Shown here: positions 1 through 64,000 of the stretch, one piece after another
Layout: every line of letters starts with the position of its first letter
Position numbering within the stretch: the first letter of the stretch is position 1
Sequence record: PZ445515.1
From: a phage
DNA: 64,000 nt
Strand: one strand, 5' to 3'
The notes under the pieces: model-generated
Seen by the model: the letters and a program-made list of their open reading frames with translations, nothing else
Databases searched by the model: none
What the model was told of the DNA's origin: nothing
Translations under genes and position numbers: made by a program

Positions 1-747
1 CAGATTATTTGGTAAATTTACTTTAGAACCTTTAACAAATACCAGACGTGAAGCACCCTCCGCCTTAAACGGATCTACTATACCATCAGTAAATAACGGA
101 TCTGCAAAATAATGGAGCTGTACGGAAGAGTAATAAGCTAAGTCGGCAATATCAAAGCCGTACTTTTGTCTACTACTTTCATTGATAGATGTAAATAAGA
201 ATTTGATTTGACCCTGAGTTACTTTAACATTAGATTCTAGTATTAAGTGCATTCGGATACCTGGTTTTAGCCCAGCCGAAGACGATGCATGAGCGATAAA
301 CCCTGCATCAAGAGGAAACATATCCTCACTAATACTATTTAACATCCTAATAATATGTCGAGCCATGCCAACAAGATCAAACTTGTTACAACCACCTGTA
401 TCTACAATACCATCCACGTCCATTGCAATTATATGACTTGGATTAGATACATTAAAGTTGCCCTTCTTACGTCGCACATTATTTTTAGGTGCAAGACATC
501 GACCTCGTACCGCAACGATATGAGGGTCAGACGTTAAACGTCTCATAAGAGGAAGCATTTCTACTAGGGTTTGAGGATCAACTTCATCAATTACATCAAA
601 CTTGAAGGGCATTGAGGCTGGTTTACCTTCAGGATGCTTTGAGGAAAATCTTTTAGCAAAAAGATAGTCTTCTGCTTTAACTTCTCGCCAATTGCCTGTG
701 GCTAAATCGCGATGAAATCCTGCATGACCTTGTAGGATTGAGAACAC
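1..747 (-). CDS. hypothetical protein (partial; 3' end lies beyond window start)
   Basis: Minus-strand frame open across the whole interval; GTG at 747 preceded by AGGAG 7 nt upstream; no family recognised. Confidence 0.45.
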   Translation of the reverse strand, partial: MFSILQGHAGFHRDLATGNWREVKAEDYLFAKRFSSKHPEGKPASMPFKFDVIDEVDPQTLVEMLPLMRRLTSDPHIVAVRGRCLAPKNNVRRKKGNFNVSNPSHIIAMDVDGIVDTGGCNKFDLVGMARHIIRMLNSISEDMFPLDAGFIAHASSSAGLKPGIRMHLILESNVKVTQGQIKFLFTSINESSRQKYGFDIADLAYYSSVQLHYFADPLFTDGIVDPFKAEGASRLVFVKGSKVNLPNNL

Positions 748-1366
748 AACAATACTCCTGTGTTGGAAATAAAATAAGTTTTCTTTAGGACTATTCAGAA
801 AGAATAGAACAACTGTTACTGTCAATTTCTCAACAAATTAATCGCAAATACTGAAGGGGGGTGGCAACTTCCACTTTCACGCTGCGCTGCTGCTTTGCTA
901 TATCGCACAAATCCTTGAGGATGGCCGCTAAGCCAGATTTGCTCACCTAATGCTTCATATACTAGCTCATACTAGATGCAATATAACTTACAGAATCACG
1001 TCTCGGAGTTTTTCACTCCTCCCATCTCACTTCACAACCACCTCATACTAGGTTGCTTCGAGGCCTTACCAGGGTTCCTATGGGACGCAGATCGCTAAGT
1101 ATTCTATTAACTATTTGTTTAAAAACTAACACGTAACAGTTAAAACAACCCTTAATGGGGCAGCCTAACTGTTCCGTATCGCGGATTGTAAACAAGAAAA
1201 ATTAGCAAAATCAATTTTTACTAATGTCTCTCAATTCAATATAAATATTATATCAAGATTTTGGGCATCCTGCAAGTAAAATTTTCCGGATGGTGCTATC
1301 ATTGGTCTTGAGTACGGATAAAACCGAGCCAAAATGACTCGGTAATCAGAGTTCAGCTAATAAAAA

Positions 1367-1759
1367 TCATTCATCATTTAAGCCTGGAACATAAATCCCA
1401 ACACGGTTTAATTGTTCTTTAGCTTCTTTGAGAATATCTGGAGTGTACTCCCAAATATCATCTTCCACCTGTAAAAGATGGGGCGAACAACCATCATCCG
1501 ACACACGACATATGGCCAAACCACGTGGGTGGAACAAAGAGAAATTTAGGGCAACAATTAAACCCATAGCAGACAACTCATTCCAATCCAACTCCCATTC
1601 CCCCGCGTAGCCGGATAGGAAAACACCAACACAGGGATCATCTATTTGCTGCTCCGGAAAAGTGAAGGAGGCTTGTCTTACCCCCAACCAACGTTGTAGC
1701 AGCTTCTCCGCACGTTTCACCAAACTAGGATCAATCTGACGCCAATATACTTGTTCCAT
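1367..1759 (-). CDS. hypothetical protein, paralog of adjacent 1769-2197 gene
   Basis: 130 aa ORF; shares W-x-ELD-x-MGL-x-ALN-x-LF-x-P and C-terminal IPGL motifs with neighbour. Confidence 0.6.
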   Translation of the reverse strand: MEQVYWRQIDPSLVKRAEKLLQRWLGVRQASFTFPEQQIDDPCVGVFLSGYAGEWELDWNELSAMGLIVALNFSLFHPRGLAICRVSDDGCSPHLLQVEDDIWEYTPDILKEAKEQLNRVGIYVPGLNDE

Positions 1760-1768
1760 TCTGCCTCC

Positions 1769-2197
1769 TTAAGCAGTTAAACCTGGGATCATATACCCGA
1801 AACGTCGAAGTTTCTGAATCCCCTCATTTACTTCTTCCGGTGAGTAAGACCAACCATAACGTTCATTAACCTGAAAACCAGGAGATTCACTAGTTTTATA
1901 GTTAACAACAAGGCGATGCTTAGCAGGCATAAACAGCTTATAATTTAACGCAAAAACTAAGCCCATTTCGTCTAACTCTTTCCAGCCCACAATCTCTTCA
2001 AGACCATCCTCTACCTGCACAATTAAACCAATACAGGGGGCCTCATCAATATCATCTTTAAAAGCAAAGGAGATTTCGTTATTCTCACACCATATTTTCA
2101 AGGAGTTAATAGCCTCATTATACAGGCTAGCCGGTAGAGTACGCCAAAAGTTAACCAAAATTGGGTTAGCTTCTTTAGAGAATACATTATTGAACAT
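1769..2197 (-). CDS. hypothetical protein, paralog of adjacent 1367-1759 gene
   Basis: 142 aa ORF; tandem duplicate of upstream gene by shared motifs. Confidence 0.6.
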   Translation of the reverse strand: MFNNVFSKEANPILVNFWRTLPASLYNEAINSLKIWCENNEISFAFKDDIDEAPCIGLIVQVEDGLEEIVGWKELDEMGLVFALNYKLFMPAKHRLVVNYKTSESPGFQVNERYGWSYSPEEVNEGIQKLRRFGYMIPGLTA

Positions 2198-2199
2198 AT

Positions 2200-2706
2200 T
2201 TACACCTTAAATTGTTGTAGGGCTTTACACATTTCAAGATCTGGACTAAATTCTAGCATATAGCTAACAGCCATTAAATCTTGAAGATTTATTCCAGTTC
2301 TACCGTTGACTATAACCGTTGGATACTGGTACATCATAGCACCAGCGTCATCCAGAACACACCAATGTTTGAGCTTATGCTTTTCAACGAAGCGAAGAAC
2401 AGAATTACCCCTAGATAATCCACCCCCAGTAAAATCCGTTGTACCAAGAAAACGATCGATAAGACCTAATCCGGTCATAATCTGAACGTTCTCCATCTCA
2501 TTCCTGACAGAGAACCATGAGGATACTCCAACAATCATTATCGGAGAAGGACGAATAAAGTCCTGAAAAGCCTTGAGAAGCGGTTTGAAAACCCAATCAC
2601 TTCCAAAGAAAATCTTTTCGTCATCAGGTGCATGATGGTGGGAGATGCTCGAATTGAGCACCCCATCAATATCTAGAAAAATAATTGGAGTATTACTTAT
2701 TTCCAT
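2200..2706 (-). CDS. HAD-superfamily phosphatase-like protein
   Basis: 168 aa; HAD motif I FLDIDGVL near N-terminus and VLDDAG motif IV-like. Confidence 0.5.
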   Translation of the reverse strand: MEISNTPIIFLDIDGVLNSSISHHHAPDDEKIFFGSDWVFKPLLKAFQDFIRPSPIMIVGVSSWFSVRNEMENVQIMTGLGLIDRFLGTTDFTGGGLSRGNSVLRFVEKHKLKHWCVLDDAGAMMYQYPTVIVNGRTGINLQDLMAVSYMLEFSPDLEMCKALQQFKV

Positions 2707-2902
2707 TTTTGTTCCTTTCTAAGAACGTATCATACTCAACCGTATCAACATATATAACACCATAGTCATCGGATTTATAGTCCATCTCCCACAGCTCACA
2801 GCGATAGCACCAACTACCATCCGCCCATACAAATATATCATCGGGGTGTGTATATACAGATTTAACTATGGACATATCTGTTTCCCTTGCTTCTCGACAC
2901 AT
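2693..2902 (-). CDS. hypothetical small protein
   Basis: 69 aa ORF bridging HAD and Sir2 genes with short overlaps. Confidence 0.3.
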   Translation of the reverse strand: MCREARETDMSIVKSVYTHPDDIFVWADGSWCYRCELWEMDYKSDDYGVIYVDTVEYDTFLERNKNGNK

Positions 2903-3698
2903 AAGGTCTACCCTCTAAATGAGCTTCTACACGAGCAATAAAATCAGGGTCACTGAAAGCATCTACCGCACCTTTACTCCAGTAAGGGATACCGCGTTCC
3001 TCCAGCTGGTACATCTCACTACGAGTCATACCTTGATAGCCCGGTTCCGCTGCGAGGGCACTATCATAGTAGTTAACAACCATAAGTTTCGCAGCAGTCA
3101 AACTAAGAACAGGAAATAATTCCCAGTAGAAGTTAATTACTTGGTTAGAGCAACCAACCACAATGATCATATCTTGACTGGTAATACCATCAAAAACATT
3201 ATACATTTCTGCGTATGCAGGAGCATGCTCTCCAAAGAAGATTACATTAGGTTTAACCCATTTATAATCATCTGGATCAATAGAATTGTATCCTACATCA
3301 ATAATCCGTTTATTGCTACTATTGTAGCTATCAGCTACAACAACCTCTTTTAAATATCCGTGAATATGCAGAATGTCACTATGTGGAACGCCAGCACGCT
3401 CAATAAGGTCATCAACGTTGGTAGTCAAGTTTACTATTTGACCTGGATATTGTTTATACCATTCACCAATACGCAAATGCGCAAGATTGGGTTCAACAGT
3501 TTTTAGCTCTTCACGACGCTTGTTGTAAAACATATGGGTTTTATGATAAAAATTACCACGAAAGGCATGAATATTACATACTTCTTCTAGATCATAGTCA
3601 TCCCACAATGCTTTACCACTAGCAGTATCAGTACGGAAGGCTCGTACACCACTTTCAACACTCAAACCTGCACCACTAATAATAATTAATCTACGCAT
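2862..3698 (-). CDS. Sir2-family (sirtuin-like) NAD-binding protein
   Basis: 278 aa; N-terminal GAGLSVESGVRAFR matches sirtuin GAGIS-SGIP-FR motif, later HIHG; no Zn CxxC pairs seen. Confidence 0.6.
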   Translation of the reverse strand: MRRLIIISGAGLSVESGVRAFRTDTASGKALWDDYDLEEVCNIHAFRGNFYHKTHMFYNKRREELKTVEPNLAHLRIGEWYKQYPGQIVNLTTNVDDLIERAGVPHSDILHIHGYLKEVVVADSYNSSNKRIIDVGYNSIDPDDYKWVKPNVIFFGEHAPAYAEMYNVFDGITSQDMIIVVGCSNQVINFYWELFPVLSLTAAKLMVVNYYDSALAAEPGYQGMTRSEMYQLEERGIPYWSKGAVDAFSDPDFIARVEAHLEGRPYVSRSKGNRYVHS

Positions 3699-3912
3699 TT
3701 TTCACCTGTTCTCTGAAGTTTTGCCCAATACTGTCTAATAGCTCAGCTAATTCTTTATTGCCTTTCTCCATTAAGGTATTAGCAATAACTTCTAGCATAG
3801 TAGCGCAGGATTCAACACCATCCTTATAGCCAGTTTCCCAGTGCTGCATTAATGCGTTTTCCAAAGCAGCGTTTAAACCCTTATCTGGTAGCATCGGCTT
3901 CGAGAATGCCAT
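3691..3912 (-). CDS. hypothetical protein
   Basis: 73 aa ORF in operon-like array, start/stop overlap with neighbours. Confidence 0.45.
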   Translation of the reverse strand: MAFSKPMLPDKGLNAALENALMQHWETGYKDGVESCATMLEVIANTLMEKGNKELAELLDSIGQNFREQVKNA

Positions 3913-4105
3913 AAAGTTTCTCCTCTAGTTCCATGATACGATTTTCATAAGAGGCACGCAACTTTTCAATTGCCAGCGCACGCACTGTAACCTCATTAGA
4001 ATTAATAGCTAATTGGGCCAGATCTTCCGTTTCCATACGTCCGTTGTAAATTAAGCGATATTTAAGGTGTTTTACATTCTTAGTCATTATTAAACTCCAC
4101 TGCAA
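3881..4105 (-). CDS. hypothetical protein
   Basis: 74 aa ORF, coiled-coil-like, overlaps neighbours. Confidence 0.45.
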   Translation of the reverse strand: MQWSLIMTKNVKHLKYRLIYNGRMETEDLAQLAINSNEVTVRALAIEKLRASYENRIMELEEKLYGILEADATR

Positions 4106-4460
4106 CTGTTTCTAGGTCTTCGTCAGAAAAACTAGAGTATATATCTTTAAGATACTGTTTAATACTCCAAGTAATATCTTCGTACCCATTGGGGCTACGT
4201 TGGTATACTTTTAACACTCTATTATACACAAATTCAAGATTACATTTTACTTCATCTCTGTCTTCATCAAACAAGCAATATGGATTATAAGGTGATACAT
4301 CTAGATTTGTTCCCACCCAATCGCCAATAATGGTAGGGTATGCAACACCCTCTATATGCGAGTAATCACCTGTGGCAGCAAAGACAGCCTCAGCAATATC
4401 ATCCACACCCAGATGGAAACCACCACAAGTAGATTCAACTATATAGGGCTTTAATTCCAT
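4080..4460 (-). CDS. hypothetical protein
   Basis: 126 aa ORF downstream of nrdD; no radical-SAM CxxxCxxC so not NrdG. Confidence 0.5.
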   Translation of the reverse strand: MELKPYIVESTCGGFHLGVDDIAEAVFAATGDYSHIEGVAYPTIIGDWVGTNLDVSPYNPYCLFDEDRDEVKCNLEFVYNRVLKVYQRSPNGYEDITWSIKQYLKDIYSSFSDEDLETVAVEFNND

Positions 4461-4528
4461 ATCTTTCTCCTCTCAAATTTATAAATCTATTATATATAAA
4501 TTTTTGGCTGAAAGCAAATAAAATAAAA

Positions 4529-4553
4529 GCCAGGTCGACTAGCAACCCGGCTG
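4529..4553 (-). terminator. putative rho-independent terminator after nrdD
   Basis: Imperfect hairpin agccagg/cccggct followed on minus strand by T-run. Confidence 0.35.
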
Positions 4554-4559
4554 ATTAGC

Positions 4560-6434
4560 TTATTTAGCTCGAATATCCTGATGTTTCACCCTGCCCATAA
4601 CCTCATGCTGTTTGCCTGGGTTAAATGGACGAGCACCTGGATTTCCAAGATACCCACAAACTCGACGAGTTACTTCAAGAGTTTCGGGGTCGTGATTACC
4701 ACAGATAGGGCACTTAAACCCGTCTTCGGATGCTATTGTTTCACCTAAGAATCCACATTTACCACAAGAATCTACTGGAGTATTAATACCGAAGTAATGA
4801 ACCTTACTAGCAGCATAATTAATAACCCATTCCAGTGCATCTGGGAATCGTTTCATATCCGGTAGTTCTACATAGGAAATACATCCACCAGAAGCAATAG
4901 GAGTAAAGTTAGATTCATAATCAAATTTCACATTGGGAGCAACTTTACGTTCTACATCAAGGTGGTGCGAGTTAGTGTAGTATCCTTTAGACAGAATATC
5001 TTCATGCTCTGGGAAATATTCACGGTCTAGACGACAAAAACGGTCACATAGGGATTCTGATGGTGTAGCATACAGGCTATAACCTAACTTAGTTTCTTCC
5101 TTCTTCTGATCGACTCTATCCCGCATGTACTGCAATACACGCTGAACAAACTTGATGCAGGTCTCGGACATTGTGTCTACATCTTTGCCAAACATGAACT
5201 GTAGCATTTCATGGCAACCAATATACCCTAGAGATACAGAAGCACGGTTATAGAAATGATCGAATACATATTCATCAGGCTCCAAGCGCAGTCCAAAGGC
5301 TCCTGACATATAGAGGATGGGCGCAGCTTTAGCTTGAATGTATTTTAAGCGATCAACTCTCCACTCCAATGCTTTTAACGCTGTATCCACACGTAGCTCA
5401 AGTAAATCAAAGAATAGGTCAATATTTCCTTCAGCTTCGATAGCAATTCTAGGCAAGTTTACAGAAACAACACCTAAGTTATTACGACCGGCAGTTTCAC
5501 CATCTTCTGTAGCAGCTAAGAATGAACGGCAGCCCATAGAAACTTTATAGTCACCAGTAACTTCCACAACCTTATCATAGCTGATATAATCTGGATACAT
5601 ACGTTCAGCAGTACATTTCATAGCTAACTTCTTGATGTCATAATTAACATCTCCTGGTTTCATGTTAACGCCATCACGAAGTACAAATACCAGTTTCGGG
5701 AAGATAGCTGTACGTTTATTGATACCTAAGCCATCCATGCGTACTTTCAGTATTGCTTTCTGTACTAGACGTGCTTCCCAAGAAGTTCCTAGACCAAAAC
5801 CAAAGGTAATAAATGGACTCTGACCATTAGAGTTGAACATGGTATTGATTTCATATTCTAGACCCTGACAGGCATCATAAACTTCTTTTTCAGTCATCTC
5901 CGTAGCCATTACTGATGCTTTGGCCTCATCTTTAGTCCAACGTTTTGCAAACGCATGATTTTTGTCATAGGATTTACGAACATAAGGAGCTAATACTTCA
6001 TCAAGGCGATCCACGGAAGTACCACCATACTGATGGGAGCTAACCTGTGTGATAATCTGAGCTGTAATAGCTGCCGCAGTAGTGATAGAGTTTGGAGTGC
6101 TAATTTCAGCATTACCAACCTTCATACCATTCTTCAACATATCTTCCAGAGCTACCAGACAACAATTAGTCATGCCTAATGCAGCATAATCAGCATCATG
6201 GAAATGAATATCCCCAATCATATGAGCATTTCGAATCTGAATTGGCATTTCTTCTAGAATCAGATACTTACTCAATTCACCTGCAAGCATATCCCTCTGT
6301 GTAGGGAAACGTTCTGAGGGTTTATTGGCATTATTAAACAGCAGCTCTTCATCTGCTGACCCTTCGATAATCTCTTTGCAGTTTCTAATTAACGCCTGCA
6401 TTTCTTTATACTTTAGTTCTTCATTGCGATTCAT
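4560..6434 (-). CDS. nrdD: anaerobic ribonucleoside-triphosphate reductase (class III)
   Basis: 624 aa; C-terminal glycyl-radical motif RVCGYLG, Cys-rich C-terminus, overall NrdD-like. Confidence 0.9.
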   Translation of the reverse strand: MNRNEELKYKEMQALIRNCKEIIEGSADEELLFNNANKPSERFPTQRDMLAGELSKYLILEEMPIQIRNAHMIGDIHFHDADYAALGMTNCCLVALEDMLKNGMKVGNAEISTPNSITTAAAITAQIITQVSSHQYGGTSVDRLDEVLAPYVRKSYDKNHAFAKRWTKDEAKASVMATEMTEKEVYDACQGLEYEINTMFNSNGQSPFITFGFGLGTSWEARLVQKAILKVRMDGLGINKRTAIFPKLVFVLRDGVNMKPGDVNYDIKKLAMKCTAERMYPDYISYDKVVEVTGDYKVSMGCRSFLAATEDGETAGRNNLGVVSVNLPRIAIEAEGNIDLFFDLLELRVDTALKALEWRVDRLKYIQAKAAPILYMSGAFGLRLEPDEYVFDHFYNRASVSLGYIGCHEMLQFMFGKDVDTMSETCIKFVQRVLQYMRDRVDQKKEETKLGYSLYATPSESLCDRFCRLDREYFPEHEDILSKGYYTNSHHLDVERKVAPNVKFDYESNFTPIASGGCISYVELPDMKRFPDALEWVINYAASKVHYFGINTPVDSCGKCGFLGETIASEDGFKCPICGNHDPETLEVTRRVCGYLGNPGARPFNPGKQHEVMGRVKHQDIRAK

Positions 6435-6684
6435 TATACTCTCCTTCTCTAACTAAGACTACTATTATAACTCATTCGAGGGCGGATGTCAACAATATTT
6501 TACTATAAAGTTCTGTAACATGATCTGAGTCAAAAAATTTTATTTGCCAATCTCTATTAAAAATTGTATAATCACGCACTCGTGCACGCGATATAAAATG
6601 ATTATCTAGTATCACACATCTCACGTTAAAAGCAAGCAAATTTTTTATTTAAATGCAATATCATAGGCTTATTTAAAATTGTAG

Positions 6685-6713
6685 TTGCTTTTTACTGTAT
6701 ATATTGGTATAAT
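6685..6713 (+). promoter_or_regulatory. sigma70-type early promoter
   Basis: TTGCTT -35, 17 bp spacer, TATAAT -10. Confidence 0.55.
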
Positions 6714-6786
6714 ATATTTGTAAGTTGATAAACAAGATCTTTTTGTTGATCCTCTGTTAGCGAAGTACACTATAGGAGTGTTATTT

Positions 6787-7539
6787 ATGGGAAAAGCACG
6801 TCAAAAAAGAGAGAACCGCAATGGTTCAAGAAAGCGTGGCAACAAGTATGAGAATAACGTAATTCAGGCTGATTTTTCTAATGATTACGCTAACCCAGTT
6901 GCTAAATCCCTAGTAGGTAAAAACCGCGAGCAAAAATCATATATCAATATGATCAAGAACAACACAGTGACTGTGGGCATCGGTGAGCCAGGTACTGGTA
7001 AAACCTTTATTCCGTCCGTTCTTGCAGCTCAGGAACTCGTAGACATTCACTCAGATATTGAGCAAGTGATCCTCGTACGTCCTAATGAACCTCTAGGTAA
7101 GTCTCTTGGTATGCTTCCTGGTGATCTAGCAGAAAAGCTAGAGCCTTGGTTGGAGCCAATAGCTGATGGTATGAAATGGGCCATCGGCGATCATGCCTAT
7201 AAGGGATATGTCGAACGTCAGAAAATTAAATTTTTGGCTGTCGAACATGCTCGTGGCAGAACTTTCAACAACTCCTATGTAATTGTCGATGAAGCTCAGA
7301 ATATTTCCGTTGAGGCAATGATTTGTCTTCTAACTCGTGTAGGGCAAGACTGCCGTTTAATTATCTGCGGAGATATAGCTCAGAAAGACATTAAAGGTGA
7401 CTCAGGTCTAGCACTCCTTATGGAAGTCTATGAGAAATACGAAAATGCCCCATTCTCAATGATCGAATTGATTGATAACGTTCGTTCTGTTGAGTCTAAA
7501 GCATTCTATGACATCTTTAAAGACATGGGGAAGGTGTAA
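6787..7539 (+). CDS. phoH: PhoH-like ATPase
   Basis: Walker A GEPGTGKTF and DEAQN Walker B; ATG at 6787 after GGAG. Confidence 0.85.
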   Translation: MGKARQKRENRNGSRKRGNKYENNVIQADFSNDYANPVAKSLVGKNREQKSYINMIKNNTVTVGIGEPGTGKTFIPSVLAAQELVDIHSDIEQVILVRPNEPLGKSLGMLPGDLAEKLEPWLEPIADGMKWAIGDHAYKGYVERQKIKFLAVEHARGRTFNNSYVIVDEAQNISVEAMICLLTRVGQDCRLIICGDIAQKDIKGDSGLALLMEVYEKYENAPFSMIELIDNVRSVESKAFYDIFKDMGKV

Positions 7540-7540
7540 T

Positions 7541-7762
7541 ATGGGAAACGTCGTTCATCTGAGCCGTAAAACTAAAATACATCGTACTTCACTGAGTGCT
7601 GCTAATATGATTACACGTAAGGAAGGGGAAGAAAGTCCTAAGACAACCCTAGCGTGGAAAATTGTAACCTCAAATCCAAATAAACCATTCAATTATAACG
7701 AGTTGAGCACCTCCATAGATATTCTATTAAAAGAAGTAGCTAGAACTAAAGTAATTGAATAA
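7541..7762 (+). CDS. hypothetical protein
   Basis: 73 aa ORF, ATG immediately after phoH stop. Confidence 0.45.
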   Translation: MGNVVHLSRKTKIHRTSLSAANMITRKEGEESPKTTLAWKIVTSNPNKPFNYNELSTSIDILLKEVARTKVIE

Positions 7763-7904
7763 GCTAAAAAGCTAGACTGGTAATATACAGGGCCTGGGTA
7801 TGAAAATACTCGGGCCTTTTCTATCAGAAAATTTTATTTGCCTAATGACCGATAATAAAGTAGAATATTCCTTAAATCCTGATAACTATAAAAAGGAAAG
7901 CCAA

Positions 7905-10235
7905 ATGAGCCATCGCATTGAAAAAGTAATTAAACGTGACGGTACTGTAGAAGACTTTGCTCCTGAAAAAATCAATGGTTGGGCAGAGTATGGTTGCAAA
8001 ACAGTTGATGTAAGCTGGTCAGCCATTACTATGGCTGCTCAAAAAACTCTGCCTAAAGGGGTTGTAGATTCCGACACTCTGATGGATGCATTAATTAAAG
8101 CTGCTGAAAGTCTTATTAAAGATAATCCAGCATACGATGTGCCAGCAAAGGAATTACGTCTTGCGCAAATGCGTAAACGCCTTTATGACTCTTTCGAACC
8201 ACCTTCTTTACGCTTCTTCCATGACCACATGGTTAGCGTAGGTGCATGGGAAGACATGAGTGCATGGATTACCGATGAGCAATTTGAAGCTCTGAATCAG
8301 GTTATCGACCATGATCGTGACCGTCTTTTTACTAGTGGTGGGCTGAAGCAGTTCTTTGATAAGTATTCCCGTCGTAATATAGCCACTGGTGAAATTTATG
8401 AAACCCCGCAATTCGCCTACATGGGTATGGCAATGGCGATGTTATCTCAACCTAACTGGACAATTCTAGATGCAATCGACCTCTACAACGCAATGTCGCT
8501 CCACAAAATCAACGTTCCTACGCCGCCACTGGTTGGTCTGCGCTCTAGTGACCGTGGATTTGCTAGTTGCTGTCTCGTGGATTCCACTGACACGTTGGAT
8601 TCAATCGACACCGCCGAGCACATCGTCTTCAAAATGGTCGCAGCCAGAGCGGGAATCGGGTATCATCTTGAAAGCCGATCAATTGCTGATCCGGTGCGAA
8701 ATGGGGCATTCCCGCATTCCGGAAAACTGCCGTATTATCGACACATTGACCGCTCAGTAAAGGCCAATACTCAGCAAACTCGTGGTGGTTCTGCTACAGT
8801 GTCTTATCCATACTTCGACCCTGAAATCATTCAATTGATGCAGGTTAAGCAACAACGTGCTACAGATGAGAATAAAATCGATAAGATGGATTATTCTCTG
8901 AGCTTTAACAATCTTTTGTTAAAACGTTATCTTAAAAACGAAGATATTACGCTAATGTCATACTTCTATGCTCCAGAAGTTCATGAAGCGTTTTATAGTG
9001 ATGACGAGGCTAAATTTGAAGAAATCTACGTGGCAGCGGAGAAACGTGTGGCATCTCTTACAAAGATCGACCACGAAGGAAAAACAGTTCCTGCAGCTCC
9101 TAAAGTCTCTGCAAAAGAAATCCTAGATACTTGGCTACGTATCCGAATGGAAACAGGACGTATGTATGCTCACCACATTGGGGAATCTAATCGTCACGGT
9201 AACTTCCTTGATCCGATCCGTATGACAAACCTTTGTGTTGAAATTACTCAGCCTACACGCCCGTTCCATCACATTACAGAGCTGTACAAGACAAAAGAGC
9301 AGCTTGATCAAATGAAGCCGGAGGATATTGGTGAAGTATCTCTGTGTAACTTAGGTGGTGTTGTACTTGGACGCATGGAATCTCTGGCTGAGTGGGAAAA
9401 AACTTGCTACATCCTTCTGAAATTCGTTGATACAATTATTGAAATTCAGGATTATCCGTTCCCAACTATGGAATATACGGCTAAGAAACGTCGTAATGTC
9501 GGTATTGGCCTAATGAACGCAGCAGGTGCAATGGCAGCAGAAGGTCTGGCTTACGAAGGTATTGAAGCTCGTAACTGGATCCACCGTGAGGCTGAAAAAC
9601 TGTCTTACTTCCTGCATAAAGCCTCTGTACGCCTGGCTAAGGAACAGGGTGCATGTGAGTGGTTTGATCGTACTAAACCATCTAAAGGAATTCTGGTAAT
9701 CGACACGTACAAGAAAACTGTTGATGAGCTGGTATCCGTAGGTCTAGAAATGGACTGGGAGTCTCTGCGTGCAGATATTCTGAAATATGGTATGCGTAAC
9801 TCTGTTCTGACTGCTCAGATGCCGGGAGAAAGTTCTTCTGTTCTGTTAGGTGTTACTAACTCTATCGAACCACCTCGTAAGATTGTATCTATCAAGGGTA
9901 GTGCAGTAAATAAAGTAATTGCAATTGCTCCAGGTGCAACCGATTGGGAAACGTTAATGAGCTATAAATTGGCTTATGATGTAGATCGTATCGAGTGGAT
10001 CAAATGGGTAGCAACTATGCAGAAATTCTTCAGCCAGTCTGTTAGTACTAATATGTACTACGACTACACCAAGTTTGAGAATGAAATTATTCCTGGCCCA
10101 GTAGTAGTTCGTGATTTCATGACTGCTGTTAAATACGGGTGGAAAACTTGGTATTATGCTAACTTCAACACCGCAAATGGTGGTGGTGCTGGAGAAGAAG
10201 CAGCTGGTTGTGCATCAGGCGGTTGTACTATTTAA
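7905..10235 (+). CDS. nrdA: ribonucleotide reductase class I large subunit
   Basis: 776 aa from ATG 7905; N-terminal ATP-cone (VIKRDGTVEDF), C-terminal CxxGGC tail. Confidence 0.9.
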   Translation: MSHRIEKVIKRDGTVEDFAPEKINGWAEYGCKTVDVSWSAITMAAQKTLPKGVVDSDTLMDALIKAAESLIKDNPAYDVPAKELRLAQMRKRLYDSFEPPSLRFFHDHMVSVGAWEDMSAWITDEQFEALNQVIDHDRDRLFTSGGLKQFFDKYSRRNIATGEIYETPQFAYMGMAMAMLSQPNWTILDAIDLYNAMSLHKINVPTPPLVGLRSSDRGFASCCLVDSTDTLDSIDTAEHIVFKMVAARAGIGYHLESRSIADPVRNGAFPHSGKLPYYRHIDRSVKANTQQTRGGSATVSYPYFDPEIIQLMQVKQQRATDENKIDKMDYSLSFNNLLLKRYLKNEDITLMSYFYAPEVHEAFYSDDEAKFEEIYVAAEKRVASLTKIDHEGKTVPAAPKVSAKEILDTWLRIRMETGRMYAHHIGESNRHGNFLDPIRMTNLCVEITQPTRPFHHITELYKTKEQLDQMKPEDIGEVSLCNLGGVVLGRMESLAEWEKTCYILLKFVDTIIEIQDYPFPTMEYTAKKRRNVGIGLMNAAGAMAAEGLAYEGIEARNWIHREAEKLSYFLHKASVRLAKEQGACEWFDRTKPSKGILVIDTYKKTVDELVSVGLEMDWESLRADILKYGMRNSVLTAQMPGESSSVLLGVTNSIEPPRKIVSIKGSAVNKVIAIAPGATDWETLMSYKLAYDVDRIEWIKWVATMQKFFSQSVSTNMYYDYTKFENEIIPGPVVVRDFMTAVKYGWKTWYYANFNTANGGGAGEEAAGCASGGCTI

Positions 10236-10243
10236 TAAAAACA

Positions 10244-10268
10244 AGGAGATCTTCGGGTCTCCTTTTTC
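10244..10268 (+). terminator. rho-independent terminator
   Basis: Hairpin aggagatc-ttcg-ggtctcct then TTTTTC. Confidence 0.7.
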
Positions 10269-10281
10269 TTTGAAATTTTAC

Positions 10282-10310
10282 TTGCTAATCGCTACCAGAT
10301 TTGCTATAAT
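10282..10310 (+). promoter_or_regulatory. T5-type early promoter
   Basis: TTGCTA -35, 17 bp, TATAAT -10. Confidence 0.6.
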
Positions 10311-10341
10311 ATTCCTGAAATAGTGAGAAAGAGGAAAATCA

Positions 10342-11487
10342 ATGACTACTTTACTAAACCTGAATTGGGATCATACTAACGCCGACCTTTTCCTGGGAGA
10401 TTCTCTCGGTATCGCAGATTATGTACGTGTAGCACATCCAGAACTAGAACGTCTGGCACTTCTGCAGCGCTCTCAATTTTGGACTGAAACTGAAATCAGT
10501 CTGGAAGCAGATAAGAAACAATGGCCTAATCTCCCACGAGAAATTCAGGAAATTACACTCCTGAACTTAGCATGGCAAACTCAAACTGATTCCTTTATCA
10601 GTCGTGCCCCTGAAGCAGCTATTATGCCGCTTGTAAGTCGTCCAGAATTGGAAGGTATGCTCAAACAGTGGAGCTATTTTGAAGACCTGCATAGTCGTGC
10701 TTATAGCAATATTATTCGTAATGTGCTGACTGATCCAGCAGAATTTATTGATTCTGTAACCAAAAACCAAGAAGCATTCGCGCGCATCGCTGATTCTGTT
10801 GAACTATTCGATGAACTGTACCAGTTAGGTCAGTATTTCATCGCAGTACGCGATCATCGTGGCGACAATACATATCCAGAAACTGAGTTCCCTGAAGTTA
10901 AACGTGAAACTCAGGCTAAACTATTAGACGCTTACTTTGCGATCTATGGTCTGGAAGCAATGCAGTTTTACGCATCCTTTGCATGTACCTTTGCATTAGC
11001 AGAGAACGATATTCTGCAAGGTATTGCTAAAAATCTGCAATTAATCGCTAAAGATGAAGCTCTGCACACTCAGATGTCCAAAGCAATCATCCAGATTATG
11101 TTTCAGCAATTTGACAAAGATCTGGTAGATGAAGCAGTGGCTAAAGCACCAGCACAGCTCCTGAAAACTCTGAAAACTGAAATTGAATGGGGTCATTTCA
11201 TTTTCAAAGGTCGTAGTCTGATTGGCTTGAATGCAGAACTTCTAGAAGAATATCTGTATTTTGTGGGACGTAATGCATTTATGCACATCGGTGTAGAATG
11301 GCCTAGTCATTTACCAGTAATCACCAAAAACCCTATTCCGTGGATTATGAACTGGTTGGATACTACTTCTCTACAGCCTGCTCCACAAGAAATCCAGATT
11401 GGTGCAGCCTACCGTGTAGGTCAGGTAACTGAGACCTCTACTGATACTCTGAAAGATCTGGGTAATGAATTTGGAGATTTCTTATGA
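10342..11487 (+). CDS. nrdB: ribonucleotide reductase class I small subunit
   Basis: 381 aa; R2-like diiron motifs incl. EALHTQ; follows nrdA. Confidence 0.9.
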   Translation: MTTLLNLNWDHTNADLFLGDSLGIADYVRVAHPELERLALLQRSQFWTETEISLEADKKQWPNLPREIQEITLLNLAWQTQTDSFISRAPEAAIMPLVSRPELEGMLKQWSYFEDLHSRAYSNIIRNVLTDPAEFIDSVTKNQEAFARIADSVELFDELYQLGQYFIAVRDHRGDNTYPETEFPEVKRETQAKLLDAYFAIYGLEAMQFYASFACTFALAENDILQGIAKNLQLIAKDEALHTQMSKAIIQIMFQQFDKDLVDEAVAKAPAQLLKTLKTEIEWGHFIFKGRSLIGLNAELLEEYLYFVGRNAFMHIGVEWPSHLPVITKNPIPWIMNWLDTTSLQPAPQEIQIGAAYRVGQVTETSTDTLKDLGNEFGDFL

Positions 11488-12017
11488 TTACAGCAATGTA
11501 TGCAGTTGGGCCGAATGGGGAGTTCGGCCTCCGCGGTAAACTTCCATGGGGTTCCTTCAAAGAAGAACTAGATGCTTTCTATTCTCAACTGGACGTGTTG
11601 AATCCAGATAACATCATCATTGGTGCGGGTACTTATTTAGCTCTTCCATACGCCGTTAGAGAACGTATGATTGGAGCTTCTGACCTATTTATTCGTGCTG
11701 ATCGTCCACTGCCAGATGATATTACACATGATATTTACACCCCAATTTCTAAGATTGGGGATGCTTTACCTACATTTCTGAAAGATCAGCAGACAGTAGT
11801 TCTAGGTGGTGCTAACCTTCTTCTAGAAATGTATCAATATGGTCATATTGAAAGTGCTTTTGTATCCACAATCTTTAGTAATCAAAAACTAGAGGCAGAT
11901 GTATATCTGGATAATACGATTCTAGATTACAACTATGAATCTACTCGTTTAGTTTACGCAACTGGCGCAAACAGTGATAACAGCCTGCGATTTGTACAGG
12001 AATTGGTTACTTATTAA
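11484..12017 (+). CDS. frd: dihydrofolate reductase
   Basis: 177 aa; GLRGKLPWG...ALPYA resembles phage/bacterial DHFR; sits between nrdB and thyA. Confidence 0.75.
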
Positions 12018-12871
12018 TGGATCAGTATATAGAAGTTGGAAAACGTATTCTATCAGAAGGTCAGTGGGTAACGAATCCCAGAACAGGGGTTCGTTGCCTC
12101 ACCATTATTGATGCAGATTTTACTTTTAACGTAGGTGCAGGTGAATTCCCACTTATTACTACTCGTAAGGCGTTTGCAAAACAAGCAATAATGGAAATGA
12201 TTGGGTATCTACGTGGGTATGATTCAGCAGCACAATTCCGCGCTATTGGTGTTAACACATGGAATGCTAATGCAAATGAAAACTTAGCTTGGCTAGACAA
12301 TCCATACCGTAAAGGTGAGGATGATATGGGACGAGTCTATGGTGTTCAAGGACGTCAGTGGACTAATTCCGATGGTCTTATGTTTGACCAACTAGCCAAG
12401 ATTTATCATAATCTGAAAAAGGGCATTGATGATCGTGGGGAAATTCTAACCTTCTGGAATCCGGGGGAGTTCTCAAAGGGTTGCTTACGTCCATGTATGC
12501 ATACTCATCAGTTCTCTATTTTGGGAGATACATTATATCTGAACTCTTTCCAGAGATCTAATGACTTCCTGTTAGGCCAAGTATTTAACATGGTTCAGTG
12601 CTATACGCTTCTAGCATTAATGGCACAGATTACAGGCCTTAAACCAGGGATTGCACGCCAGAAGATTATCAATCTTCATATCTATGAGGATCAGTATAAT
12701 GTTTTGATGGAGCATAAGCAATTTGATCGTGAACCCTTTGCACCTCCTACTCTAGAAATCAATCCAAATATCCGAACTCTGGAGGATGTATTGACCTGGG
12801 TAAATAAGGATGATTTTACTGTTCGTGGTTACGAACACCATCCTGCTATTGCATATCCATTCACTGTGTAA
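12017..12871 (+). CDS. thyA: thymidylate synthase
   Basis: 284 aa; catalytic [10 protein letters not shown] (PCH motif) and conserved ThyA core. Confidence 0.9.
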
Positions 12872-12875
12872 TTTA

Positions 12876-12900
12876 AATAGCCCTTCGGGGCTATTATATT
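12876..12900 (+). terminator. rho-independent terminator
   Basis: Hairpin tagccc-ttcg-gggcta followed by T-rich run. Confidence 0.65.
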
Positions 12901-12910
12901 TAAATTTCAT

Positions 12911-12939
12911 TTGCTTATTTAGTGAAATTTAAATATAAT
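12911..12939 (+). promoter_or_regulatory. T5-type early promoter
   Basis: TTGCTT -35, 17 bp, TATAAT -10. Confidence 0.6.
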
Positions 12940-12965
12940 ATATTTTATAGATTGGAGATACACAT

Positions 12966-13169
12966 ATGGGACTCTTTAGAAAGAAAGTTTATTTAACAGA
13001 AAGCCAAGAGCACAAACTTCTTACTCTATCAGAACATTATCATTTACCCTATGACTACTTTGTAGATAGAGCAATAGAGGAACTCTTAGATAGGGAATTA
13101 GCGGCTATAAAACCTAACCCTCCCATCCCACCAAAAACCAGAAGTGTAGCAGAAGGTGAAAAGCCATGA
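12966..13169 (+). CDS. hypothetical protein
   Basis: 67 aa ORF behind promoter. Confidence 0.5.
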   Translation: MGLFRKKVYLTESQEHKLLTLSEHYHLPYDYFVDRAIEELLDRELAAIKPNPPIPPKTRSVAEGEKP

Positions 13170-13447
13170 TTTCAGCCAAAGAAGCCCAAGAACTTGCAGG
13201 ATTAACAGAAGTACCCGCTTTTCTAAAGTTTATAGAAGAAAAGATTGTAGAAGCTGCTAAGTCTGGAAATACAGAAGTAATTATTCGAGATAATCCTTAC
13301 GCTAGGTGGCTATATAATCCTAGAGAAATGCCAGGAGCCGCTAAATCGGTACTAAAAACCTTATCGGATAAGGGGTATCATCTCTCTCAATACTACCGAG
13401 AAGCCGCCTTTGTAGACATGGGTCTTAAAATTAGTTGGGAGGTATAA
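13166..13447 (+). CDS. hypothetical protein
   Basis: 93 aa ORF, ATGA overlap with upstream gene. Confidence 0.5.
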   Translation: MISAKEAQELAGLTEVPAFLKFIEEKIVEAAKSGNTEVIIRDNPYARWLYNPREMPGAAKSVLKTLSDKGYHLSQYYREAAFVDMGLKISWEV

Positions 13448-13923
13448 TGTCGGTTTTCCACATTTACACAGATGGTGCTTGTAAGTCTAATCCAGGTCCA
13501 GGTGCTTGGGGTTTTATTGTCTATGATGATAACGACGATCGTTTAGGTTCTAAATCTGGTTATAATCCTAAAACTACAAATAATGAGATGGAACTCACAG
13601 CTATCGTAGAAGCCCTACGTTGGTCTGTTAAAAAAGATAATAGACCAATTGCTATCTATACTGACTCTGCTTATTGCAAAAATGGCATGGAAAGTTGGAT
13701 GTTTTCTTGGCAAAGGAAAGGCTGGAAGAAAGCAGATGGTGAAGTTCCTCTTAATCTAGAACTTTGGCAGGAAGCATTTAAATTAACACAGCAGTATATC
13801 AACTTTCATAATACTAACCCTACCTTTATTAAGGTTAAAGGACATTCTGGTATTAGTGGTAATGAGGCTGTAGACGCCTTATGTAATACAGTTATTACTG
13901 AAGCTGAAATGGCTGAGATGTGA
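13447..13923 (+). CDS. rnh: ribonuclease H
   Basis: 158 aa from ATG 13447; IYTDGACKSNPGPGAWG and downstream E/D/H/D motifs of RNase HI. Confidence 0.85.
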   Translation: MSVFHIYTDGACKSNPGPGAWGFIVYDDNDDRLGSKSGYNPKTTNNEMELTAIVEALRWSVKKDNRPIAIYTDSAYCKNGMESWMFSWQRKGWKKADGEVPLNLELWQEAFKLTQQYINFHNTNPTFIKVKGHSGISGNEAVDALCNTVITEAEMAEM

Positions 13924-13944
13924 TAAATAAATTAAAAAATTCTC

Positions 13945-13973
13945 TTGCTTAAAGCCCTATAATTTAGTATAAT
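13945..13973 (+). promoter_or_regulatory. T5-type early promoter
   Basis: TTGCTT -35, 17 bp, TATAAT -10. Confidence 0.55.
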
Positions 13974-14000
13974 ATTCGTATTGAAAGTGAGGAGGGCTTT

Positions 14001-14285
14001 ATGCGGATCTATAACTCAAATTCATTAGGATTTAAACCATTGAGAAAACGTGCACAATCACCTCGTCAAATAAGAAAGGCTAATATTGGCGAGCCAGAAA
14101 CACGTCTTCCACCTCCTCCAGAACAACGTTTAGTTTATTTGGACGAAGAATTAGCGGAACGCGAAAGAAAAGCTCAAGAAGAGATTGAGCGTAAGAAAAT
14201 GTGTACTGCTCCAGCCTACTCCAAAGGGGCTTATCAGTATATCTATACAGCCGAGGAGGCTAAAGATGCGGGGCGTAAAAAATGA
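14001..14285 (+). CDS. hypothetical basic protein
   Basis: 94 aa ORF. Confidence 0.5.
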   Translation: MRIYNSNSLGFKPLRKRAQSPRQIRKANIGEPETRLPPPPEQRLVYLDEELAERERKAQEEIERKKMCTAPAYSKGAYQYIYTAEEAKDAGRKK

Positions 14286-14731
14286 AGATTACTGAATTTA
14301 AAGGTACTTATAGTTTCTTATCTAACTTTTATTTATCACCAATTACTTTCGAATATCTAAATGAGATATGGCATGCTGATACTGTAGAACATGCTTTTCA
14401 GGCTATGAAATCCGACCAAAAAGATGATGTAGCTCATGTACTCCGCTCCCTAAATGCAGGAGTTGCTAAACGTAGAGGACGTAAATTAACCCTACGCTCT
14501 GACTGGGATAAAGTAAAAGATGATGTAATGCTAGAGCTTTTACGATTAAAGTTTGCAATTCCTGATTTAAGAGATAAACTGTTAGCAACAGAAAATGCAA
14601 CTTTGATCGAAGGAAATACCTGGGGAGATACATATTGGGGTGTTTGCCGAGGCATCGGGGATAATACTTTAGGAGTCCTTTTGATGCAAGTAAGGTCTGA
14701 AATTAAAAGAAGCTTACAGTTAATAAATTAA
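14282..14731 (+). CDS. NADAR / YbiA-family protein (N-glycosidase-like, possible ADP-ribosyl hydrolase)
   Basis: 149 aa; motifs LSNFY, EHAFQAMK, EGNTWGDTYWG, GDNTLGVLLMQVR match YbiA/NADAR core. Confidence 0.8.
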   Translation: MKITEFKGTYSFLSNFYLSPITFEYLNEIWHADTVEHAFQAMKSDQKDDVAHVLRSLNAGVAKRRGRKLTLRSDWDKVKDDVMLELLRLKFAIPDLRDKLLATENATLIEGNTWGDTYWGVCRGIGDNTLGVLLMQVRSEIKRSLQLIN

Positions 14732-14738
14732 AAATTCA

Positions 14739-14768
14739 TTTGCTAAACGCTTCAAATTCTCGTATAAT
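14739..14768 (+). promoter_or_regulatory. T5-type early promoter
   Basis: TTGCTA -35, 18 bp, TATAAT -10. Confidence 0.6.
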
Positions 14769-14806
14769 ATACTTCATAAATTGATAAACAAAAAGGAAAA
14801 CAAATA

Positions 14807-15322
14807 ATGGCTAAGCAGAAAAACGCAAAAACTCAAGCAGCCCCGGCAGTTAAAACTTTCCCGCAGACCGAGGCTAATCGCAAAGCTCGTCTGGAACGTC
14901 ACCTGCGTAAGCATCCTACCGATGCTCAGGCTGCGCAAGCATTGAATAATCCGGCTCCGATTCGTAAGAAGCCTAAAGCTAAAAATGCCACCCGTAAATC
15001 CTACAAAATGGTTATGTATGTAGAAAATTACGGCCACAAATCTGTCCCAGTATCTTTGAGTTTCAACGCTGGGGCTGAATTGTTCTCTCGTAATGGTATG
15101 TCTATGAAAGACTACGAGAAGGCAGTTAACCAGAAGCGTAAACCAACAGCAGATGTATTGCGCGATACTCGTGGACAGTTTGGTTCTGTTAAGCCAAATA
15201 TCTTTGGCGTAGAGTATAGTAAAGATAATGTTCGCGCTCTGTGTTACGGTGTAGGCATTAAGTTCACTGGTGATTCTGCTCGTAAATCTGCTAAACCAGC
15301 TCGCAAGCGTAAAGCGAAGTAA
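14807..15322 (+). CDS. hypothetical highly basic protein (possible nucleic-acid binding)
   Basis: 171 aa, K/R-rich N- and C-termini. Confidence 0.55.
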   Translation: MAKQKNAKTQAAPAVKTFPQTEANRKARLERHLRKHPTDAQAAQALNNPAPIRKKPKAKNATRKSYKMVMYVENYGHKSVPVSLSFNAGAELFSRNGMSMKDYEKAVNQKRKPTADVLRDTRGQFGSVKPNIFGVEYSKDNVRALCYGVGIKFTGDSARKSAKPARKRKAK

Positions 15323-15387
15323 TAGATAAATAGGGGCAGAAGCCCCTACAATCCACTAATTCTCTAACTAATCAAGGATATTTTTTT

Positions 15388-15603
15388 ATGTTCTCTAAGA
15401 AACCACGTTCTGTTACTGAAATCGTTGCTTCCTTTACCACTATCACTGATGAGCTTCAAGCTCGTATTGAGGCTGATCAAAAAATCGCAGCTGATATTCA
15501 GAAACAGCAGGAAGAACTCGCTTTAAAGTTGGCTGAAACCAACAAGAGTGAAAAATCTGCCCAAACTATTATGGAAAATATCCTTAAACTGCTGGGCAAG
15601 TGA
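15388..15603 (+). CDS. hypothetical protein
   Basis: 71 aa coiled-coil-like ORF. Confidence 0.5.
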   Translation: MFSKKPRSVTEIVASFTTITDELQARIEADQKIAADIQKQQEELALKLAETNKSEKSAQTIMENILKLLGK

Positions 15604-15610
15604 TTTAAAT

Positions 15611-15634
15611 CAGGGGGCGAAAGCCCCTCTTATT
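15611..15634 (+). terminator. rho-independent terminator
   Basis: Hairpin gggggc-gaaa-gcccc then TCTTATTT. Confidence 0.6.
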
Positions 15635-15644
15635 TGGAGAAACT

Positions 15645-15881
15645 ATGCGTAATTTTGTGGCAAAGAATGATTTTAACCGTGCTACCACCCATAAGTCAGC
15701 TAGGGATTATACACGACTTTCTAGTCATGAGGTAATGGATACCTGTTATGAAGAGTTGGAAGGTAGTTGGGATGAATGGCCCGACTTCTCTATGGAAGAG
15801 AACTGGGATGTCAGTGAGGATATGCTCCCTGGTTTTAAAGACCCCAAGAAGTGGGAGTCTATTAAAGAGACAGCTCTTTAA
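15645..15881 (+). CDS. hypothetical acidic protein
   Basis: 78 aa ORF. Confidence 0.5.
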   Translation: MRNFVAKNDFNRATTHKSARDYTRLSSHEVMDTCYEELEGSWDEWPDFSMEENWDVSEDMLPGFKDPKKWESIKETAL

Positions 15882-15909
15882 TAGTTTTCTACACAATAAA
15901 GGATAACTT

Positions 15910-16611
15910 ATGAAAGTAAAACCATTTGGTATGCTAGATATTGAATCTCTGGGAACTCCAGGAGATTGTGGTACTACTCATATCGCAATGCCTTCTTTCG
16001 CTTTTGTGGCTATGCATGGAATTGATAAAGACCCTGATCTAGTATTTGTTACTTTGGATGTACAAGATCAGCTTAATTCTGGTGCTAAAGTTACAGCATC
16101 TACTCTAGCATTCTGGATGGATCAAGCTAAAAATAGCCCGTCTGCTATTCACATTATGGAAGCTATGAAGGAACGTAATCCAAAACTGATTGCCTTCCAA
16201 AATGGTAAACATCATTGCACTAATAAATTTGGCTCAAACTATGCTGCCTTCTCTATGGCTCAAAATATTATGGAGTTGGCTCTAGGCGAAAATGCTTTGT
16301 ATTATGGTAATGGCCCAGAGTTTGATATGACTATCTACTCTGCAAACACATTCCATGCTGGAACCAATGAAGAGGTAGTTCCGTGGAAATTCTGGAATTT
16401 GGGCAATGTTCGATCTCTTCGTAATCTCTGGATGCAAGCTGATTATAGTTACAAAGATCTAGAGGCTGAAGGTATTAGCTGGGCAAAAGCTAAAATGGAG
16501 AAGATGGACACCATTCGTTATGGGATCTATCCGGTTAAGCATGATCCTGCATTTGATGCCTTAGTTGAAAGCTATTGTGTTGCAGCTATGATCGAAAAAA
16601 TGAAAATTTGA
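15910..16611 (+). CDS. putative DEDD-type 3'-5' exonuclease-like protein
   Basis: 233 aa; MLDIESLG (exo I-like) and HDPAFDA (H-x4-D exo III-like); assignment tentative. Confidence 0.35.
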   Translation: MKVKPFGMLDIESLGTPGDCGTTHIAMPSFAFVAMHGIDKDPDLVFVTLDVQDQLNSGAKVTASTLAFWMDQAKNSPSAIHIMEAMKERNPKLIAFQNGKHHCTNKFGSNYAAFSMAQNIMELALGENALYYGNGPEFDMTIYSANTFHAGTNEEVVPWKFWNLGNVRSLRNLWMQADYSYKDLEAEGISWAKAKMEKMDTIRYGIYPVKHDPAFDALVESYCVAAMIEKMKI

Positions 16612-16612
16612 T

Positions 16613-16641
16613 TTGCTTCCGGCTCCAAAATTCTGTATAAT
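16613..16641 (+). promoter_or_regulatory. T5-type early promoter
   Basis: TTGCTT -35, 17 bp, TATAAT -10. Confidence 0.6.
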
Positions 16642-16681
16642 ATATTCATAAATTTGAGAAAACAATAAAAGGAAAACAAAT

Positions 16682-16864
16682 ATGCCAGTATCTAAAAATG
16701 TTCGTAAAAATGGTAAGAAAGCTACTCGTAATCTGGGTATCCGTCGTATGGCTGAACGTCAATCAGGTGTCCAGAAAATCTTTGATCTGCTAAATCGTGC
16801 TAATCCTAAAATTGATAACAGTAACGATACTGTTCTGCGCACTCTGCTGGCAATTGGTCTGTAA
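16682..16864 (+). CDS. hypothetical small basic protein
   Basis: 60 aa ORF. Confidence 0.45.
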   Translation: MPVSKNVRKNGKKATRNLGIRRMAERQSGVQKIFDLLNRANPKIDNSNDTVLRTLLAIGL

Positions 16865-16917
16865 TAGACCAACTTTAAACAAATTCAAATCTCAAACCTC
16901 ATATAAGGAAACAAATA

Positions 16918-17556
16918 ATGACTACTCGTATTTCTAAAACTCGCGCTCTAGCAACTATCAAATCTCTGGAAGCTAAAATCCGTAAAGCTACTGAACAGCA
17001 GCTTCTGATCGCTGTTGGTGAAGGTAAGGATAAAAACCAGGTTGTAGTTGGCGCTGCAATCGAAGTAGCTGATCTGTCTACTCGTATTAAGACTGATTTC
17101 CAGTCTCTGCTGGATATGATGTCTCAGCGTGATCGTATTAAATCTGCTCTGATTAAGAGCAATGCAGAAACAATCGTTGAGATCGGTTCTCGTAAAATGA
17201 CTGTTGCGGAAGCAATTGAAGCTAAGCGTTCTATGGAGCTTAAAGCTCAACTGCTGGCTAACATGCGTAAGCAGTTCCATGCCGCTACGGTTAAGTTTAA
17301 TACGCAGAAAGCACAGTTTGATGCTAAATATGAGCGTTTGCAGGATAGCATGGCTACCCGTGATAAGAAAACTTCCGAAGATGAAGTTAAAATGCAACTC
17401 AACCTGCTGGAACTCAAGAATACTCCATTCTTGATTGATCCGCTGGAACTGGAGAAGTTGATTAAGCAGCATGACGAGGAATACCAGGACTTTGCAACAA
17501 ATGTTGACTTTGTTCTGTCCGAGTCTAACGCCTCTACCTTCATTGAAGTAGAGTAA
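16918..17556 (+). CDS. hypothetical protein
   Basis: 212 aa ORF with RBS; antisense ORFs in same interval judged spurious. Confidence 0.6.
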   Translation: MTTRISKTRALATIKSLEAKIRKATEQQLLIAVGEGKDKNQVVVGAAIEVADLSTRIKTDFQSLLDMMSQRDRIKSALIKSNAETIVEIGSRKMTVAEAIEAKRSMELKAQLLANMRKQFHAATVKFNTQKAQFDAKYERLQDSMATRDKKTSEDEVKMQLNLLELKNTPFLIDPLELEKLIKQHDEEYQDFATNVDFVLSESNASTFIEVE

Positions 17557-17938
17557 TAATTTAAAAGCTAGTAAATCGGTAGACGAAAGCCCAAGCATCT
17601 TACCTCGCAGCAGCGGTTGAAATACGAGGTTAAATAAGACCGCTGACCATACTATAAAGTATAATCTATTGGAGATTATGTTTATTACACCAGCCTTTTA
17701 AGCTGACACGTAAGAACAAAGCGTCGTTGATATTACCGACACAACTTCAAAGATCAACATTTAAGTATGAAAGCTGAAAAGTTTAAAGAACTCAAACTTC
17801 TAAACTTCTAAAGCTAAAAGATGCAAAGTATTCGTTGATGATTCAAACCCTAGATCAAAGGTACATGGCTCATAAGATATGGCCTGTGGCGCCTCTAGGC
17901 TGTTTATCGGTTTACTAGTTTCACAATTTAAAAATGTA

Positions 17939-17968
17939 TTTGCTAATTTACTAAGTTATCTGTATAAT
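17939..17968 (+). promoter_or_regulatory. T5-type early promoter
   Basis: TTGCTA -35, 18 bp, TATAAT -10. Confidence 0.6.
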
Positions 17969-17998
17969 ATATTTTTAAATTGATGAAACGAGGCTATT

Positions 17999-18316
17999 AT
18001 GACTTTTCATATTTTGATTGATGATGTGCGTAATCTTCACGGAATGGACATTATCATTCGAACCCCAGAAGCCGCTGTAGAGTTTCTGAATAAAACTGAT
18101 ACCACCGGCCATTTCGTTTATATGGATAATGACTTGGCTGTAGATGGTATGGAAGGTTATCAAATTCTTCGTTTACTCTTAGAATTTGGGCAGAGACCAA
18201 AGAAAGTGGTACTAGTAACCTCGAACCCAGTAGCTAAGCAAAATATGCGTAATGATTTGCTTGACTTAGGGTATAAAGAAAATCCCAATCGTGTTGAATA
18301 TGATTGGCAGGAGTAA
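17999..18316 (+). CDS. hypothetical protein with receiver (CheY-like) domain resemblance
   Basis: 105 aa; ILIDDV...MDNDL...LVTSNP pattern resembles response-regulator receiver fold; tentative. Confidence 0.3.
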   Translation: MTFHILIDDVRNLHGMDIIIRTPEAAVEFLNKTDTTGHFVYMDNDLAVDGMEGYQILRLLLEFGQRPKKVVLVTSNPVAKQNMRNDLLDLGYKENPNRVEYDWQE

Positions 18317-18321
18317 AAAGA

Positions 18322-18771
18322 ATGAAGGCAGCTTTGCTTTTAGTAGCTGCCCTTACCTTCAGCTTTAGTAGTCAGGCATCGCACGATGCAAAAGAAATAG
18401 ATTGCATTGCTAAAAATATCTATTTCGAAAGTCGTGGTGAGGGCATAAAGGGAATGACGGCGATTGCACATGTTACTAAAAACCGTGTAAACTCCGGTAA
18501 ATTCCCAGATTCCTACTGTAAAGTAGTATATCAGTCTAACCAGTTCTCTTGGGTATCTAAGAGACCAAAAGTTGATAAAACTGATGAGGCTTGGCAAACC
18601 GCTAAGAATTTAGCTAGAGTGATATACTACGTTGATTTACCACAAGATCCTACATATGGAGCACTATACTTCCATAGTGGTAAAGATAAACCTTACTGGA
18701 CAAAGAAGTTTAAGAAAACAACTAAGATTAAGGGACATACATTCTATAAACCTGTTGTCACTAAAACTTAA
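18322..18771 (+). CDS. secreted cell-wall hydrolase (SleB/CwlJ-like)
   Basis: N-terminal signal peptide; IAKNIYFESRGEG...AIAHVTKNR...FP-SYCKVVYQSNQFSW matches hydrolase_2 family. Confidence 0.6.
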   Translation: MKAALLLVAALTFSFSSQASHDAKEIDCIAKNIYFESRGEGIKGMTAIAHVTKNRVNSGKFPDSYCKVVYQSNQFSWVSKRPKVDKTDEAWQTAKNLARVIYYVDLPQDPTYGALYFHSGKDKPYWTKKFKKTTKIKGHTFYKPVVTKT

Positions 18772-18778
18772 AAATTTA

Positions 18779-18808
18779 CTTGCTTAGCTACTTAAATTTC
18801 TGTATAAT
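18779..18808 (+). promoter_or_regulatory. T5-type early promoter
   Basis: TTGCTT -35, 18 bp, TATAAT -10. Confidence 0.6.
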
Positions 18809-18838
18809 ACTTTCATAAATTAATGAGAGGAAGCGAAA

Positions 18839-19010
18839 TATGAAATCAGTTGTAATTATTGGTGTTAACACTCGCGGTATTCGTACTACGAAAACTGTTA
18901 AAACTTCTAACGTTGCTGAAATAACTACGAACCCTAAAAAGTTTGATTTCGCCAAAGTCTCAGCAGTTATGACAGAACAATCTTTTAACCAAGCATTGGG
19001 GATGAAATAA
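18839..19010 (+). CDS. hypothetical small protein
   Basis: 56 aa ORF with RBS GAGAGGAAG; stop overlaps next ATG. Confidence 0.4.
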
Positions 19011-19444
19011 TGGGTGAAAATATTCTAATGACCCTTCGTGGACTACTTAGTCTAGCACGTACTCACGGTGATAAGGAACGGGCACTTAATCTTCAGACCA
19101 TGATTGGTGATCTGCAACGTATTGATAAAGACATTGTTACTCGAACCGAGTTCGTAGCCTATCTGAAAGCTCAGATTAAGGCTCTAGAAAATGCAAAACA
19201 ACGCGCTATTAAAGTTGGTATGGAAGTTCCTACTGATGTAGACTATGAGCAACTGCTTTATTCCATGCTGCAAGAGTATCAGCCAAGTCAACTGACTGAG
19301 GTTCAGATTCGTGAGTATTTTGCAGAACTGGTTAAATTAAACCCAGGTATTACCAAAGCTCTATTAATGAAAACTATTAAGGCAGAATTTCCCGGACGTT
19401 ATGACGGTAAAACAACTGCTTTGATTGCTAGTGAATTTTTCTAA
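19010..19444 (+). CDS. hypothetical protein
   Basis: 144 aa ORF. Confidence 0.55.
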   Translation: MGENILMTLRGLLSLARTHGDKERALNLQTMIGDLQRIDKDIVTRTEFVAYLKAQIKALENAKQRAIKVGMEVPTDVDYEQLLYSMLQEYQPSQLTEVQIREYFAELVKLNPGITKALLMKTIKAEFPGRYDGKTTALIASEFF

Positions 19445-19452
19445 AAATTCAT

Positions 19453-19481
19453 TTGCTAAATGCTTATAAATTCTGTATAAT
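19453..19481 (+). promoter_or_regulatory. T5-type early promoter (no ORF follows)
   Basis: TTGCTA -35, 17 bp, TATAAT -10; followed by about 800 nt without ORF. Confidence 0.6.
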
Positions 19482-19704
19482 ATATTCATAAATTAGGGAA
19501 CAGCGAGCCGATTACGCTGAGTGCAGAATCCCAACCGGAGCGCATTGAATAGAGTCGGTGGGTTAGTTGTAAAACTAGTACACAGGGGGCGGCAATCCCG
19601 GTTAGTGGCTAGAACGTGTAAAATGAGGCGTCTGAAACCTCTCCCCTAAACTCTTCTCTGATTTATAAATAGTGGGGTGTGGAAATCACTTATGTAGTAA
19701 CACT

Positions 19705-19776
19705 GCCGTCCTAGTATAATTGGTATTATCAAGCCGTAACTGGTGGAAGATGTAGGTTCGAATCCTACGGTCGGTA
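19705..19776 (+). ncRNA. tRNA-like element (no encoded CCA, poor D/anticodon arms)
   Basis: T-arm gtagg-TTCGAAT-cctac and 6/7 acceptor pairing, but no 3' CCA unlike all other tRNAs here. Confidence 0.3.
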
Positions 19777-20278
19777 AGAACTGGATAACTGATGCTTTTA
19801 ACATAAAAGCTTCCGAGGTTAGTTGCGCACTGCCTAAACCACGCGGTAGTTGGTTCCAGACTAACCAACCAGTCTGCTGAATAGTTTTATTACGATTTAA
19901 CTATGTCCAGGCTAAAGAAGAACTTTAGAAGGTATTCTAGGATAGTGAAGTTCTTTCTCCATATCGGAGTAGTTTTTCAAGCTATCCACAAAGTGGGAAA
20001 TGCTGACATGAGAGATGTCACTAATGGTGCACAATAGCACAGGTAATTCGCGATAACTCCTGTTGAGTAGCAGCAAAAGGTGGGAAGTCATGACCCCAAG
20101 CCTAACCGAGTCCTCAATATACCGCAGGACATAACCACTAAGTCACCCTGACTTAAACTGGAAAATAATAGACGTTACTGTATTTTGTCTTGAAATACTT
20201 AATGAGTGAGACTTATGACTCTCCCGGTATCGTCTGTATTTTTAAGAGTTTTTACGAGAGTTCTTAAAAATACTTAAA

Positions 20279-20350
20279 CGGGGTGTAGTCTAAGGGAGAG
20301 GCAGGAGTCTTCTAAATTCCTTTATGCAGGTTCGAATCCTGTCACCTCGG
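20279..20350 (+). tRNA. tRNA-Arg (anticodon TCT)
   Basis: Acceptor cggggtg/cacctcg, anticodon loop CTTCTAA, T-loop TTCGAAT, CCA encoded. Confidence 0.8.
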
Positions 20351-20387
20351 CCAATTTTATTAACTGTAACTAAAACAAAGGAAATAT

Positions 20388-21335
20388 ATGTTTGCTACTA
20401 AAAATATGAAAGAACTGACTTCTGAGCAGAAAGTAATTCGTACTATTAAACGTTGGGGTATTGGTGCTGTAGTTGGTTTAGCAGGTTTAATCCTAGCTTT
20501 TAATTCATATACTATTGTTTCTGATGGTACGGTTAAAACCCAAACATTCCTGGGTAAAGTAGACCCTAATCCAGTATTGCCGGGCTTCCATCTTGTAAAC
20601 CCGTTTGCATCTTTCGATACTTTTAGTACAAAAGATATTGCTGTAAAATTAGATAAACTTCAGGTTCCTAGCCAGGATAAGTTTAAATCCACTGTTGACC
20701 TGACTGTTATGTTGCAGTTTGATGGTTCTAAAGCACCGATTAACCGTATTAACGCAGGTACTCAGGATCAGGCACTAGACAAGTATGTAACTGAAAAATT
20801 ACTGTCTACTATTCGTGAGTTTGGTAAGTCTGTACCTAAAGCACAAGATTTATTTGATGCTAAAATTCAGGCTCAATTGCAAACTGCAATTCAACAGGAA
20901 GTTGAAGAGTATGCGCGCCCATATGGTTACACAGTTAAGCAGGTATTCCTTCAGGATATTACCTTGCCGCCAGTAATCATGGAACAGGTACAGAATACCA
21001 AAGTTCGTGAAGAGCAAGTTAATGCTGCGAAAGCTGAACTTGCTCGCGTTGAACAGGAAGCACAGCAAAAAGTTAAACAAGCAGAAGCAGATCGTGAAGC
21101 TCGTAACAACCAAGCTATTGCTAATGAACGTGACGCAGATGCTAAACTGTACGCAGCTAAGAAAGAAGCTGAAGCTAACGCCGCATTGCAACGTACCATT
21201 ACTCCTGAAATGATTCGTTGGAAACAACTGGAAGTTGAAATGATCCGTGCTCAGAAGTATCAAGGTGGTGTACCTCAGACTGTGGTAGGTACTGGCTACG
21301 ATGGTCAAATGATCATGGATATGCGTAACAAGTAA
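20388..21335 (+). CDS. SPFH/band-7 (prohibitin/HflC-like) membrane protein
   Basis: 315 aa; N-terminal TM helix, SPFH-like core, C-terminal A/E/Q-rich coiled coil. Confidence 0.55.
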   Translation: MFATKNMKELTSEQKVIRTIKRWGIGAVVGLAGLILAFNSYTIVSDGTVKTQTFLGKVDPNPVLPGFHLVNPFASFDTFSTKDIAVKLDKLQVPSQDKFKSTVDLTVMLQFDGSKAPINRINAGTQDQALDKYVTEKLLSTIREFGKSVPKAQDLFDAKIQAQLQTAIQQEVEEYARPYGYTVKQVFLQDITLPPVIMEQVQNTKVREEQVNAAKAELARVEQEAQQKVKQAEADREARNNQAIANERDADAKLYAAKKEAEANAALQRTITPEMIRWKQLEVEMIRAQKYQGGVPQTVVGTGYDGQMIMDMRNK

Positions 21336-21358
21336 TAGTTACACGTAATCTTCGAACC

Positions 21359-21394
21359 AAGCCCGCGTTTCCTACGAGAGCGCGGGCTTTTCTG
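21359..21394 (+). terminator. rho-independent terminator
   Basis: Hairpin gcccgcg...cgcgggc followed by TTTTCTG. Confidence 0.7.
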
Positions 21395-21411
21395 TATTTA
21401 AGGCAAAAGAA

Positions 21412-21447
21412 AAAGCCCCTTACCTTTCGGCAGGGGCTTTTGTTTTT
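21412..21447 (+). terminator. bidirectional rho-independent terminator
   Basis: Hairpin agcccct...aggggct flanked by A-run upstream and T-run downstream; between convergent genes. Confidence 0.65.
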
Positions 21448-21654
21448 GGTTTAGAACCATACTCTCGGTGTACAGCAACCACCCATACGGGAGGCCAATC
21501 TTGACTGAAAATCTACTCTAGGGGGCAGGATAAGAGTAGGCTTAAAGGCAAAGGGATTGAACGCCGGTATTTGCGTAAACATTGCTGGAGAGCAACAACG
21601 TGCTACAGGCACTGGGCAGCACGAAACAGATTTTCTGCAACACATATTTCCTCC

Positions 21655-22071
21655 TTAGGAGTTACTACCCCCATTTTGAGCTTTTGCAACTTGGCTTTGG
21701 CAGAAGCTATTAAACTTACCCATAAGTGATACAAGCTGTTTCCCATCCTCTGTCTTTGCGAAGTCTTCGAAAAGGGCTAGTACTGCCTGTCCTTCCGCAG
21801 AAACCTGCGGTTGTTGGGTTTGTTGCTGAACTTGCTGCTGAGGCACCTGTTGCTGCATTTGTTGAGGCATTTGCGACTGCCCGCTCATTTGCTGCATCAT
21901 TTGCATAGGACTCACACTTCCAGGGTTTTGCTGGAGTTGTTGCTGCATCTGTTGCGCTTCTGCTAAACGCTGTTGCAACTGTTGTAAGTAGGGGTTATCC
22001 AGACCCGGAATGGGCTGCTGGGAGCCCATACTTTGATTAAGTCCGTTATTTACAAAACCATATTTACTCAT
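21655..22071 (-). CDS. glutamine-rich low-complexity protein
   Basis: 138 aa; central Q-rich tract QQMQQQLQQ...QQVQQQTQQPQ; opposite strand to neighbours. Confidence 0.5.
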   Translation of the reverse strand: MSKYGFVNNGLNQSMGSQQPIPGLDNPYLQQLQQRLAEAQQMQQQLQQNPGSVSPMQMMQQMSGQSQMPQQMQQQVPQQQVQQQTQQPQVSAEGQAVLALFEDFAKTEDGKQLVSLMGKFNSFCQSQVAKAQNGGSNS

Positions 22072-22092
22072 AATGGGCTCCTCCCCTTAATA

Positions 22093-23082
22093 TTAAGCCG
22101 GCAGTTTAGCCTGCAGACCAGCCAGAGTCTGAGTGATAGCACCAAGACTTAAAGCGATTTGATTAATTACCTGACCGTTAGCACCGCTACCCGCAGCGAT
22201 TGCTTCACGTAGGCGACATGCGTCTAACTCATCCTGGATACGCGCAGTAGTTACACCAGCGATCGCAGTCTGAAGTTCACAGCAACATTCAGCGATCTGA
22301 CGTTCCAGAGAGTTCTGGTTAGCACACATCTGAGCCTGAACAGCGGCAAACTGGTTATTAGTTTGTAAAGTCTGCTGGAAAGCGATCTGTGCAGAATCAA
22401 ACTTATCTTGTGCACGAGCTATCTGGTTAGCTGCGAAAGATTGATCAATCTGGCGAGAAAGATCGAACTGACCCTGAATAACGTTGCGAGTTTCCTGGCA
22501 GATCTGATTAGACAGATTAGCACCTGTACCGTAGATCGTAGTTAGTACAGACTGAGTATCACGGCTCTGGTTTTGGGTTGTCTGGCTAAAACCATTGTTA
22601 ACTGCGCTTAAAACAGCTCCAGTACCCTGGTTAGCCTCTGTACGAGTAGTGTTGATAGCTGCTAGAATACTAGCGGTATCTTGGTTCTGAAGTACTGCAT
22701 CAACTGCGGTACCTTCACCAACTACACCACGTCCACCGAATCCACCGAAACCACCGAATCCGCCGGTTAATAGAGCACCGATTAGGATAGCTCCGAATAG
22801 TCCCATACCTTCACCACCGAAAGCACCTGCGTTTGCTGGGTAACCACCCAGTAGGCCAGGGAAGCCACTAGTGAATACGTTTACTGGTTCTTGCATTTTA
22901 TGTTTTCCATATTTATGACAATGTTCATCATCGTCATCTTCTTCTTCATCATCGTGTTCACGATGTTTTTCTTCGTAGGCTCTGACCTTCTCCCACTTTT
23001 TCTTATCTGATTCCTCGTGACGGTGCAGTTCTGCTGCAACGCTAGCGACGGTCTCAGGACTCTTAGCTACTTCTTCTGTCAT
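22093..23082 (-). CDS. low-complexity protein (acidic tract, Gly-rich repeat, Q/N/T/A-rich domain)
   Basis: Start at internal ATG 23082 with AGGAGG RBS; EEEDDDDEH, GGFGGFGGFGG, then long Q/N/A-rich region. Confidence 0.5.
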   Translation of the reverse strand: MTEEVAKSPETVASVAAELHRHEESDKKKWEKVRAYEEKHREHDDEEEDDDDEHCHKYGKHKMQEPVNVFTSGFPGLLGGYPANAGAFGGEGMGLFGAILIGALLTGGFGGFGGFGGRGVVGEGTAVDAVLQNQDTASILAAINTTRTEANQGTGAVLSAVNNGFSQTTQNQSRDTQSVLTTIYGTGANLSNQICQETRNVIQGQFDLSRQIDQSFAANQIARAQDKFDSAQIAFQQTLQTNNQFAAVQAQMCANQNSLERQIAECCCELQTAIAGVTTARIQDELDACRLREAIAAGSGANGQVINQIALSLGAITQTLAGLQAKLPA

Positions 23083-23289
23083 ATTTTGACACCTCCTAGT
23101 ATATAGAAAATGTGTGTCTCTTTGATCACTCATCCATAACATATACTTTACACTACCCCAGCGAAAATGTCAAGGGGTCTTTAAAAATTGCCCCCGGATT
23201 TTTAGTGGGGTCACAAATTTTGGTCCTCCCCACTTATCTGCTACCCTTAAGTGCCCTATGATTTTCCTCTAAAAAGTTAAAAAATTTGA

Positions 23290-23318
23290 TTGCTTGAATG
23301 CTAAATTCTCTGTATAAT
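23290..23318 (+). promoter_or_regulatory. T5-type early promoter
   Basis: TTGCTT -35, 17 bp, TATAAT -10. Confidence 0.6.
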
Positions 23319-23348
23319 ATATCTATAAATTTGAGAGAGGAACCAAAT

Positions 23349-23867
23349 ATGAATGTTGATGAGCTAACACAGCACCTCTTATCCAGAGGATTTGATACAG
23401 ATAAATATCATTGCTGGTTAAGTCCGGAAGGATGGCTAACAGTCCCGTTGTATGACTTCTCCGGGATGTTGCGAGGCTATCAGACGTATAATCCTTCTGC
23501 TCCAAAAGGTCATGGTAAGTGTCCCTTTGAAGCTAAATATTTTACTTATTCTACTACCCAGTGTGTATGGGGACTAGAAACTCTCAATGGAGATGAAAAA
23601 GTAGTATTGATCGCTGAATCTGTATTTAAGGCAGTTGCGCTACATAACGCTGGTTATCCAGCCCTGGCAATGTTAGGTTCTTCTCCAGGAAAAGCGTTAT
23701 TAAAGCAACTGAAATTATTACCTTTTAAATTGGTAGCTGTCGGAGACAACGATCCTGCGGGTGAAAAATTTGCTAGAAAATTAAACGGCTTTGTTTCTCC
23801 CGTAGATGTGGATGAGATGTCTACCGAAAACTTGAAAAATTTTCTTGCTATGAAGCTAAATTTCTAA
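23349..23867 (+). CDS. hypothetical protein with Toprim-like motif
   Basis: 172 aa from ATG 23349; VVLIAESVFKAV...VGDNDPAGEKFA resembles Toprim fold; tentative. Confidence 0.35.
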   Translation: MNVDELTQHLLSRGFDTDKYHCWLSPEGWLTVPLYDFSGMLRGYQTYNPSAPKGHGKCPFEAKYFTYSTTQCVWGLETLNGDEKVVLIAESVFKAVALHNAGYPALAMLGSSPGKALLKQLKLLPFKLVAVGDNDPAGEKFARKLNGFVSPVDVDEMSTENLKNFLAMKLNF

Positions 23868-23873
23868 TATAAT
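23845..23873 (+). promoter_or_regulatory. T5-type promoter overlapping CDS end, driving tRNA cluster
   Basis: TTGCTA -35, 17 bp, TATAAT -10. Confidence 0.5.
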
Positions 23874-23888
23874 ATATCTTATAAATTC

Positions 23889-23974
23889 GGAAGAATAGCA
23901 TAACGGTATTGCAGCAGATTGCTAATCTGTCGGTTTGAAATATAGCCTTGTGGGTTCGATTCCCACTTCTTCCG
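23889..23974 (+). tRNA. tRNA-Ser (anticodon GCT)
   Basis: Acceptor ggaagaa/ttcttcc, anticodon loop TTGCTAA, long variable arm, T-loop TTCGATT, CCA encoded. Confidence 0.8.
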
Positions 23975-23983
23975 CCAAATTCT

Positions 23984-24058
23984 GGTTCTCAAGCTCATAT
24001 GGTATGAGCACCCGGCTCATAACCGGAAGGTACGTAGGTTCGAATCCTCGGGGAGCCA
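23984..24058 (+). tRNA. tRNA-Met/Ile2 (anticodon CAT)
   Basis: Acceptor ggttctc/gggagcc, D-stem gctc/gagc, anticodon loop CTCATAA, CCA encoded; T-stem imperfect. Confidence 0.7.
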
Positions 24059-24081
24059 CCAACTTAATTAGGGGATTACAA

Positions 24082-24270
24082 GTGGAATTATACATAGTTT
24101 ATGTTGTATTTATTCAAGATAGAGAATACCCGGATGAATATAAAAAAGGATATAGGTTAGCCAGAGCTACCTCTGAGGCCCAAGCTATGGATAAAGTGGC
24201 AGATTATATGATTATGGTAGAAAACGTATACTATATCGACTCCCTTGAAGCCTCAAAAGTAATTGACTAA
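24082..24270 (+). CDS. hypothetical small protein
   Basis: GTG start after AGGGGA; longer ORF-track version would overlap two tRNAs. Confidence 0.35.
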   Translation: MELYIVYVVFIQDREYPDEYKKGYRLARATSEAQAMDKVADYMIMVENVYYIDSLEASKVID

Positions 24271-24279
24271 GGAGACTAT

Positions 24280-24465
24280 ATGTCCAAGTTTCAAGAACTC
24301 AAGCAAGAGCTAGAAGAATGTGCCTGCCCTGAGTGTAGGGGAATTGGTGAAAGTTCTGATGCAGAAGCAGGAGATACTTTTTGCAATATCTGGATTTGTT
24401 CAAATTGCAACGGTACAGGTATTAATCCTAACTGCGGTGTTTCCCTAGATATTGAACGAGGATAA
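24280..24465 (+). CDS. small Cys-rich (zinc-ribbon-like) protein
   Basis: 61 aa; CPEC...CSNC pairs. Confidence 0.5.
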   Translation: MSKFQELKQELEECACPECRGIGESSDAEAGDTFCNIWICSNCNGTGINPNCGVSLDIERG

Positions 24466-24566
24466 TACCTGTGAAACTAAAAGATTATTATATTGGTTGG
24501 TTTGTGGGACTAGTAGTAGGATTTTCACTAGGCTATAATATGTATCAACTAATAAACTGATTACAT

Positions 24567-24640
24567 GGGGGTGTAATCGAATTGGTATAGGTACTGGACT
24601 TAAAATTCAGGTTTTGTGGGTTCGAATCCCACCACCCCTA
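24567..24640 (+). tRNA. tRNA with anticodon TAA (Leu-type anticodon, short variable arm)
   Basis: Acceptor gggggtg/cacccct, anticodon stem ctgga/ttcag loop CTTAAAA, T-loop TTCGAAT, CCA encoded. Confidence 0.65.
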
Positions 24641-24658
24641 CCAACTTAAGGAAATAAG

Positions 24659-24826
24659 ATGTATAGACATCCACCTCCGCCAACACGTCGTTCTAGAGAA
24701 GTTATCCTCATGGAATTGACGAAAAACTTCAAGGCAACTCTTGAAGATAGAGATCTAGGCACAGATGAAGACATTGATTTTATTTGTAGACTATTAAACA
24801 TGAAACTGGAGAAACAACATGGCTAA
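24659..24826 (+). CDS. hypothetical small protein
   Basis: 55 aa ORF right after tRNA; stop overlaps next ATG. Confidence 0.4.
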   Translation: MYRHPPPPTRRSREVILMELTKNFKATLEDRDLGTDEDIDFICRLLNMKLEKQHG

Positions 24827-25025
24827 TCCCGAAATTACCGCACAACGTTTCATGCTTAAAGGCATGATTGCTGAGGCAGGTATGACTCAAGAGGTTGCAG
24901 ACTTTCATAAGCAATTTCTTGATATTATAACCCTAGCTAAAGAGACAGGAGAAAGAGAACACGGAGCAGCAATTATGGCTATATCTCTTATTAGCCTAGA
25001 CTTAGCTGAAGAATCTGGAGTTTAG
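24819..25025 (+). CDS. hypothetical protein
   Basis: 68 aa ORF. Confidence 0.5.
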   Translation: MANPEITAQRFMLKGMIAEAGMTQEVADFHKQFLDIITLAKETGEREHGAAIMAISLISLDLAEESGV

Positions 25026-25055
25026 CTCCTCCAAACAGAATTTTTAAAAATGTAC

Positions 25056-25085
25056 TTGCCTTTTGCTTTAAATTTCTGGTATAAT
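25056..25085 (+). promoter_or_regulatory. T5-type early promoter
   Basis: TTGCCT -35, 18 bp, TATAAT -10. Confidence 0.5.
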
Positions 25086-25115
25086 AGTTATATAAATTGA
25101 TGAAGGAGTTAACGA

Positions 25116-25391
25116 ATGCAAAATCGTGTTATAGCAACTGGTATTGAAAGTGCAATCTGTAAATCCTGGGAAGGCTGGGAAGGTGAGATTGAATGGCTTT
25201 ATTTCTACGATGTAGAACTTCTGCCGGAAGTTAAAGCTAAATGTATTGAAGCTGGCATGGCTCCAGATGCAAAAGCTGATATTGATATTTCAATGTCTGA
25301 ACTTAAAGGTCGTGTAATTACTGTTAGTGATGAGGGCGAAGAAGTTTTCGAACTTCCATTCTCCTTAACTGTCGCTCCTAAGTTCGACTAA
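25116..25391 (+). CDS. hypothetical acidic protein
   Basis: 91 aa ORF. Confidence 0.5.
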   Translation: MQNRVIATGIESAICKSWEGWEGEIEWLYFYDVELLPEVKAKCIEAGMAPDAKADIDISMSELKGRVITVSDEGEEVFELPFSLTVAPKFD

Positions 25392-25427
25392 CTAATACAG
25401 CACTGAGCAAGTTCTTTAAAATTTGAC

Positions 25428-25456
25428 TTGCTCAGTGCCATAAAACTTGATATAAT
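25428..25456 (+). promoter_or_regulatory. T5-type early promoter
   Basis: TTGACT/TTGCTC -35, 17 bp, TATAAT -10. Confidence 0.55.
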
Positions 25457-25519
25457 AGTTATCTAATTTGGAAACATATCTAAAAGTGTTTAAACTAGTA
25501 TTTGAATACTTTTAAATAT

Positions 25520-25607
25520 GTTGGATTAGTATCGTAGAGGTAGCGAAGCAGACTGTAAATCTGCCGACTCGGAAGGGTCTCGGGTGGTTCGACTCCATCA
25601 TCCAACA
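25520..25607 (+). tRNA. tRNA-Tyr (anticodon GTA)
   Basis: Acceptor gttggat/atccaac, anticodon stem gcaga/tctgc loop CTGTAAA, long variable arm, T-loop TTCGACT, CCA encoded. Confidence 0.8.
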
Positions 25608-25617
25608 CCAAATTTAA

Positions 25618-25691
25618 GTCCTGTTAGACAAACTGGTAAAGTCACTACCCTTTCAAGGTAGGATTTGCGGGTTCGATCCCCGCACAGGACG
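25618..25691 (+). tRNA. tRNA-Glu (anticodon TTC)
   Basis: Acceptor gtcctgt/acaggac, anticodon stem ctacc/ggtag loop CTTTCAA, T-loop TTCGATC, CCA encoded. Confidence 0.8.
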
Positions 25692-25699
25692 CCAATTCC

Positions 25700-25776
25700 T
25701 GCATTCCTAGAGTGTTACTGGACAGCATGTCGGTCTCCAAAACCGTACGGTCTAGGTTCGAGTCCTAGTAGGTTTG
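25700..25776 (+). tRNA. tRNA-like, probable tRNA-Trp (anticodon CCA); 5' boundary uncertain
   Basis: Anticodon arm cggtCTCCAAAaccg like E. coli tRNA-Trp, T-arm ctagg-TTCGAGT-cctag, CCA encoded; acceptor pairing not found. Confidence 0.4.
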
Positions 25777-25785
25777 CCAAAATTT

Positions 25786-25857
25786 GCACCTTTAGCTGAG
25801 ATGGATTAGCGCTTGCCTGAAGAGCTTGAGAGGTTCGTTCGATACGAACAGGGTGCA
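25786..25857 (+). tRNA. tRNA (anticodon probably GAA, Phe)
   Basis: Acceptor gcacctt/agggtgc, T-arm gttcg-TTCGATA-cgaac, CCA encoded; anticodon stem imperfect. Confidence 0.6.
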
Positions 25858-26142
25858 CCAAATTGAGGGAGCTGCTGATGCACCCTGAAAACTTCTTTAT
25901 TTACTGCGCGGATAAGTTGCTGAAACGTAGAATTAACAAAGTCTATCATTATCGTGCTAGTCAACAGCCTTATGTATACGCTTTTGACGGTGATCACATT
26001 CCATTAGAACAATTATCCTGTGATTACATGATATTGAAGAACTTTGACGAGACAAAGATCTCAAGCGTTCATAATCGACAGAATCCCTTAACGTGGAAAT
26101 ATAAGAAGAAAAAGAAAGGCATCAAATTTTTAAAAAATGTAG

Positions 26143-26171
26143 TTGCTTAGTTTCCAAAAGTTCTGTATAAT
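26143..26171 (+). promoter_or_regulatory. T5-type early promoter
   Basis: TTGCTT -35, 17 bp, TATAAT -10. Confidence 0.6.
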
Positions 26172-26219
26172 AATTACATAAATTGAACTGGAGAAGCAAC
26201 ATGACAGAACAAGATAAAT

Positions 26220-26292
26220 CGACCGTTGGCTGAATGGCTTAGGCGAAGGATTGCAAATCCTTTTTATGTGAGTTCAAATCTCATGCGGTCGT
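26220..26292 (+). tRNA. tRNA-Cys (anticodon GCA)
   Basis: Acceptor cgaccgt/gcggtcg, anticodon stem aagga/tcctt loop TTGCAAA, T-loop TTCAAAT, CCA encoded. Confidence 0.8.
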
Positions 26293-26297
26293 CCAAT

Positions 26298-26438
26298 TTG
26301 CTGAAAGAGTTGTTAAATCAATTCAGGCACGCGTAGGAACACTGTCTCCGTAATTGAAAGATGAGGCACGGTTTGGAGAGGTATGCCGCTACACGCTACG
26401 GTGCTAACTCCGTCTAGGTGAAAATCCTAGTCAGCAAT
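26298..26438 (+). ncRNA. tRNA-like / stable-RNA candidate (about 140 nt)
   Basis: 7-nt ends ttgctga/tcagcaa complementary, T-arm-like ctagg-TGAAAAT-cctag at 3' side; no CCA; too long for tRNA. Confidence 0.25.
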
Positions 26439-26447
26439 ATAAATTTA

Positions 26448-26527
26448 GGGTCGTTAGCCAAGCGGTTTGGCGGTGGACTGTTAATCCATGTCGAAAGACA
26501 ACGTAGGTTCGAATCCTACACGGCCCG
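26448..26527 (+). tRNA. tRNA with anticodon GTT (Asn-type) and unusually long variable arm
   Basis: Acceptor gggtcgt/acggccc, D-stem gcca/tggc, anticodon stem gtgga/tccat loop CTGTTAA, T-loop TTCGAAT, CCA encoded. Confidence 0.65.
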
Positions 26528-26632
26528 CCAAATTCTGTGTAGAGTTAAGTAAACCGGTAGCCAACCAGCTATCATTGCTGACATCGAATTCAGTCACAGA
26601 TACCATTTTCATTAATAACTGAGGAAACAAGC

Positions 26633-26818
26633 ATGTCCAAGAATGTAATTGCACAGCTAGAAGTTCATCGTGATAGCACTATCAACAATATTGAAGTTGA
26701 GAAGAAATACATCGAAGAACTTAAACATGATATACTAGTAAGTCTCAACCGTCTTAATGTACGAAAAAAGTTTCTTAAAGAACTTAATGCAGCTATTGAA
26801 AAACTCAAAGCTGAGTAA
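26633..26818 (+). CDS. hypothetical small coiled-coil protein
   Basis: 61 aa ORF. Confidence 0.5.
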   Translation: MSKNVIAQLEVHRDSTINNIEVEKKYIEELKHDILVSLNRLNVRKKFLKELNAAIEKLKAE

Positions 26819-26827
26819 ATGAATTAT

Positions 26828-26901
26828 GCGACCGGGGCTGGCTTGGTAATGGTACTCCCCTGTCACGGGAGGGAATGTGGGTTCAAATCCCATCGGTCGC
26901 G
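26828..26901 (+). tRNA. tRNA-Asp (anticodon GTC)
   Basis: Acceptor gcgaccg/cggtcgc, anticodon stem ctccc/gggag loop CTGTCAC, T-loop TTCAAAT, CCA encoded. Confidence 0.8.
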
Positions 26902-26930
26902 CCAAATTAAACTAGTACGAGAAATATGCT

Positions 26931-27278
26931 ATGATTAATGCTAAAGAAGAATTGTTACTTGCCTTAAAGAATATTAATTCTGAAGTTAAGTGTATTAAGA
27001 TAGAATTCGGTTATTATGGGGACAAAGAAGTTTGGGTGTTACCCGTAGGTTATACAGAAAAAGATATTGAAGATTTTCTAAATAATCTAGACTTTAAATA
27101 TGATTCTGGTTTCGGTGGGCAATTGCTTTATGGTAACGTGTGGTTTACTGATGGAACTTGGTTAGAACGTGGTGAATACGACGGTTCTGAATGGTGGGAA
27201 TATAAGGCTACACCAGCAATCCCAGAAGAATGCCGAACAATTAATGGTGAAGTAGATAATACTTTACGGTTAAACTAA
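26931..27278 (+). CDS. hypothetical protein
   Basis: 115 aa ORF. Confidence 0.55.
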   Translation: MINAKEELLLALKNINSEVKCIKIEFGYYGDKEVWVLPVGYTEKDIEDFLNNLDFKYDSGFGGQLLYGNVWFTDGTWLERGEYDGSEWWEYKATPAIPEECRTINGEVDNTLRLN

Positions 27279-27670
27279 TAAAATTTCAGTGCAGAACACG
27301 GAGCTAGCAATTCGGAAGTGCTGACTCATGATAAGCTGCCTATGTACTTGCGAAGCGGTCGTGTCCAAGACTCGGACTCTTGCACTGAAAACAATCAAAC
27401 ATTCTAGCGTGGTTGATGGGGAAACCAGCTTGGCGAGGGCAGAAGCTCGTTCGATTCGAGTGAAAGAATGGTTCTCGTAAGTCCGCACAAGTGATAACAG
27501 GTTCGAGTCCTGTCTAGAATGACACTATAAAGTTTACTTATTATGTAGGTTCCGATAGATCGGCGGGTCTATTCTGGCACTTAAGAGAGGTCTCGCAAAC
27601 TTCTTTGTCAGCCGTGGGGTTGGTAGCCTCCAGGTGGCCTACACAATAAGTAAATTTATTAAAAATTCAT

Positions 27671-27699
27671 TTGCTATTATGCTTAATTCTCTGTATAAT
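27671..27699 (+). promoter_or_regulatory. T5-type early promoter
   Basis: TTGCTA -35, 17 bp, TATAAT -10. Confidence 0.6.
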
Positions 27700-27731
27700 A
27701 TACCTTATAAAGTGTTGAGAAGGAAAGCAAA

Positions 27732-27929
27732 ATGAAAAAAGTTTTACTGCTGTCTGTATTCCTACTTACTGGTTGTTTTAAACTTGACTCAACCATTAAT
27801 AAAGAGTATGAATTTGCTAAAAATTTCTGTGGCGGAGAGAGTAATATAAAGAATTTCTACATATATAGTACAATTCCTAGTACCGTTTATTGTGTAGACG
27901 GACGAATTATTAATATTCCTCCACAATAA
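27732..27929 (+). CDS. small putative lipoprotein
   Basis: 65 aa; signal peptide with lipobox LLTGC. Confidence 0.5.
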   Translation: MKKVLLLSVFLLTGCFKLDSTINKEYEFAKNFCGGESNIKNFYIYSTIPSTVYCVDGRIINIPPQ

Positions 27930-27938
27930 AAGAATTAA

Positions 27939-28011
27939 CAGTGCGTAGCGCAGTTGGTAGCGTGGGAGCCTTGGATGCTTCGGGTCGCAGGTTCGAGTCC
28001 TGCCGCACTGA
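27939..28011 (+). tRNA. tRNA-Pro (anticodon TGG)
   Basis: Standard 73-nt cloverleaf: acceptor cagtgcg/cgcactg, D-stem gcgc/gcgt, anticodon loop CTTGGAT, T-loop TTCGAGT, CCA encoded. Confidence 0.85.
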
Positions 28012-28020
28012 CCAAACAAT

Positions 28021-28095
28021 TGCGGGTTAGATCTCTGGTAGAGATCGCTAGTCTCATAAGCTAGAAAGAGGTAGGTTCGATTCCTGCACCCGCTT
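28021..28095 (+). tRNA. tRNA-Met/Ile2 (anticodon CAT)
   Basis: D-stem gatc/gatc, anticodon stem ctagt/gctag loop CTCATAA, T-loop TTCGATT, CCA encoded. Confidence 0.75.
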
Positions 28096-28118
28096 CCATT
28101 TTAATAGAGGATTTCGAA

Positions 28119-28286
28119 ATGAAAGTATTTCGATTAGTAGTAAGTGACAAACGGTTAGGTAAGAATACATCAAAATCCTTACTCGCTCATTATGGTAAAA
28201 ATTGGGATGAAGTAATGGTAGAGTTTAGTACTAATCACCCTTACTTAAAAGTCCACTCTATTAAAGAAGTGTATAATGGTTACTAA
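28119..28286 (+). CDS. hypothetical small protein
   Basis: 55 aa ORF between two tRNAs. Confidence 0.4.
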   Translation: MKVFRLVVSDKRLGKNTSKSLLAHYGKNWDEVMVEFSTNHPYLKVHSIKEVYNGY

Positions 28287-28287
28287 T

Positions 28288-28363
28288 AGATCGCTAGCTC
28301 AATAGGTTTAGTAGCATCCGACTTTTAATCGGAAGGTTCTGGGTTCGAGTCCCAGGCGATCTA
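28288..28363 (+). tRNA. tRNA-Lys (anticodon TTT)
   Basis: Acceptor agatcgc/gcgatct, anticodon stem tccga/tcgga loop CTTTTAA, T-loop TTCGAGT, CCA encoded. Confidence 0.8.
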
Positions 28364-28384
28364 CCAATTTCAAGAAAAACGCAG

Positions 28385-28413
28385 TTGCTTAATGCTTAAT
28401 TTCTTGTTATAAT
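28385..28413 (+). promoter_or_regulatory. T5-type early promoter (drives non-coding block plus tRNAs)
   Basis: TTGCTT -35, 17 bp, TATAAT -10. Confidence 0.6.
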
Positions 28414-28430
28414 ATTTATATAAATTGATG

Positions 28431-28650
28431 AGGAGAAATCCTCATCATAGTTCACTAAGGTATTAGCTCGACCTAGGACTGGCTGCCAAAAAGCACGATC
28501 CCTACGATTCGGGAGAAGTTCTAGATTAGTCCACTAGATTCAGTGGCAACTGAATAGTGTATCGGGTTTGCGAGATGACGCGGTTCCTTCCGCTCGAAGC
28601 GAAGGTGCTGTAGTTACGCCGAGCTAATAGCCTTAGTAAACTAAATAATT
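28431..28650 (+). ncRNA. candidate structured non-coding RNA
   Basis: No ORF; hairpin gatgagga...tcctcatc at 5' end; 10-nt complementary pair tattagctcg/cgagctaata enclosing about 150 nt. Confidence 0.3.
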
Positions 28651-28651
28651 T

Positions 28652-28727
28652 GGGGAATGGGTCTGCATGGAGTGGACACCTCGCTTGCACCGAGGACATC
28701 AGAACGGTTCGATTCCGTTATTCTCCA
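28652..28727 (+). tRNA. tRNA-Ala (anticodon TGC)
   Basis: Acceptor ggggaat/attctcc, anticodon stem cctcg/cgagg loop CTTGCAC, T-loop TTCGATT, CCA encoded. Confidence 0.8.
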
Positions 28728-28735
28728 CCAAATAC

Positions 28736-28809
28736 GCGTGATTGATGGAATTGGCATACATACCGTCCTTAGAAGTCGGGTTTTGAGGGTTCGAATCCCT
28801 TGTCACGCA
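28736..28809 (+). tRNA. tRNA with anticodon TAG (Leu-type anticodon, short variable arm)
   Basis: Acceptor gcgtgat/gtcacgc, anticodon loop CTTAGAA, T-loop TTCGAAT, CCA encoded. Confidence 0.65.
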
Positions 28810-28924
28810 CCAAATTTGATGGTCAGAGTAAATTAAACCTACTATCTCGGTTGAGCTGTTTTAATGGGTTCGAATCCCAGCGAGGCGTAACTGCCTGGTG
28901 TGATAGAGGCATCATCTTGTTATT

Positions 28925-29012
28925 GGAAGAGCAAATCGAATTGGTGACGAAAACCGCTTGGAAAGTGGCTGACTGGTAAAACGGCTTGAGAGTTCAAATC
29001 TCTCCTCTTCCG
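28925..29012 (+). tRNA. tRNA-Ser (anticodon GGA)
   Basis: Acceptor ggaagag/ctcttcc, anticodon loop TTGGAAA, long variable arm, T-loop TTCAAAT, CCA encoded. Confidence 0.75.
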
Positions 29013-29027
29013 CCAAACAATTTATAT

Positions 29028-29119
29028 GGTAGGTCAATCCAATGGCTGGCGCTGGACTCCGACTTGAAATCGGTTGATCGTAGTGATACGGTGTAAGGGT
29101 TCGATCCCCTTACCTACCT
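29028..29119 (+). tRNA. tRNA-Ser (anticodon TGA)
   Basis: Acceptor ggtaggt/acctacc, anticodon loop CTTGAAA, long variable arm, T-loop TTCGATC, CCA encoded. Confidence 0.75.
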
Positions 29120-29488
29120 CCAAATCCTGAAGTATGCCGGAATCGGTAGACGGGGCTGCCTAAAAGGTTTATAGGGAACATCCACTCCCTGCAACATACC
29201 TCATAAAGCGGCTGAGATAAATGGTCTATCTCGTGAAGGTTCAAGTCCTTCTGCTTCTTGATACACCAATGGCTCAAAGTGTAACGGTGCTATTTGATGC
29301 GCTTAGTAAGACTTCCCCGACATGCGTTCGGGAGTAAGCTGCTAAGACTAGAGTAGAAGAGTTTCTGAGAGCCGCCACAATTGAAAATTCGTACTCGTCT
29401 TGAGCTGCGTGCAATAGGAGATAACTTGATTAGTATTCTAGAACATGCTAATTGAGGAAGGTTTCGCTAACCCTGCGAGTTTTCAATT

Positions 29489-29562
29489 GTGGCTATATCA
29501 TAATTGGTTAATGATCCTGATTGTGAATCAGGCCTATGTGGATTCGAATTCCACTAGCCACC
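29489..29562 (+). tRNA. tRNA-His (anticodon GTG)
   Basis: Acceptor gtggcta/tagccac, anticodon stem cctga/tcagg loop TTGTGAA, T-loop TTCGAAT, CCA encoded. Confidence 0.8.
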
Positions 29563-29590
29563 CCAAATTAACTTAAATAGGAAATAAAAT

Positions 29591-29785
29591 ATGGCTGATT
29601 TCTGCAAACAATGCTCCATTGATATGTGGGGTAAAGATACTGGTGATCTTTCTGGTTTGATTACAGAAGCTGAGGTCAAAGAAGGTTATGGTGCAGTTGT
29701 GATTTGCGAAGGATGCGGCGTTATTCGTGTTGATCATGAAGGCAAACGTTTGGAAGAATCTGAGCCAACAACAATTTTTCCGTAG
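29591..29785 (+). CDS. small Cys-rich (zinc-ribbon-like) protein
   Basis: 64 aa; CKQC...CEGC pairs. Confidence 0.5.
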   Translation: MADFCKQCSIDMWGKDTGDLSGLITEAEVKEGYGAVVICEGCGVIRVDHEGKRLEESEPTTIFP

Positions 29786-29797
29786 AATAAAAATTAT

Positions 29798-29870
29798 TGG
29801 GATGTAGATCAATTGGCAGATCGTCGGCCTCTGACTCCGAAGGTTCCACGTTCGATCCGTGGCATCCCAG
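29798..29870 (+). tRNA. tRNA-Gln (anticodon CTG)
   Basis: Acceptor tgggatg/catccca, anticodon loop CTCTGAC, T-loop TTCGATC, CCA encoded. Confidence 0.8.
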
Positions 29871-29879
29871 CCAAATAAT

Positions 29880-29952
29880 TGGAGAGTAGTGTAACGGTTA
29901 GCACAACGGCCTTTGACTCCGTTAATGGTAGGTTCGATTCCTCCTTCTCCAG
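29880..29952 (+). tRNA. tRNA-Gln (anticodon TTG)
   Basis: Acceptor tggagag/ttctcca, anticodon loop CTTTGAC, T-loop TTCGATT, CCA encoded. Confidence 0.8.
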
Positions 29953-29962
29953 CCAAACAATA

Positions 29963-30036
29963 AGCGGTTAAGCACACGGGTTGTGCCGCAGGCCTTCCAA
30001 GCCTCGCTGAGTAGGGTTCGATTCCCTCTAGCCGCT
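29963..30036 (+). tRNA. tRNA-Gly (anticodon TCC)
   Basis: Acceptor agcggtt/tagccgc, anticodon loop CTTCCAA, T-loop TTCGATT, CCA encoded. Confidence 0.8.
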
Positions 30037-30055
30037 CCAACTTTAAGGAAACATT

Positions 30056-30307
30056 ATGCACGTTTTTGAGTTTCGTAATAAAAGTACCGAAAAACGAGTT
30101 ATTGTTATTGGAGAAACATACCGAGCATACGAACAAACTGACGGCTCTGTTATCCTGAATGATGAGAAAGGAGGTTTTAGCTTTTATCCAGAAGAACCTT
30201 ATGAAGAGTTTCGAAAACAATTTAACCTAGACTGGAGAAAGCATTTAAACACTGTTGCTTCATCTGTAGTATTGCCAACTACCAGTACTGTACTCTCTAA
30301 TGGCTGA
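30056..30307 (+). CDS. hypothetical protein
   Basis: 83 aa ORF. Confidence 0.5.
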   Translation: MHVFEFRNKSTEKRVIVIGETYRAYEQTDGSVILNDEKGGFSFYPEEPYEEFRKQFNLDWRKHLNTVASSVVLPTTSTVLSNG

Positions 30308-30464
30308 TAACCTAAAAGTCAAGATCGATAAACAAAAGAAACGTGTAGAAGTAGAGATTGGTGAAGAACGTGTAGCCTTCACCTTTGAATTTCTACAACA
30401 AATGGCAATGGCGGTTATGACTGATAAGTCTCCTGTTATTGAAAAAGAAATCCCGTTGAAATAA
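30300..30464 (+). CDS. hypothetical small protein
   Basis: 54 aa ORF, ATG overlaps upstream stop. Confidence 0.4.
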   Translation: MADNLKVKIDKQKKRVEVEIGEERVAFTFEFLQQMAMAVMTDKSPVIEKEIPLK

Positions 30465-30472
30465 CGGGTTCT

Positions 30473-30556
30473 GCTGGGTTGGCAGAATGGTTGAATGCAC
30501 CTGATTTGTAATCAGGAGGAGTAATCCCGTTACAGGTTCGAATCCTGTGCCCAGCA
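30473..30556 (+). tRNA. tRNA with anticodon TGT (Thr-type) and 15-nt variable arm
   Basis: Acceptor gctgggt/gcccagc, anticodon stem cctga/tcagg loop TTTGTAA, T-loop TTCGAAT, CCA encoded. Confidence 0.7.
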
Positions 30557-30573
30557 CCAACTTAAGGACTATT

Positions 30574-30741
30574 ATGTTTAAATTATTAGTAGTTATCTGG
30601 TATAGTCAATCAAATAGAGCGAATACCTCCCACGTTATAGACTTTAATACTAAAAATGAAGCTGAAAAAGCATATTCTAATTTAATAGAACGTAATAAAG
30701 AATCTCGTAGTATAGTTTATGAAGTGACTAAACTTTATTAA
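30574..30741 (+). CDS. hypothetical small membrane protein
   Basis: 55 aa from ATG 30574; hydrophobic N-terminus. Confidence 0.45.
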   Translation: MFKLLVVIWYSQSNRANTSHVIDFNTKNEAEKAYSNLIERNKESRSIVYEVTKLY

Positions 30742-30748
30742 AAATTCA

Positions 30749-30778
30749 TTTGCTTTCTCTCTTATTTATTGTTATAAT
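30749..30778 (+). promoter_or_regulatory. T5-type early promoter
   Basis: TTGCTT -35, 18 bp, TATAAT -10. Confidence 0.6.
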
Positions 30779-30808
30779 ATTTATATAAATTAATGAGAGG
30801 GAAGCCAA

Positions 30809-31102
30809 ATGAAACGTTATCTTTCTGTTGTGTTCCAAACTGGTGGTCAACGCTATACCTATGAATTTCCTGGCTCTTGGAAGATCAAAGAAGGTGATCA
30901 AGTAGTAGTGTTAACACCGCGTGAGGGTTTTAAGGTAGTAACGGTTAAGCAAGTATTTCCAAAAGAGCATGAACCAGCTAAAGGCATTCGCTATAAGATG
31001 ATTCATGGTGTAGTTCGTCAAGTACCACGAGCGGAAGTCGAAATCAAAGTAGATAAAGATGGTAAACTTAAATATACCTCTTGCTTAGACGAGTTGCTAT
31101 AA
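30809..31102 (+). CDS. hypothetical protein
   Basis: 97 aa ORF. Confidence 0.55.
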   Translation: MKRYLSVVFQTGGQRYTYEFPGSWKIKEGDQVVVLTPREGFKVVTVKQVFPKEHEPAKGIRYKMIHGVVRQVPRAEVEIKVDKDGKLKYTSCLDELL

Positions 31103-31308
31103 TGAGGATTACTTTTACAGAAAAGATCATGAGTAATGGTGTTATGATCATTACCGCATGGGATGGTAATCAGTGGTGTAGTGTTTCAGGTATTAAGCCT
31201 GAAGAACAAACACTAGAAAATATCTCAAAGATTAAGCGAAGAATGGCAGAACGTGCACGACTTCCAGGTGCACCTAGAAATGGCAAACGTTCTGCTGCAA
31301 AATGTTAA
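31081..31308 (+). CDS. hypothetical protein (start 31081 or in-frame ATG 31102)
   Basis: 75 aa ORF overlapping upstream gene end. Confidence 0.45.
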   Translation: MLRRVAIMRITFTEKIMSNGVMIITAWDGNQWCSVSGIKPEEQTLENISKIKRRMAERARLPGAPRNGKRSAAKC

Positions 31309-31309
31309 T

Positions 31310-31383
31310 GCTTCGGTAGCTTAGCGATCTAAAGCACTCGGCTGATAACCGAGAGATCGGGGGTTTAAATCCCTCCCGGAGTA
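31310..31383 (+). tRNA. tRNA-Ile (anticodon GAT)
   Basis: Acceptor gcttcgg/ccggagt, anticodon stem ctcgg/ccgag loop CTGATAA, atypical T-loop TTTAAAT, CCA encoded. Confidence 0.75.
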
Positions 31384-31400
31384 CCAAATTAAGGTTATGT

Positions 31401-31559
31401 ATGGAAGATATTGATAAACTTGCAAAAATATTTGCTGAACTTTCTGATATAGAAGTCTCAGAGAACTCTAGAATAGATATGTTTATTGACCAATATAGAG
31501 AAGGACTTATCAGTAAGAAAGATCTTCTAGATCTAACCTATAAAGAATTAACTAGTTAG
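31401..31559 (+). CDS. hypothetical small protein
   Basis: 52 aa ORF; TAG stop overlaps 5' end of next tRNA. Confidence 0.4.
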   Translation: MEDIDKLAKIFAELSDIEVSENSRIDMFIDQYREGLISKKDLLDLTYKELTS

Positions 31560-31626
31560 TTGGCAGAGTGGTTATGCACCTCCTTCATACGGAGCGACTA
31601 CAGTGGTTCAAATCCACTACTAACTA
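31554..31626 (+). tRNA. tRNA-Met (anticodon CAT)
   Basis: Acceptor agttagt/actaact, anticodon loop TTCATAC, T-loop TTCAAAT, CCA encoded. Confidence 0.75.
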
Positions 31627-31666
31627 CCATTAAAAGAGCTAGAGATAGCTAACTTTAGGAGCAGCT

Positions 31667-31861
31667 ATGTTAACAATTAAAATAATGTCAGCCAAGAATG
31701 GGGAACAGATTCATACAGGCAAAAGTGTAAGCTTTAATCCTAGAAATAAAAGATTGGCTATAGTTGGAGTAGACCAAGCCATCTTTTTAAAAGAAGATGA
31801 AGTAGCATATGTCATGAACCAAACTGGTAAGACAGTTTCCGTATACTATGGAAAAGTATAA
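31667..31861 (+). CDS. hypothetical protein
   Basis: 64 aa ORF. Confidence 0.5.
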   Translation: MLTIKIMSAKNGEQIHTGKSVSFNPRNKRLAIVGVDQAIFLKEDEVAYVMNQTGKTVSVYYGKV

Positions 31862-31903
31862 AGAATAAATAGCTGAGCCAAATTCTAACATCGGGGAGAT
31901 CTA

Positions 31904-32272
31904 ATGAAAGCATATCAAAATCTTAAATCTGGCGTAATTAACCTTGTTCATGAAAATCAGATTATTCAGCTATACTCCGACAACGGTGAACTTAAACAGA
32001 AAGTTCTAGTTGAAGATCTAGAAGGTATCACACCACAATTCGATCCCGAAGCCTTCCGTGAAGTCAAAGTGGAAGTCGCCCCTCAAATCGAAGGTGGTCA
32101 GCACCTAAATGTCAATGTGTTAAGCTGTGATCAGCTTTTGGATGCGCAGAAACATCCTGAAAAATATCCTCAGTTGACCATCCGTGTCTCTGGTTACGCT
32201 GTTCGATTTAACGCACTGACTCGTGAACAACAGAACGACGTTATTAGTCGTACATTTACTCAGGCGATGTAA
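31904..32272 (+). CDS. grcA: autonomous glycyl radical cofactor (GrcA/YfiD-like)
   Basis: 122 aa; [10 protein letters not shown]...[23 protein letters not shown] matches YfiD/PFL C-terminal glycyl-radical domain. Confidence 0.8.
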
Positions 32273-32353
32273 TGGGGTTTGGGTACGATTTCTCCGAACT
32301 ACGTGAGGTAGTCGAGCAAACTCCGTTTATCTCCCAAGTTTTAGGAGAAATGT

Positions 32354-32668
32354 GTGGATCGAGCATTAAGACGCCATCACCGGCAACGTGTGAAGAACAA
32401 CCGCAAGAAGTATTGGACAGTCTTTCCACATGAAGAAAGCCCTAAGCGGTTAGGTATTATCACTACTACTCCTTGCATCTGTTCTTGTTGGATGTGCGGG
32501 AACCCTCGCAAATATTATAAGAATAGTAAAGCAGGCATGAAAATTTCGGAGATTAGGAAAATGGAAGCAATGATTATGGGCATCTCAAATGATGAATTTG
32601 ATGGCTTTGTAGGATTCGGAGAAGGAATCAGCTCAGGCTATTCCGAAGATGAACGCCCCGATCTGTAA
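32354..32668 (+). CDS. hypothetical Cys-rich protein
   Basis: 104 aa, GTG start after AGGAG; CICSCWMC cluster. Confidence 0.45.
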   Translation: MDRALRRHHRQRVKNNRKKYWTVFPHEESPKRLGIITTTPCICSCWMCGNPRKYYKNSKAGMKISEIRKMEAMIMGISNDEFDGFVGFGEGISSGYSEDERPDL

Positions 32669-32677
32669 TTAATAACA

Positions 32678-32713
32678 AACCCCAGCTATTGAATAAGTAG
32701 TCTGGGGTTTTTC
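32678..32713 (+). terminator. rho-independent terminator
   Basis: Hairpin aaccccag...ctggggtt followed by TTTCTG. Confidence 0.65.
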
Positions 32714-32789
32714 TGTATAAAGGTACATAATATATGTATAATAAAATTCATCCACATTAGGTTAATTTAAAAGACTTAATGGAGGTAAT

Positions 32790-33137
32790 ATGAGCCGTAC
32801 TTATCGTAAACAATCTGGTGATCAGTGGTGGAAGTCTAAAGAACACTTCTCTCAAGAATATTCTTTCTTCAAAGAAAATGGCTACTGGATTCGTGTTATT
32901 TATGCCAAATCCTGGGACGACATCAAAAAAGAAATGAAGGAAGCAACCATTCGTAATGAGAAAAAGGATGGTTATAACTGGAATTCCATTAGTAAGAATG
33001 TTAAGTGGCACTCTAATAAAATGGTTCGTCAAGGGAATCGTCAAGAACTTCACCGCGTGATGAAAGATCCAGAAAATTACGACTATAATCGCGATCATGA
33101 CATGCGTAAGCGTGGGTTATGGTGGTGCTATGACTAA
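32790..33137 (+). CDS. hypothetical protein
   Basis: 115 aa ORF with RBS GGAGG. Confidence 0.55.
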   Translation: MSRTYRKQSGDQWWKSKEHFSQEYSFFKENGYWIRVIYAKSWDDIKKEMKEATIRNEKKDGYNWNSISKNVKWHSNKMVRQGNRQELHRVMKDPENYDYNRDHDMRKRGLWWCYD

Positions 33138-33154
33138 ATTCTGAAATAATTCAT

Positions 33155-33183
33155 TTGCTAAACCTCTCTTTTCTTGCTATAAT
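33155..33183 (+). promoter_or_regulatory. T5-type early promoter
   Basis: TTGCTA -35, 17 bp, TATAAT -10. Confidence 0.6.
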
Positions 33184-33213
33184 ATGTTTATAAATTGATG
33201 AGAGAGGTTTGAA

Positions 33214-33495
33214 ATGAAAACTCGTCTAGACTGTGCTGTTCATGTTCTTGAGCATGATGTTGCTGGAACCTGTATGTCTTACCACGAAGCAGGTCGTTTA
33301 ATTAAAGAACGTGTGGCAGATGTGTGCGGATTGAAGATTACTGCTGAGGAAGCTGATGATCTTTTAGGTCAAGCACTGGAGAAAACCGAAATGTTCCTCT
33401 GCGATTCTTGTTCTTGGTGGTGTGAAGCTCACGAACGTTCTTTCAATGATTATGATGTATGTCGTGATTGTAGTGGGGAGGATGAAGATGAATAA
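33214..33495 (+). CDS. hypothetical Cys-rich acidic protein
   Basis: 93 aa; CDSCSWWC...CRDC; acidic C-terminus EDEDE. Confidence 0.5.
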   Translation: MKTRLDCAVHVLEHDVAGTCMSYHEAGRLIKERVADVCGLKITAEEADDLLGQALEKTEMFLCDSCSWWCEAHERSFNDYDVCRDCSGEDEDE

Positions 33496-33787
33496 GTTTA
33501 TTATTGCACTGATGATCTCCGCAGTTAGTTTCGGTTCTCTGGCGTCTACCAAAGTTTCTATGAAAAATGGTAATGTTAAAGTCCAACAGAACGGCATTAT
33601 TACCGAGTATGGTAAAGTTCGTGATGTTAAGGAACGTAATGGTAAAGTAGAAATCTATACTAATAAAAACTTCTCTACTCCAGCCATTACTATTAGCAAA
33701 CGCGGTGAAATAACCACCCAACGTACTAATAGCTCCAGTTCTTTTACTTGTCGTTATGATTGCGACTTTGAAGGTGAAGATGAATAA
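33488..33787 (+). CDS. hypothetical secreted protein
   Basis: 99 aa from ATG 33488; N-terminal signal-peptide-like segment; C-terminus EGEDE. Confidence 0.5.
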   Translation: MNKFIIALMISAVSFGSLASTKVSMKNGNVKVQQNGIITEYGKVRDVKERNGKVEIYTNKNFSTPAITISKRGEITTQRTNSSSSFTCRYDCDFEGEDE

Positions 33788-34175
33788 TTTAGACCCTAGA
33801 ATTAAATTTGCAATTACAGAAATCCAAGATCAAATTGATGAGGATTTCACTGTTTGGTCAAGGTCTGGTAATGGAGAATATTGCCAGCTTTATAGTATGA
33901 AAATGGGTATCTCAATTGAGCTTAATATCAACCCTGAAGGTAGAGTAGAAGCCCAACCCATGTTCAGTGTTCCAGGCTTCTCTGGATTTGTTGCAGGCAT
34001 AAAATTGTGTCTACCAAATAACCATCTTCATCGAGTTATTTGTCAGCTAGAGACTATTAAGCATTTCTTGCCAGAAGATAACATTAATGACTACTACCAC
34101 GAAGTTGTAGCAGCTCATATGATGAAAGAATCTAAACGTCGGAGAGAAGAACGTGAAAAGACTAAACATCAATAG
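33780..34175 (+). CDS. hypothetical protein
   Basis: 131 aa from ATG 33780. Confidence 0.5.
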   Translation: MNNLDPRIKFAITEIQDQIDEDFTVWSRSGNGEYCQLYSMKMGISIELNINPEGRVEAQPMFSVPGFSGFVAGIKLCLPNNHLHRVICQLETIKHFLPEDNINDYYHEVVAAHMMKESKRRREEREKTKHQ

Positions 34176-34449
34176 CACAGTGCAGATTCCAGCAACTAAG
34201 GATGTTTTAACATTCCTACGGAGTGAAAACGCTCAGTTTTGGCATGATCATGTTGTAAAGAACGGTAGTACTCCAGATGTAGTTGCCTTTGCTAAAAAAC
34301 GTATCGAAGAATATAAAGATCCAGAGATTAAAGATGGGATGATTACTATGCAATTGTGGGTAGCCATGAATACGTTTGGACCTACTATGAGTCTAGGAGT
34401 TACTCCACTGTTTACTAATATTCTAATTAATGAAAAGGATCTGAAATGA
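34153..34449 (+). CDS. hypothetical protein
   Basis: 98 aa ORF. Confidence 0.5.
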   Translation: MKRLNINSTVQIPATKDVLTFLRSENAQFWHDHVVKNGSTPDVVAFAKKRIEEYKDPEIKDGMITMQLWVAMNTFGPTMSLGVTPLFTNILINEKDLK

Positions 34450-34730
34450 TTATCTCTCCATTTGCCCTTTGGTTCGTCATTGGATCTATAGTAGCTATTT
34501 ACAGCTTGGTTGATGATCTGTATATTTCTAAGAATAAAGATGTAATATTATACGTTATACATAAAACTCGACCGTTAGATCTGCCTCCTCTTGATGATAA
34601 AACATTACTCAGATGTGCTAGATCTATGATATTTATTGTGGATATTCTTCTAGGCCCAACATCTGTGTTTTTCTTTTATAGAAAGACTCGTAATATGAAA
34701 AAATTTAAAGCTGAAATGCAGAATACCTAA
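34446..34730 (+). CDS. hypothetical membrane protein
   Basis: 94 aa, two hydrophobic segments. Confidence 0.5.
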   Translation: MIISPFALWFVIGSIVAIYSLVDDLYISKNKDVILYVIHKTRPLDLPPLDDKTLLRCARSMIFIVDILLGPTSVFFFYRKTRNMKKFKAEMQNT

Positions 34731-34840
34731 AGAACTCGCGTAGGACCGAGTTGCGTCACCTGCAACTGTTACGGATAAGGGAGTCGTGCCCCTTAGTGCG
34801 GTAAGTGGTGAGGTGGCTGCTAGCCATAACTGGAGATAAT

Positions 34841-35185
34841 ATGACTATATTACTAATTCTTGTTACAACTTGGTTTTTAATCGGTGCTGGATATGCGATA
34901 GCTATTATTAGACATTTGGATGAACATTCTGCTGAATGGTTTGTTAAGTATCTACGTATTGATGATCAAGAACAGAAGTTTAAAGATGAAAAGCAGAAAA
35001 AAGCAGTAAATAATATGACAGCCAAAGAATGCTTGTTCTACATGCGTATTGTAGGGTTCTTTGGACTATTAGTTGCTGGCCCAATTGGTTCTACCATTGC
35101 TCCATATAAAGAAACAGTTGCCGACATCAAATTGTGGAGAAACGCAGGGGTACTACGCAAAGCTAGAGAAACTAATATTACATAA
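34841..35185 (+). CDS. hypothetical membrane protein
   Basis: 114 aa from ATG 34841 after GGAGA; TM segments. Confidence 0.5.
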   Translation: MTILLILVTTWFLIGAGYAIAIIRHLDEHSAEWFVKYLRIDDQEQKFKDEKQKKAVNNMTAKECLFYMRIVGFFGLLVAGPIGSTIAPYKETVADIKLWRNAGVLRKARETNIT

Positions 35186-35228
35186 GATTGATACTAAATC
35201 AACTTACTAGCAAAAGCAAATAATGACA

Positions 35229-35265
35229 AAGCCCAGCCTGCACTTTTGCGACTGGGCTATTTTTA
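35229..35265 (+). terminator. rho-independent terminator
   Basis: Hairpin agcccag...ctgggct followed by ATTTTTAT. Confidence 0.6.
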
Positions 35266-35278
35266 TAATAAAATTTTA

Positions 35279-35307
35279 GTTGCTTAGATGCCCAAACTTT
35301 TGTATAA
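35279..35307 (+). promoter_or_regulatory. T5-type early promoter
   Basis: TTGCTT -35, 17 bp, TATAAT -10. Confidence 0.6.
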
Positions 35308-35339
35308 TATGTTTATAGATTGAGGCAAGAGGATTAAAT

Positions 35340-36038
35340 ATGAGGATTATTTCTAAGTTCGCCGATGTGTATGACTTGCAGAACAGTTTGTTCGACCCAG
35401 ATCGTGTTTGGGAACGTAAAACTGAAGAGTTGCTGGTCAAAGTAACCGATGATGCAGAAAAGAACATTGTGCATACTCGCCAGGTATTTCGTGATGGTTC
35501 GCTATCTTTCCGTGGTGATTTCGAATATTTTGTAAACCCACTATTTGTTGCAGGTGAAGTTTACTGGTTACACGAGCTGTACTGCTGGCATCCAGCATTT
35601 AGCTTCAAAACGTTCAACCTCGACACTATGTTCGATAAAATGGAAGAGATGGGATTGCATGCTCGCTCTTATTTAATGGATAAGAGTCGCGGAGATGTTC
35701 GTGAAACAATGCGTGATTTGCTCGCGGAAGCAAAACCTAAAGCAGAACGTATCTTATCCGAACTGCGTGTACCGATTGCATATGTGAAAGGTATTAAAAA
35801 GAACGATAACGATGATGTTCGTAACTTCGTGATTCAGACTAACATTCGTTTCCATCAATCAGGTATTCCGTGGCAGGAAATTGAAAGTAACTTATACCGT
35901 TTACACCAAGTTCTCGAACAGTATATCTTTGGAGTACTAGGAACTGGTGAGCCTGATATGATTAAAGTATCAGATAAAGACAGGTTAGCAGCGCATGGAT
36001 TTGATACAAAAACTTCTTTCAGGAATATGGCACGGTAA
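35340..36038 (+). CDS. hypothetical protein
   Basis: 232 aa ORF. Confidence 0.6.
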   Translation: MRIISKFADVYDLQNSLFDPDRVWERKTEELLVKVTDDAEKNIVHTRQVFRDGSLSFRGDFEYFVNPLFVAGEVYWLHELYCWHPAFSFKTFNLDTMFDKMEEMGLHARSYLMDKSRGDVRETMRDLLAEAKPKAERILSELRVPIAYVKGIKKNDNDDVRNFVIQTNIRFHQSGIPWQEIESNLYRLHQVLEQYIFGVLGTGEPDMIKVSDKDRLAAHGFDTKTSFRNMAR

Positions 36039-36444
36039 GTGGTATATCCTGGGAGCAGGTCTAGCGATAGGCATCGGATTCGGTGCTTATCACTTAGTAG
36101 ATAAAGTGGAGACTTTAGCGGGAGATCTTGCAGTAGCTACTAAAAAGATCTCTTCTCTAGAGACTTCCCTTAATAAGGTGAAAGCTGAAAGTGAACTTCG
36201 TGAGACTAGAATGAATCAGTATTTCACGATGAATAATATTTCTCAAGCAGATCTAGACAAAAAGATTAAGCAGCTAGATAAAGCTCTTAGTCGTCAAGAT
36301 GTTATCGCTGCAAAACCTGGATTGGTAACATTGATTGCTAAAAAGCAGAATAAAGAGTTCGAGGAAAGATTAGCGTGTTTAACTGGAAACTTGGAGTACT
36401 GCTCGCAGCCACAATCACAATCACAGGCTGTGCAGAAGAAATAA
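35995..36444 (+). CDS. putative i-spanin-like protein (N-terminal TM plus coiled coil)
   Basis: 149 aa; single N-terminal TM helix, periplasmic coiled-coil region; next gene is an overlapping lipoprotein. Confidence 0.4.
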   Translation: MDLIQKLLSGIWHGKWYILGAGLAIGIGFGAYHLVDKVETLAGDLAVATKKISSLETSLNKVKAESELRETRMNQYFTMNNISQADLDKKIKQLDKALSRQDVIAAKPGLVTLIAKKQNKEFEERLACLTGNLEYCSQPQSQSQAVQKK

Positions 36445-36728
36445 AACCAGAGCCATCTCATGAGTTAAAGCAAGCTCATGTAGACTGGCCTAAAGGACTT
36501 CAACCTTGTAGCTTTGACTTTAAGTTTGAAAAGAAATTAGCTACAAATGGAGAAGATGGCGTAGTAGTTGTTATACCATACAAAGATTGGAATGCAAAAG
36601 CAAAATGTGAGGAAGCAGTTTACTCTTACATTTCACGACTGACTGGTATGGTCTGCTTCTATCGTCAAGATTTACAAGAAAAACGTTGCTTAGTTTACTA
36701 TCCACCAATTAACAATAGGAAAGATTAA
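36375..36728 (+). CDS. putative o-spanin-like outer-membrane lipoprotein
   Basis: 117 aa, GTG start; signal peptide with lipobox ITGC; 5' end overlaps upstream gene in another frame. Confidence 0.4.
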   Translation: MFNWKLGVLLAATITITGCAEEIKPEPSHELKQAHVDWPKGLQPCSFDFKFEKKLATNGEDGVVVVIPYKDWNAKAKCEEAVYSYISRLTGMVCFYRQDLQEKRCLVYYPPINNRKD

Positions 36729-37480
36729 TGTCAGTATTAGTCGGTTTACATGGTGAAGCTGGTTCGGGAAAAGATACCGTTGCAAAATTAATTATCGATT
36801 GGTGTAATGACACGTATCCAACGTGTTTATCTCGTCGTTATAGTTTTGCTAAGCCCGTTTATGAACTTGCATCCGTAATCCTCGGTGTAACTCCAGAGTT
36901 TCTAGGAGAGCGCAGGGGAAAAGAGATTGACCAATGGTTTACGGTCACACAATCTCAGTTGGAACGAGCCAGGGATGTGTGGTTTAAGTACGGTATCGAT
37001 AAGTTTGAAGACTTCTCGTACGTTTGGCCTATTTTTGAGGAAAAATATCTTAATCCTCAACAACTTATATCAGAGAATAAAGAAGACGGTCTTTATAGCT
37101 TATTTATTTCTCCGAGAAAAATGTTACAGCTCGTAGGGACAGAGCTAGGAAGGCAGCTGGTGCATGAACGCATTTGGCTCATAATTCTGGAGCAATCCAT
37201 CGCTAAAGACGACCCAGATGTCGCCGTAATAACAGATGTTAGATTCCCCAATGAAGGAGAGTTACTCAGAGAAACAAACCATTTAGATATGGATTCTTTG
37301 ATAGTAAATGTAGTACCCGCTGAGCAGAAGTTCACTATTAAATCAGATCATCCATCTGAAAGTGGTATTCCTGCAAAATATATTACTCACGAATTAGTTA
37401 ATAAATTCGATGGTATCAATAACCTTAAACTAGAAGTTTATAACTTCTGTGACTTAGAGCTAGAACCACTAGTTGGATAA
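36728..37480 (+). CDS. dnk: deoxynucleoside monophosphate kinase
   Basis: 250 aa; P-loop GEAGSGKDT; size and position as in T5-like phages. Confidence 0.7.
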   Translation: MSVLVGLHGEAGSGKDTVAKLIIDWCNDTYPTCLSRRYSFAKPVYELASVILGVTPEFLGERRGKEIDQWFTVTQSQLERARDVWFKYGIDKFEDFSYVWPIFEEKYLNPQQLISENKEDGLYSLFISPRKMLQLVGTELGRQLVHERIWLIILEQSIAKDDPDVAVITDVRFPNEGELLRETNHLDMDSLIVNVVPAEQKFTIKSDHPSESGIPAKYITHELVNKFDGINNLKLEVYNFCDLELEPLVG

Positions 37481-37492
37481 TCAAGGATCACT

Positions 37493-38092
37493 ATGACTAA
37501 TAAAAAAGAAGAAAAGACTAACCTGTTTCACTCCATTCGCCAATCTAATGAGTATACCTTTTTCTTTGATGAAGAATTAGGCCCGCCGGATGAATACCGT
37601 GATTTATCAATGGTACTTATGCAAGCAAATGAGGACGACGAAATTAATCTGATGATTAATGGCCCTGGTGGTTATGTTGATACTGCTGCACAGTTATCTA
37701 ACTTAATTGCTAATTGCCGTGGAACAGTTATAGGACATCTGGTTGGTCCTAGTGCTTCTGCTTACTGCACAATTTTCCTATCCTGTCATGGGTGGGTAGT
37801 ACATCCACATGCTACGCTAATGGGACACACGTTCTCTGGCGGATTCTGTGAGAAGGGTCAAGAAATCAAGAAAGCCTATGAATCTTACAACAAGTTCGTA
37901 GAAGATATGATGCTAGATGTCTACTATCCGTTTTTCTCAATAGACGAAATCGATGAGATGGTAAAAGACAACAAAAATATCTATCTAGATAGCAAAGAAA
38001 TCCATAAGCGTATTGAAATCTTGGCAAAATATCGATCTGAGCAGTATAATAAAGCCCAGTTACCTCAATCAGAGGAGCATAAAGAAGAGTAA
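37493..38092 (+). CDS. ClpP-like serine protease
   Basis: 199 aa; INGPGGYV, GPSASA (Ser) and VVHPH (His) resemble ClpP catalytic motifs. Confidence 0.6.
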   Translation: MTNKKEEKTNLFHSIRQSNEYTFFFDEELGPPDEYRDLSMVLMQANEDDEINLMINGPGGYVDTAAQLSNLIANCRGTVIGHLVGPSASAYCTIFLSCHGWVVHPHATLMGHTFSGGFCEKGQEIKKAYESYNKFVEDMMLDVYYPFFSIDEIDEMVKDNKNIYLDSKEIHKRIEILAKYRSEQYNKAQLPQSEEHKEE

Positions 38093-38100
38093 GTAGTTTT

Positions 38101-38133
38101 AAGCCAGGGTTTAACGACCCTGGCTTTTCTTTT
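38101..38133 (+). terminator. rho-independent terminator
   Basis: Hairpin aagccagggt...accctggctt followed by TTCTTTTAT. Confidence 0.7.
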
Positions 38134-38196
38134 ATCTAAAATTCTTCTTGACAACGACAAAATTTTGTGCTCCAAAGAAAATCTTTAAAAACACAT

Positions 38197-38224
38197 TGTA
38201 ATTTTCCTCCAAAATTAGTATAAT
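38197..38224 (+). promoter_or_regulatory. sigma70-type promoter upstream of lysis genes
   Basis: TTGTAA -35, 17 bp, TATAAT -10; also TTGACA at 38148. Confidence 0.4.
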
Positions 38225-38248
38225 GGTACTGGTTAGAGGAGGTTACAA

Positions 38249-38905
38249 TTGGAAAAGTTCTTACAATTATTAACGGTACTGCTCCAAGAAGCGAAAGATC
38301 CAGCATCGCTTCTTAAACGTCTGCTAACTATCTTAGTTGCTGTCATTATTTTCTTATTTGTTAGTAATACTAGCGAGGTGATGTCATTCTTAAAGACTTT
38401 CTCCACGTCTGCGGTTCTACAGGATGTTCAAACTCAAAGGATAGATAACTTTCCTAATGTAGCTAGAGAAAAGAGCATGGTACTCTTTTCTCAAACGGGT
38501 GCGGATGCTGTTTTTGTAGTCAAGTATAAACCCGATGCCATTAATGATTATTCTAACATTATTGCATGGGAAAGCAATGCGCAATTAGATAGGGCTGACT
38601 TGGCCGATAAAGCAGTAAATAAAACGTCTGAGCTATACAGACGTCACTTAGAGGGCTTTAACTACGCATCGGATTTAAGTGTAAGAGTAAATAAATATAC
38701 GGGGTTAAATATACCTGCGTTTAAGAACGTTACTTTTAATTACATATACACTTGTCCATATTTCAATCTAAACAATATCTATGCTGGATATATTGGTATT
38801 GCTTGGAAAGATAATCCTGTAGATGCAGCCGATTCTGAGAAATTTAAGGAATATTTAACAAAGCTCTGTTCCCCACAACAGAGATCTTTAGGTAGATCAA
38901 TATGA
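38249..38905 (+). CDS. holin (T4 T-type, single TM with large periplasmic domain)
   Basis: 218 aa; one N-terminal TM helix; immediately upstream of endolysin with 4-nt overlap; TTG start after GAGGAGG. Confidence 0.7.
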   Translation: MEKFLQLLTVLLQEAKDPASLLKRLLTILVAVIIFLFVSNTSEVMSFLKTFSTSAVLQDVQTQRIDNFPNVAREKSMVLFSQTGADAVFVVKYKPDAINDYSNIIAWESNAQLDRADLADKAVNKTSELYRRHLEGFNYASDLSVRVNKYTGLNIPAFKNVTFNYIYTCPYFNLNNIYAGYIGIAWKDNPVDAADSEKFKEYLTKLCSPQQRSLGRSI

Positions 38906-39315
38906 GTTTTAAATTTGGTAAAAATAGCGAAAAACAATTAGCTACCGTTAAGCCAGAGCTACAAAAAGTAGCTCGTAGAGCTTTAGAATTATCTCCATAT
39001 GATTTCACGATCGTACAGGGTATTCGTACAGTAGCACAAAGTGCCCAGAATATTGCTAATGGTACTTCATTTTTAAAAGATCCTAGTAAAAGCAAGCATA
39101 TTACTGGGGATGCCCTTGATTTTGCTCCATACATTAATGGCAAAATTGATTGGAATGATTTAGAAGCATTTTGGGCAGTTAAAAAGGCTTTTGAACAAGC
39201 GGGTAAAGAACTAGGCATTAAACTTCGTTTTGGTGCTGATTGGAATGCTTCGGGAGATTATCACGACGAAATAAAACGTGGTACCTATGATGGCGGTCAT
39301 GTCGAACTAGTTTAA
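38902..39315 (+). CDS. endolysin, L-alanyl-D-glutamate peptidase (M15 family)
   Basis: 137 aa; SKHITGDALD matches S-x-H-x-x-G-x-A-x-D zinc-binding motif; size as T5 endolysin. Confidence 0.85.
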   Translation: MSFKFGKNSEKQLATVKPELQKVARRALELSPYDFTIVQGIRTVAQSAQNIANGTSFLKDPSKSKHITGDALDFAPYINGKIDWNDLEAFWAVKKAFEQAGKELGIKLRFGADWNASGDYHDEIKRGTYDGGHVELV

Positions 39316-39326
39316 TTAATAACTGA

Positions 39327-39349
39327 GGCGGGAATATTCCCGCCTTTTT
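39327..39349 (+). terminator. rho-independent terminator
   Basis: Hairpin ggcggga-atat-tcccgcc followed by TTTTTA. Confidence 0.75.
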
Positions 39350-39392
39350 AGGCAAAGGGGGCTTTAATAATTTTTGAAGATAGGAGAAAGCC

Positions 39393-39809
39393 ATGTTTGC
39401 AGAACTATTCACTATGATGCTGCTAGGTATCTGGAAAATAAGTCTAGTAGTATTCGTTTTAATGATAGTCTTTACTATCATTGCATTAACTACCCGAAAT
39501 AGCTTATTAATAAAGGTTATTCACGGACTAGAGTATATAATTATGGGTTCATTCGGCGTTTGTAAATGCAATTGCCATAGAGATACGAAATATTGTTGGT
39601 TATGGATGGAACTAGAGAATCCTATATCCATAGCTTTGGCTGTTTCATTCGGTATGATTCTTATGGCCCTTACTCTAGCATTAATACCTTTGATGTTAGC
39701 TGGGGGAGTTACAGCGTATTTCACCCTTTTCTCCCCGATACTTATGTACTCAATTTACCCAATAACTATGTATCTAGTTAGGAAAAAATTTATACATGCA
39801 GTAGATTAA
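39393..39809 (+). CDS. hypothetical membrane protein
   Basis: 138 aa, several hydrophobic segments. Confidence 0.5.
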   Translation: MFAELFTMMLLGIWKISLVVFVLMIVFTIIALTTRNSLLIKVIHGLEYIIMGSFGVCKCNCHRDTKYCWLWMELENPISIALAVSFGMILMALTLALIPLMLAGGVTAYFTLFSPILMYSIYPITMYLVRKKFIHAVD

Positions 39810-39822
39810 GATAAAAAAGTAG

Positions 39823-39851
39823 TTGACTTTTAGCCCTAGTTATTATATAAT
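39823..39851 (+). promoter_or_regulatory. T5-type early promoter
   Basis: TTGACT -35, 17 bp, TATAAT -10. Confidence 0.6.
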
Positions 39852-39884
39852 ATATACATAAATTAGTTAAGAGAGGTATATATT

Positions 39885-40316
39885 ATGTCTGATCGTTTCT
39901 ATACTCAAATGGCGGAACATTTTCGTATACCACATTACGAGCTAAACATTGTACTCCGTGATCATGACTCTCCTGAGTACAAAAAGCTCGAAAAGAAAGC
40001 GGAAAAATCTATTGATACAAAGGTAGGTGCATCTATGTCTAAGGGCAAAAAGTTAACTCGTCTTGATCTTAATAAAATTTTAACTGAACTTTTGGGTACT
40101 GATATTGAAGGTGCTAAATTACCGCTTCTTGTACTAGAGACTATGATTAAAAAGGTCAAAAATAAAGAATATAAGAAGGTAGAAGTCCCGGAAGGCAGAT
40201 TAAAAGCTCCTTATCAGGAAGCATTAACCGAGTGTTTGGGTGTAAATCTTGATCTGAGCACCGCAACCGTAAAAACTATGAAAAACTTCTTAGAGGCCAT
40301 TAATAACTATGAGTAA
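39885..40316 (+). CDS. hypothetical protein
   Basis: 143 aa ORF. Confidence 0.55.
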   Translation: MSDRFYTQMAEHFRIPHYELNIVLRDHDSPEYKKLEKKAEKSIDTKVGASMSKGKKLTRLDLNKILTELLGTDIEGAKLPLLVLETMIKKVKNKEYKKVEVPEGRLKAPYQEALTECLGVNLDLSTATVKTMKNFLEAINNYE

Positions 40317-40599
40317 ATTAGTATACCTATTAAAAGGTTCCACTTGCAATCCTTGCAAAATGTTTGAGCCAGTATTTGATAAAGTAGTCAATGACTATAA
40401 TTTGGAAATCCATAAAGAGACTGATAATACAGAATTAATGCAGAAATTTGGTGTGCGCCAAGTTCCTGTAGTAGTTCTGGCAGATCGCTTACCTAATGGT
40501 CGAGTAGAAGCTAACCATATTTTGATTGGACGTCAGCTTCGTAAAGAAACTATGCACGAAGCTATTAAAAATTTCCTGGATGATAATCCAGAGGACTAA
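40309..40599 (+). CDS. thioredoxin/glutaredoxin-like redoxin
   Basis: 96 aa; CNPC active-site motif near N-terminus. Confidence 0.6.
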   Translation: MSKLVYLLKGSTCNPCKMFEPVFDKVVNDYNLEIHKETDNTELMQKFGVRQVPVVVLADRLPNGRVEANHILIGRQLRKETMHEAIKNFLDDNPED

Positions 40600-40605
40600 T
40601 AAACA

Positions 40606-40636
40606 AAGCCTGATCTTAGCAGATCAGGCTTTTATT
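40606..40636 (+). terminator. rho-independent terminator
   Basis: Hairpin agcctgatct-tagc-agatcaggct followed by TTTATTTT. Confidence 0.75.
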
Positions 40637-40640
40637 TTAC

Positions 40641-40668
40641 TTGCTTTTTGCTAAAATTTTGGTATAAT
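40641..40668 (+). promoter_or_regulatory. T5-type early promoter
   Basis: TTGCTT -35, 16 bp, TATAAT -10. Confidence 0.55.
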
Positions 40669-40779
40669 ACTTATATAAATTGATAAGAGAGCCATTAATA
40701 TGCTTACGCCACCTATCTTTGCAGGGATTTTAGCCATATTAATGGACATCTTTGCCACTCAAGAAATAGGAGTATTACG

Positions 40780-41157
40780 ATGAACTATGCATATCTAATT
40801 ATTAATAACAATGTAGTTTGTGGTACTCGCGCCGTTGAGATGGGTATTACAGAAGAAAAGTATAAGTCACTTCCAGAAAAGGAACAACAATATTATGTTG
40901 AAGAAGCTGCTTGGGAATATGCTGATGTTTATCCCGAACAGCGTGAAGATCGCGTTACTATTGTTGTCTCTTTGGGGCTGGTTGGCTGTGATACCGAAGT
41001 TGATACAGACCTAGAGACTTTAGAAGAGTGGGGAGAATTAGACATTTCAGCTAAAAACTCTTTAATCCGTGAGGCTTTTTGGGAAGCAGTTGACTGCCAT
41101 GTTGTCTTTGAGCCTAACGATGAGGAAGCTGAGAAGCATACTAACCACTGGAGATAA
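40780..41157 (+). CDS. hypothetical acidic protein
   Basis: 125 aa ORF. Confidence 0.5.
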   Translation: MNYAYLIINNNVVCGTRAVEMGITEEKYKSLPEKEQQYYVEEAAWEYADVYPEQREDRVTIVVSLGLVGCDTEVDTDLETLEEWGELDISAKNSLIREAFWEAVDCHVVFEPNDEEAEKHTNHWR

Positions 41158-41408
41158 TTAAATGTTAGCGGAACAAGCAAAACGTTTAGCTAGGATAAAT
41201 AGAGCTGCAATTCTTAAGAGCAGAAAGAAACCATATAAGTATGTTAAAAAGAGAATAGTTTCTTCTGTGGAGATTGGGGTTCTTTTGTACAGTTTAATCG
41301 TGATGAAATTAGTTATGAAGCTATAAAAGCCCTCTATAAAGAGGGTTATACTCTCCAACTATCTAATGAGTATGGCACAACTATTTTAACTGTTATTTGG
41401 GAATAATT

Positions 41409-42272
41409 ATGAAAAAAGAATTTAATGTACATAAAACTCTAGTAGTGCCAGATGATGCCAACTTGTTTTTCGTTGGTGATATTCATGGATGCAATGATTT
41501 GCTGGAAGATGCGTTGAAATTAGCTGGGTATAATAGCAAGAAAGATTGCTTAGTATGTGTTGGTGACTTAATTGACCGAGGCACACAAAACCTACAAGTT
41601 TTAGCCAAATTCCTGTATAATCCACATTTTATCAGTGTCCGTGGTAATCACGACCAATTTATGATTGCAGGAGATTGGGCTAATTGGATGTATAACGGTG
41701 GTATATGGGCTATGGAAGAGCTGGATGCAGACACCATTAAAAATATCGCCGAAGATATGGCTGAAAAAATGCCAGTATTCCTAACTGTTAGGCATCGTGG
41801 TAAGAAGTATGGTGTTGTTCATGGTGGTGTACCTTTTACGTACAAAGAATGTGGTAATGAAGTAGAAACCCCAGTATGGGATAATCTTATTGCACAAGTA
41901 GAAGCAGCTAAGGAAGACCCACATGACCATCCTGGATACCATATTGAACCATATTTATGGGATCGAGATGTAATCCAAGAAATAGGCTTCTACTTGTCCA
42001 AAAATGGTGAGGAACACCCGTATTTCCAGCGTTATTCAGGATTTAAAGAAAAATATATGGTAGAAGTGCCAGAAGTTAAAGGGGTAGATTTCGTGTTTCA
42101 TGGGCATACTGGAGTACCTTACCCACTTCTTTATAAAAACCGTGTTTACCTTGATACTGGCGGTGTTTTCAACGGGCAGTTGACGGTTGCGCAAGTTAAT
42201 GATGAAACGGGCAAAATCACCACATTTACTACACTCCGGGAAGATAGCTGTGGTGTACAGAGGATTCTTTAA
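41409..42272 (+). CDS. Ser/Thr protein phosphatase (calcineurin-like metallophosphatase)
   Basis: GDIHG, GDLIDRG, GNHD metallophosphatase motifs; ATG 41409. Confidence 0.75.
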   Translation: MKKEFNVHKTLVVPDDANLFFVGDIHGCNDLLEDALKLAGYNSKKDCLVCVGDLIDRGTQNLQVLAKFLYNPHFISVRGNHDQFMIAGDWANWMYNGGIWAMEELDADTIKNIAEDMAEKMPVFLTVRHRGKKYGVVHGGVPFTYKECGNEVETPVWDNLIAQVEAAKEDPHDHPGYHIEPYLWDRDVIQEIGFYLSKNGEEHPYFQRYSGFKEKYMVEVPEVKGVDFVFHGHTGVPYPLLYKNRVYLDTGGVFNGQLTVAQVNDETGKITTFTTLREDSCGVQRIL

Positions 42273-42571
42273 TGAATGATAGAATGAAAGAAGTACGAGA
42301 AGAATTACGAGCAATGCGTATTGATGCCCTTCGTTGGAGGGCATTAGTTAATGCTTTCGTCAAAGGAGATACGGGGGTAATATATTCTGGGATAGCAGTC
42401 AATTTTTGTTTTAATTCTCCTACTGAAATAGAGGTAGAAACAAGGCTTACTACCTATCTTAATGAGGTAGACCTTAAGGAAGGAGAGACTTCCGAGGAGT
42501 TTAAAACCAAAGTGTTAACCTCTTGGGTTGATAGTTTAATACAGAATAAGGAAAAGAGTAATGAAAGTTAA
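42272..42571 (+). CDS. hypothetical protein
   Basis: 99 aa ORF. Confidence 0.5.
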   Translation: MNDRMKEVREELRAMRIDALRWRALVNAFVKGDTGVIYSGIAVNFCFNSPTEIEVETRLTTYLNEVDLKEGETSEEFKTKVLTSWVDSLIQNKEKSNES

Positions 42572-43151
42572 ATTCTGGTCAGACTTGCACCTAGACCACC
42601 CTGGAGCGTTACGTTTCCGTCCGTGGTTTAAGAACATGAAAGAGCACGATGAGTATATTCTAGATACTTTGTCCAAGCATATTGGTAAACGAACAAAACT
42701 TATTTTGCTAGGAGATATTGCAGTAGGTCGTGAAGGTCTAGCTAAATTAAAGTCGGTTATCCACAATGTTCCTAATCAACTGATTATGGGTAATCATGAT
42801 GCAGAACGTCAGGGACTGAGCATTAGGGACTTGGCGGAAGTTTATGACGATATTCAGGCTCTAGGTAAACAGACTGGAGGTGGCAAAAAGTTTTGGCTAT
42901 CTCACTGCCCTTTGCACCCTAATGAACTTCGTGGCAAACTAAATATTCACGGACACGTACATACTACTTCTCTACGTGATCCACGTTATATCAATGTCTC
43001 ATTTGAAATGAGTAAAACTCCAATTCCACTAGAAGATATTGTGTCTGGTAAGTTTACTAGTTACGATAGAGTAGTTAATTGTACTACCGGCGAGGTATTA
43101 CAAATAGGGGAAGACGTAGCTGCTGTATTGCGTGGTGATATAAATGTCTGA
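42561..43151 (+). CDS. metallophosphoesterase (calcineurin-like)
   Basis: 196 aa; SDLHLD, GDIAVG, GNHD, GHVH motifs. Confidence 0.7.
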   Translation: MKVKFWSDLHLDHPGALRFRPWFKNMKEHDEYILDTLSKHIGKRTKLILLGDIAVGREGLAKLKSVIHNVPNQLIMGNHDAERQGLSIRDLAEVYDDIQALGKQTGGGKKFWLSHCPLHPNELRGKLNIHGHVHTTSLRDPRYINVSFEMSKTPIPLEDIVSGKFTSYDRVVNCTTGEVLQIGEDVAAVLRGDINV

Positions 43152-43258
43152 GTATATAGCTGAGGCTATTATTAAACGAATTATACAAGCGATAGCAATA
43201 CTTATAATCATTTGTATTGCTATTGGTACAGGATTAGGCATTTTAATTAAAAGTTTTA

Positions 43259-43288
43259 TTTGCTAAAATGCCTAAGTTTCTGTATAAT
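43259..43288 (+). promoter_or_regulatory. T5-type early promoter
   Basis: TTGCTA -35, 18 bp, TATAAT -10. Confidence 0.6.
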
Positions 43289-43318
43289 TACTTTATAAAT
43301 TGATGAGAAGGAATCAAA

Positions 43319-43750
43319 ATGAACAAAGTTGATAAAGCTCTAGTTTTCGCAGCAGCAGATAAGTTTGAACAAGTTAAGGCAACTTTCCGAACCTTGTTCC
43401 AGTCTTACGTTCAAGATAAGTCTAATCCTATCTCTGAACGTTTGATGGTCTGGGAATGCCGTGCTTGCAATGCCCTATTAATTGCGGATTATCGTAGCGA
43501 TATAGATAAAGATCTGTGCGAAATTCTTATCGCTGAGGAAGCAGAACGTTATCAGTTAATCTCTTTCCAAGATTTGGCGGAGCATATCATCCCTGATGAT
43601 CTTTGGGACAAATACTACGGTGATCCTGAAGATGAAGGAATGACTCCAGAAGCATGTATTGAGCTGATCTGCAAAGATCATCCTGAAATTGCAGAGAAAT
43701 TTGAAAAGGTTTTTGCTTCTGAGTTCTCCGGCGTTGTTAACGATTGGTAA
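43319..43750 (+). CDS. hypothetical protein
   Basis: 143 aa ORF. Confidence 0.55.
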   Translation: MNKVDKALVFAAADKFEQVKATFRTLFQSYVQDKSNPISERLMVWECRACNALLIADYRSDIDKDLCEILIAEEAERYQLISFQDLAEHIIPDDLWDKYYGDPEDEGMTPEACIELICKDHPEIAEKFEKVFASEFSGVVNDW

Positions 43751-43767
43751 GTAATTAAAAAATTCAG

Positions 43768-43796
43768 TTGCTTTAAGCCTTAAAATTCTGTATAAT
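43768..43796 (+). promoter_or_regulatory. T5-type early promoter
   Basis: TTGCTT -35, 17 bp, TATAAT -10. Confidence 0.6.
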
Positions 43797-43828
43797 AAGT
43801 TCATAAATTAATGAGAGAGGAAATTCTA

Positions 43829-44080
43829 ATGGAAAACATGACTAAAAATGAAATGGCTAACGTTCTGGCAATTCTCCTCGACATGCAGGGTTTTGAGGGT
43901 CAGCTCATGAAGATGTCTATTCCGGCAATGAAAAAGATGTATGATTCTCTGAATAAGAATGCTATGGCGTTCAACCTCGCAAAACAGGAAGCACGTTTTG
44001 CGAAAGAGCATCAGGCAACTGCCGAACGTCGTGCAGCATCTTTTGAGCGTGAAGTTAAGCAACTGAAAGGTAAGAAATAA
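43829..44080 (+). CDS. hypothetical protein
   Basis: 83 aa from ATG 43829 after GAGAGAGG. Confidence 0.5.
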   Translation: MENMTKNEMANVLAILLDMQGFEGQLMKMSIPAMKKMYDSLNKNAMAFNLAKQEARFAKEHQATAERRAASFEREVKQLKGKK

Positions 44081-44505
44081 TGACTAATGGCCAATTTTTC
44101 TATACTATAGCAGTTAACTCGCTGCTTTCTTTAGCAATATCGATTGGTGTTACCGACTATATACTTAATCAACGTGACGAAGTGAAGGAAGTTGTAATAG
44201 AGGAACATATCAGTCCAGAAATTAAAGCTAGGGCAGAAAGCAATAAGTTACTATCAAAACATAAAATAATGCTTGCAGAAGCAGACCTTGTGCTCAGGCA
44301 AATAAAACTAGATGAAGCCTTATCTAAAGATTCTGGGGTTGAAGTAGTAGATGCCTACAAAATGGAAGATTCAATTGAGGCCAAACTTCAAATTGAAGAG
44401 GGTAAGAGATTTTGTAGAGCAGTTAACGGATCTTTAGTCAAGATTAAATTCTACGAAACTGTAAGCCCCTACATTAAATGTAGTAATGGAGTAACGGACA
44501 AATGA
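44080..44505 (+). CDS. hypothetical membrane-anchored protein
   Basis: 141 aa, N-terminal TM. Confidence 0.5.
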   Translation: MTNGQFFYTIAVNSLLSLAISIGVTDYILNQRDEVKEVVIEEHISPEIKARAESNKLLSKHKIMLAEADLVLRQIKLDEALSKDSGVEVVDAYKMEDSIEAKLQIEEGKRFCRAVNGSLVKIKFYETVSPYIKCSNGVTDK

Positions 44506-44783
44506 TTATAGAAATTCTTATTGGACTGCTAGTGCTTATGACACTAGCAGCGATTGGTGGGGTTATTGGTATTGTAAGCATACGAAAAAATATGGAGAGT
44601 ATGCGTATTACTAATAGTGGACTCCACTGTCGCTTAATAGAACAAGAACAAGATATTGAGCTAACGCAAAGACGCTCAGATATTCTAAAAGAAAAACTAA
44701 ACAATATTGAAGCAATAGCTGGGAATACAAAACTACCTAATAAAGTAATGCGTGCACAGATAATTACGGAGATTAAAAAATGA
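44502..44783 (+). CDS. hypothetical membrane protein
   Basis: 93 aa, N-terminal TM. Confidence 0.5.
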   Translation: MIIEILIGLLVLMTLAAIGGVIGIVSIRKNMESMRITNSGLHCRLIEQEQDIELTQRRSDILKEKLNNIEAIAGNTKLPNKVMRAQIITEIKK

Positions 44784-45025
44784 TGATGTTTATTCTCGCA
44801 TTTTATTTAGTTGTGGTTGGTGTACTAGTTACTAAGTACCATACATGGACACCAAAGAATGTAGCTAAGGTAGCATTATTTGTTATTCCAGTACCTTTTA
44901 TTATCTTTTCTATGTTACTGGTAATGCTAATCGGTAAAGTAACAAAAACCGATGTTAAACGTATTGCTGATGAATTGCAACAGTCTTGTGATATGGTAGA
45001 GGATATTATTAAAGATGAAGCTTAA
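44780..45025 (+). CDS. hypothetical membrane protein
   Basis: 81 aa, two TM segments. Confidence 0.5.
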   Translation: MMMFILAFYLVVVGVLVTKYHTWTPKNVAKVALFVIPVPFIIFSMLLVMLIGKVTKTDVKRIADELQQSCDMVEDIIKDEA

Positions 45026-45341
45026 TTTTAATGAATTAAATACCTTACATGAGATATTACAGTTTGTGAATAATAATATTAGTATTCCAGATGATACATT
45101 GGAAGTTCTCATGATAATTGAGAAAAAGGTAGGAATTGAGATTGAGGACTCTTGGAAACCACTTTCTGTATTAACACCACTTAATATGAAAGTGATAGTT
45201 AAAAATATTGATACTGGTGAAGAGTGTGAAATGATTCGTAAAGAACTAGCTGATAGTTATTCACCAAAGTCTGTAGTAATGTATCATGATGACACACCTA
45301 AGATCCTACAGACAGCTAATTACGTATGGCGTCTCCCATGA
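45015..45341 (+). CDS. hypothetical protein
   Basis: 108 aa ORF. Confidence 0.5.
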   Translation: MKLNFNELNTLHEILQFVNNNISIPDDTLEVLMIIEKKVGIEIEDSWKPLSVLTPLNMKVIVKNIDTGEECEMIRKELADSYSPKSVVMYHDDTPKILQTANYVWRLP

Positions 45342-45440
45342 TTGATTTAGTACCAATTACTGCGGGGCTACTAGCACTATTAGTGCTCGCAGTTTTTATT
45401 ATTGTGGAGCAGGCCAAAGTAATAAGGAGACTTAAAAACA

Positions 45441-45641
45441 ATGATAAAACGTCTTGTTTATCAGGCACCAAAGATTGTAACTGAGTATTTTGTATTACTG
45501 CCTCAGATTGTATTTCTAACAGCATTATTTAATATACTTTTTCGACATCTAGGAATAACGGAAAATATCTTCTACACTTCTAAACTACTTCCTTTTATGT
45601 ACGAAGGCATCATCGTGGCAATTAACGGAGTTCGTAAATGA
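45441..45641 (+). CDS. hypothetical membrane protein
   Basis: 66 aa ORF. Confidence 0.45.
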   Translation: MIKRLVYQAPKIVTEYFVLLPQIVFLTALFNILFRHLGITENIFYTSKLLPFMYEGIIVAINGVRK

Positions 45642-46099
45642 CAGCACTACAACAACTACAGAATTACTGGTTTGATAACCAATTTAACGATCTCTTTATC
45701 CAGTTATTTGTCGAAACGAACGGACGTTTCAACTACCGATTCTTTAATAAGTTTCACGAAACAAAATTCTCCCATACAGAAATTAATGCAGCTATCCAAG
45801 ATTTAACTGGTTCTAAAGTAATTCAATATCGTGAAGTAGATTTTACACCAGATTGTTTTGGGTTTGAATTGTTTAAGAAAGCGTATAAATTTGGTAAGTT
45901 TGAGGATGCTCGTCAATGGGTTCATGATTTCTGGTATAATACCGATATTGTTCCTAGTCGTGTACTGATTCTTAACTGGATTGCTAAACAACATCCACCT
46001 AAAGCTCAATCGGCTTTCTTACCAACTGACACAGGAAACCTCTACCATGACAGAAAAGAAAAATCCATTGCTGGAGCAGATGAAGGAATGGGAGAGTAA
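45638..46099 (+). CDS. hypothetical protein
   Basis: 153 aa ORF. Confidence 0.55.
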   Translation: MTALQQLQNYWFDNQFNDLFIQLFVETNGRFNYRFFNKFHETKFSHTEINAAIQDLTGSKVIQYREVDFTPDCFGFELFKKAYKFGKFEDARQWVHDFWYNTDIVPSRVLILNWIAKQHPPKAQSAFLPTDTGNLYHDRKEKSIAGADEGMGE

Positions 46100-46418
46100 T
46101 ATTGAATCTGGTCTAGTAGACGGAGAAGATATTGTTAACTCTATGTTGGAAGTAACAATAGATAATATTAACCCTATTTTGGCCAGTGAAACCTCAGATC
46201 TTATAGGACTTTCTAGTACTTTCGATTCTTTAGCTAAATTAGCTTTAGATAATGAAGAGATAACCAAAGAAGATCTCGCCTCAGCTATGAATATGGCTAT
46301 TAACGCTTACATTGGCAAACGTACCGATGAACTGGACAAACAAATCAAAAAGCGTGATATAACGTTAAATCTTATGGAAACGGCCACTATTTTAAGAAGT
46401 GGTAAACAACTCCACTAA
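46047..46418 (+). CDS. hypothetical protein
   Basis: 123 aa from ATG 46047; overlaps upstream gene end. Confidence 0.45.
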   Translation: MTEKKNPLLEQMKEWESNIESGLVDGEDIVNSMLEVTIDNINPILASETSDLIGLSSTFDSLAKLALDNEEITKEDLASAMNMAINAYIGKRTDELDKQIKKRDITLNLMETATILRSGKQLH

Positions 46419-46423
46419 TTCTA

Positions 46424-46456
46424 GAGGCCAGGACTTAATTGTTCTGGCCTTTTGTG
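46424..46456 (+). terminator. rho-independent terminator
   Basis: Hairpin aggccagga...tctggcct followed by TTTGTGTTT. Confidence 0.65.
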
Positions 46457-46472
46457 TTTCAAGGAACTTAGT

Positions 46473-46670
46473 ATGAAAACATTAGATAACTACCTAAAGG
46501 CTAGATATAGCCCTACGGAAGATCAATCTGCTGTAACCTGTGAAATAAGCAAAAATAAAACAGTACGATTAGCTCAAAAAGGTGGAGGAACATCCCCCAA
46601 TATTATTTGGCTATCCGAAGAACAAGCAAAAGACTTATACTGCAAACTAAATAAGTTATTTAATAAGTAA
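46473..46670 (+). CDS. hypothetical protein
   Basis: 65 aa from ATG 46473. Confidence 0.45.
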   Translation: MKTLDNYLKARYSPTEDQSAVTCEISKNKTVRLAQKGGGTSPNIIWLSEEQAKDLYCKLNKLFNK

Positions 46671-46671
46671 C

Positions 46672-47118
46672 ATGCGTGATAAAATAAATGAATTATTAAT
46701 CGAGGAAGCTAACAACTTCCCAATAAATAGGTTTATCAAATCGGATGGGTCTATTAATAGAACCAAGATTAAGCAGCTACATCCCGACTTTCAACAAGAA
46801 GCACTAAATATTATATTTATCAAGAAAGCTGTTGCAGTTCATGGAGCTTTCTTTGGATATGAGCATGTAAATTATAAAACAATGCAACAGCAAGTCGAGA
46901 TCTATTGTCCAGATCATGATGGTTATTACTGGCAAACTGCTAGATCTCATTTAGAAGGGCATGGTTGTCGACTGTGCGCACACAAGGTTGTGCAGCGTGT
47001 CACGGATTATGGAACTTATACCGTACCAGCATGTTATCATAAATTTGTAATTGACGATAATCATATAGTTTGGTATAATAAGTTTTCAAAGTTAAGAATG
47101 GAGATAAATAGTGAGTAG
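46672..47118 (+). CDS. hypothetical protein with Cys/His metal-binding cluster
   Basis: 148 aa; CPDHDG...HGCRLCAH cluster; HNH-like possibility not established. Confidence 0.4.
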   Translation: MRDKINELLIEEANNFPINRFIKSDGSINRTKIKQLHPDFQQEALNIIFIKKAVAVHGAFFGYEHVNYKTMQQQVEIYCPDHDGYYWQTARSHLEGHGCRLCAHKVVQRVTDYGTYTVPACYHKFVIDDNHIVWYNKFSKLRMEINSE

Positions 47119-47401
47119 CTATATTATATGGTCAAATCCATTAGCAGCACTTAGTAACAAACTATTTAAAACAACATGGGGCTATAATGAAATAGAATTA
47201 AGCAGCCGCCCCATACCAAATACATGCTCTCTAGTCCCAGATCTGTATAAAGTAGTAATAAATAACGTAGAATATTTGGTTGACGAATTTGACAGAAGGT
47301 ATATACTAGAGTGCATTTATGATAACAATACATCAATGAATGAATTGATAGATCATGCCCAAATGTGTGATAAAAGCTGGATGTTAGTATGGAAATCATA
47401 G
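47111..47401 (+). CDS. hypothetical protein
   Basis: 96 aa ORF, GTG start. Confidence 0.4.
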   Translation: MSSYIIWSNPLAALSNKLFKTTWGYNEIELSSRPIPNTCSLVPDLYKVVINNVEYLVDEFDRRYILECIYDNNTSMNELIDHAQMCDKSWMLVWKS

Positions 47402-47622
47402 CAATTATTTTAGTAGTTATGTTATTCATCGTAGTACTTGTATCTTTTGCTATTATGCGTAGAGCCAGAGAATTAGCAGAAGATGTAGTAAAATTACGTG
47501 GTGAGGTAGCGGGGCTCAAACTACAACGTGAAGCTCTCAAGCTATTCGTAGCTCAAGGTAGTGTAGAGCATACAGCAGAAGACTTCATCGTATATCTTAA
47601 ACGTTACATGGGAATCAAATAA
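47389..47622 (+). CDS. hypothetical membrane protein
   Basis: 77 aa, N-terminal TM. Confidence 0.5.
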   Translation: MEIIAIILVVMLFIVVLVSFAIMRRARELAEDVVKLRGEVAGLKLQREALKLFVAQGSVEHTAEDFIVYLKRYMGIK

Positions 47623-47807
47623 TGGAAACTCTTTTTCTTTTAATGCTCGTAGGTTCTCTGTTACTAATACTAGCACTTCTACTAATCTGCAACATTCTTA
47701 ACAACAAGAATCTAGAGTTAAAGTGTGAGAACCAAATCCTTAACCGTGAACTTAAACAATATAATCTAGCAGCCCATAAACTGTTAGACAAACTGGAGAA
47801 TAAATAA
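47622..47807 (+). CDS. hypothetical membrane protein
   Basis: 61 aa, N-terminal TM. Confidence 0.45.
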   Translation: METLFLLMLVGSLLLILALLLICNILNNKNLELKCENQILNRELKQYNLAAHKLLDKLENK

Positions 47808-48421
47808 TGTTTACACAACAGCCTATTCAAGTAGTACCAGACCATGAACTGAACACATGGGATTACAGCTTTAAAGATTTAACTGCTACTGTACAATTCA
47901 AATCTATGAAGCTAACATTTGCACACACCGACCTTAAAGCCTGTAAAGATCTTGAGAGTAAGCTCGAAGATGCTCGTAAGATTTTTGGCACGGCTCGCAT
48001 CCCGGCTGATAACCTGATTAATGCACTAATAGACGCTGGTTATAAACTCGTGAAGACTGAGGTGAACCGTCCTAGTGCTCCAGTAACTATTCGAGATTCA
48101 TGGCCGTCCGGACCAATCGCAATGCTGAATAACTCCGATAAAAGATTAATGTCGGATATGCACAATATTCCTTGTGGGGGTGTGGTAAGTAGTACGCAGT
48201 CATATAAGTTTGTGGAAGATTACGGCCCATCTGTACAGCTAAAACATACTCAAGAAGCTTTTGAATCTGATATGCGAAGCGTAGCACCTGCGGATGCTGG
48301 AGTTTCTAGGAGTTCTGTTTGTACTATTCATTTTAATAATCCTGGTAAACATGGAAGTTTAGAGGATGCTATTATGGAGGCGTTGGGAGCTGCTATTAAT
48401 GAAGATAAGAGAGGTAGCTAA
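47807..48421 (+). CDS. hypothetical protein
   Basis: 204 aa ORF. Confidence 0.55.
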   Translation: MFTQQPIQVVPDHELNTWDYSFKDLTATVQFKSMKLTFAHTDLKACKDLESKLEDARKIFGTARIPADNLINALIDAGYKLVKTEVNRPSAPVTIRDSWPSGPIAMLNNSDKRLMSDMHNIPCGGVVSSTQSYKFVEDYGPSVQLKHTQEAFESDMRSVAPADAGVSRSSVCTIHFNNPGKHGSLEDAIMEALGAAINEDKRGS

Positions 48422-48498
48422 TCCTCTAATACATGAGCCTCTACGGAGGCTCTAAAATAAAAAGAAGGTCATCCAGACCTTAAAAATGGGAGATAATA

Positions 48499-49383
48499 AT
48501 GTATAACTTTAAAGATAAACTAAGACAAAACGCTGGTAAAACAAAACCTAAGGAAAATAATAGTGTTCCTGATGCTAAAGTACTTCCATTTCCTGAACTA
48601 ACCCAGGAAGAAAAAGATAAACTAGCATTTATGTTCGATGCACTTATAGGATTAAGTGGACGACTGTACTCCACCCTTAGTATTAATGAGAAACGTCTAG
48701 TAGAGATGTTTTGTAAACGTTACCAAGTTACTTCAAAAGGCAACGCCCATAAAGAAGGTGAAAAAGCATTCACAGTCTTAAAAATCAGTGCATATGCACA
48801 TCGTTTCTTAGTTTATGGGTTACAGATGGAATACTTCACCATTCCACCATTTAAGTCATTTCACATCTTTGAAGATGAACGAATGAATATTGATGATCTC
48901 TATGGAGATACATACAAGTACTCAGGAAGTCCATTCCATGATGCATTAAGAAGCTATCCTACTAGTTATTTACCAGTTAGGGCATCACAGGGTAAAGCTA
49001 GCATCTTTGCGGTATACTCAGGATCTAAAGCATCGGATCTAGAAACTTATATATTTAAAGAGCGTAAATCTGTGCTTCCAGATGAAGCATTATATAATAA
49101 TCCATTGCTTCCAGAAAAAGAACCCGAGAAAATTGATGTAACCCCACCAACCCCATCTGATTCTCAATATTTAATCTACGAAAAACAAGTTAAGCTATCT
49201 CTAGAGATTGGTTTAGTCACACCGCTTGCTGCAGCATTCATCAATAGATACCTAGAAATTCCTAACGAGTTCCACACACGTTATAATACGAACATTCAGA
49301 TAACAGATGAACTAATTGCACTAGCAAAAGATACACCTACTGACACTGAGGCGTACCAAAAAGCATACCAAGAGTTACTGTAA
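48499..49383 (+). CDS. hypothetical protein
   Basis: 294 aa ORF; last early-region gene before repeat block. Confidence 0.6.
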   Translation: MYNFKDKLRQNAGKTKPKENNSVPDAKVLPFPELTQEEKDKLAFMFDALIGLSGRLYSTLSINEKRLVEMFCKRYQVTSKGNAHKEGEKAFTVLKISAYAHRFLVYGLQMEYFTIPPFKSFHIFEDERMNIDDLYGDTYKYSGSPFHDALRSYPTSYLPVRASQGKASIFAVYSGSKASDLETYIFKERKSVLPDEALYNNPLLPEKEPEKIDVTPPTPSDSQYLIYEKQVKLSLEIGLVTPLAAAFINRYLEIPNEFHTRYNTNIQITDELIALAKDTPTDTEAYQKAYQELL

Positions 49384-49919
49384 GATCCTGCATGTCTCGG
49401 TGCACAATACCTGTACCGAGACTCAAATACAAACTCTCGTTGACAGATAGCTAAATGTATGTTATCATAACTCTATGAGTTAATAGAATTAACCATTTAG
49501 AGTTGCCACACAGAAGGTGTGGTGGTTCAGTAATTTAAAATTACTAACTTGTAGCGGAGGATACGGAGCGACAGGACAAGTTAATAAGTAATTTAATATA
49601 AATTGCTAGAAACATCACGAGACCTTCTGGCGGGGGCAAAGCTCTATATGAGAACCCTGGGGGATCTTATATTTAAAATAAAAGTAAAACTTTTGACCAC
49701 ATAATTTACATTCAAGATGATACACCTGTTGCCGCTCATCTGCTAGGATGGCACAACACTTTCCTAGAAACTCCAGAGTTCTCACGAAATACTCACTCTT
49801 TCTAGGGCGGTTCTCCTAAGTTTCTAGGAACATATACTAGGCGGTTTAATACAGGGCGGTTATGGGGAGGGCGGTTATTTCTAGGAGACATTTTTTGAAA
49901 ACACATTTCCAGAAATTAC

Positions 49920-50520
49920 TGTCGGATTTGCACATTGTGTTTCTAGAAATTTATGGTCGGATTTGCACAATTGCCTAAGTTTTTAGGAACATATAATCTC
50001 TTGAAAATGGCAGCATTATTTCGGGCCGAAGGCCCATGATTGCCTGAGTTTTTAGAGCCACAGAAACTTTCACTTGTCAAGCTATTTTGCCCCATTTAGC
50101 TAATAAGATTTTACTTTATCTGCACTAATCTCAAATTAACCCAAATCTTCTCAACTCTTCCCCAAAATCCCCGCAAATCAGGTGCTACGCACCAAACATG
50201 CGCCCCTCTCGCAGTTCCCTCAAATTTTTCTCGATCTCTCAACTTCTCCCCAAACTCTTACAATCACACACTCTCCAATCGAAGTCACAAAAATCTTGTC
50301 GGATTCGCACAAATAAACCCATGTCGGATTTGCATATATTCTAGTTAATTCCACAGGATTGATGCGCAGCATCGGATTGCTGGAGTTTTTAGGAAAATTC
50401 ATTGTCGGATCCGCACATTATAAAAATTTTTCGGGTCGGATTTGCACACTACCAAAAATTGTCGGATTCGCACATACACGCCCACGCGTAATCCATGGGG
50501 GCAAATGTCGGATTTGCACA
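49920..50520. repeat. array of 8 direct copies of 15-bp motif TGTCGGATTTGCACA (injection-stop-signal-like repeats)
   Basis: Copies at 49920, 49955, 50297, 50322, 50403, 50434, 50460, 50506 with 1-2 substitutions; no ORF. Confidence 0.8.
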
Positions 50521-50559
50521 AAAGCGCAGGGCAATTGCCCTGCTTGCCTGAATACGAAT

Positions 50560-50750
50560 GATAATGAGAATCATTCTCATTTAAAAAGCGGAATGTGAAT
50601 GATAATAATTCGCATTTAAGAATGGAAGTGAGAATTATTCAGGAAGTGAAACGATTCTCATTTAAAAAGTGGAATGATTATTAGTTAGATAGTGAAATGC
50701 GAATGATACTGATTCGTATTTAAGAATGGAAGTGAGAAACACTATTATTT
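50560..50750. repeat. tandem approx. 90-bp repeat pair with palindromic cores
   Basis: Units alternate gagaatcattctcatttaaaaagYggaatg and gaatgata...ttcgYatttaagaatggaagtgagaa; extra copy near 51059. Confidence 0.7.
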
Positions 50751-50753
50751 AAG

Positions 50754-50846
50754 TTATCCACAGACTTATCAACAGCACGATTTGACTTGACAAAATCCTA
50801 GCCATTTTGAGGCGTTATCAACAGACTTATCAACAGCTTATCCTAC
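50754..50846. promoter_or_regulatory. DnaA-box cluster I
   Basis: Perfect TTATCCACA at 50754 plus TTATCAACA x3 and TTATCCTAC within 90 bp. Confidence 0.6.
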
Positions 50847-51414
50847 TGTATAAATATACAGTATTCCTATGCAGTGAATAATTCTAATATACAGCTAAAA
50901 CGCTCTCAAACGCATTCTAACGCGTTTAATTTTGTTGGGGATACTAAAACACGGGTAAAATTGGAGGAGGCTTAGAAATTAGTTAGCGAGCTAACGATCA
51001 CACAAGGCGACACGTAACACCCTAATCATTAGCAGGCTAACCATCGCGGGCGCGGTTAAATGAGAATCATTCTCATTTGAAAATTGGGGGCACTCCCTGA
51101 TAGTTGCGCCCCGTGATTATTAGTCTGGTAGTCGATGCGTGATTTTTTCCTCCTCCCCGTAGGAATCCACCAAATACTGATAATAACCATCGTGATCATA
51201 AATCACTTTATCATATTCGCCACGCTCGACCGCTTGCCGATTCTCCGGCGTATCTGGCACGTAAAAACATCAACCATTGTACTGATCTTGGTTACAACTA
51301 TTTTATTACTCATAATAACTCCCTAGTAAATATATTTTTGCCAATAGTGGCGAATGTTATCGCCACCAGCGGAATCATTAGCGGCCTTACTATTACCAAC
51401 GAAAATATATAATC

Positions 51415-51774
51415 TCATTGCGCCACCTTTCGAAACGCTGTTTCAATACTATCCGCAGTGGATTGAATATATGCGCCTTTCATTATCAGGCGCTCGGTAC
51501 ATACCTTGCGGAAAATATTAATAAAATCATCTTCATTTTCTGCAATTAATGCTTCACCCATAACCTGAACGTCACAAGATGCAAAGGTCAAAAATTGAAA
51601 CGCTAGTTCACGGGCAACGACCGCATTAATTTTATAATGTGCCTTGCCCTCATAAATATTAATAACGCCCTTATAAGCTGGGGAAAGCTGATTTAAATAG
51701 TTTGCTAATAATGCTGGGCGGCAATTAGCAACAAAACGATTGCCTTCATAAATTATCATTTGCATAGCTCCCAA
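51415..51774 (-). CDS. hypothetical pre-early-region protein
   Basis: 119 aa ORF, last gene of leftward operon. Confidence 0.55.
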   Translation of the reverse strand: MGAMQMIIYEGNRFVANCRPALLANYLNQLSPAYKGVINIYEGKAHYKINAVVARELAFQFLTFASCDVQVMGEALIAENEDDFINIFRKVCTERLIMKGAYIQSTADSIETAFRKVAQ

Positions 51775-51878
51775 ATAGTTCCGCCGATGATCATTAGCTG
51801 ACTAATAATTATCAGAATAAAACCAATTGAAGGCAGGACGCCCCAAAAACGAAAAGCCGTTTTAATTTGCTGAATCAT
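51759..51878 (-). CDS. hypothetical small membrane peptide
   Basis: 39 aa hydrophobic ORF overlapping neighbours. Confidence 0.3.
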
Positions 51879-52005
51879 TTGTTAGCCTCCCGATTAGATA
51901 GCCAGATAAAAGCATAAAGATCCCCAATGAAATGGGGTCATTTTTAAATAAGGTGGCGATAAAACCGCCAGCCATTGCAAGGATAATAACAATAACGCTT
52001 TTCAT
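51862..52005 (-). CDS. hypothetical small membrane peptide
   Basis: 47 aa hydrophobic ORF. Confidence 0.3.
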   Translation of the reverse strand: MKSVIVIILAMAGGFIATLFKNDPISLGIFMLLSGYLIGRLTNDSAN

Positions 52006-52214
52006 AGTACCCCACGAAACGCAGCGTAAAAGGTGGCAAAGTGTTTAACTGTTTCAGCTATCACGTTGCCGCGCTTATCAAATTTTTTCTCGGTAACACG
52101 AAAGGCATTTTTGTTACGTGCTACATATTCGATTTTACAATCTTCCCGCTCGAACGTGTTAACATCCACCAGCTTAAAGCCTTTCGAACGTGCAAGGGAA
52201 ACGTTGCGGATCAT
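52002..52214 (-). CDS. hypothetical protein
   Basis: 70 aa ORF with AGGAGA RBS. Confidence 0.5.
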   Translation of the reverse strand: MIRNVSLARSKGFKLVDVNTFEREDCKIEYVARNKNAFRVTEKKFDKRGNVIAETVKHFATFYAAFRGVL

Positions 52215-52216
52215 TT

Positions 52217-52366
52217 TTATTCTCCTTTACTAGTCATGCAGCCCAGCAGATAAGAAAACGCAGCAATGCCAGCGCCAATAATAACGGCGTGAACGCCAAA
52301 AGCTATTGCAAACAACGATAAAATAGCGCCCAAGATACCCGCCAGAATAGCTCGAAAAATAACCAT
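52217..52366 (-). CDS. hypothetical small membrane peptide
   Basis: 49 aa hydrophobic ORF with AGGAGA RBS. Confidence 0.35.
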   Translation of the reverse strand: MVIFRAILAGILGAILSLFAIAFGVHAVIIGAGIAAFSYLLGCMTSKGE

Positions 52367-52413
52367 TTTTTATTCTCCTAGTCAGTGGGGGATATAATAT
52401 CCCCCGTTACTAA

Positions 52414-52644
52414 TTACATTAAAACAATTTTTGCAGCTTGTTTTTTAGTACAGTGTTCCGCTTTCAGCGTGTCCAGCAAAAAGCCCGCCGTTTGCTGATC
52501 GATTTTATCGGCGTTGTATAGTTCTTGGATGGTGTTATAAGTTTTAGCAATGCCGAACTCCTGCACCATTTCATGAATAATGGCGCGGTTAGATACCCAG
52601 CCTTGAGCGGTGAACAGATGAGTAGCAGAAGAGTAAGCAACCAT
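52414..52644 (-). CDS. hypothetical protein
   Basis: 76 aa ORF. Confidence 0.5.
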   Translation of the reverse strand: MVAYSSATHLFTAQGWVSNRAIIHEMVQEFGIAKTYNTIQELYNADKIDQQTAGFLLDTLKAEHCTKKQAAKIVLM

Positions 52645-52747
52645 TTTAAGCCTCCAAATTTTTGGGAAATTTTTAATCCACCGTTTTGGTGTAAAGGCAT
52701 TATAACAAAAAAGCCACCATAAAAGGCGACCTTTACAAAACTTTACA

Positions 52748-53242
52748 TTAAACTACTTGTAAGGACTCAACATTGAAACATCGTTTCAATTCGTCATGCA
52801 AAACAGCGTATTCCTCCCATCGGGTATTATCAGGAATATAAACAAGCTGTTTTAATCGATTTGCGTATATTACCGCTTTGTTACCAACTATCTCGACGCC
52901 GCCATATTTAATAATTAATTTCATGACGGAATTAATAGGATCGCCGCCGTTTACATATGTGCCGGATTTACTTAGCTGATAATGATAAAGGCTTGCGTAT
53001 ACGTTTTCATTTTCATACCATTCGCCAGTATCCTCGTCTTCATAGCCATCGCTACCAAAACGAGAAGCATTATCAATAGCCATTTCATGAGCGAAAGCGT
53101 CCAGATCCGTACCAGCAGGAACAAAATATTCCTCGGTGTTCCCTTCCCCGCAATAGCCAGTATGGCAATCGACTAAAATGATCATATCGTGTTTAGCCGT
53201 GCTTACTTCCCCTAGCGAGAAGCCGTATTTTTCATCAGCCAT
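52748..53242 (-). CDS. hypothetical protein
   Basis: 164 aa ORF with RBS. Confidence 0.55.
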   Translation of the reverse strand: MADEKYGFSLGEVSTAKHDMIILVDCHTGYCGEGNTEEYFVPAGTDLDAFAHEMAIDNASRFGSDGYEDEDTGEWYENENVYASLYHYQLSKSGTYVNGGDPINSVMKLIIKYGGVEIVGNKAVIYANRLKQLVYIPDNTRWEEYAVLHDELKRCFNVESLQVV

Positions 53243-53307
53243 TAGTTAGCCTCCTATTAATTAACAAGGGAATAGTAAAGCGGGGTAACAATCCCCGCTA
53301 AATATTA

Positions 53308-54318
53308 TTACTCGCTTTCGGTGTTAGTGGTAAAAGTAGAAATATCGATACCTTTTACCATTTCATCAATCATTTCAGCGATGTTAAAACTTTGCACCAT
53401 TTCTAACATTGCCGCTTCCATAGCCGCCCCTGCTACCGCTTTCGCTTTCTGGTTAGTCGGTGCGTACTGGTCAACCGCTACACTCAGCAGGTTAGCAATC
53501 ACTACTCGACCAATAGGCGTATCGATATAACCTTTGATCATGAACGGTGCTTTTTTAGCCGCTACTTTCGTGATTTGAGTTAATGCAATCTTACCCGCTT
53601 CCAGTTTTGCAGCGTTTACAGCAGCGGATTTATTAGCGGCAACGATGTTAGCAATCTTGGTCATGGTATTTTTTCCTTTGTTTTCAGTAGTTTGAGTATT
53701 AACGTTTTGAGTGTTAGAATTTACAGCATGGTTTTCTACGCTGTCAATAATCTGATCTTCATCTTTCCAGAAAGAAAAACCAGCGCTTTCTATATCCCCA
53801 TCATAAATATATGGGTATAGCTCCCGTGGTAACAAAAAATTACCATCGCCATCAAAAGCCATTATAGCGGTATATTGAGATCCGTCGTTATCCGGCTTAT
53901 GCCATCCAGCAGGTAAATACTTCCAGATAACATCTAAAAATCCCTCAATGCTAGAAAGTCCATTTATCAGATCAAGCCCAATAAGCTCGAAACCATTTAT
54001 ATTAAATGATTGACGGCCTGAATTGCTATGATACGCAACAATATTATTGCCCTGCGCAATAATAAAATCGGCATCCGGCCCCGCTCCCCTGCCTGTAAAG
54101 ATATGGCAATCCCGATTATATAAAACAAGCGTTGCCCCTTGTTTATATAACGGCAAAAAACCATCCATATCATAAGCGTCATAATCATCAAAAAAGTTTT
54201 GATGAATAGTTTCAGCCTTGTTAATAAAATGTTTAATGCTGGTTGACTTGCTACCATCCAGCAGGTTGCGCAATGCACCTTTTAAAACGGTGGCATTATC
54301 AGGTTTATACAGCCTCAT
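53308..54318 (-). CDS. hypothetical protein
   Basis: 336 aa from ATG 54318 preceded by GAGGGAGG; first gene of leftward operon. Confidence 0.55.
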   Translation of the reverse strand: MRLYKPDNATVLKGALRNLLDGSKSTSIKHFINKAETIHQNFFDDYDAYDMDGFLPLYKQGATLVLYNRDCHIFTGRGAGPDADFIIAQGNNIVAYHSNSGRQSFNINGFELIGLDLINGLSSIEGFLDVIWKYLPAGWHKPDNDGSQYTAIMAFDGDGNFLLPRELYPYIYDGDIESAGFSFWKDEDQIIDSVENHAVNSNTQNVNTQTTENKGKNTMTKIANIVAANKSAAVNAAKLEAGKIALTQITKVAAKKAPFMIKGYIDTPIGRVVIANLLSVAVDQYAPTNQKAKAVAGAAMEAAMLEMVQSFNIAEMIDEMVKGIDISTFTTNTESE

Positions 54319-54600
54319 TTGTTCGGCCTCCCTCGTTAATCGGTGAGTGAATGATATAGATATTTGTTCACTAGGGGCAAGAAAAAAGAAAATGTTTTTT
54401 ATTCCTTGCCTAGCGCCTAGTTTTATGCTAACCGCGCAGCGGTGCAATAAAGAGCAAAACACGGCGAAGCCACCAGGGCGACGGGTGAAGGCTTTACTTT
54501 AATATTACCCCACCGCATTTAGTTCGTTAGAAAGCGTTTTAGGCCGCTTGAAATTGATTGCAGTTGTTAACACTACCTTTTTACCCTGTATATTTATACA

Positions 54601-55020
54601 GTAGGATAACCTGTGGATAAGTCTGTGTAAAAGTCCTTATATCGCCGCCTATCGTGTCAAATTATTTTGTGCTGTGGAAAACATTGTGGATAACTTAAAT
54701 GATAGTGGTTCTCACTTAGACCGATGATTTCTTATAGTTATTATTTCTCATTAATTTATATGTATATTATATATCATGAAATAGTTAGTTAGCTAATGAG
54801 ATTTTCCGTGATTAATAGTCTGCTAATAATTTAAGCCGTTACAATCCACCAGCATGATTATCATCCTAGCAATTATTAGCCTGCTATCTTTCTGATGCAT
54901 ACTAACAAATAAAAGTCAATTAATTTATTTTATAAAATAAGTAGTTATCCACTGGAAAATAAAAGTCAAGTGGATAACTAGGAAAATTTCATTTTTGCTT
55001 TTGGGGATAAGTTATCAACA
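54601..55020. promoter_or_regulatory. DnaA-box cluster II in divergent intergenic region
   Basis: TGTGGATAA at 54612 and 54685, TTATCCAC 54945, GTGGATAAC 54970, TTATCAACA 55012; very AT-rich. Confidence 0.55.
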
Positions 55021-55423
55021 AGGCTAGAATGCGTCTAAAACGCCCTAGAACGCGATGAAGTTTTTAGCCATCCCATCATAAGGGGGCACGCCGTTTATCG
55101 CTGCCACGAGCTTTTTAGATTTTGTCAAGTAGGGCAAAGCAAATATAAATGAAAAAATTACTTGCCTATTTGCTTTATTTTGTGGTATTCGCGCGCCCGT
55201 TTCTTTTAATTTTAGGCCGTCGCCGCACGCCATTCGGTGGATCATGTCTTTACGTTTCTTTACAAAAATAAGGTTGCGCCATTTTTGGTATTTGCTATTA
55301 TTTATCTCGTAGGGCGGCAATGACGAACTACACGGCGGGAAGTTTACCGCCACGCTCTTTAAAAATTGGGTATATCTTAAAGCCTATCGGCGGTAAACTT
55401 ATCTATTATAAGGAATCGACGAT

Positions 55424-55627
55424 ATGAAACAAACTTTATTGATCACTGGTAAACCTAGCAAGGCACTGGATAGCGAAACTAAAAAATTGTTGACAGTAGC
55501 GCAAAGATCGGTAAAATACCGATTCACGCAGTACAAGAAAGGCCGCCAGCAAGGTTTAGAAATGATCTGGCGAAACATTATGATTGACTTGAAAGAAAAT
55601 CATAAAAAACTGCAAAAAATTGTTTGA
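55424..55627 (+). CDS. hypothetical protein
   Basis: 67 aa ORF. Confidence 0.45.
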   Translation: MKQTLLITGKPSKALDSETKKLLTVAQRSVKYRFTQYKKGRQQGLEMIWRNIMIDLKENHKKLQKIV

Positions 55628-55853
55628 CAACCTAGCCGATAGGTTTTAAGATGTACCCAGTTCGATAAGAGCGATAACTTGATAAAATTTGACGGTCGGT
55701 GCTTACCATAATGCGCCCCGCCCCCTAACGGGATATAGCGGCCTACATGGAGTTCTTTAAATTGATTAAACTGGCGAGCGGATTGTTACTTATTACCTGC
55801 TACCTTCTAGCAGGTAATGCGGAACAATCCCCTAAATAACTGGAGTTTATATT

Positions 55854-56105
55854 ATGCAAAACGTTATTACCGCGCCTAAAATTGGTCAATCCGTCTTTAT
55901 TCCTTTCGTTACTAAAACGGATGAATTAACCGGAAAAGCCGAACGTATTAAAGGTGCGGCGCTTATGCCGTTCGATACAATCGACGCGGTATATGCTGAA
56001 AATGAACGCAGTAACAACGGCAAGCCGATTTATAACGTTCGCGTTAAATCCGGCGACGCTGTAAAAGTTATCCAGCGTAACGAAAAATGGGAAGCGGTGG
56101 CATAA
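55854..56105 (+). CDS. hypothetical protein
   Basis: 83 aa ORF with RBS. Confidence 0.5.
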   Translation: MQNVITAPKIGQSVFIPFVTKTDELTGKAERIKGAALMPFDTIDAVYAENERSNNGKPIYNVRVKSGDAVKVIQRNEKWEAVA

Positions 56106-56377
56106 AAATAACCTTCTTTAACTGGTATAAGCACCGCCACAGGTGAACATATCAAGCTACCGTGGCAATTGTGAGCGGCAAATAAAGCGGCTTAAATAGC
56201 GGCTAATATATTCTAAATAGAATAGCTTTAAAGTGTTAACCGAATATACTTGAACTTGCGCGGCGGGTAGTTATTTCTAGAATAACTGAACTCAAGACAA
56301 TATTAGTTGAAAGTATATTCTGATTAACATTTAGTTAATCATTAAATCCCTTAAATTAAACAAATAGGAGTTACATC

Positions 56378-56785
56378 ATGACTAACGCAAAAACCGCAAA
56401 ATTCGCATGGAATGAAGAAAACACTCAGAAAGCTGTTACCATGTACCAGCAGTTAATCAACGAAAACGGTTTAGATTTTGCAAATAGCGACGGCCTGAAA
56501 GAGATTGCAAAAGCAGTAGGCGCGGCCTCCCCCGTATCCGTTCGGTCAAAATTGACCAGTGCAAAAGCCTATCAAAAAAGCGATAAGCCGCGTAAAGTTG
56601 GCGGCGGTAGCTCTGTGCGTAAAGCTCACTATGTGCGAGTAATTGCAAAACACGCTATCGATTCCGGTATTATCAAAGACGCCGATGATCTGGCAAGCCT
56701 TGAAAGTGCTAAACTGGAAACGCTGGACGCGGTGGCGCAACTGTTAGGCGTTGCCGATGAAGTAAAACAAGCCGCAGGCGAATAA
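56378..56785 (+). CDS. hypothetical protein
   Basis: 135 aa ORF with RBS AGGAG. Confidence 0.55.
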   Translation: MTNAKTAKFAWNEENTQKAVTMYQQLINENGLDFANSDGLKEIAKAVGAASPVSVRSKLTSAKAYQKSDKPRKVGGGSSVRKAHYVRVIAKHAIDSGIIKDADDLASLESAKLETLDAVAQLLGVADEVKQAAGE

Positions 56786-56875
56786 TAGTTATACCTTGCC
56801 CCCTCACTAGAAGGGGGCAATAATATAACTGTTTAGCGATAGTTATTTTCTTCCCTTAAATCAGGAGTTTTAAAA

Positions 56876-57073
56876 ATGGTTTTCTTTCCTACTGAATCTT
56901 TAATTCTAGGCTTATTTATTATGGCGGCCTCGTTATTGTTCGCTTATTTTCAAAATGATTTAGATTCGTATTATTTTAAACGTAAATCTAAATTAGCAAA
57001 GCGTTTAGGTCTGATTTGTTTTATTGCCGCCGTTGCTTGTGGTGTTAGTTCTAGCCTAGTGCCTTTAAATTAA
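56876..57073 (+). CDS. hypothetical small membrane protein
   Basis: 65 aa, two TM segments. Confidence 0.45.
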   Translation: MVFFPTESLILGLFIMAASLLFAYFQNDLDSYYFKRKSKLAKRLGLICFIAAVACGVSSSLVPLN

Positions 57074-57163
57074 TGTTGCAAATTATAACGCCTATTATTC
57101 AAGGCGTTATATTTGGCAATATTGCCATTATTAATCTAATCCCTTTAATGGAGTTTTATTACT

Positions 57164-58834
57164 ATGATTATTTCCGCAGAAAAACAAACCGTTATCCTGA
57201 AAATGGCCGCTGACTTTAATTTCTATGGTAAACGTCTGCGCGCTACTAAACTGGAAGTCTGCGACGATATATCAAAAGCGGTCTACGATACAACGAAACA
57301 TTCAACCGCTATCTGCGACTGGCTGGAAGCAAATAAACCAGTTAAACCAAAAGCGGCAAAAGTAGCAAAAGCCATTAAAAACGATGAGCGCCCCGAAGCG
57401 GCGGGGATTGTTTCTAGTACCGTGGAACAGTGGGAAGTAAAACAAGGTAAACGCTTTATTATTACGTCGATTCAGAATAATACTTTCCCGCATAAAAACT
57501 TTTTAGCATCACTGGAGCAATTTGCTAAATATATCGGTGCTGATTTGCTTGTTTCTAAGTATATTTATAATAAAAACGGATTCCAAAATGGAGAAGGTGC
57601 GGATGGAATCAAATATGATTCCGCTTTTGATAAATATATTTGCAGCAAAAACGTGTTTTTAAATAACCGCCGTTTTGCTTTCATGGCTGAAATTAATGTT
57701 TTGCCAACCGCAGATTATCCGCTTTCAGGATTCGCAGAAACTGCAACCGCGCTCAATATTGAGGGGCTTGCGATTGGTCACGCTAAAATTACCGCTGAAA
57801 GTGTGCCAGCTTTAAAAGGTGAAGTAGTGCGCCGCATGTATTCAACCGGAACGGCAACCCTCAAAAACTACATTCAGCAGAAAGCAGGACAAAAAGCGGA
57901 AGCACTGCATAACTTCGGCGCGCTGATTGTTGAGTTCGACGAGGACGGGGAATTTTTTGTACGCCAGCTTGAAACAATGGACGAAAGCGGGGTGTTTTAT
58001 GATCTGAACGTTTGCGCTACTCCTGCCGGATGCTATGAAACATCGGGGCATGTTTTAGGCTTGCAATATGGCGATATTCATGCGGAAAAATTAGATGAGG
58101 AGTGCGCCGCCGCATCTTGGGGGCATGGCGATACTTATGGGCTTGTGGATATTCTTAAACCAAAATATCAGTTTGTACATGACGTGCATGATTTTACATC
58201 CCGCAACCATCATAACCGCGCATCCGGTGTATTCCTAGCAAAACAGTACGCCGCAGGACGTGATAAAGTTCTGGATGATCTTATCGACACGGGGCGCGTG
58301 CTGGAATCAATGGAACGCGATTTTAGTCAAACGATTATCGTAGAATCTAACCATGATCTAGCGTTATCCCGTTGGCTTGATGATCGTAATGCTAACATCA
58401 AGGACGATCCCGCGAACGCGGAACTATATCACCGCCTGAATGCTGCAATTTACGCGGCAATCGGTGAACACGACGAAACGTTCAACGTGCTAGATTATGC
58501 CTTGCGTAACGTCGCAGGTTGCGAGTTTAACGCCATTTTCCTGACCACTGACCAATCTTTCAAGATTGCAGGCATTGAATGCGGCGTACACGGTCACAAC
58601 GGCATTAACGGGAGCCGTGGCAATCCTAAACAATTTAAGAAATTGGGCAAGTTAAACACGGGGCATACGCATACCGCCAGTATTTACGGCGGCGTATACA
58701 CCGCTGGCGTAGCGGGTAGTCTGGATATGGGTTACAACGTTGGCGCGTCAAGCTGGACGCAAACGCATTTAATTACCTATGCAAACGGCCAGCGCACTTT
58801 GATTGACTTTAAGAATGGTAAATTCTTTGCGTAA
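57164..58834 (+). CDS. A1: pre-early protein A1-like (metallophosphatase-fold, host takeover)
   Basis: 556 aa, same length as T5 A1; GDIH, GHGD, SNHD, GHTH metallophosphatase-like motifs; followed by A2- and dmp-like genes. Confidence 0.7.
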   Translation: MIISAEKQTVILKMAADFNFYGKRLRATKLEVCDDISKAVYDTTKHSTAICDWLEANKPVKPKAAKVAKAIKNDERPEAAGIVSSTVEQWEVKQGKRFIITSIQNNTFPHKNFLASLEQFAKYIGADLLVSKYIYNKNGFQNGEGADGIKYDSAFDKYICSKNVFLNNRRFAFMAEINVLPTADYPLSGFAETATALNIEGLAIGHAKITAESVPALKGEVVRRMYSTGTATLKNYIQQKAGQKAEALHNFGALIVEFDEDGEFFVRQLETMDESGVFYDLNVCATPAGCYETSGHVLGLQYGDIHAEKLDEECAAASWGHGDTYGLVDILKPKYQFVHDVHDFTSRNHHNRASGVFLAKQYAAGRDKVLDDLIDTGRVLESMERDFSQTIIVESNHDLALSRWLDDRNANIKDDPANAELYHRLNAAIYAAIGEHDETFNVLDYALRNVAGCEFNAIFLTTDQSFKIAGIECGVHGHNGINGSRGNPKQFKKLGKLNTGHTHTASIYGGVYTAGVAGSLDMGYNVGASSWTQTHLITYANGQRTLIDFKNGKFFA

Positions 58835-58888
58835 TTAAATTATTCCCCTAGCGGCTTGAAATATAGCCGCCATTACAGGAGTCAAAAA

Positions 58889-59146
58889 ATGAAAGTTACA
58901 TTACCCAAAACATTGGACGAAAAAGCATTCATTTCACCGGATGAAATGGAATCCGATAAAGTTTACAGCTTCGGGCCTATCCTAGCCGCCAAAACTAATA
59001 CGGATGGCATTATTTCCATCGATTATCGTGATAATGATGTTGTTCCTTTTGATGACGATGGCGCTTTTTATGAGTGGCTAAGCGATAATAATTTACCCGT
59101 AAACGGTGAATTAACGCCGTACCAGATGCAAATTATTATCAAATAA
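58889..59146 (+). CDS. hypothetical protein
   Basis: 85 aa from ATG 58889 after ACAGGAG. Confidence 0.5.
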   Translation: MKVTLPKTLDEKAFISPDEMESDKVYSFGPILAAKTNTDGIISIDYRDNDVVPFDDDGAFYEWLSDNNLPVNGELTPYQMQIIIK

Positions 59147-59185
59147 ATTAAACCCCCTTATTAAACTAATTGGAGTTTTATAAAT

Positions 59186-59578
59186 ATGAAAAAGCAAAAT
59201 ATTCCATTCGATCGCGCTCAATCCTCAATTGTTCTGGTTTATTCTAATGGCGAACGTTACCACGTCGAGGCGGGGCACGTTATTGATGAATTGTTAGATT
59301 TCAATGACGCCTTGCAGGTTACAACATTTGCATATATGCAGGGCAAACTAACCAGCCATATTAAAGCAAAAGGCGTTTATGTTGACACGATGAAACAAGA
59401 AACAATCATTATTGACGCGGTAAAATCTGGTCTAGCCTTTGCAGTTGTCGCGCCTTGCCCCGCTTGCCTTGATGATCAATTGATCAGTGCAAAAGTATAT
59501 ACTTGTGCGGGGATTCGTTCCAGCGTATCAGGTGAAGATGTTAGTTTTATCGCTGATGCGTTGGCTTATGGTCTTTAA
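59186..59578 (+). CDS. A2: pre-early protein A2-like
   Basis: 130 aa ORF immediately downstream of A1-like gene, as in T5. Confidence 0.5.
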   Translation: MKKQNIPFDRAQSSIVLVYSNGERYHVEAGHVIDELLDFNDALQVTTFAYMQGKLTSHIKAKGVYVDTMKQETIIIDAVKSGLAFAVVAPCPACLDDQLISAKVYTCAGIRSSVSGEDVSFIADALAYGL

Positions 59579-59657
59579 TAGTTGATTTATTATTACCCGC
59601 TTATAAATAGCGGGTAATGCTGAATTAATCTAATCCCTTAAATGGAGAACGTAACAA

Positions 59658-60392
59658 ATGAATAAAGCTATTATGAATATTTCCCGCAGCTTCCCGCATA
59701 TTTCCCGCGTCATGATTTGGGATTTAGACGGCACTATCGTTAATTCTTTCCATCGTGTAGCGCCTTGCTTTGATAATGAGGGCAATTTAGATTTAAATAA
59801 GTATAAGAATGAAGCGTGTAAACATCATTTAATAATGCAGGATACTTTATTACCATTGGTTGAATACATGCGCCAGTGCATGAATGACGCAAATACTTTA
59901 AACATTATTTGCACCGCTCGACTAATGAGCAAGTCGGACTATTATTATTTGCGCAAACAAGGCTTGCGCGGTCGTGGTAATAGTAATATCCGCGTGTTTT
60001 CCCGTGATACACTGCATAAATATTTTGAGGCTGATAAAGTTAGCGAAATATACCACAGCAAGGACGCAGTATATAAATCTTATTATTTTGAATTATTTAA
60101 ACAACTATATCCGAACGCTGATTTTACAATGATTGATGATCATAAAGGCGTGCTATCGGCGGCGGCATCATACGGATTTAAAACGCTGGACGCGCAAGCC
60201 GTTAACGATATTCTATCAATCGGCGTGGCATTAATAGGTGAAACCTTTATTGATGAATCCCTCGATGATGATAATGATTATCAATTCCTAGCTGACCGTT
60301 TGAAATTATGTTGGGAAGGTATGACCGAGGAAGAACGCGCAGAATATAGTTGCAGCCCGCAACAATATATTGAGAAATTAAAAGTTGCGTAA
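59658..60392 (+). CDS. dmp: 5'-deoxyribonucleotidase (HAD family)
   Basis: 244 aa; HAD motif I IWDLDGT and later DD motif; position next to A1/A2. Confidence 0.65.
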   Translation: MNKAIMNISRSFPHISRVMIWDLDGTIVNSFHRVAPCFDNEGNLDLNKYKNEACKHHLIMQDTLLPLVEYMRQCMNDANTLNIICTARLMSKSDYYYLRKQGLRGRGNSNIRVFSRDTLHKYFEADKVSEIYHSKDAVYKSYYFELFKQLYPNADFTMIDDHKGVLSAAASYGFKTLDAQAVNDILSIGVALIGETFIDESLDDDNDYQFLADRLKLCWEGMTEEERAEYSCSPQQYIEKLKVA

Positions 60393-60409
60393 TAATTAAA
60401 GTTAAAATA

Positions 60410-60446
60410 GTTTCATCCTGCAATTAAAATGGTTGCAGGATGAAAC
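60410..60446. terminator. bidirectional hairpin terminator
   Basis: 14-bp stem gtttcatcctgcaa/ttgcaggatgaaac between convergent dmp and minus-strand operon; T-run on minus side. Confidence 0.6.
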
Positions 60447-60556
60447 AGTTACCCTGCTAATAGTAACGGGGGTGGCGGTTAGCAGACTAAGTATTCTCCC
60501 CCAACCCACTGGACACACCTCCATGTGTAATCTTATGAAATTTGGCAAAAGTCAAA

Positions 60557-60802
60557 TTAGCGCATAGAATGGTCATCAAACCTGTGTTCTGGTCTGAACT
60601 CACGGAATCTCTTCCGCGACGCCCGAGATCCGTCCGACCACTCCCGCTCAAACTCCGCACGTTTCTCGTCAAACTTCCGCTCCCTTTCCGCAATCTCCCG
60701 CGATACTTCCGCAATATATTTACGATGCTTGTTGATTGCCGCAGTTGTCCCGAAAACTCCCGCAAGTATCCCGATAATAAAAGCAATTACAATACTAAAC
60801 AT
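60557..60802 (-). CDS. hypothetical membrane-anchored protein
   Basis: 81 aa, N-terminal TM then charged tail. Confidence 0.5.
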   Translation of the reverse strand: MFSIVIAFIIGILAGVFGTTAAINKHRKYIAEVSREIAERERKFDEKRAEFEREWSDGSRASRKRFREFRPEHRFDDHSMR

Positions 60803-60989
60803 CTAATTCCCTCTCAATTTGCAGAATACGGGTGCTATCACAACGTTGCAGTAGTACTAACTTTTCTAGAATAACTTGTTGTTGTTTCACCTGAGCTTCT
60901 AGAGTTTTTAGGCGGAGATACACGATACGAGAGACAATGAGGATTACCCAGACTAATATTACTATTAGTGTAATTCCCACTTCCATCAT
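60795..60989 (-). CDS. hypothetical membrane protein
   Basis: 64 aa, N-terminal TM. Confidence 0.45.
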   Translation of the reverse strand: MMEVGITLIVILVWVILIVSRIVYLRLKTLEAQVKQQQVILEKLVLLQRCDSTRILQIERELDV

Positions 60990-61093
60990 TTACGTTTCTC
61001 CGATAGTAAGGTTTCGATTCTAGCTAAGTGATTATCTAAAATACATTGTCCAATAATCACAATCCCCAGTAATGCAATAATTACCCATTCCAT
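60986..61093 (-). CDS. hypothetical small membrane peptide
   Basis: 35 aa hydrophobic ORF, ATGA-type overlaps both sides. Confidence 0.3.
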   Translation of the reverse strand: MEWVIIALLGIVIIGQCILDNHLARIETLLSEKRK

Positions 61094-61221
61094 TAAATCC
61101 ACCCCGCCATAGCTGCTAACCAAAAACCTACGAAAATAAAGAATAAGATAGTTCCGAATCCAAAACTATTTATCCAGCTATCATATACCTCTCCACGTCT
61201 GGTCTTTCTTTTATTTGACAT
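61093..61221 (-). CDS. hypothetical small membrane peptide
   Basis: 42 aa ORF, basic N-terminus then TM. Confidence 0.3.
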   Translation of the reverse strand: MSNKRKTRRGEVYDSWINSFGFGTILFFIFVGFWLAAMAGWI

Positions 61222-61398
61222 ATCTTTCTTGCTCCAATAAATATGATATTTTAAATTATTTTATAATTTGTGCATAACCAACCATGCTTGTGACTTCCTA
61301 GAAGGACTTCTACTTTTCTTACATAGTGGTTTCTGCCAATATACCATCCAAAAAATAAAAAATTTAGTTTACTTGGATGTCTTTTTGCTTTATACTAA

Positions 61399-61665
61399 TT
61401 ACAGGTAGTTAGATTGCTCTAGTTTAAATTTACAATCACCATATTTAAGGTCAAACTGACTGAGATCCCACCATCCAAACTTAGTACGGAGCTGTACTAC
61501 TGGGAAGCGATCTCCCTTAATACGAACTTTTTGAACCTTGAGGCCGTAATGTTCTTCTCCCGCACCACCAAAAGATTTTACAAATCCAGTACAAAATGGT
61601 TTGGGAGCAGGTGCACAACCAGATAACATAACTGCGGCAACTAGTGCAATCACAAACTTTTTCAT
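61399..61665 (-). CDS. llp: Llp-like lipoprotein (receptor-blocking superinfection-exclusion candidate)
   Basis: 88 aa; signal peptide with lipobox LSGC; divergently adjacent to pb5-like gene as in T5 llp/oad. Confidence 0.6.
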   Translation of the reverse strand: MKKFVIALVAAVMLSGCAPAPKPFCTGFVKSFGGAGEEHYGLKVQKVRIKGDRFPVVQLRTKFGWWDLSQFDLKYGDCKFKLEQSNYL

Positions 61666-61750
61666 ATTTATCTCTCCATTTCTAATTTATGAGTATATTA
61701 TAGCAAAATAGAGAGATGAAAGCAAATACATTTTTATAATAGGAGATTAT

Positions 61751-63508
61751 ATGGGTTTTTTCGCTGGAAAATATAGCGATGGTAAGACCGTACTATCTTT
61801 AAATACTGAATCTGGTGGTGACATTAACCGTCACTATAGTCCAAATAATAATAGTATTTTTCATAGTGATATGCCATTTGTCCTAGTTGATGGTACCTAT
61901 GAGGCGGGACTAGGTAATGCTGGCAACGGCTTTTTTGTATGTCAAATGCCCGCTGACATAATAAATATTAAATCTAATGATCCTGGTAGAGTTATACTAA
62001 CTGCTATTGAGATAAATGGTACTCACAGAGCTTTTCTTAATGGTACTCAGAGTAAGGTAGGTCAAACTATAGTTGCTACTCAGGCAGATCCTTTTAGATC
62101 TTTTGCTAGCGTTTCCCAGACTAGTGGATTTGCATTTGGTAATAGCCTGGCATCCGGGACTTATAATTATAACCCATCTATAGGACATGAAGAATCTATC
62201 TCTAGAAATGGTACTGGTGGAACTACCCTACATAGTACTTATCATGGTATAGTTAGGCCAGGTGCAGGAGCTCCAGTAGGTATTACTGTTGCAGAGGCCT
62301 TTGCACAGTTAGGATTCCCTACTAATAGTAGTACAGTACCTATAGATGGTAATAACCAATATTACTGGGACCCGGGATGGATGTCTCCTTTAGGGTCAGC
62401 ACACAGAGGGCACGATTGGTTTTATGTTTGTAACTCTAACATACGTGGGTATGGTGGGGTAAGACAAGGTCTTCCTGGTAGTGTAAATACTATGTACCAC
62501 GATGGGGGTAACAGATTTGTTTGCAGGGGTTCTACAACTAATTTAGCTAACCAATCTGGTAACGCTACAATATTACAGGATTGGTATAACATAACTCCTA
62601 CTAAAGTTATTTGGTACGTTTTGAATTTAAGATACTCAAATGGTGGTATGAGTATCTCTGGTAATCCTTTTACGGGTTCAGATATTCTTATATCTCCTTC
62701 TAATTTCATAATTAAAGGGGTTAGTCTTCCCAATACGGGTTATAAGTTTATTAATCAGAACGCTTTCGGTAACTTAGGTTATAGACCAGATATGGAATAC
62801 ATTGGAAATAACGCAGCATACACTGGGGCCTTTGGGGATACCACTGCAAGATGTGAACTTGTAGGTTCTAGTAATGGGAGTTTATGGTCTCCTGTGGACT
62901 ACGGAGGGGCTAAGTCTCAAATTAGTATTTACAAATTCGGAGCTGGTAAGCAATGGTACGTAAACTCTAATGATAATACTATCGGTAATGAACACGGGGT
63001 TGTTTGGGGGCCTTCAGCAGTTCCACTACGACTTTTTAGCGGAAATGTTGGTAGTTCTTACATGGGGGATGATATTACTCCCAGCTATCCAGGAACTGGA
63101 GATAGATACGTTGGTTTATCAACTATTGGGCTAGGTATACCGAGTGGCAATGCTACAGTAATTCTTACCACTGAAGTTATATCAGGTAACCTTAACTGTG
63201 CAGGTGTTCCTGCTAATACATGGAATAACGGTGTGTTTCAAGTGCAAGGAAGAAGAGCATATAGTTATAGTAATGGAGACGCGATATTCCACCAGATTTT
63301 AACATTACCAGTAGGGTATTTAGTACCTTTTCATACTACATCTGCTTTTAGATACACACCTAACAATGCCCTAAGTAGAAATAGTTTTATATATACTGCT
63401 AAAAATCTAGGAAATGGAAATGTAGAGTTAGGGGTAGTTATGCACGTAAGTTTAGGTAGCGCAGTTTTCCTACCTAGACTAAGAGTAACAGTTCAACGCC
63501 TTACCTAA
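61751..63508 (+). CDS. oad: receptor-binding tail protein pb5-like
   Basis: 585 aa, G/N/S/T-rich; AGGAG RBS; paired with llp-like lipoprotein gene. Confidence 0.55.
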
Positions 63509-63518
63509 AGGAGGAAAT

Positions 63519-64000
63519 ATGGCAAATGATGTATTAGTACCAGATCTTATGTCCCCTGAAGGGATGGATGTAATTGAAGCTTATTTACAGTGTGGGAGTG
63601 ATGTGCCTTCTGCCGCACGTAGTCTTGGAATGTCAGAAACTGCTTTTCGAGATATTATGAATCGTAGTGAAGTTAAGAATTACTTGAACGATATTTTTAT
63701 GGAGAGTGGATTCCGTAACAGAGATCGTTTGTTTGGTGTTCTAGATGAAGTTATTAAACGTAAGCTGGAGGAACTGGAAGAAACTGGCATGGGTTCTGAC
63801 CAGGATATTATGGATATTCTCTGGAAAGCACATAAAATGAAAATGGAAGAAATGAAAATGATGGTAGAACTGGAAAAAGTAAAGGCAGCAGCCCGTACTC
63901 CCGCTAACCAGACCAATATCCAGAATAACATTATTGCTGGAGCTGGGGATCAAAACTACATGGACTTAATTACTTCCCTGGCTACTGGAGGTAAGAAGTA
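63519..64000 (+). CDS. HTH DNA-binding protein, possible terminase small subunit (partial, runs off window)
   Basis: N-terminal HTH-like segment [16 protein letters not shown]; RBS AGGAGG; no stop in window. Confidence 0.35.

What the first reader, a model, noticed from the sequence alone, without database searches (positions are those of the whole stretch)
29123..29488. Non-coding gap in the tRNA run containing an orphan T-arm-like hairpin
Between tRNA-Ser(TGA) and tRNA-His lies 365 nt with no ORF and no canonical tRNA, but with a T-arm-like hairpin gaagg-TTCAAGT-ccttc at about 29237. A similar orphan T-arm (tggg-TTCGAAT-ccca, about 28871-28887) lies between tRNA(TAG) and tRNA-Ser(GGA). These could be tRNA remnants, non-canonical tRNAs missed by eye, or processing signals.
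Basis: seen in the sequence. Interest (0 to 1): 0.4.

Follow-up and report, generated by a model that had tools for sequence, protein, structure and literature searches.

The report
Three known T5 stable RNAs
The apparently empty 366-base gap in this T5-type phage's tRNA cluster is filled by three small stable RNAs already annotated in the phage T5 reference genome (a tRNA-shaped RNA1, RNAI and RNAIII); their existence is not new, but their function is still unknown.

Summary
Window 29123-29488 has no tRNA by default ARAGORN or Rfam and no credible ORF, and the T-arm hairpin is at 29235-29251. It is not orphan and the gap is not empty. The window is a T5-like phage. The T5, BF23 and DT57C records annotate this interval as three "stable RNAs with unknown functions": RNA1 (tRNA-like, ~29126-29270), RNAI (29271-29377) and RNAIII (29382-29487).

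RNA1 is a complete class-II cloverleaf whose 7-nt anticodon loop is replaced by a 48-nt extension. Covariation supports it strongly: 95% of cells paired against 39-50% in slid controls, and 12 of 36 pairs compensated.

RNAI ends in an acceptor-like stem plus G-CCA.

RNAIII is the inside of a ~20-bp helix formed by the RNAI 3' end and the tRNA-His 5' end. That helix persists across five unalignable interiors in three genera. The annotated RNAIII ends give 2-nt 3' overhangs, which suggests RNase III excision; this is inferred, not shown.

The second T-arm (28865-28879) lies in an optional, unannotated 112-nt element, most likely a tRNA remnant.

A viable T5 deletion mutant lacks all three RNAs. 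Verdict: already known, function open, modest interest.

The parts
29126..29270 (+). RNA1, the 'tRNA-like stable RNA with unknown functions' of T5 (gene rna1, T5s03); the cloverleaf core is 29128-29258
   Evidence: BLAST of the NC_005859 rna1 feature gives 85.5% identity over 29133-29270. ARAGORN in intron mode calls 29128-29259 a cloverleaf. Covariation on 22 distinct homologues.
29128..29134 (+). RNA1 acceptor stem, 5' strand; pairs with 29252-29258 (U1.U72 mismatch, then 6 bp)
   Evidence: 4 of 7 pairs change on both sides. The stem sequence is entirely rewritten in the Klebsiella phages yet still pairs.
29137..29153 (+). RNA1 D arm (3-bp stem CCG/CGG; loop GAAUCGGUAGA containing the G18 G19 equivalents)
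   Evidence: Invariant in 22 sequences. The T5/L005 form shares a 15-nt identity, CGGAATTGGTAGACG, with E. coli leuQ.
29155..29212 (+). RNA1 extended 'anticodon' arm: a canonical 5-bp stem (29155-29159 with 29208-29212) closing a 48-nt insert made of an A-rich internal loop, a 4-bp helix (29165-29168 with 29198-29201) and an apical 6-bp helix (29172-29177 with 29186-29191)
   Evidence: Compensatory changes in all three helices. The positions equivalent to the anticodon loop are not conserved (CUAAAAG / CGAAUAG / CUAAAGG).
29178..29185 (+). RNA1 apical loop ACAUCCAC, with flanking GA...UC
   Evidence: Unchanged in 21 of 22 distinct sequences across three genera (one A-to-G in the T5 reference), while the helix beneath it covaries. 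No complementary target in the window beyond chance.
29214..29232 (+). RNA1 long variable arm (6-bp stem, 7-nt loop), the class-II tRNA feature
   Evidence: 100% of cells paired, one compensated pair.
29235..29251 (+).
   Evidence: The stem is invariant in 22 sequences, and T54, T55, C56 and A58 equivalents are invariant.
29259..29270 (+). RNA1 3' trailer (UGAUACACCAAU); there is no CCA directly after the acceptor stem
   Evidence: Read from the sequence. The trailer varies among relatives.
29271..29377 (+). RNAI (gene rnaI, T5s02): a 107-nt stable RNA with 5' GGCUC pairing 3' GAGCC, followed by G-CCA
   Evidence: 91.6% identity to the NC_005859 feature. The first 20 nt and last 22 nt are kept while the interior exists in two versions. 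The terminal stem is compensated in a Klebsiella-type phage (GGCCC/GGGCC).
29378..29381 (+). 4-nt spacer CAAU between the RNAI CCA end and RNAIII
29382..29487 (+). RNAIII (gene rnaIII, T5s01): a 106-nt stable RNA forming the inside of the processing hairpin
   Evidence: 99.1% identity to the NC_005859 feature. 98-100% identical among the T5-type loci. Replaced by unrelated interiors of ~28, ~63 or ~134 nt in other lineages.
29374..29393 (+). 5' strand of the 20-bp processing helix (RNAI discriminator G, CCA, CAAU, then the first 12 nt of RNAIII); pairs with 29474-29493
   Evidence: MFE fold z = -4.65. Position-by-position table. Conserved in 5 cargo types.
29474..29493 (+). 3' strand of the processing helix (last 14 nt of RNAIII plus the first 5-6 nt of tRNA-His)
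29488..29565 (+). tRNA-His(GUG); its 5' acceptor strand is sequestered in the precursor helix
   Evidence: 100% identity to T5.
28813..28924 (+). Unannotated 112-nt element between tRNA-Leu(UAG) and tRNA-Ser(GGA), holding the second T-arm-like hairpin at 28865-28879; a probable tRNA remnant
   Evidence: ARAGORN calls a degenerate cloverleaf (28805-28889) only at a 60-70% threshold. Absent in L073 and L009; the T5 reference has hegC at this site. No feature is annotated here in BF23 or DT57C. The fold is no better than shuffles (z = -0.11).
28925..29122 (+). tRNA-Ser(GGA) 28925-29015 and tRNA-Ser(UGA) 29028-29122, which bound the two gaps
   Evidence: Annotated in LR597659, NC_005859, BF23 and DT57C. 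Sub-threshold in Rfam. ARAGORN finds them only at relaxed thresholds.

Best explanation
The gap is three consecutive non-coding RNA genes of the T5 tRNA operon, already known as RNA1, RNAI and RNAIII. They are transcribed with the flanking tRNAs as one array (Ala-Leu-[112 nt]-Ser-Ser-RNA1-RNAI-RNAIII-His) and cut out by the host tRNA-processing machinery. RNA1 derives from a class-II tRNA with tRNA-Leu-like D and T loops. It keeps the acceptor stem, D arm, variable arm and T arm, and so probably the L-shaped elbow, but its anticodon loop is replaced by a conserved 48-nt extension capped by a near-invariant ACAUCCAC loop. It is therefore a non-decoding tRNA mimic, most likely working by binding a tRNA-recognising protein. 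RNAI is a CCA-ended RNA whose 5' end would be made by RNase P. RNAIII is the interior of a ~20-bp helix built from the RNAI 3' end and the tRNA-His 5' end. I infer that RNase III makes a staggered double cut in that helix. This would release RNAIII, leave RNAI with a 4-nt tail to be trimmed back to CCA, and free the tRNA-His 5' strand to fold. What is shown: identity with the annotated T5 RNAs, the structures, and their conservation. What is inferred: the nucleases involved (about 0.55 for RNase III) and any trans-acting function of RNA1 (about 0.5).
For: Identity: the NC_005859 misc_RNA features rna1, rnaI and rnaIII map to 29133-29270, 29271-29377 and 29382-29487 at 85.5%, 91.6% and 99.1% identity. 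The same features are annotated in BF23, AY692264 and DT57C. RNA1 structure: ARAGORN in intron mode calls a full cloverleaf at its default threshold, the only such call in the 64 kb. On 22 distinct homologues, 95.1% of cells pair against 39-50% when partners are slid; 12 of 36 pairs change on both sides against 1-3 in the slid controls; the covariation score is 0.317 against 0.087 or less; 0 of 500 shuffles reach it. RNAalifold independently recovers the arms. The U8, A14, G18, G19, T54, T55, C56 and A58 equivalents are invariant. RNA1's D loop and T loop match E. coli tRNA-Leu, and the best non-self hit of the RNA1 covariance model in the window is the phage tRNA-Leu(UAA) (36.3 bits). RNA1 occurs in Tequintavirus, Epseptimavirus and Sugarlandvirus, in the last of these ~2 kb from tRNA-His, so it is an independent module. 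Processing helix: 20 bp, z = -4.65. It is retained as 20, 20, 14+4, 12+7 and 18-19 bp around five unalignable interiors, with the flanks covarying (GCCACAAUU/AAUUGUGGC against CCAAAUUU/AAAUUUGG). The annotated RNAIII ends sit on opposite strands with 2-nt 3' overhangs, which is the in vivo RNase III signature (PMC6212723). There is a precedent for RNase III in phage tRNA-cluster processing: McClain 1979, cited in PMC4810235.
Against: No function is demonstrated; the databases say 'unknown functions'. T5 mutant T5-123 (deletion 29191-32442), which spans all three RNAs in either T5 coordinate system, is viable and described as non-essential. Cloned fragments of that deletion other than the Pro-fMet-Lys-Val fragment did not rescue infection of PARIS-carrying cells (PMC11464382). 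DT57C naturally lacks RNA1. The two base pairs between the proposed RNase III cuts are A-U and U-A, whereas at least one G-C pair is usual in vivo. The RNAIII ends could equally come from RNase P at tRNA-His plus RNase E downstream of the CCA. RNAI is not thermodynamically exceptional (z = -0.3 to -1.3). RNAIII's interior shows no compensatory changes and is replaced wholesale in other lineages, so its sequence may be a passenger. I took the mature ends from database annotation and could not read the primary papers.
Confidence: 0.85

Rival explanations
1. The three RNAs are functionless by-products: decayed tRNA genes and spacer hairpins that persist only because they carry the RNase P, RNase III or RNase E sites needed to separate the neighbouring real tRNAs, and that accumulate because they are tightly folded.
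For: They are dispensable in T5-123. RNA1 is missing in DT57C. The RNAIII interior is swapped for unrelated sequences of 28-134 nt and only the basal stem is kept. The RNAI interior also exists in two versions. The T4 analogues RNAC and RNAD still have no known role (PMC3014915).
Against: RNA1's 48-nt extension, which is irrelevant to RNase P recognition, keeps three helices through compensatory changes and a near-invariant 8-nt apical loop across three genera. RNA1 is retained in Sugarlandvirus in a different genomic context. RNAI keeps 42 terminal nucleotides nearly unchanged, far more than a 5-bp stem requires.
Confidence: 0.3
2. The RNAIII ends are produced by RNase P (cutting 5' of tRNA-His) and RNase E (cutting in the AU-rich CAAU/U just downstream of the RNAI CCA). 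On this reading the long helix only protects the excised piece from exonucleases.
For: In E. coli, polycistronic tRNA transcripts are separated by RNase E 1-3 nt after the CCA and by RNase P (PMC2190699 abstract). The cut lies in an A/U-rich sequence. There is no G-C pair between the proposed RNase III cuts.
Against: Both cut sites lie inside an uninterrupted 20-bp duplex, which is a poor substrate for the single-strand-specific RNase E and hides the tRNA-His acceptor strand from RNase P. The exact 2-nt 3' stagger would then be coincidence. A helix of RNase III length is conserved around five different interiors.
Confidence: 0.3
3. RNA1 is a genuine decoding tRNA (ARAGORN's 'tRNA-Phe(AAA)') interrupted by a 41-nt intron that is spliced out.
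For: ARAGORN in intron mode calls it at the default threshold with a canonical 5-bp anticodon stem.
Against: The would-be anticodon loop is not conserved (CUAAAAG, CGAAUAG, CCAAUAG, CUAAAGG; U33 is lost in T5), whereas the 'intron' is the conserved and covarying part. There is a U1.U72 mismatch and no encoded CCA. The insert is far too small for a group I intron, and from general knowledge I know of no pathway in E. coli that splices short introns of this kind. The T5 curators call it tRNA-like, not a tRNA.
Confidence: 0.03
4. The gap encodes small proteins, as several GenBank records annotate ('hypothetical protein' x2-4 over this interval).
For: Automated annotations in PV577657, OR515477 and others place 29-55-aa ORFs here. 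Mechanical ORFs exist.
Against: All are short ORFs, most with TTG starts, lying antisense to or overlapping tRNA-like RNAs. The substitutions are compensatory for RNA helices rather than patterned by codon position. The manually curated records (T5, BF23, DT57C) annotate RNAs here.
Confidence: 0.02

Closest known systems
Phage T5 / BF23 stable RNAs RNA1, RNAI and RNAIII (NC_005859 features T5s03, T5s02, T5s01; NC_042564; KM979354)
   Same: Same genes: same order, same position between tRNA-Ser1(UGA) and tRNA-His, and 85.5%, 91.6% and 99.1% identity.
   Different: This phage lacks ORF T5.063 between tRNA-Ser1 and RNA1, so RNA1 starts 5 nt after the tRNA. Its RNA1 allele carries compensatory acceptor-stem and extension changes relative to T5.
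Phage T4 RNAC and RNAD (species 1 and 2 RNAs) of the T4 tRNA cluster
   Same: Small stable RNAs co-located with phage tRNA genes, with biological roles unknown (PMC3014915; PMC9697503). RNase III has been implicated in T4 tRNA synthesis (McClain 1979, cited in PMC4810235).
   Different: I did not test sequence or structural homology. T4 RNAC/RNAD are described as late RNAs, whereas the T5 tRNA region is classed with the early genes (PMC10644984).
Class-II bacterial tRNA, especially tRNA-Leu
   Same: 7-position acceptor stem, 3-bp D stem with the GGAAUYGGUAGAC loop, 5-bp anticodon stem, long variable arm, and a T arm with the GGUUCAAGUCC loop. It shares 15-nt and 11-nt identities with E. coli leuQ. 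The best covariance-model cross-hit is T5 tRNA-Leu(UAA).
   Different: A 48-nt structured insert replaces the 7-nt anticodon loop. There is no conserved anticodon or U33, a U1.U72 mismatch, and no encoded CCA. It scores below every Rfam tRNA threshold.
RNase III processing stems of E. coli rRNA operons and phage transcripts
   Same: A long intramolecular helix (~20 bp) formed by sequences flanking the excised RNA. The ends lie on opposite strands with 2-nt 3' overhangs (rule from PMC6212723).
   Different: Here the helix is built from the 3' CCA end of one small RNA and the 5' acceptor strand of a tRNA, and the excised piece is itself the 'stable RNA'. The pairs between the cuts are A-U and U-A. 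Cleavage by RNase III has not been tested.
tmRNA tRNA-like domain
   Same: A tRNA-shaped acceptor/T-arm module attached to a non-anticodon extension.
   Different: ARAGORN's tmRNA mode finds nothing in 28600-29600 and Rfam gives only a 15-nt T-loop match at 28865-28879. RNA1 has a true D arm and anticodon stem, no pseudoknots, no tag reading frame and no CCA.

Membership tests
T5-group stable RNAs RNA1 / RNAI / RNAIII | Sequence homology to the annotated misc_RNA features of NC_005859 | tested here: met
   85.5%, 91.6% and 99.1% identity, full length.
T5-group stable RNAs RNA1 / RNAI / RNAIII | Synteny: the order tRNA-Ser1(UGA) - RNA1 - RNAI - RNAIII - tRNA-His on the tRNA strand | tested here: met
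T5-group stable RNAs RNA1 / RNAI / RNAIII | Accumulation as discrete stable RNA species in infected cells | not testable with these tools
   Rests on the database notes ('stable RNA'); the primary papers are not in the held library.
Canonical tRNA (Rfam RF00005 / default ARAGORN) | Score above the family threshold | tested here: not met
   No hit in 29123-29488 at gathering score or at E<=10. Default ARAGORN finds nothing.
Canonical tRNA (Rfam RF00005 / default ARAGORN) | Cloverleaf with conserved tertiary-interaction nucleotides (U8, A14, G18, G19, T54, Psi55, C56, A58) | tested here: met
   RNA1 only: the cloverleaf is supported by covariation and these positions are invariant.
Canonical tRNA (Rfam RF00005 / default ARAGORN) | 7-nt anticodon loop with U33 and a conserved anticodon | tested here: not met
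   The loop is replaced by 48 nt, and the flanking positions vary among relatives.
Canonical tRNA (Rfam RF00005 / default ARAGORN) | 3' CCA, encoded or added, and aminoacylation | not testable with these tools
   RNA1 has no CCA after the acceptor stem (sequence). Post-transcriptional addition cannot be assessed.
Intron-containing tRNA | After removing the insert, a conserved functional anticodon loop remains and the insert evolves faster than the exons | tested here: not met
   The reverse is seen: the insert is conserved and covaries while the 'anticodon' varies.
tmRNA | tRNA-like domain plus a tag reading frame and pseudoknots | tested here: not met
   ARAGORN -m finds nothing in 28600-29600. 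Rfam tmRNA scores 10.9 bits against a gathering score of 47, and at another site.
RNase III substrate (RNAI-RNAIII-tRNA-His precursor helix) | Intramolecular helix of about two turns | tested here: met
   20 uninterrupted bp, conserved around five interiors.
RNase III substrate (RNAI-RNAIII-tRNA-His precursor helix) | Product ends staggered with 2-nt 3' overhangs | tested here: met
   The annotated ends 29382 and 29487 on the helix. The ends come from annotation and were not measured here.
RNase III substrate (RNAI-RNAIII-tRNA-His precursor helix) | At least one G-C pair between the two cut positions (usual in vivo) | tested here: not met
   The pairs are A29380-U29487 and U29381-A29486 (rule).
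RNase III substrate (RNAI-RNAIII-tRNA-His precursor helix) | Cleavage depends on rnc | not testable with these tools
   An experiment is needed.
RNase P substrate (RNAI 5' end) | Terminal helix followed by a discriminator base and CCA | tested here: met
   GGCUC...GAGCC-G-CCA, compensated to GGCCC...GGGCC-A-CCA in L033. Cleavage itself was not tested.

The most novel reading that the evidence does not exclude
RNA1 is a functional, non-decoding tRNA mimic. It would be a class-II tRNA scaffold that presents a conserved 48-nt arm with a near-invariant ACAUCCAC loop to a host or phage tRNA-binding protein, for example as a decoy or modulator in the contest between T5 tRNAs and tRNA-targeting host defences. 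In the same reading, the RNAI-hairpin-tRNA-His unit is an RNase III-gated maturation module with a swappable cargo slot. Neither idea appears in the literature I could search.
Probability: 0.35. Interest if true: 0.55.

Novelty: already known. Interest (0 to 1): 0.25.

Why it matters
The existence of these RNAs is not new. They are annotated in the T5, BF23 and DT57C records, although they have no Rfam family and most modern T5-like genome records either leave the interval blank or cover it with spurious small ORFs. The open question is what they do, as for T4's RNAC and RNAD. T5 tRNAs are now known to neutralise tRNA-cleaving defences (PARIS, retron Eco7, anticodon nucleases), so a conserved, non-decoding tRNA mimic in the same operon is a reasonable candidate for a related role. 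The structural model, the conserved loop and the proposed RNase III module give specific, cheap experiments. A practical benefit is that covariance models for RNA1, RNAI and the processing stem would improve annotation of roughly 500 Demerecviridae genomes.

Tried and rejected
- Default ARAGORN and Rfam (gathering score and E<=10) find nothing in the gap, so there are no ordinary missed tRNAs.
- tmRNA: ARAGORN -m on 28600-29600 finds nothing.
- Intron-containing tRNA-Phe(AAA): rejected because the anticodon loop is not conserved while the 'intron' is.
- Small proteins: only short ORFs, mostly TTG-initiated or antisense.
- Internal promoter or terminator: none convincing. The two 'terminator-like' hits are the RNA1 T arm and an RNAIII internal hairpin.
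- BLAST of de-inserted RNA1 against 5,426 E. coli genomes gave no match, because the query was too short for that database size. I compared it directly with leuQ instead. Plain identity does not separate Leu from Ser ancestry.
- The covariance model of RNA1 found no homologue in 35 distant phage loci that share the neighbouring small ORF.
- An antisense target for the RNA1 apical loop in the window: 3 hits against 3.6 expected, one of which is the locus itself.
- The RNAIII interior shows no compensatory changes, and RNAI folds are not better than shuffles. I did not resolve an internal RNAI structure.
- The second T-arm element (28813-28924) folds no better than shuffles (z = -0.11), is only as conserved as its flanks, and is absent in some relatives. 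I treated it as a remnant.
- Literature searches for the primary descriptions of these RNAs found nothing in the held library, and the T4 genome review is not held.
Full report
**What the window is.** The 701 bases around the finding are 100% identical to Escherichia phage T5_ev212 and EC148, and 450 phage records match, nearly all T5-like Demerecviridae. All tRNA genes are on the + strand.

**Checking the observation.**
- Window 29123-29488 lies between tRNA-Ser(UGA) (29028-29122) and tRNA-His (29488/9-29565).
- Default ARAGORN, Rfam at gathering score and Rfam at E<=10 find no RNA family in it.
- The longest ORF is a mechanical 55-aa TTG ORF on the opposite strand.
- The hairpin GAAGG-TTCAAGT-CCTTC is at 29235-29251.
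- T-arm-like hairpins (5-bp stem, TTCRANY loop) occur 25 times on the + strand and never on the - strand, against 1.36 expected in shuffles. Outside called tRNAs they occur only in RNA2 (twice), at 29240, and once by chance inside a 232-aa ORF.
- The second hairpin is at 28865-28879, not 28871-28887, and has a 4-bp stem.

**What is already annotated there.** Most records leave the interval blank or place small 'hypothetical proteins' on it. The manually curated T5 RefSeq record NC_005859 annotates, between tRNA-Ser1(UGA) and tRNA-His, three misc_RNA genes:
- rna1: 'tRNA-like stable RNA with unknown functions', 144 nt.
- rnaI: 'stable RNA with unknown functions', 107 nt.
- rnaIII: the same note, 106 nt.

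The same features are annotated in BF23, AY692264 and DT57C. BLAST maps them onto the window as follows.

| RNA | Window coordinates | Identity to T5 |
|---|---|---|
| RNA1 | ~29126-29270 | 85.5% |
| RNAI | 29271-29377 | 91.6% |
| RNAIII | 29382-29487 | 99.1% |

tRNA-His follows immediately. The three genes plus a 4-nt spacer tile the whole gap. This phage differs from the T5 reference in lacking ORF T5.063 (between Ser1 and RNA1) and the homing endonuclease genes hegC and hegD.

**RNA1.**
It is the only such call in the 64 kb.
- I collected 22 distinct homologues from Tequintavirus, Epseptimavirus (phiR2-01, S133, EscoHU1, Ob_P) and Klebsiella Sugarlandvirus phages.
- I tested a cloverleaf with a 7-position acceptor stem, 3-bp D stem, 5-bp anticodon stem, a two-helix extension, a 6-bp variable arm and a 5-bp T stem:

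| Measure | Proposed structure | Controls |
|---|---|---|
| Cells forming a standard pair | 95.1% | 39-50% when 3' partners are slid |
| Pairs changed on both sides | 12 of 36 | 1-3 when slid |
| Covariation score | 0.317 | 0.087 or less when slid; reached by 0 of 500 shuffles |

- RNAalifold recovers the same arms.
- The acceptor stem is completely rewritten in the Klebsiella phages and still pairs.
- The nucleotides that build the tRNA elbow (U8, A14, G18, G19, T54, T55, C56, A58 equivalents) are invariant. The apical loop ACAUCCAC of the extension is unchanged in 21 of the 22 sequences, with a single A-to-G change in the T5 reference.
- The positions that would be the anticodon loop vary (CUAAAAG, CGAAUAG, CCAAUAG, CUAAAGG), position 1-72 is U.U, and no CCA follows the acceptor stem.
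- So this is not a decoding tRNA with an intron. It is a tRNA-derived RNA in which the insert is the selected part.
- The D loop (CGGAAUUGGUAGACG in the T5 allele) and the T loop (GGUUCAAGUCC) are identical to E. coli tRNA-Leu(CAG). The RNA1 covariance model's best non-self hit in the window is the phage tRNA-Leu(UAA), at 36.3 bits against 19.7 or less for other tRNAs. Plain identity is about as high to tRNA-Ser(GGA), so 'class-II tRNA with Leu-like loops' is as far as the data go.
- The model found no RNA1 in 35 more distant phage loci.
- In Sugarlandvirus, RNA1 sits about 2 kb from tRNA-His, after an Ile-Met-Val block. DT57C has lost it. RNA1 is therefore an independent, optional module.

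**RNAI.**
- Its ends form GGCUC...GAGCC followed by G-CCA, an acceptor-like terminus with encoded CCA.
- Across lineages the first 20 and last 22 nucleotides are nearly invariant, while the interior exists in two unrelated versions: 107 nt in T5-type and 100 nt in Epseptimavirus-type. Each has a central hairpin that covaries within its type.
- A Klebsiella-type contig (L033) has a third version with a compensated terminal stem (GGCCC...GGGCC-A-CCA).
- Its fold is not thermodynamically exceptional, and I did not resolve its internal structure.

**RNAIII and the processing helix.**
- RNAIII alone folds with a 12-bp terminal stem (z = -2.9). With 17 more nucleotides on the 5' side and 13 on the 3' side (window 29365-29500), the stem becomes 20 uninterrupted base pairs running from the RNAI discriminator G and CCA (29374-29377) to the fifth base of tRNA-His (29493), with z = -4.65.
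- Upstream of tRNA-His the relatives carry at least five unalignable interiors. The basal helix is present in every one:

| Interior type | Length | Found in | Basal helix |
|---|---|---|---|
| A | 106 nt | T5 and this window | 20 bp |
| B | ~63 nt | L023, phiR2-01, S133, Ob_P | 20 bp |
| C | ~28 nt | L009 | 14+4 bp |
| D | ~134 nt | L018 | 12+7 bp |
| Klebsiella-type | ~135 nt | L033 | 18-19 bp |

- Where the tRNA-His 5' end differs, in the Klebsiella-type phage, the partner strand differs to match (CCAAAUUU/AAAUUUGG against GCCACAAUU/AAUUGUGGC).
- The annotated RNAIII ends fall on opposite strands of this helix. U29382 pairs with A29485, so the 3' end at 29487 overhangs by two nucleotides, and the complementary product has the same overhang.
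- A double cut in an intramolecular stem leaving 2-nt 3' overhangs is the established in vivo pattern of E. coli RNase III (PMC6212723). RNase III has been implicated in T4 tRNA synthesis (McClain 1979, cited in PMC4810235).
- I therefore infer that RNAIII is the RNase III-excised interior of a maturation helix that separates RNAI from tRNA-His.
- Caveats: the pairs between the cuts are A-U and U-A rather than including a G-C pair; the ends come from annotation; RNase E plus RNase P could give the same ends.
- RNAIII's interior is 98-100% identical among the T5-type loci but shows no compensatory change and is replaced in other lineages. Its sequence may be cargo rather than the selected element.

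**The second T-arm.**
- The 112 nt between tRNA-Leu(UAG) and tRNA-Ser(GGA) (28813-28924) are annotated in no record, including BF23 and DT57C.
- ARAGORN calls a degenerate cloverleaf (28805-28889, borrowing the tRNA-Leu 3' end as its 5' acceptor strand) only at 60-70% thresholds.
- The element folds no better than shuffles (z = -0.11).
- It is 96-99% conserved, but so are its flanks.
- It is absent in Ob_P and L009, where the two tRNAs are 11-12 nt apart. In the T5 reference the site holds hegC.
- A decayed tRNA remnant at a recombination-prone site is the best reading, held with modest confidence.

**Functional context.**
[quoted passage not shown] T5-123 (deletion 29191-32442) removes RNA1, RNAI, RNAIII and tRNA-His in either T5 coordinate system.
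- Only the Pro-fMet-Lys-Val fragment rescued infection of PARIS-carrying cells; 'other fragments had no effect' (PMC11464382).
- The RNAs are thus dispensable in the laboratory and are not the PARIS suppressor.
- T4's analogous RNAC and RNAD remain of unknown function (PMC3014915; PMC9697503).
- I found no paper in the held library that discusses the T5 RNAs.

**Verdict.** The finding is real and is already explained at the level of identity: three known T5 stable RNA genes that automated tRNA and RNA-family tools miss. What this analysis adds is:
- a covariation-supported structure for RNA1 as a non-decoding class-II tRNA mimic;
- the modular distribution of the three RNAs across three genera;
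- the inference that RNAIII is the excised interior of a conserved, RNase III-type maturation helix linking RNAI to tRNA-His.

Function remains unknown. Interest is modest.

Noticed in passing
window 28925-29015, 29028-29122 and 29964-30039: tRNA-Ser(GGA), tRNA-Ser(UGA) and tRNA-Gly(UCC) are annotated in T5_ev212 and T5, but default ARAGORN and Rfam at gathering score miss all three. The two Ser genes appear only as sub-threshold tRNA-Sec hits. AY587007 flags both as pseudogenes, while the NC_005859 note says the UGA one can be converted into an effective amber suppressor.
   Followed up: partly
window 19649-20278, 26533-26605, 27400-27524, 27543-27645, 28461-28632: Five more 'stable RNAs' annotated in T5 map into the window: rnaX, rna3, rna2, rnaIV and rna2H, at 91-99% identity. 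RNA2 contains two T-arm-like hairpins (27450, 27502) and an 8-bp acceptor-like stem. None has an Rfam family.
   Followed up: partly
window 28633-29132 compared with NC_005859 30651-31800: The block from tRNA-Ala through tRNA-Ser1 is mosaic. T5's annotated tRNA-Ala, tRNA-Leu and tRNA-Ser2 features give no BLAST hit to the window at E<=1e-3, while the flanking rna2H and RNAIII are 98-99% identical. T5 carries hegC, T5.063 and hegD here and the window lacks them. This is consistent with sequence replacement linked to homing endonucleases.
   Followed up: partly
L018 1955-2075; L033 886-1017: Some relatives carry extra non-coding inserts in the same array: ~115 nt between RNA1 and RNAI in L018, and ~130 nt of structured sequence upstream of RNAI in the Klebsiella-type contig. 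These may be further uncharacterised small RNAs.
   Followed up: no
GenBank records PV577657, PV577658, OR515477, PP407513, MT080103 and others, over window 28813-29488: Automated pipelines annotate 1-4 short 'hypothetical proteins', mostly antisense, across RNA1, RNAI and RNAIII and across the 112-nt element. These are very probably artefacts.
   Followed up: partly
window 23984-24058 and 19705-19776: Rfam calls two tRNAs (40.3 and 35.5 bits) that ARAGORN does not list. The first, going by gene order, corresponds to the tRNA annotated next to tRNA-Ser(GCU) in T5 (T5t23, Ile2 CAU). The second lies inside rnaX.
   Followed up: no
window 29488-29489: The curated records start tRNA-His one base earlier (U29488) than ARAGORN does (G29489). 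The -1 position would then be U opposite C73, rather than the G-1 typical of bacterial tRNA-His. This base is also exactly where the proposed RNase III cut falls.
   Followed up: no
window 29591-29785: The small ORF just downstream of tRNA-His (64 aa, homologous to T5.062) has relatives at 43-69% identity in about 35 otherwise distant viral contigs that lack RNA1. It is a widely distributed small phage protein of unknown function.
   Followed up: no

What the first reader, a model, noticed from the sequence alone, without database searches (positions are those of the whole stretch)
31904..32272. GrcA/YfiD-like glycyl-radical spare-part protein inside the tRNA island
The 122-aa ORF ends with the glycyl-radical signature [13 protein letters not shown] and aligns by eye along most of its length with E. 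coli YfiD. GrcA restores oxygen-damaged pyruvate formate-lyase. The same phage carries the glycyl-radical enzyme NrdD but no NrdG activase in this window, so the phage appears to depend on and possibly protect host glycyl-radical metabolism.
Basis: partly seen in the sequence, partly recalled or inferred. Interest (0 to 1): 0.55.

Follow-up and report, generated by a model that had tools for sequence, protein, structure and literature searches.

The report
Phage T5 GrcA-type glycyl-radical spare part
This 122-residue gene of a T5-like coliphage is a real, conserved homologue of the bacterial "spare part" protein GrcA/YfiD that repairs oxygen-damaged pyruvate formate-lyase. It is already annotated as such in public T5 genomes, and its phage T4 counterpart was shown to do this job in 2001.

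Summary
ORF 31904..32272(+) encodes 122 aa with an intact RVSGYAV glycyl-radical loop (Gly97). It matches E. coli GrcA (PDB 6owr, E 1.6e-29, 73% identity over residues 51-122) and the PflB C-terminus (77% over 61-122). Only about the C-terminal 60% aligns firmly; the first 45 residues are weakly related at best.

The window is 100% identical to Escherichia phage T5_ev212, whose record already calls the gene "putative autonomous glycyl radical cofactor GrcA". T5 reference genomes flagged it as T5.056/T5p055. It is 52% identical over its full length to T4 Vs.6 (Y06I), which was shown biochemically to be a PFL spare part activated by host PFL-AE. Homologues occur in 1583 phage records.

The gene is under strong purifying selection (dN/dS 0.03-0.16). 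It lies in a promoter-to-terminator unit with tRNA-Ile and tRNA-Met.

NrdD is present at 4560..6434(-). No NrdG or PflA homologue exists anywhere in the genome, an absence already reported for T5-type phages.

The verdict is that this is already known and of low interest. One small lead remains. In Aeromonas phage Ah1 and in Klebsiella jumbo phages the GrcA homologue sits inside the nrdD-nrdG cluster. This hints that its job is to keep PFL making formate, the reductant of class III ribonucleotide reductase.

The parts
31904..32272 (+). grcA-like gene (homologue of T5.056 / T5p055 / T4 vs.6), 122 aa, stop included
   Evidence: annotated 'putative autonomous glycyl radical cofactor GrcA' in LR597659.1
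31904..32083 (+). N-terminal half (residues 1-60). [quoted passage not shown] Residues 46-60 ([16 protein letters not shown]) match the GrcA-specific linker, not PflB.
   Evidence: dN/dS 0.09; AF2 pLDDT 53-66
32084..32269 (+). Glycyl-radical domain (residues 61-122), homologous to PflB 699-760
   Evidence: 77% identity to PflB and 76% to GrcA; dN/dS 0.03; 37 invariant columns across 22 phage homologues
32183..32203 (+). RVSGYAV loop. Gly97 (32192..32194) corresponds to PflB Gly734 and GrcA Gly102 and is the predicted radical site.
   Evidence: lies at the tip of the predicted beta-hairpin 92-95/98-101
31887..31899 (+). Ribosome-binding region (GGGGAGA) upstream of the ATG
   Evidence: sequence
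30751..30779 (+). Sigma-70 early promoter (TTGCTT, 17 nt spacer, TATAAT), counterpart of T5 promoter P11 and the likely start of the transcription unit
   Evidence: 97% identical over 66 nt to annotated P11 of NC_005859
31310..31629 (+). tRNA-Ile(GAU) and tRNA-Met(CAU), with a small ORF between them, in the same unit upstream of the gene
32354..32668 (+). Co-transcribed 104-aa basic, Cys-rich ORF (T5.055 homologue), function unknown
32680..32712 (+). Rho-independent terminator ending the unit
   Evidence: 33/33 identical to the annotated terminator of NC_005859
4560..6434 (-). nrdD, class III (glycyl-radical) ribonucleotide reductase. It is 54% identical to E. coli NrdD and has no cognate nrdG in the genome.

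Best explanation
[quoted passage not shown] It is transcribed from an early sigma-70 promoter together with tRNA-Ile and tRNA-Met. The 14-kDa protein is proposed to receive a radical on Gly97 from the host's pyruvate formate-lyase activating enzyme (PflA). It would then insert its C-terminal radical domain into host PflB whose own C-terminal domain was lost by oxygen-induced cleavage at Gly734. This restores conversion of pyruvate to acetyl-CoA plus formate. T5 degrades host DNA and shuts off host expression (own knowledge), so an infected cell cannot induce its own grcA or remake PflB, and the phage copy fills that gap in microaerobic habitats such as the gut. What is shown here is homology, the intact motif, conservation, purifying selection, the transcription-unit signals and the absence of a phage activase. 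What is inferred is activation by host PflA, binding to cleaved PflB and the physiological benefit.
For: Pfam Gly_radical 4.1e-17. The best NCBIfam hit is GrcA TIGR04365, 6.3e-35. PDB 6owr GrcA 1.6e-29 and PFL 6e-26, with every residue of [12 protein letters not shown] identical. The match to phrog_1209 is full length, and identity to T4 Vs.6 is 52%. T4 Y06I plus PFL-AE restore cleaved PFL in vitro (PMC8683613 citing Wagner 2001; PMC13450708). Residues 46-60 match the GrcA-specific linker YREVPVEV, which PflB lacks. dN/dS is 0.03-0.16 among seven T5-like phages and low in both halves. GC and GC3 are like other phage genes, so the gene is long resident. Its position after tRNA-Ile/Met is conserved in all seven fetched T5-like loci and in T5, between a P11-like promoter and an identical terminator. 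No PflA or NrdG homologue and no radical-SAM-sized CX3CX2C ORF exists in the genome. Own knowledge: the heptapeptide RVSGYAV is sufficient for recognition by PFL-AE (Frey 1994; Vey 2008).
Against: There is no experimental datum for the T5 protein. No paper mentions T5.056 or T5p055. The score of 120 bits is below the curated TIGR04365 cut-off of 170, although the validated T4 protein also falls below it at 151. The N-terminal 45 residues are the most divergent of the family, and in YfiD this region matters for binding cleaved PFL and for radical installation. This particular phage has Cys75 where all other homologues examined have Arg, with unknown effect. The AF2 model is of low confidence when the protein is folded alone.
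Confidence: 0.8

Rival explanations
1. The biochemistry is the same, a PFL spare part, but the selected benefit is specifically to feed the phage's own class III ribonucleotide reductase. PFL is the cell's formate source, and NrdD1-type reductases use formate as their reductant. The phage GrcA would then be an accessory of the anaerobic dNTP pathway rather than of energy metabolism.
For: In Aeromonas phage Ah1 the homologue lies in nrdA-nrdB-x-nrdD-nrdG-vs.6-nrdC-nrdH. In Klebsiella phage Muenster the order is nrdD-grcA-nrdA.1-nrdG. Four of the 79 IMG/VR loci, three from ~350-kb jumbo phages and one from a 235-kb Aeromonas-type phage, also have nrdD and nrdG within 3 kb. All five GrcA-bearing lineages examined also carry nrdD: T5-like, T4, Ah1, Muenster and the Vibrio T5-like KIT04 (T4 from PMC3653736 and own knowledge). 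Most characterised class III RNRs use formate (PMC9176816). T5 NrdD is 54% identical to the formate-using E. coli enzyme.
Against: In T5-like and T4-like phages the two genes are more than 10 kb apart. NrdD is common in large virulent phages, so co-occurrence is weak evidence, and no per-genome statistics could be computed. No literature support was found. The idea is not exclusive of the best explanation.
Confidence: 0.3
2. The protein is a spare radical domain for NrdD, either the phage's or the host's, rather than for PFL.
For: NrdD is also cleaved at its glycyl radical by oxygen (own knowledge). The gene is adjacent to nrdD in some phages. Reviews say spare parts for glycyl-radical enzymes other than PFL remain an open possibility.
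Against: There is no detectable similarity to the C-terminal radical domain of T5 or E. coli NrdD; BLASTP gives only noise at E 6 or no hit at all. The loop is RVSGYAV (PFL type), not RRVCGYLG (NrdD type), and lacks the NrdD zinc-ribbon cysteines. The domain is 76-77% identical to GrcA and PflB. The T4 homologue works on PFL.
Confidence: 0.03
3. The protein is a decoy or regulator. By competing for PflA or by docking on intact PflB, it would down-modulate or redirect host PFL flux instead of repairing it.
For: The divergent N-terminal half could alter partner recognition. GrcA is reported to act also on full-length inactive PFL in vivo (title cited in PMC13450708).
Against: The radical domain is conserved at catalytic-grade stringency, with 37 invariant columns and dN/dS 0.03. 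This is what a working radical cofactor would show. A mere binder would need only a subset of these residues conserved. The T4 homologue restores activity.
Confidence: 0.05
4. The gene is a non-functional hitch-hiker, a captured host fragment kept by linkage to the tRNA genes.
For: One T5-like genome (Citrobacter phage YZU-L1) carries a frameshifted copy. This phage has an unusual R75C change.
Against: dN/dS is 0.03-0.16 at dS up to 0.87. The full-length ORF is intact in 30 of 30 IMG/VR T5-like loci. Homologues are present in 1583 phage records across several families. Base composition has been adjusted to that of the phage.
Confidence: 0.03

Closest known systems
Phage T4 Vs.6 = Y06I (NP_049730), autonomous glycyl radical cofactor
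   Same: It is a full-length homologue: 52% identity over 1-122 and the same phrog_1209. It shares the MKAYQ start, the same size, the same RVSGYAV loop and the same dependence on host PFL-AE. It is an early or non-structural gene of a virulent coliphage that also carries nrdD.
   Different: The T4 radical domain is 95.7% identical at the nucleotide level to E. coli grcA and its GC3 jumps from 0.19 to 0.40, which marks a recent host-derived mosaic. The T5 domain is only 71-75% identical at the nucleotide level to grcA or pflB and has phage-like composition. T4 encodes NrdG; T5 does not. The T5 N-terminus is more divergent from GrcA. The genomic context also differs: the vs-regB region in T4 versus the tRNA cluster in T5.
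E. coli GrcA/YfiD (P68066; PDB 6owr; TIGR04365)
   Same: Both are stand-alone proteins of about 14 kDa. Residues 51-122 are 73% identical, including the GrcA-specific linker and the whole radical domain.
   Different: The first 45 residues are not significantly alignable. The score is below the curated family cut-off. The C-terminal tail TFTQAM resembles PflB (TFTQSM) rather than GrcA (TFTESL). Expression comes from a phage early promoter instead of FNR/ArcA/acid-responsive control (own knowledge for the latter).
C-terminal glycyl-radical domain of pyruvate formate-lyase PflB (PDB 1h16, 2pfl)
   Same: Residues 61-122 are 77% identical to PflB 699-760, with the same radical loop.
   Different: The protein has no catalytic barrel and no Cys418/Cys419. 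TIGR01255 scores 83 bits against a cut-off of 994. The database labels 'pyruvate formate-lyase', '2-ketobutyrate formate-lyase' and 'acetyltransferase-related' seen in many T5-like records are therefore over-annotations.

Membership tests
GrcA/YfiD autonomous glycyl radical cofactor (TIGR04365, IPR011140) | Small stand-alone protein (~120-127 aa) made of little more than a glycyl-radical domain | tested here: met
   122 aa; Gly_radical is the only Pfam domain
GrcA/YfiD autonomous glycyl radical cofactor (TIGR04365, IPR011140) | C-terminal domain homologous to PflB ~699-760 with the RVSGYAV radical-glycine loop | tested here: met
   77% identity to PflB and 73-76% to GrcA; loop identical; Gly97
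GrcA/YfiD autonomous glycyl radical cofactor (TIGR04365, IPR011140) | GrcA-specific linker preceding the radical domain (YREVPVEV...), absent from PflB | tested here: met
   [11 protein letters not shown] aligns to GrcA 54-65; hhalign 85% probability, E 6e-06
GrcA/YfiD autonomous glycyl radical cofactor (TIGR04365, IPR011140) | N-terminal ~45 residues homologous to GrcA (MIxGIQITKAANDxLLNS...) | tested here: inconclusive
   The first 47 residues alone give hhalign E 0.03, probability 1.7%. The T4 and Muenster homologues align to the model from position 17-25, which suggests distant homology through intermediates.
GrcA/YfiD autonomous glycyl radical cofactor (TIGR04365, IPR011140) | Score at or above NCBIfam's curated equivalog cut-off (170 bits) | tested here: not met
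   120.2 bits. Calibration: E. coli GrcA scores 234, while the experimentally validated T4 Y06I scores only 151.1, Muenster 135.8 and Ah1 105.8. The cut-off therefore excludes the whole phage branch, including a proven member.
GrcA/YfiD autonomous glycyl radical cofactor (TIGR04365, IPR011140) | Radical installed by PFL-AE, and activity restored to O2-cleaved PFL | not testable with these tools
   Demonstrated only for YfiD and T4 Y06I (PMC8683613)
Phage Vs.6/Y06I family (phrog_1209) | Full-length similarity to the phage family profile and to T4 Vs.6 | tested here: met
   phrog_1209 1.3e-46, residues 1-122 to profile 1-121 of 121; 52% identity to T4 Vs.6 over the full length
Pyruvate / 2-ketobutyrate formate-lyase (TIGR01255), as many records label it | ~760-aa ten-stranded barrel with catalytic Cys418/Cys419 | tested here: not met
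   Only model positions 683-744 match; 83 bits against a cut-off of 994
NrdD-type glycyl radical domain | RRVCGYLG loop and preceding Cys4 zinc ribbon | tested here: not met
   No significant BLASTP hit to T5 or E. coli NrdD

The most novel reading that the evidence does not exclude
Phage GrcA homologues may be accessories of the phage class III ribonucleotide reductase pathway. By keeping host PFL alive after oxygen exposure they would secure formate, the reductant of NrdD, and so anaerobic dNTP supply. This would explain why the gene sits inside the nrdD-nrdG cluster in Aeromonas T4-like phages and Klebsiella jumbo phages. It would also explain why all five GrcA-bearing lineages examined carry nrdD. 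In T5 the arrangement would be extreme: both radical proteins are phage-encoded and both activases (PflA, NrdG) are borrowed from the host.
Probability: 0.3. Interest if true: 0.45.

Novelty: already known. Interest (0 to 1): 0.15.

Why it matters
This is a textbook-style auxiliary metabolic gene. A virulent gut phage carries a 14-kDa repair module for a host fermentation enzyme and relies entirely on host radical-SAM activases. It matters little as a discovery. The gene has been annotated in T5 genomes since their first publication, is named GrcA in the very record this window matches, and belongs to the family whose T4 member is one of the two validated spare-part proteins. It has some practical value. 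Many T5-like records mislabel it as 'pyruvate formate-lyase', 'acetyltransferase' or even 'ribonucleotide reductase subunit'. The diverged T5 N-terminal half also offers a natural variant for probing the still enigmatic role of the GrcA N-terminus. The synteny with nrdDG in other phages gives a testable formate-supply hypothesis.

Tried and rejected
- **Phage-encoded activase.** tblastn with E. coli NrdG and PflA against the window and the whole T5_ev212 genome gave only noise at E above 6. A CX3CX2C regex over all stop-to-stop ORFs of at least 80 codons found a single ORF, 32354..32668. That ORF is 104 aa, basic and Cys-rich. It has no Pfam hit and is confined to T5-like phages. It has no counterpart next to T4 vs.6. 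It is too small for a radical-SAM fold, so it was rejected as an activase, although its function stays unknown.
- **Dispensability from the T5 st0 deletion mutant.** The deletion lies about 5.6 kb away and the gene is retained as T5p055, so this says nothing about dispensability.
- **Literature on expression or function of T5.056/T5p055.** No papers were found. A general T5 transcriptome search was unproductive, and 'T5-like' combined with 'glycyl radical' gave nothing relevant.
- **Consensus promoter and terminator scan of 31200..33300.** It found nothing above the shuffle expectation. The real signals were located by homology to the annotated T5 P11 promoter and terminator instead.
- **AlphaFold2.** The model has low confidence (pLDDT 64.5, pTM 0.36), so no fold search was run on it.
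- **Per-genome co-occurrence statistics of GrcA with NrdD.** These could not be computed because the search tools list at most 60 records.

Full report
**What is there.** The ORF at 31904..32272 on the + strand is real: ATG start, 122 codons, and a GGGGAGA ribosome-binding site 4-5 nt upstream. Its product carries one Pfam domain, Gly_radical (4.1e-17). Its best NCBIfam match is the GrcA equivalog TIGR04365 (6.3e-35, 120 bits, residues 50-122). Its best solved-structure match is E. coli GrcA, PDB 6owr (1.6e-29, residues 46-121), followed by pyruvate formate-lyase (6e-26, residues 61-122 to PFL 698-759). Pairwise BLASTP against proteins translated from E. coli K-12 gives 73% identity to GrcA over 51-122 and 77% to PflB 699-760. 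The stretch [12 protein letters not shown] is identical to both. The radical glycine is Gly97, codon 32192..32194. The one correction is that only the C-terminal 60% or so aligns firmly with YfiD. The first 47 residues alone are not significantly similar to bacterial GrcA N-termini in a profile-profile comparison (E 0.03). The whole N-terminal part reaches 85% probability, mainly through the linker [11 protein letters not shown], which matches the GrcA-specific YREVPVEVKPE and has no counterpart in PflB. That linker shows the gene descends from a GrcA-type gene rather than from a fresh pflB fragment.

**Whose genome it is.** The 2.5 kb around the gene is 100% identical to Escherichia phage T5_ev212 (LR597659.1, Tequintavirus), and 448 phage records match it at the DNA level. 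That record already annotates the gene as 'gcrA putative autonomous glycyl radical cofactor GrcA'. In the T5 reference genome it is T5.056, 'putative acetyltransferase-related protein, IPR001150'. In the T5 st0 genome it is T5p055, 'pyruvate formate-lyase related protein; contains glycine radical motif and acid-induced glycyl radical enzyme COG3445'. A translated search finds homologues in 1583 of 50,697 phage records, mostly T5-like and T4-like phages of Enterobacterales, plus Aeromonas, Vibrio and jumbo Klebsiella phages. The big protein database returns thousands of relatives, many named GrcA.

**Relation to the validated phage protein.** The T5 protein matches the phage family phrog_1209 over its full length (1.3e-46). 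It is 52% identical over residues 1-122 to T4 Vs.6. Vs.6 is Y06I, which together with E. coli YfiD is one of the only two spare-part proteins validated biochemically. PFL-AE installs the glycyl radical on it, and the activated protein complements oxygen-cleaved PFL (Wagner et al. 2001, as described in PMC8683613, and PMC13450708). The T5 score against TIGR04365 is below NCBI's curated cut-off of 170 bits. The proven T4 protein also falls below it (151 bits), as do the Muenster (136) and Ah1 (106) homologues, whereas E. coli GrcA scores 234. The cut-off excludes the phage branch as a whole and is not evidence against function.

**Evidence that the gene is maintained and expressed.**
- Among seven T5-like phages from Tequintavirus and Epseptimavirus, pairwise dN/dS is 0.03-0.16 at dS up to 0.87. 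It is low in both halves: 0.09 in the N-terminal half and 0.03 in the radical domain.
- All 30 T5-like copies recovered from IMG/VR are intact 122-codon ORFs.
- GC (41.5%) and GC3 (35%) resemble nrdD, nrdA and nrdB of the same phage, so the gene is long resident.
- By contrast, the radical-domain half of T4 vs.6 is 95.7% identical in nucleotides to E. coli grcA, and GC3 rises from 0.19 to 0.40 across the gene. That is a recent host-derived mosaic.
- The position of the gene is conserved, directly after tRNA-Ile and tRNA-Met in every T5-like locus fetched.
- The window contains a counterpart of T5 early promoter P11 (TTGCTT, 17 nt spacer, TATAAT at 30751..30779; 97% identical over 66 nt). It also contains an exact copy of the annotated rho-independent terminator at 32680..32712.
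- The inferred unit runs promoter, two small ORFs, tRNA-Ile, small ORF, tRNA-Met, 64-aa ORF, grcA, Cys-rich ORF, terminator.
- I found no direct transcript or protein data.
- AlphaFold2 gives a low-confidence model for the isolated protein (pLDDT 64.5). This fits a domain meant to fold into PFL and a partly disordered N-terminal half, as in YfiD. The C-terminal half is predicted as helix, beta-hairpin with Gly97 at its tip, then helix.

**The NrdD/NrdG part of the claim.** NrdD is at 4560..6434(-) (Pfam NRDD 2.7e-172 plus Gly_radical) and is 54% identical to E. coli NrdD. I covered the whole T5_ev212 genome with the window plus two further loci. tblastn with E. coli NrdG and PflA found nothing better than E of about 6. 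A CX3CX2C search over all ORFs of at least 80 codons found only a 104-aa ORF that is not a radical-SAM enzyme. The phage therefore encodes two glycyl-radical proteins and no activase, so both must rely on host enzymes. This is inference, but a well-founded one. [quoted passage not shown] The Vibrio T5-like phage KIT04 does have nrdG. The GrcA-like domain shows no detectable similarity to the NrdD radical domain, so it is a PFL part, not an NrdD part.

**Mechanism proposed.**
- *Shown:* homology, motif integrity, selection, transcription signals and the lack of a phage activase.
- *Inferred:* after infection of a cell that was growing anaerobically and so already contains PflB, PflA and NrdG, the early-expressed protein is radicalised at Gly97 by host PflA. 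It then replaces the domain that PflB loses when oxygen attacks its Gly734 radical. This keeps pyruvate flowing to acetyl-CoA (ATP via acetate) and formate.
- *Rationale:* T5, like T4, destroys host DNA and shuts off host expression (own knowledge), so the cell cannot induce its own grcA. This gives a reason for the phage to carry a copy.

**A lead beyond the finding.** In Aeromonas phage Ah1 the homologue sits in nrdA-nrdB-x-nrdD-nrdG-vs.6-nrdC-nrdH. In Klebsiella jumbo phage Muenster the order is nrdD-grcA-nrdA.1-nrdG. Four of the 79 IMG/VR loci (L050-L052 from ~350-kb phages and L080 from a 235-kb phage) have nrdD and nrdG within about 3 kb. Most characterised class III reductases use formate as reductant (PMC9176816), and PFL is the cell's formate source. 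The phage GrcA may therefore serve mainly to keep NrdD supplied. All five GrcA-bearing lineages I examined also carry nrdD. This is suggestive only. NrdD is common in large phages, the genes are far apart in T5-like and T4-like genomes, and I could not run a per-genome census. No paper in the library makes this link.

**Verdict.** Novelty: already known. Interest: low.

Noticed in passing
window 32354..32668 (+); overlapping ORF 32272..32433 (+): A 104-aa GTG-start ORF lies directly after grcA and before the terminator. It has a very basic N-terminus and the motif CICSCWMCGNPRKY, and it is the T5.055 homologue (phrog_4499). It is the only CX3CX2C-containing ORF in the whole genome. It has no Pfam hit and is confined to T5-like phages (93 clusters). 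Substitutions among T5-like phages are mostly synonymous in this frame, and an AGGAG sequence precedes the GTG. The T5_ev212 record annotates only its last 35 aa, plus an other-frame 53-aa ORF whose start overlaps the grcA stop (ATGTAATG). Which ORFs are real, and what the Cys-rich protein does, remain unknown. It is too small to be a radical-SAM activase.
   Followed up: partly
window 32126..32128 (codon 75 of the gene): This phage has Cys75 (TGT). Arg (CGT) is found in 30 of 30 IMG/VR T5-like copies, in T5.056, in E. coli GrcA and PflB, and in 17 of the 21 other phage homologues aligned; the remaining four, T4 Vs.6 among them, carry His, Lys or Gln at this position. It is a single C-to-T change whose effect is unknown. 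The same allele occurs in phage SUT_E520, whose translated copy is 100% identical.
   Followed up: partly
L016 (T4 63557..63919) versus L004 (E. coli grcA): The radical-domain half of T4 vs.6 is 95.7% identical in nucleotides (95% at third positions) to E. coli grcA. Its N-terminal half is phage-like, with GC3 of 0.19 against 0.40 in the radical-domain half. This points to recent recombination or gene conversion with the host gene. The T5 copy shows no such mosaic.
   Followed up: partly
L017 (Aeromonas phage Ah1), L019 (Klebsiella phage Muenster), L050-L052, L080: The GrcA homologue is embedded in the nrdD-nrdG cluster in Aeromonas T4-like phages and in ~350-kb Klebsiella-type jumbo phages.
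   Followed up: partly
L101 (Vibrio phage KIT04, record 52473..58050) and L018: The Vibrio T5-like phage (Ermolyevavirinae) carries nrdG next to nrdA/nrdB/nrdD, unlike the enterobacterial T5-likes. Its grcA lies in the middle of the tRNA island, so the association between tRNA island and grcA predates the split of the two subfamilies.
   Followed up: no
L015 (Citrobacter phage YZU-L1), locus ~1450..1827: The grcA copy is frameshifted near codon 14. Only the last 67 aa are annotated, and they are mislabelled 'ribonucleotide reductase subunit'. This could be a pseudogene or a sequencing error.
   Followed up: no
window 2200..3698 (-): Downstream of nrdD lie a Sir2-family ORF (2862..3698, Pfam SIR2 1.2e-24) and a HAD_SAK_2 ORF (2200..2706, 4e-20). 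Two paralogous DUF7415 ORFs follow (1367..2197). The ORF immediately after nrdD (4080..4460, 126 aa, phrog_11748) has no known domain.
   Followed up: no
window ~60600..64000: The window runs off the start of the T5_ev212 record (pre-early genes dmp, A1, A2) straight into its other end (terminase region). The source assembly is therefore permuted or joined differently from LR597659.1.
   Followed up: no
L093-L098 (IMG/VR contigs of 32-154 kb from human-associated metagenomes): This is a distinct group of GrcA-like genes, 49% identical over residues 9-122, on uncultured viral contigs. There is no nrdD or nrdG within 10 kb. The lineage was not identified.
   Followed up: no

What the first reader, a model, noticed from the sequence alone, without database searches (positions are those of the whole stretch)
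35995..36728. Possible overlapped spanin pair located about 2 kb upstream of holin-endolysin
A 149-aa protein with one N-terminal TM helix and a coiled-coil periplasmic part is followed by a 117-aa lipoprotein (lipobox ITGC) whose gene begins in a different frame inside the 3' end of the first gene. This matches i-spanin/o-spanin architecture, but the lipoprotein is larger than typical Rz1 and the pair is separated from the holin/endolysin at 38249-39315 by dnk and a ClpP-like gene.
Basis: inference. Interest (0 to 1): 0.4.

Follow-up and report, generated by a model that had tools for sequence, protein, structure and literature searches.

The report
T5-type overlapped spanin gene pair

Summary
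ORF 35995-36444 encodes 149 aa with one hydrophobic helix at residues 17-35. ORF 36375-36728 encodes a 117-aa lipoprotein (GTG start, lipobox ITGC, Cys19, Ala at +2). The two overlap by 70 nt in different frames. Substitution patterns in 27 relatives show both frames are coding.

The window is a Tequintavirus, 100% identical to phage T5_ev212 over 35300-39400. The pair is 94% and 90% identical to T5 ORF041 and ORF040. These are the type members of the overlapped 'T5' spanin family in the curated SpaninDB (Kongari 2018), which also reports a 70-bp overlap.

Both proteins fall in the same PHROGs (739 and 812) as T4 PseT.3/PseT.2. That T4 pair complements a lambda Rz/Rz1 lysis defect. Its two essential cysteines align with invariant C94/C105 here.

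The large lipoprotein size is normal for T4-type o-spanins. The order spanins-dnk-Clp-holin-endolysin is conserved across Demerecviridae. No experiment on a T5-family pair was found.

Verdict: interpretation supported, already known, low interest.

The parts
35995..36444 (+). i-spanin gene (149 aa): short cytoplasmic tail (residues 1-16), one transmembrane helix, and a periplasmic helical domain carrying the invariant AKPxL motif and C-terminal Cys128/Cys136
   Evidence: ORF. PHROG 739 at E 1.6e-37. 94% identity to T5 ORF041. Coding-type substitution pattern. K107, P108 and L110 are invariant in 31 homologues.
36043..36099 (+). Region coding the i-spanin transmembrane helix (residues 17-35, YILGAGLAIGIGFGAYHLV)
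   Evidence: Top Kyte-Doolittle 19-residue window, score 1.55. A hydrophobic segment is present at the same place in all family members.
36375..36728 (+). o-spanin gene (117-aa precursor, 98-99-aa mature lipoprotein); GTG start
   Evidence: ORF. PHROG 812 at E 3.3e-30. 90% identity to T5 ORF040. G18, C19, P39, C94, Y96 and C105 are invariant in 40 homologues. AF2 mean pLDDT 79, above 90 in the core; the viral fold search returns o-spanins.
36375..36431 (+). Region coding the lipoprotein signal peptide, ending in lipobox ITGC (36420-36431); Cys19 is the lipidated residue and Ala20 is the +2 residue
   Evidence: Regex and hydropathy. G-C is invariant across the family.
36375..36444 (+). 70-nt dual-coding overlap: i-spanin C-terminal residues 127-149 (including Cys128 and Cys136) and o-spanin signal-peptide residues 1-23 are read in different frames
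   Evidence: In the overlap the i-frame shows 43 synonymous: 22 non-synonymous changes and the o-frame 5:79. So the i-spanin tail is the more constrained reading and the signal peptide tolerates conservative change.
36728..37480 (+). dnk (deoxynucleoside monophosphate kinase); not a lysis gene, but apparently in the same transcription unit as the spanins
   Evidence: PHROG 139 at E 6.9e-52 and Pfam DNMK.
37493..38092 (+). Clp-like protease gene; the last gene before the terminator
   Evidence: PHROG 1827 at E 1.8e-90 and Pfam CLP_protease.
38101..38126 (+). Terminator-like hairpin (11 pairs followed by a T-run) that separates the spanin-containing unit from the holin/endolysin unit
   Evidence: A putative terminator is annotated at the equivalent place in T5 AY587007.
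38196..38224 (+). Promoter-like site (TTGTAA-17-TATAAT) just upstream of the holin gene
   Evidence: It corresponds in position to the putative early promoter T5P12 in AY587007.
38249..38905 (+). Holin of the T4 gpt type (class III)
   Evidence: Pfam Phage_holin_T at E 2.8e-112 and PHROG 860.
38902..39315 (+). Endolysin (M15 L-alanyl-D-glutamate peptidase type)
   Evidence: PHROG 465 at E 2.2e-54. Relatives annotate it as L-alanyl-D-glutamate peptidase.

Best explanation
The two genes encode the two-component spanin of a T5-like phage, in the overlapped gene arrangement.

Inferred steps, by homology and from the lambda/T4 model:
1. The 149-aa protein inserts into the inner membrane through its single N-terminal helix. 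A mostly helical domain of about 114 residues extends into the periplasm.
2. The 117-aa precursor is lipidated at Cys19 and cleaved by signal peptidase II. Because residue +2 is Ala and not Asp, the Lol system sends it to the inner leaflet of the outer membrane.
3. The C-terminal parts of the two proteins bind each other, forming a bridge through the peptidoglycan mesh.
4. Disulfide bonds stabilise the complex. C94/C105 of the o-spanin correspond to the two essential cysteines of T4 PseT.2.
5. The complexes accumulate harmlessly until the T4-type holin (38249-38905) releases the L-Ala-D-Glu peptidase endolysin (38902-39315).
6. Once the wall is degraded, the complexes can move and change shape. 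They fuse the inner and outer membranes, removing the last barrier to virion release.

Shown here: the genes, their coding status, the localisation signals, the family membership and the homology to T4 PseT.3/PseT.2.

Not shown here: localisation, complex formation, disulfide bonding and the lysis role.
For: - Localisation signals and gene architecture.
- Purifying selection in both frames, and both ORFs intact in all 34 T5-like loci scanned.
- PHROG 739/812 'Rz-like spanin' at E 1.6e-37 and 3.3e-30.
- T4 PseT.3 and PseT.2 hit the same PHROGs at E 1.3e-37 and 5e-42. Direct BLASTP against T4 gives 29% identity for both, E 1e-7 (o-spanin) and 3e-6 (i-spanin).
- The T4 pair complemented lambda RzamRz1am, and PseT.2 C87 and C98 were each essential (PMC6139136). 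Those cysteines align with window C94/C105, which have the same 11-residue spacing and are invariant in 40 homologues.
- 94% and 90% identity to T5 ORF041/ORF040, the namesakes of the SpaninDB 'T5' overlapped family with a 70-bp overlap.
- The lipobox G-C is invariant across the family.
- AF2 of the o-spanin gives a confident small alpha/beta core behind a flexible linker. Its significant fold matches in the viral library include proteins named o-spanin, PseT.2 or Rz1; the other significant matches carry no name.
- Conserved synteny with a T-type holin and an endolysin across Demerecviridae.
Against: - I found no direct experiment on any T5-family spanin in the held literature.
- The genes sit in a different apparent transcription unit from holin/endolysin, together with dnk and a Clp-like protease.
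- The i-spanin AF2 model has low confidence. The heptad signal is modest and limited to residues about 36-65.
- The charge bias around the transmembrane helix is weak, so the N-in topology rests on homology.
- No Pfam or NCBIfam model in the local libraries matches either protein.
- No solved structure matches either protein by sequence, or the o-spanin model by fold.
Confidence: 0.93

Rival explanations
1. The lipoprotein is a receptor-blocking or superinfection-exclusion lipoprotein of the T5 Llp or Cor type, and the upstream membrane protein is unrelated. On this reading the spanin-like layout is coincidental.
For: - T5-like phages are known to make an early-expressed lipoprotein, Llp, that blocks FhuA (background cited in PMC4342426).
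- The pair lies in an early-type operation unit rather than next to the holin.
- No direct functional data exist for it.
Against: - The o-spanin belongs to PHROG 812 together with T4 PseT.2, not to the Cor family.
- A different ORF in the window (61399-61665, minus strand) is the Cor-like lipoprotein (PHROG 1119, E 1.8e-26).
- The transmembrane partner co-occurs and is syntenic in every relative examined, and is itself homologous to T4 PseT.3.
- The two cysteines essential in T4 PseT.2 are invariant.
Confidence: 0.03
2. The pair descends from spanins but is not the functional outer-membrane disruptor in this phage. Another gene, such as the 65-aa lipoprotein at 27732-27929 that PHROGs also label 'Rz-like spanin', or an unrecognised disruptin-type protein, does the job.
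For: - A second lipoprotein in the window hits PHROG 6073 'Rz-like spanin' at E 1.2e-28.
- The pair is separated from the holin/endolysin unit.
Against: - The 65-aa lipoprotein is found in only about 83 phage records, against about 550 for the pair.
- It sits among tRNA genes and has no transmembrane partner ORF nearby.
- The pair is under clear purifying selection in both frames.
- The pair is conserved across Demerecviridae genera.
Confidence: 0.03
3. One or both ORFs are chance open frames or mis-called starts and are not real genes.
For: - The o-spanin uses a GTG start and overlaps another gene.
- Several database records, including the 100%-identical T5_ev212 record and RefSeq S131, do not call it or do not name it.
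Against: - Third-position-biased variation and synonymous:non-synonymous ratios 4- to 10-fold better than the wrong frames.
- ATG stands at the same position in most relatives.
- Homologues with an invariant lipobox exist down to about 20% identity.
Confidence: 0.01

Closest known systems
T5 spanin family of SpaninDB (T5 ORF041/ORF040; Kongari et al. 2018, PMC6139136)
   Same: - 94% (i-spanin) and 90% (o-spanin) amino-acid identity.
- The same 70-nt overlap and the same lipobox.
- The same 2 + 4 periplasmic cysteines.
- The same position upstream of dnk.
   Different: The cytoplasmic N-terminal tail of the i-spanin is a different mosaic variant. The window has MDLIQKLLSGIWHGKW where T5 has MRKWFVDLVWNNKM (or the annotated internal Met). 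This goes with a different upstream gene: a 232-aa PHROG 4243 ORF here, an HNH endonuclease in T5. The window also uses GTG rather than ATG as the o-spanin start.
T4 PseT.3 / PseT.2 (separated two-component spanin, experimentally validated)
   Same: - Same PHROGs, 739 and 812, and 29% identity for both proteins.
- The AKPxL motif in the i-spanin.
- The WP motif and the C-x10-C C-terminal cysteine pair (T4 C87/C98 = window C94/C105) in the o-spanin.
- An o-spanin with predicted structure rather than a short proline-rich peptide.
- Spanin genes not adjacent to holin/endolysin.
- The accompanying holin is also of the T4 T type.
   Different: - In T4 the two genes overlap by only 4 nt and are classed as separated. 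Here they overlap by 70 nt.
- The T5-type i-spanin has a C-terminal extension of about 20 residues carrying a conserved C-L-[TS]-G-x4-C motif. T4-like i-spanins lack it.
- The T5-type o-spanin has an extra co-varying cysteine pair (C45/C78) and a longer tail.
Lambda Rz / Rz1
   Same: Same functional class and same overall topology: a type II inner-membrane protein plus an outer-membrane lipoprotein. Periplasmic cysteines are present in both components.
   Different: - No detectable sequence similarity, and no Pfam hit at E <= 0.1.
- Lambda Rz1 is fully embedded in Rz, is 60 aa, proline-rich and unstructured.
- Here the genes are only partly overlapped, the mature lipoprotein is 98-99 aa with 7% Pro, and it has a predicted beta-hairpin plus long helix.
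- The lambda genes lie inside the SRRzRz1 lysis cassette.
P2 LysB / LysC (prototype overlapped spanins)
   Same: Overlapped architecture, with the o-spanin gene starting inside the 3' end of the i-spanin gene and extending beyond it.
   Different: - No sequence relationship was found. Only T4 PseT.3 gives a non-significant hit to NCBIfam phage_LysB (E 0.07).
- P2 uses the +1 frame. This pair uses the -1 frame.

Membership tests
Two-component spanin (functional class) | i-spanin: a small protein with a single N-terminal transmembrane domain (N-in, C-out) | tested here: met
   There is one hydrophobic segment, residues 17-35 (KD 1.55), and no other. Topology itself is only inferred, because the flanking charge bias is weak.
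Two-component spanin (functional class) | i-spanin periplasmic domain is largely alpha-helical or coiled-coil | tested here: inconclusive
   AF2 secondary structure is mostly helical (H2-50, 56-72, 83-99, 111-129), but mean pLDDT is 52. A heptad pattern is significant only for residues about 36-65 (15 of 1000 shuffles). Kongari 2018 notes that more than 120 accepted i-spanins have no coiled-coil prediction.
Two-component spanin (functional class) | o-spanin: SPase II signal with lipobox and Cys, and no inner-membrane retention residue (Asp) at +2 | tested here: met
   The N-terminus is MFNWKLGVLLAATITITGC|AEE, with lipobox ITGC and Ala at +2. G-C is invariant in 40 homologues.
Two-component spanin (functional class) | The genes are adjacent in an embedded, overlapped or separated arrangement | tested here: met
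   Overlapped by 70 nt, with the o-spanin in the -1 frame. Thirty of the 34 T5-like loci scanned keep this. The other 4 are 'separated' by a homing-endonuclease gene insertion.
Two-component spanin (functional class) | At least one periplasmic cysteine available for intermolecular disulfides | tested here: met
   The i-spanin has C128 and C136. The mature o-spanin has C45, C78, C94 and C105. This 2 + 4 pattern lies within the ranges tabulated in PMC6139136.
Two-component spanin (functional class) | Physical complex between the C-terminal regions of the i- and o-spanin, spanning the periplasm | not testable with these tools
   No multimer prediction or model coordinates were available. The combined periplasmic length of about 212 residues lies within the reported 62-300 range.
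Two-component spanin (functional class) | Required for outer-membrane disruption, or complements lambda Rz/Rz1 mutants | not testable with these tools
   This is an experiment. It has been shown only for the distant homologues T4 PseT.3/PseT.2. Nothing was found for T5-type pairs.
SpaninDB 'T5' i- and o-spanin families (Kongari 2018) | >= 40% identity over >= 40% of the periplasmic domain to family members | tested here: met
   94% (i-spanin) and 90% (o-spanin) identity to T5 ORF041/ORF040 over the full aligned length.
T4 PseT.3/PseT.2-type spanins (PHROG 739 / 812) | Significant profile match to the same families as the T4 proteins | tested here: met
   Window proteins: E 1.6e-37 and 3.3e-30. 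T4 proteins: E 1.3e-37 and 5e-42.
T4 PseT.3/PseT.2-type spanins (PHROG 739 / 812) | The two C-terminal o-spanin cysteines that are essential in T4 (C87, C98) | tested here: met
   They align with window C94 and C105, both invariant in 40 sequences, with the same 11-residue spacing.
Lambda Rz/Rz1 family | Sequence homology to Rz/Rz1, an embedded gene arrangement, and a short proline-rich unstructured Rz1 | tested here: not met
   No Pfam family matched at E <= 0.1. The genes are overlapped, not embedded. The mature lipoprotein is 98-99 aa with 7% Pro and a confidently predicted alpha/beta core.
Unimolecular spanin (T1 gp11 type) | [quoted passage not shown] | tested here: not met
   The lipoprotein has no hydrophobic C-terminal segment. 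Its C-terminus is ...YYPPINNRKD.

The most novel reading that the evidence does not exclude
The T5-type pair may record how a separated T4-type spanin locus became an overlapped one. On this reading the i-spanin gene was extended by about 20 codons across the region that codes the o-spanin signal peptide. That added a conserved C-L-[TS]-G-x4-C disulfide module, while the o-spanin gained a co-varying C45/C78 pair, predicted to be an intramolecular staple. Homing-endonuclease gene insertions (Shivani type) can then convert the locus back to 'separated'. If true, the extra cysteines would make this complex differ mechanistically from T4, where only two o-spanin cysteines exist and both are essential. 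The T4-T5 link is already implicit in the PHROG clustering. Kongari 2018 kept the two families apart and did not discuss the link in the sections I read.
Probability: 0.35. Interest if true: 0.25.

Novelty: already known. Interest (0 to 1): 0.1.

Why it matters
It matters little beyond correct annotation. The record identical to the window (T5_ev212) names these genes only 'Phage protein', and some RefSeq relatives, such as S131, omit the overlapped lipoprotein gene altogether. Confirming the pair therefore completes the lysis gene set of this phage: T-type holin, M15 endolysin and two-component spanin.

There are two modest points of wider interest. First, T5-type and T4-type phages share homologous holins and homologous spanins. 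Second, the T5 type carries six periplasmic cysteines, against two in T4. That makes it a convenient comparison system for asking how disulfide bonds contribute to spanin-driven membrane fusion.

Tried and rejected
- Pfam and NCBIfam scans gave nothing meaningful for either protein. All o-spanin homologues in the large protein database carry a precomputed PF26831, but that model is not in the local Pfam copy, so I cannot name it.
- PDB sequence searches with the single proteins and with the o-spanin profile found only noise.
- A Foldseek search of the o-spanin model against the PDB found nothing at E <= 0.001. No solved structure of this o-spanin type appears to exist in that copy.
I used the single protein instead.
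I re-ran it on A4.
- The i-spanin AF2 model was too uncertain for a fold search.
- Model coordinates are not exposed, so I could not measure the C45-C78 distance. The predicted disulfide rests on covariation only: 8 sequences have both cysteines, 32 have neither, none is mixed. These sequences are phylogenetically clustered, so this represents few independent events.
- Summer et al. 2007 (JMB), the first survey of Rz/Rz1 equivalents, is not held.
- I considered the 65-aa 'Rz-like spanin' lipoprotein at 27732-27929 as an alternative o-spanin and rejected it. It is sporadic among relatives and has no partner gene.
- I considered an Llp/Cor-type role for the 117-aa lipoprotein and rejected it.
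Full report
**What the window is.** The segment 35300-39400 is 100% identical to Escherichia phage T5_ev212. It is 98-100% identical to several other Tequintavirus genomes, and 454 phage records match it. The window is therefore a T5-like phage (Demerecviridae). In T5 itself (AY587007) the finding corresponds to ORF041 and ORF040, just upstream of dnk.

**Checking the observation.**
- The ORF list reproduces both reading frames exactly: 35995..36444 (ATG, 149 aa) and 36375..36728 (GTG, 117 aa).
- The first protein has a single strongly hydrophobic segment, residues 17-35.
- The second begins MFNWKLGVLLAATITITGC|AEE. This is a basic residue, a hydrophobic core and the lipobox ITGC, with Cys19 and Ala at +2.
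- GTG at 36375 is the only start codon in that open frame.
- The overlap is 70 nt and the frame offset is 2, i.e. the -1 frame.

**Are both frames really coding?** I compared 27 distinct T5-like sequences that are 88-100% identical to the window.
- Upstream of the overlap, 62 of 87 variable sites fall on third positions of the i-frame. Synonymous:non-synonymous is 421:105, against 75:445 and 35:494 in the wrong frames.
- Downstream, 49 of 74 variable sites fall on third positions of the o-frame. The ratio is 327:151, against 35:445 and 46:441.
- Inside the overlap the i-spanin tail is the better conserved reading (43:22). The o-spanin signal peptide absorbs the changes as conservative replacements (5:79), which fits the known sequence tolerance of signal peptides.
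- Both ORFs are intact in all 34 T5-like loci scanned. Most relatives have ATG where the window has GTG. That difference is silent in the i-spanin frame.

**What it is.**
- PHROGs places the two proteins in families 739 and 812, both labelled 'Rz-like spanin', at E 1.6e-37 and 3.3e-30.
- Carefully annotated relatives call the same ORFs i-spanin and o-spanin: DaisyDussoix, IrmaTschudi, Seabear, Sealy, Shivani and others.
- The curated survey of Kongari et al. 2018 (PMC6139136) lists a 'T5' family among overlapped i-spanins and among overlapped o-spanins. It states that the T5 spanins overlap by 70 bp.
- The window proteins are 94% and 90% identical to T5 ORF041/ORF040.
- tblastn finds the o-spanin in 560 phage records and the i-spanin in 542.

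**Link to an experimentally tested system.**
- The weakest tblastn hit of the lipoprotein was pseT.2 of a T4-like Edwardsiella phage.
- T4 PseT.3 and PseT.2 hit the same two PHROGs at E 1.3e-37 and 5e-42.
- Direct BLASTP of the window proteins against T4 gives 29% identity for both, at E 3e-6 (i-spanin) and 1e-7 (o-spanin).
- In a 40-sequence alignment of o-spanin homologues the invariant residues are G18 and C19 (lipobox), P39, C94, Y96 and C105.
- C94 and C105 align with T4 PseT.2 C87 and C98 and have the same 11-residue spacing.
- Kongari et al. showed that pseT.3-pseT.2 complements a lambda RzamRz1am lysis defect, and that each of C87 and C98 is essential.
- In a 31-sequence i-spanin alignment, K107, P108 and L110 (the AKPxL motif) are invariant.

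The spanin assignment therefore rests on homology to a tested pair, not only on architecture.

1. *The lipoprotein is larger than typical Rz1.* This is true only against lambda Rz1. T4-type o-spanins are precursors of about 95-110 aa and were already described as larger and more structured than Rz1. AF2 predicts a flexible N-terminal linker (residues 20-49), then a beta-hairpin (50-66) and a long helix (69-96), with pLDDT above 90 in the core. Its significant matches in the viral structure library include proteins named o-spanin, PseT.2 or Rz1, alongside others that carry no name. The combined periplasmic length of about 212 residues lies inside the 62-300 range reported for two-component spanins.
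2. *The pair lies 2 kb from holin/endolysin.* The order i-spanin/o-spanin/dnk/Clp-like protease/holin/endolysin recurs in Klebsiella phage Sealy, Providencia phage PR1, Proteus phage VTCCBPA139, Pectobacterium phage DU_PP_V and Salmonella phage Shivani. Across these the o-spanin identity falls to 26%. A terminator-like hairpin follows the Clp-like gene (38101-38126) and a promoter-like site precedes the holin (38196-38224). These match the putative terminator and early promoter T5P12 annotated in T5. So the spanins are probably transcribed apart from holin/endolysin. In T4 the spanin genes are likewise not located near t and e. The holin here is itself a T4 T-type holin (Pfam Phage_holin_T, E 2.8e-112).

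**How it most likely works (inferred from the lambda/T4 model summarised).** The i-spanin is anchored in the inner membrane. The o-spanin is lipidated at Cys19 and sorted to the outer membrane. Their C-terminal regions bind, and disulfide-linked complexes thread the peptidoglycan. When holin-released endolysin removes the wall, the complexes fuse the two membranes. None of these steps has been shown for a T5-type pair.

**Features specific to the T5 type.**
- The i-spanin has a C-terminal extension with a conserved C-L-[TS]-G-x4-C motif, which T4-like i-spanins lack. It is encoded by the same DNA as the o-spanin signal peptide.
- The o-spanin has a second cysteine pair, C45/C78. It is present in 8 sequences, absent in 32 and never split. 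I read it as a probable intramolecular disulfide, but the support comes from few independent lineages.
- The 2 + 4 periplasmic cysteine count is at the high end of the published distribution.

**Rivals.**
- A receptor-blocking (Llp/Cor-like) role for the lipoprotein is unlikely. It groups with PseT.2, while a different ORF (61399-61665, minus strand) is the Cor-like lipoprotein.
- A second 'Rz-like spanin' label in the window (27732-27929, PHROG 6073) belongs to a sporadically distributed 65-aa lipoprotein. It sits among tRNA genes and has no membrane-protein partner.
- The chance-ORF explanation is excluded.

**Verdict.** The feature is already known: a member of the catalogued T5 spanin family and a distant homologue of T4 PseT.3/PseT.2. 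Interest is low. The value is mainly in annotation, because the identical database record labels these genes only 'Phage protein'.

Noticed in passing
window 27732-27929 (+): A 65-aa lipoprotein (MKKVLLLSVFLLTGC|FKLD...) in the tRNA region hits PHROG 6073 'Rz-like spanin' at E 1.2e-28. It occurs in only about 83 phage records: a subset of T5-likes plus a few large Salmonella and Cronobacter phages. It has no adjacent transmembrane partner ORF. It is probably an orphan accessory lipoprotein whose spanin label is automatic.
   Followed up: partly
window 61399-61665 (-): An 88-aa lipoprotein (MKKFVIALVAAVMLSGC|APAP...) matches PHROG 1119 'Cor superinfection exclusion protein' at E 1.8e-26. It is a likely receptor-blocking lipoprotein, which would be the functional analogue of T5 Llp.
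   Followed up: no
window 35995-36042 and upstream ORF 35340-36038: The 5' end of the i-spanin gene is a mosaic junction. At least three different cytoplasmic N-terminal tails occur among relatives: MDLIQKLLSGIWHGKW, MIKNFISSLWQGKW and MRKWFVDLVWNNKM. They go with different upstream genes: a 232-aa PHROG 4243 ORF here, overlapping the i-spanin start by 44 nt, and an HNH endonuclease in T5. The T5 GenBank start (134 aa, Met directly before the transmembrane helix) may be too short, because the frame is open for a 147-aa version with a basic tail.
   Followed up: partly
L009 2409-3854 (Shivani); also L034-L036 and IrisVonRoten (H75): A homing-endonuclease gene of about 700 bp is inserted exactly between the i- and o-spanin genes, turning the overlapped pair into a separated one. 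The i-spanin tail becomes ...CLSGSLEYCRDERKNK and the o-spanin N-terminus becomes MHKIKLG.... The lipobox and both i-spanin cysteines are kept. This was already described by Kongari 2018.
   Followed up: partly
window 38249-38905 together with 35995-36728: The holin (Pfam Phage_holin_T, E 2.8e-112) and both spanin subunits are homologous to those of T4, while the endolysin is an M15 peptidase. So T5-like and T4-like phages share three of their four lysis proteins despite being otherwise unrelated virions.
   Followed up: partly
L002 (RefSeq S131) 1576-1929; LR597659 (T5_ev212): There are annotation gaps in public records. RefSeq S131 has no CDS for the overlapped o-spanin gene. The record identical to the window calls both genes only 'Phage protein'. 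A few other records label the i-spanin 'putative terminase' or 'outer membrane lipoprotein i-spanin'.
   Followed up: no
window 39393-39809 (+): A 138-aa ORF that looks polytopic and very hydrophobic lies directly downstream of the endolysin (PHROG 5944, unknown function, E 1e-82). A hypothetical ORF occupies the same position after the endolysin in T5, Sealy and Shivani. Any role in lysis or lysis control is untested.
   Followed up: no
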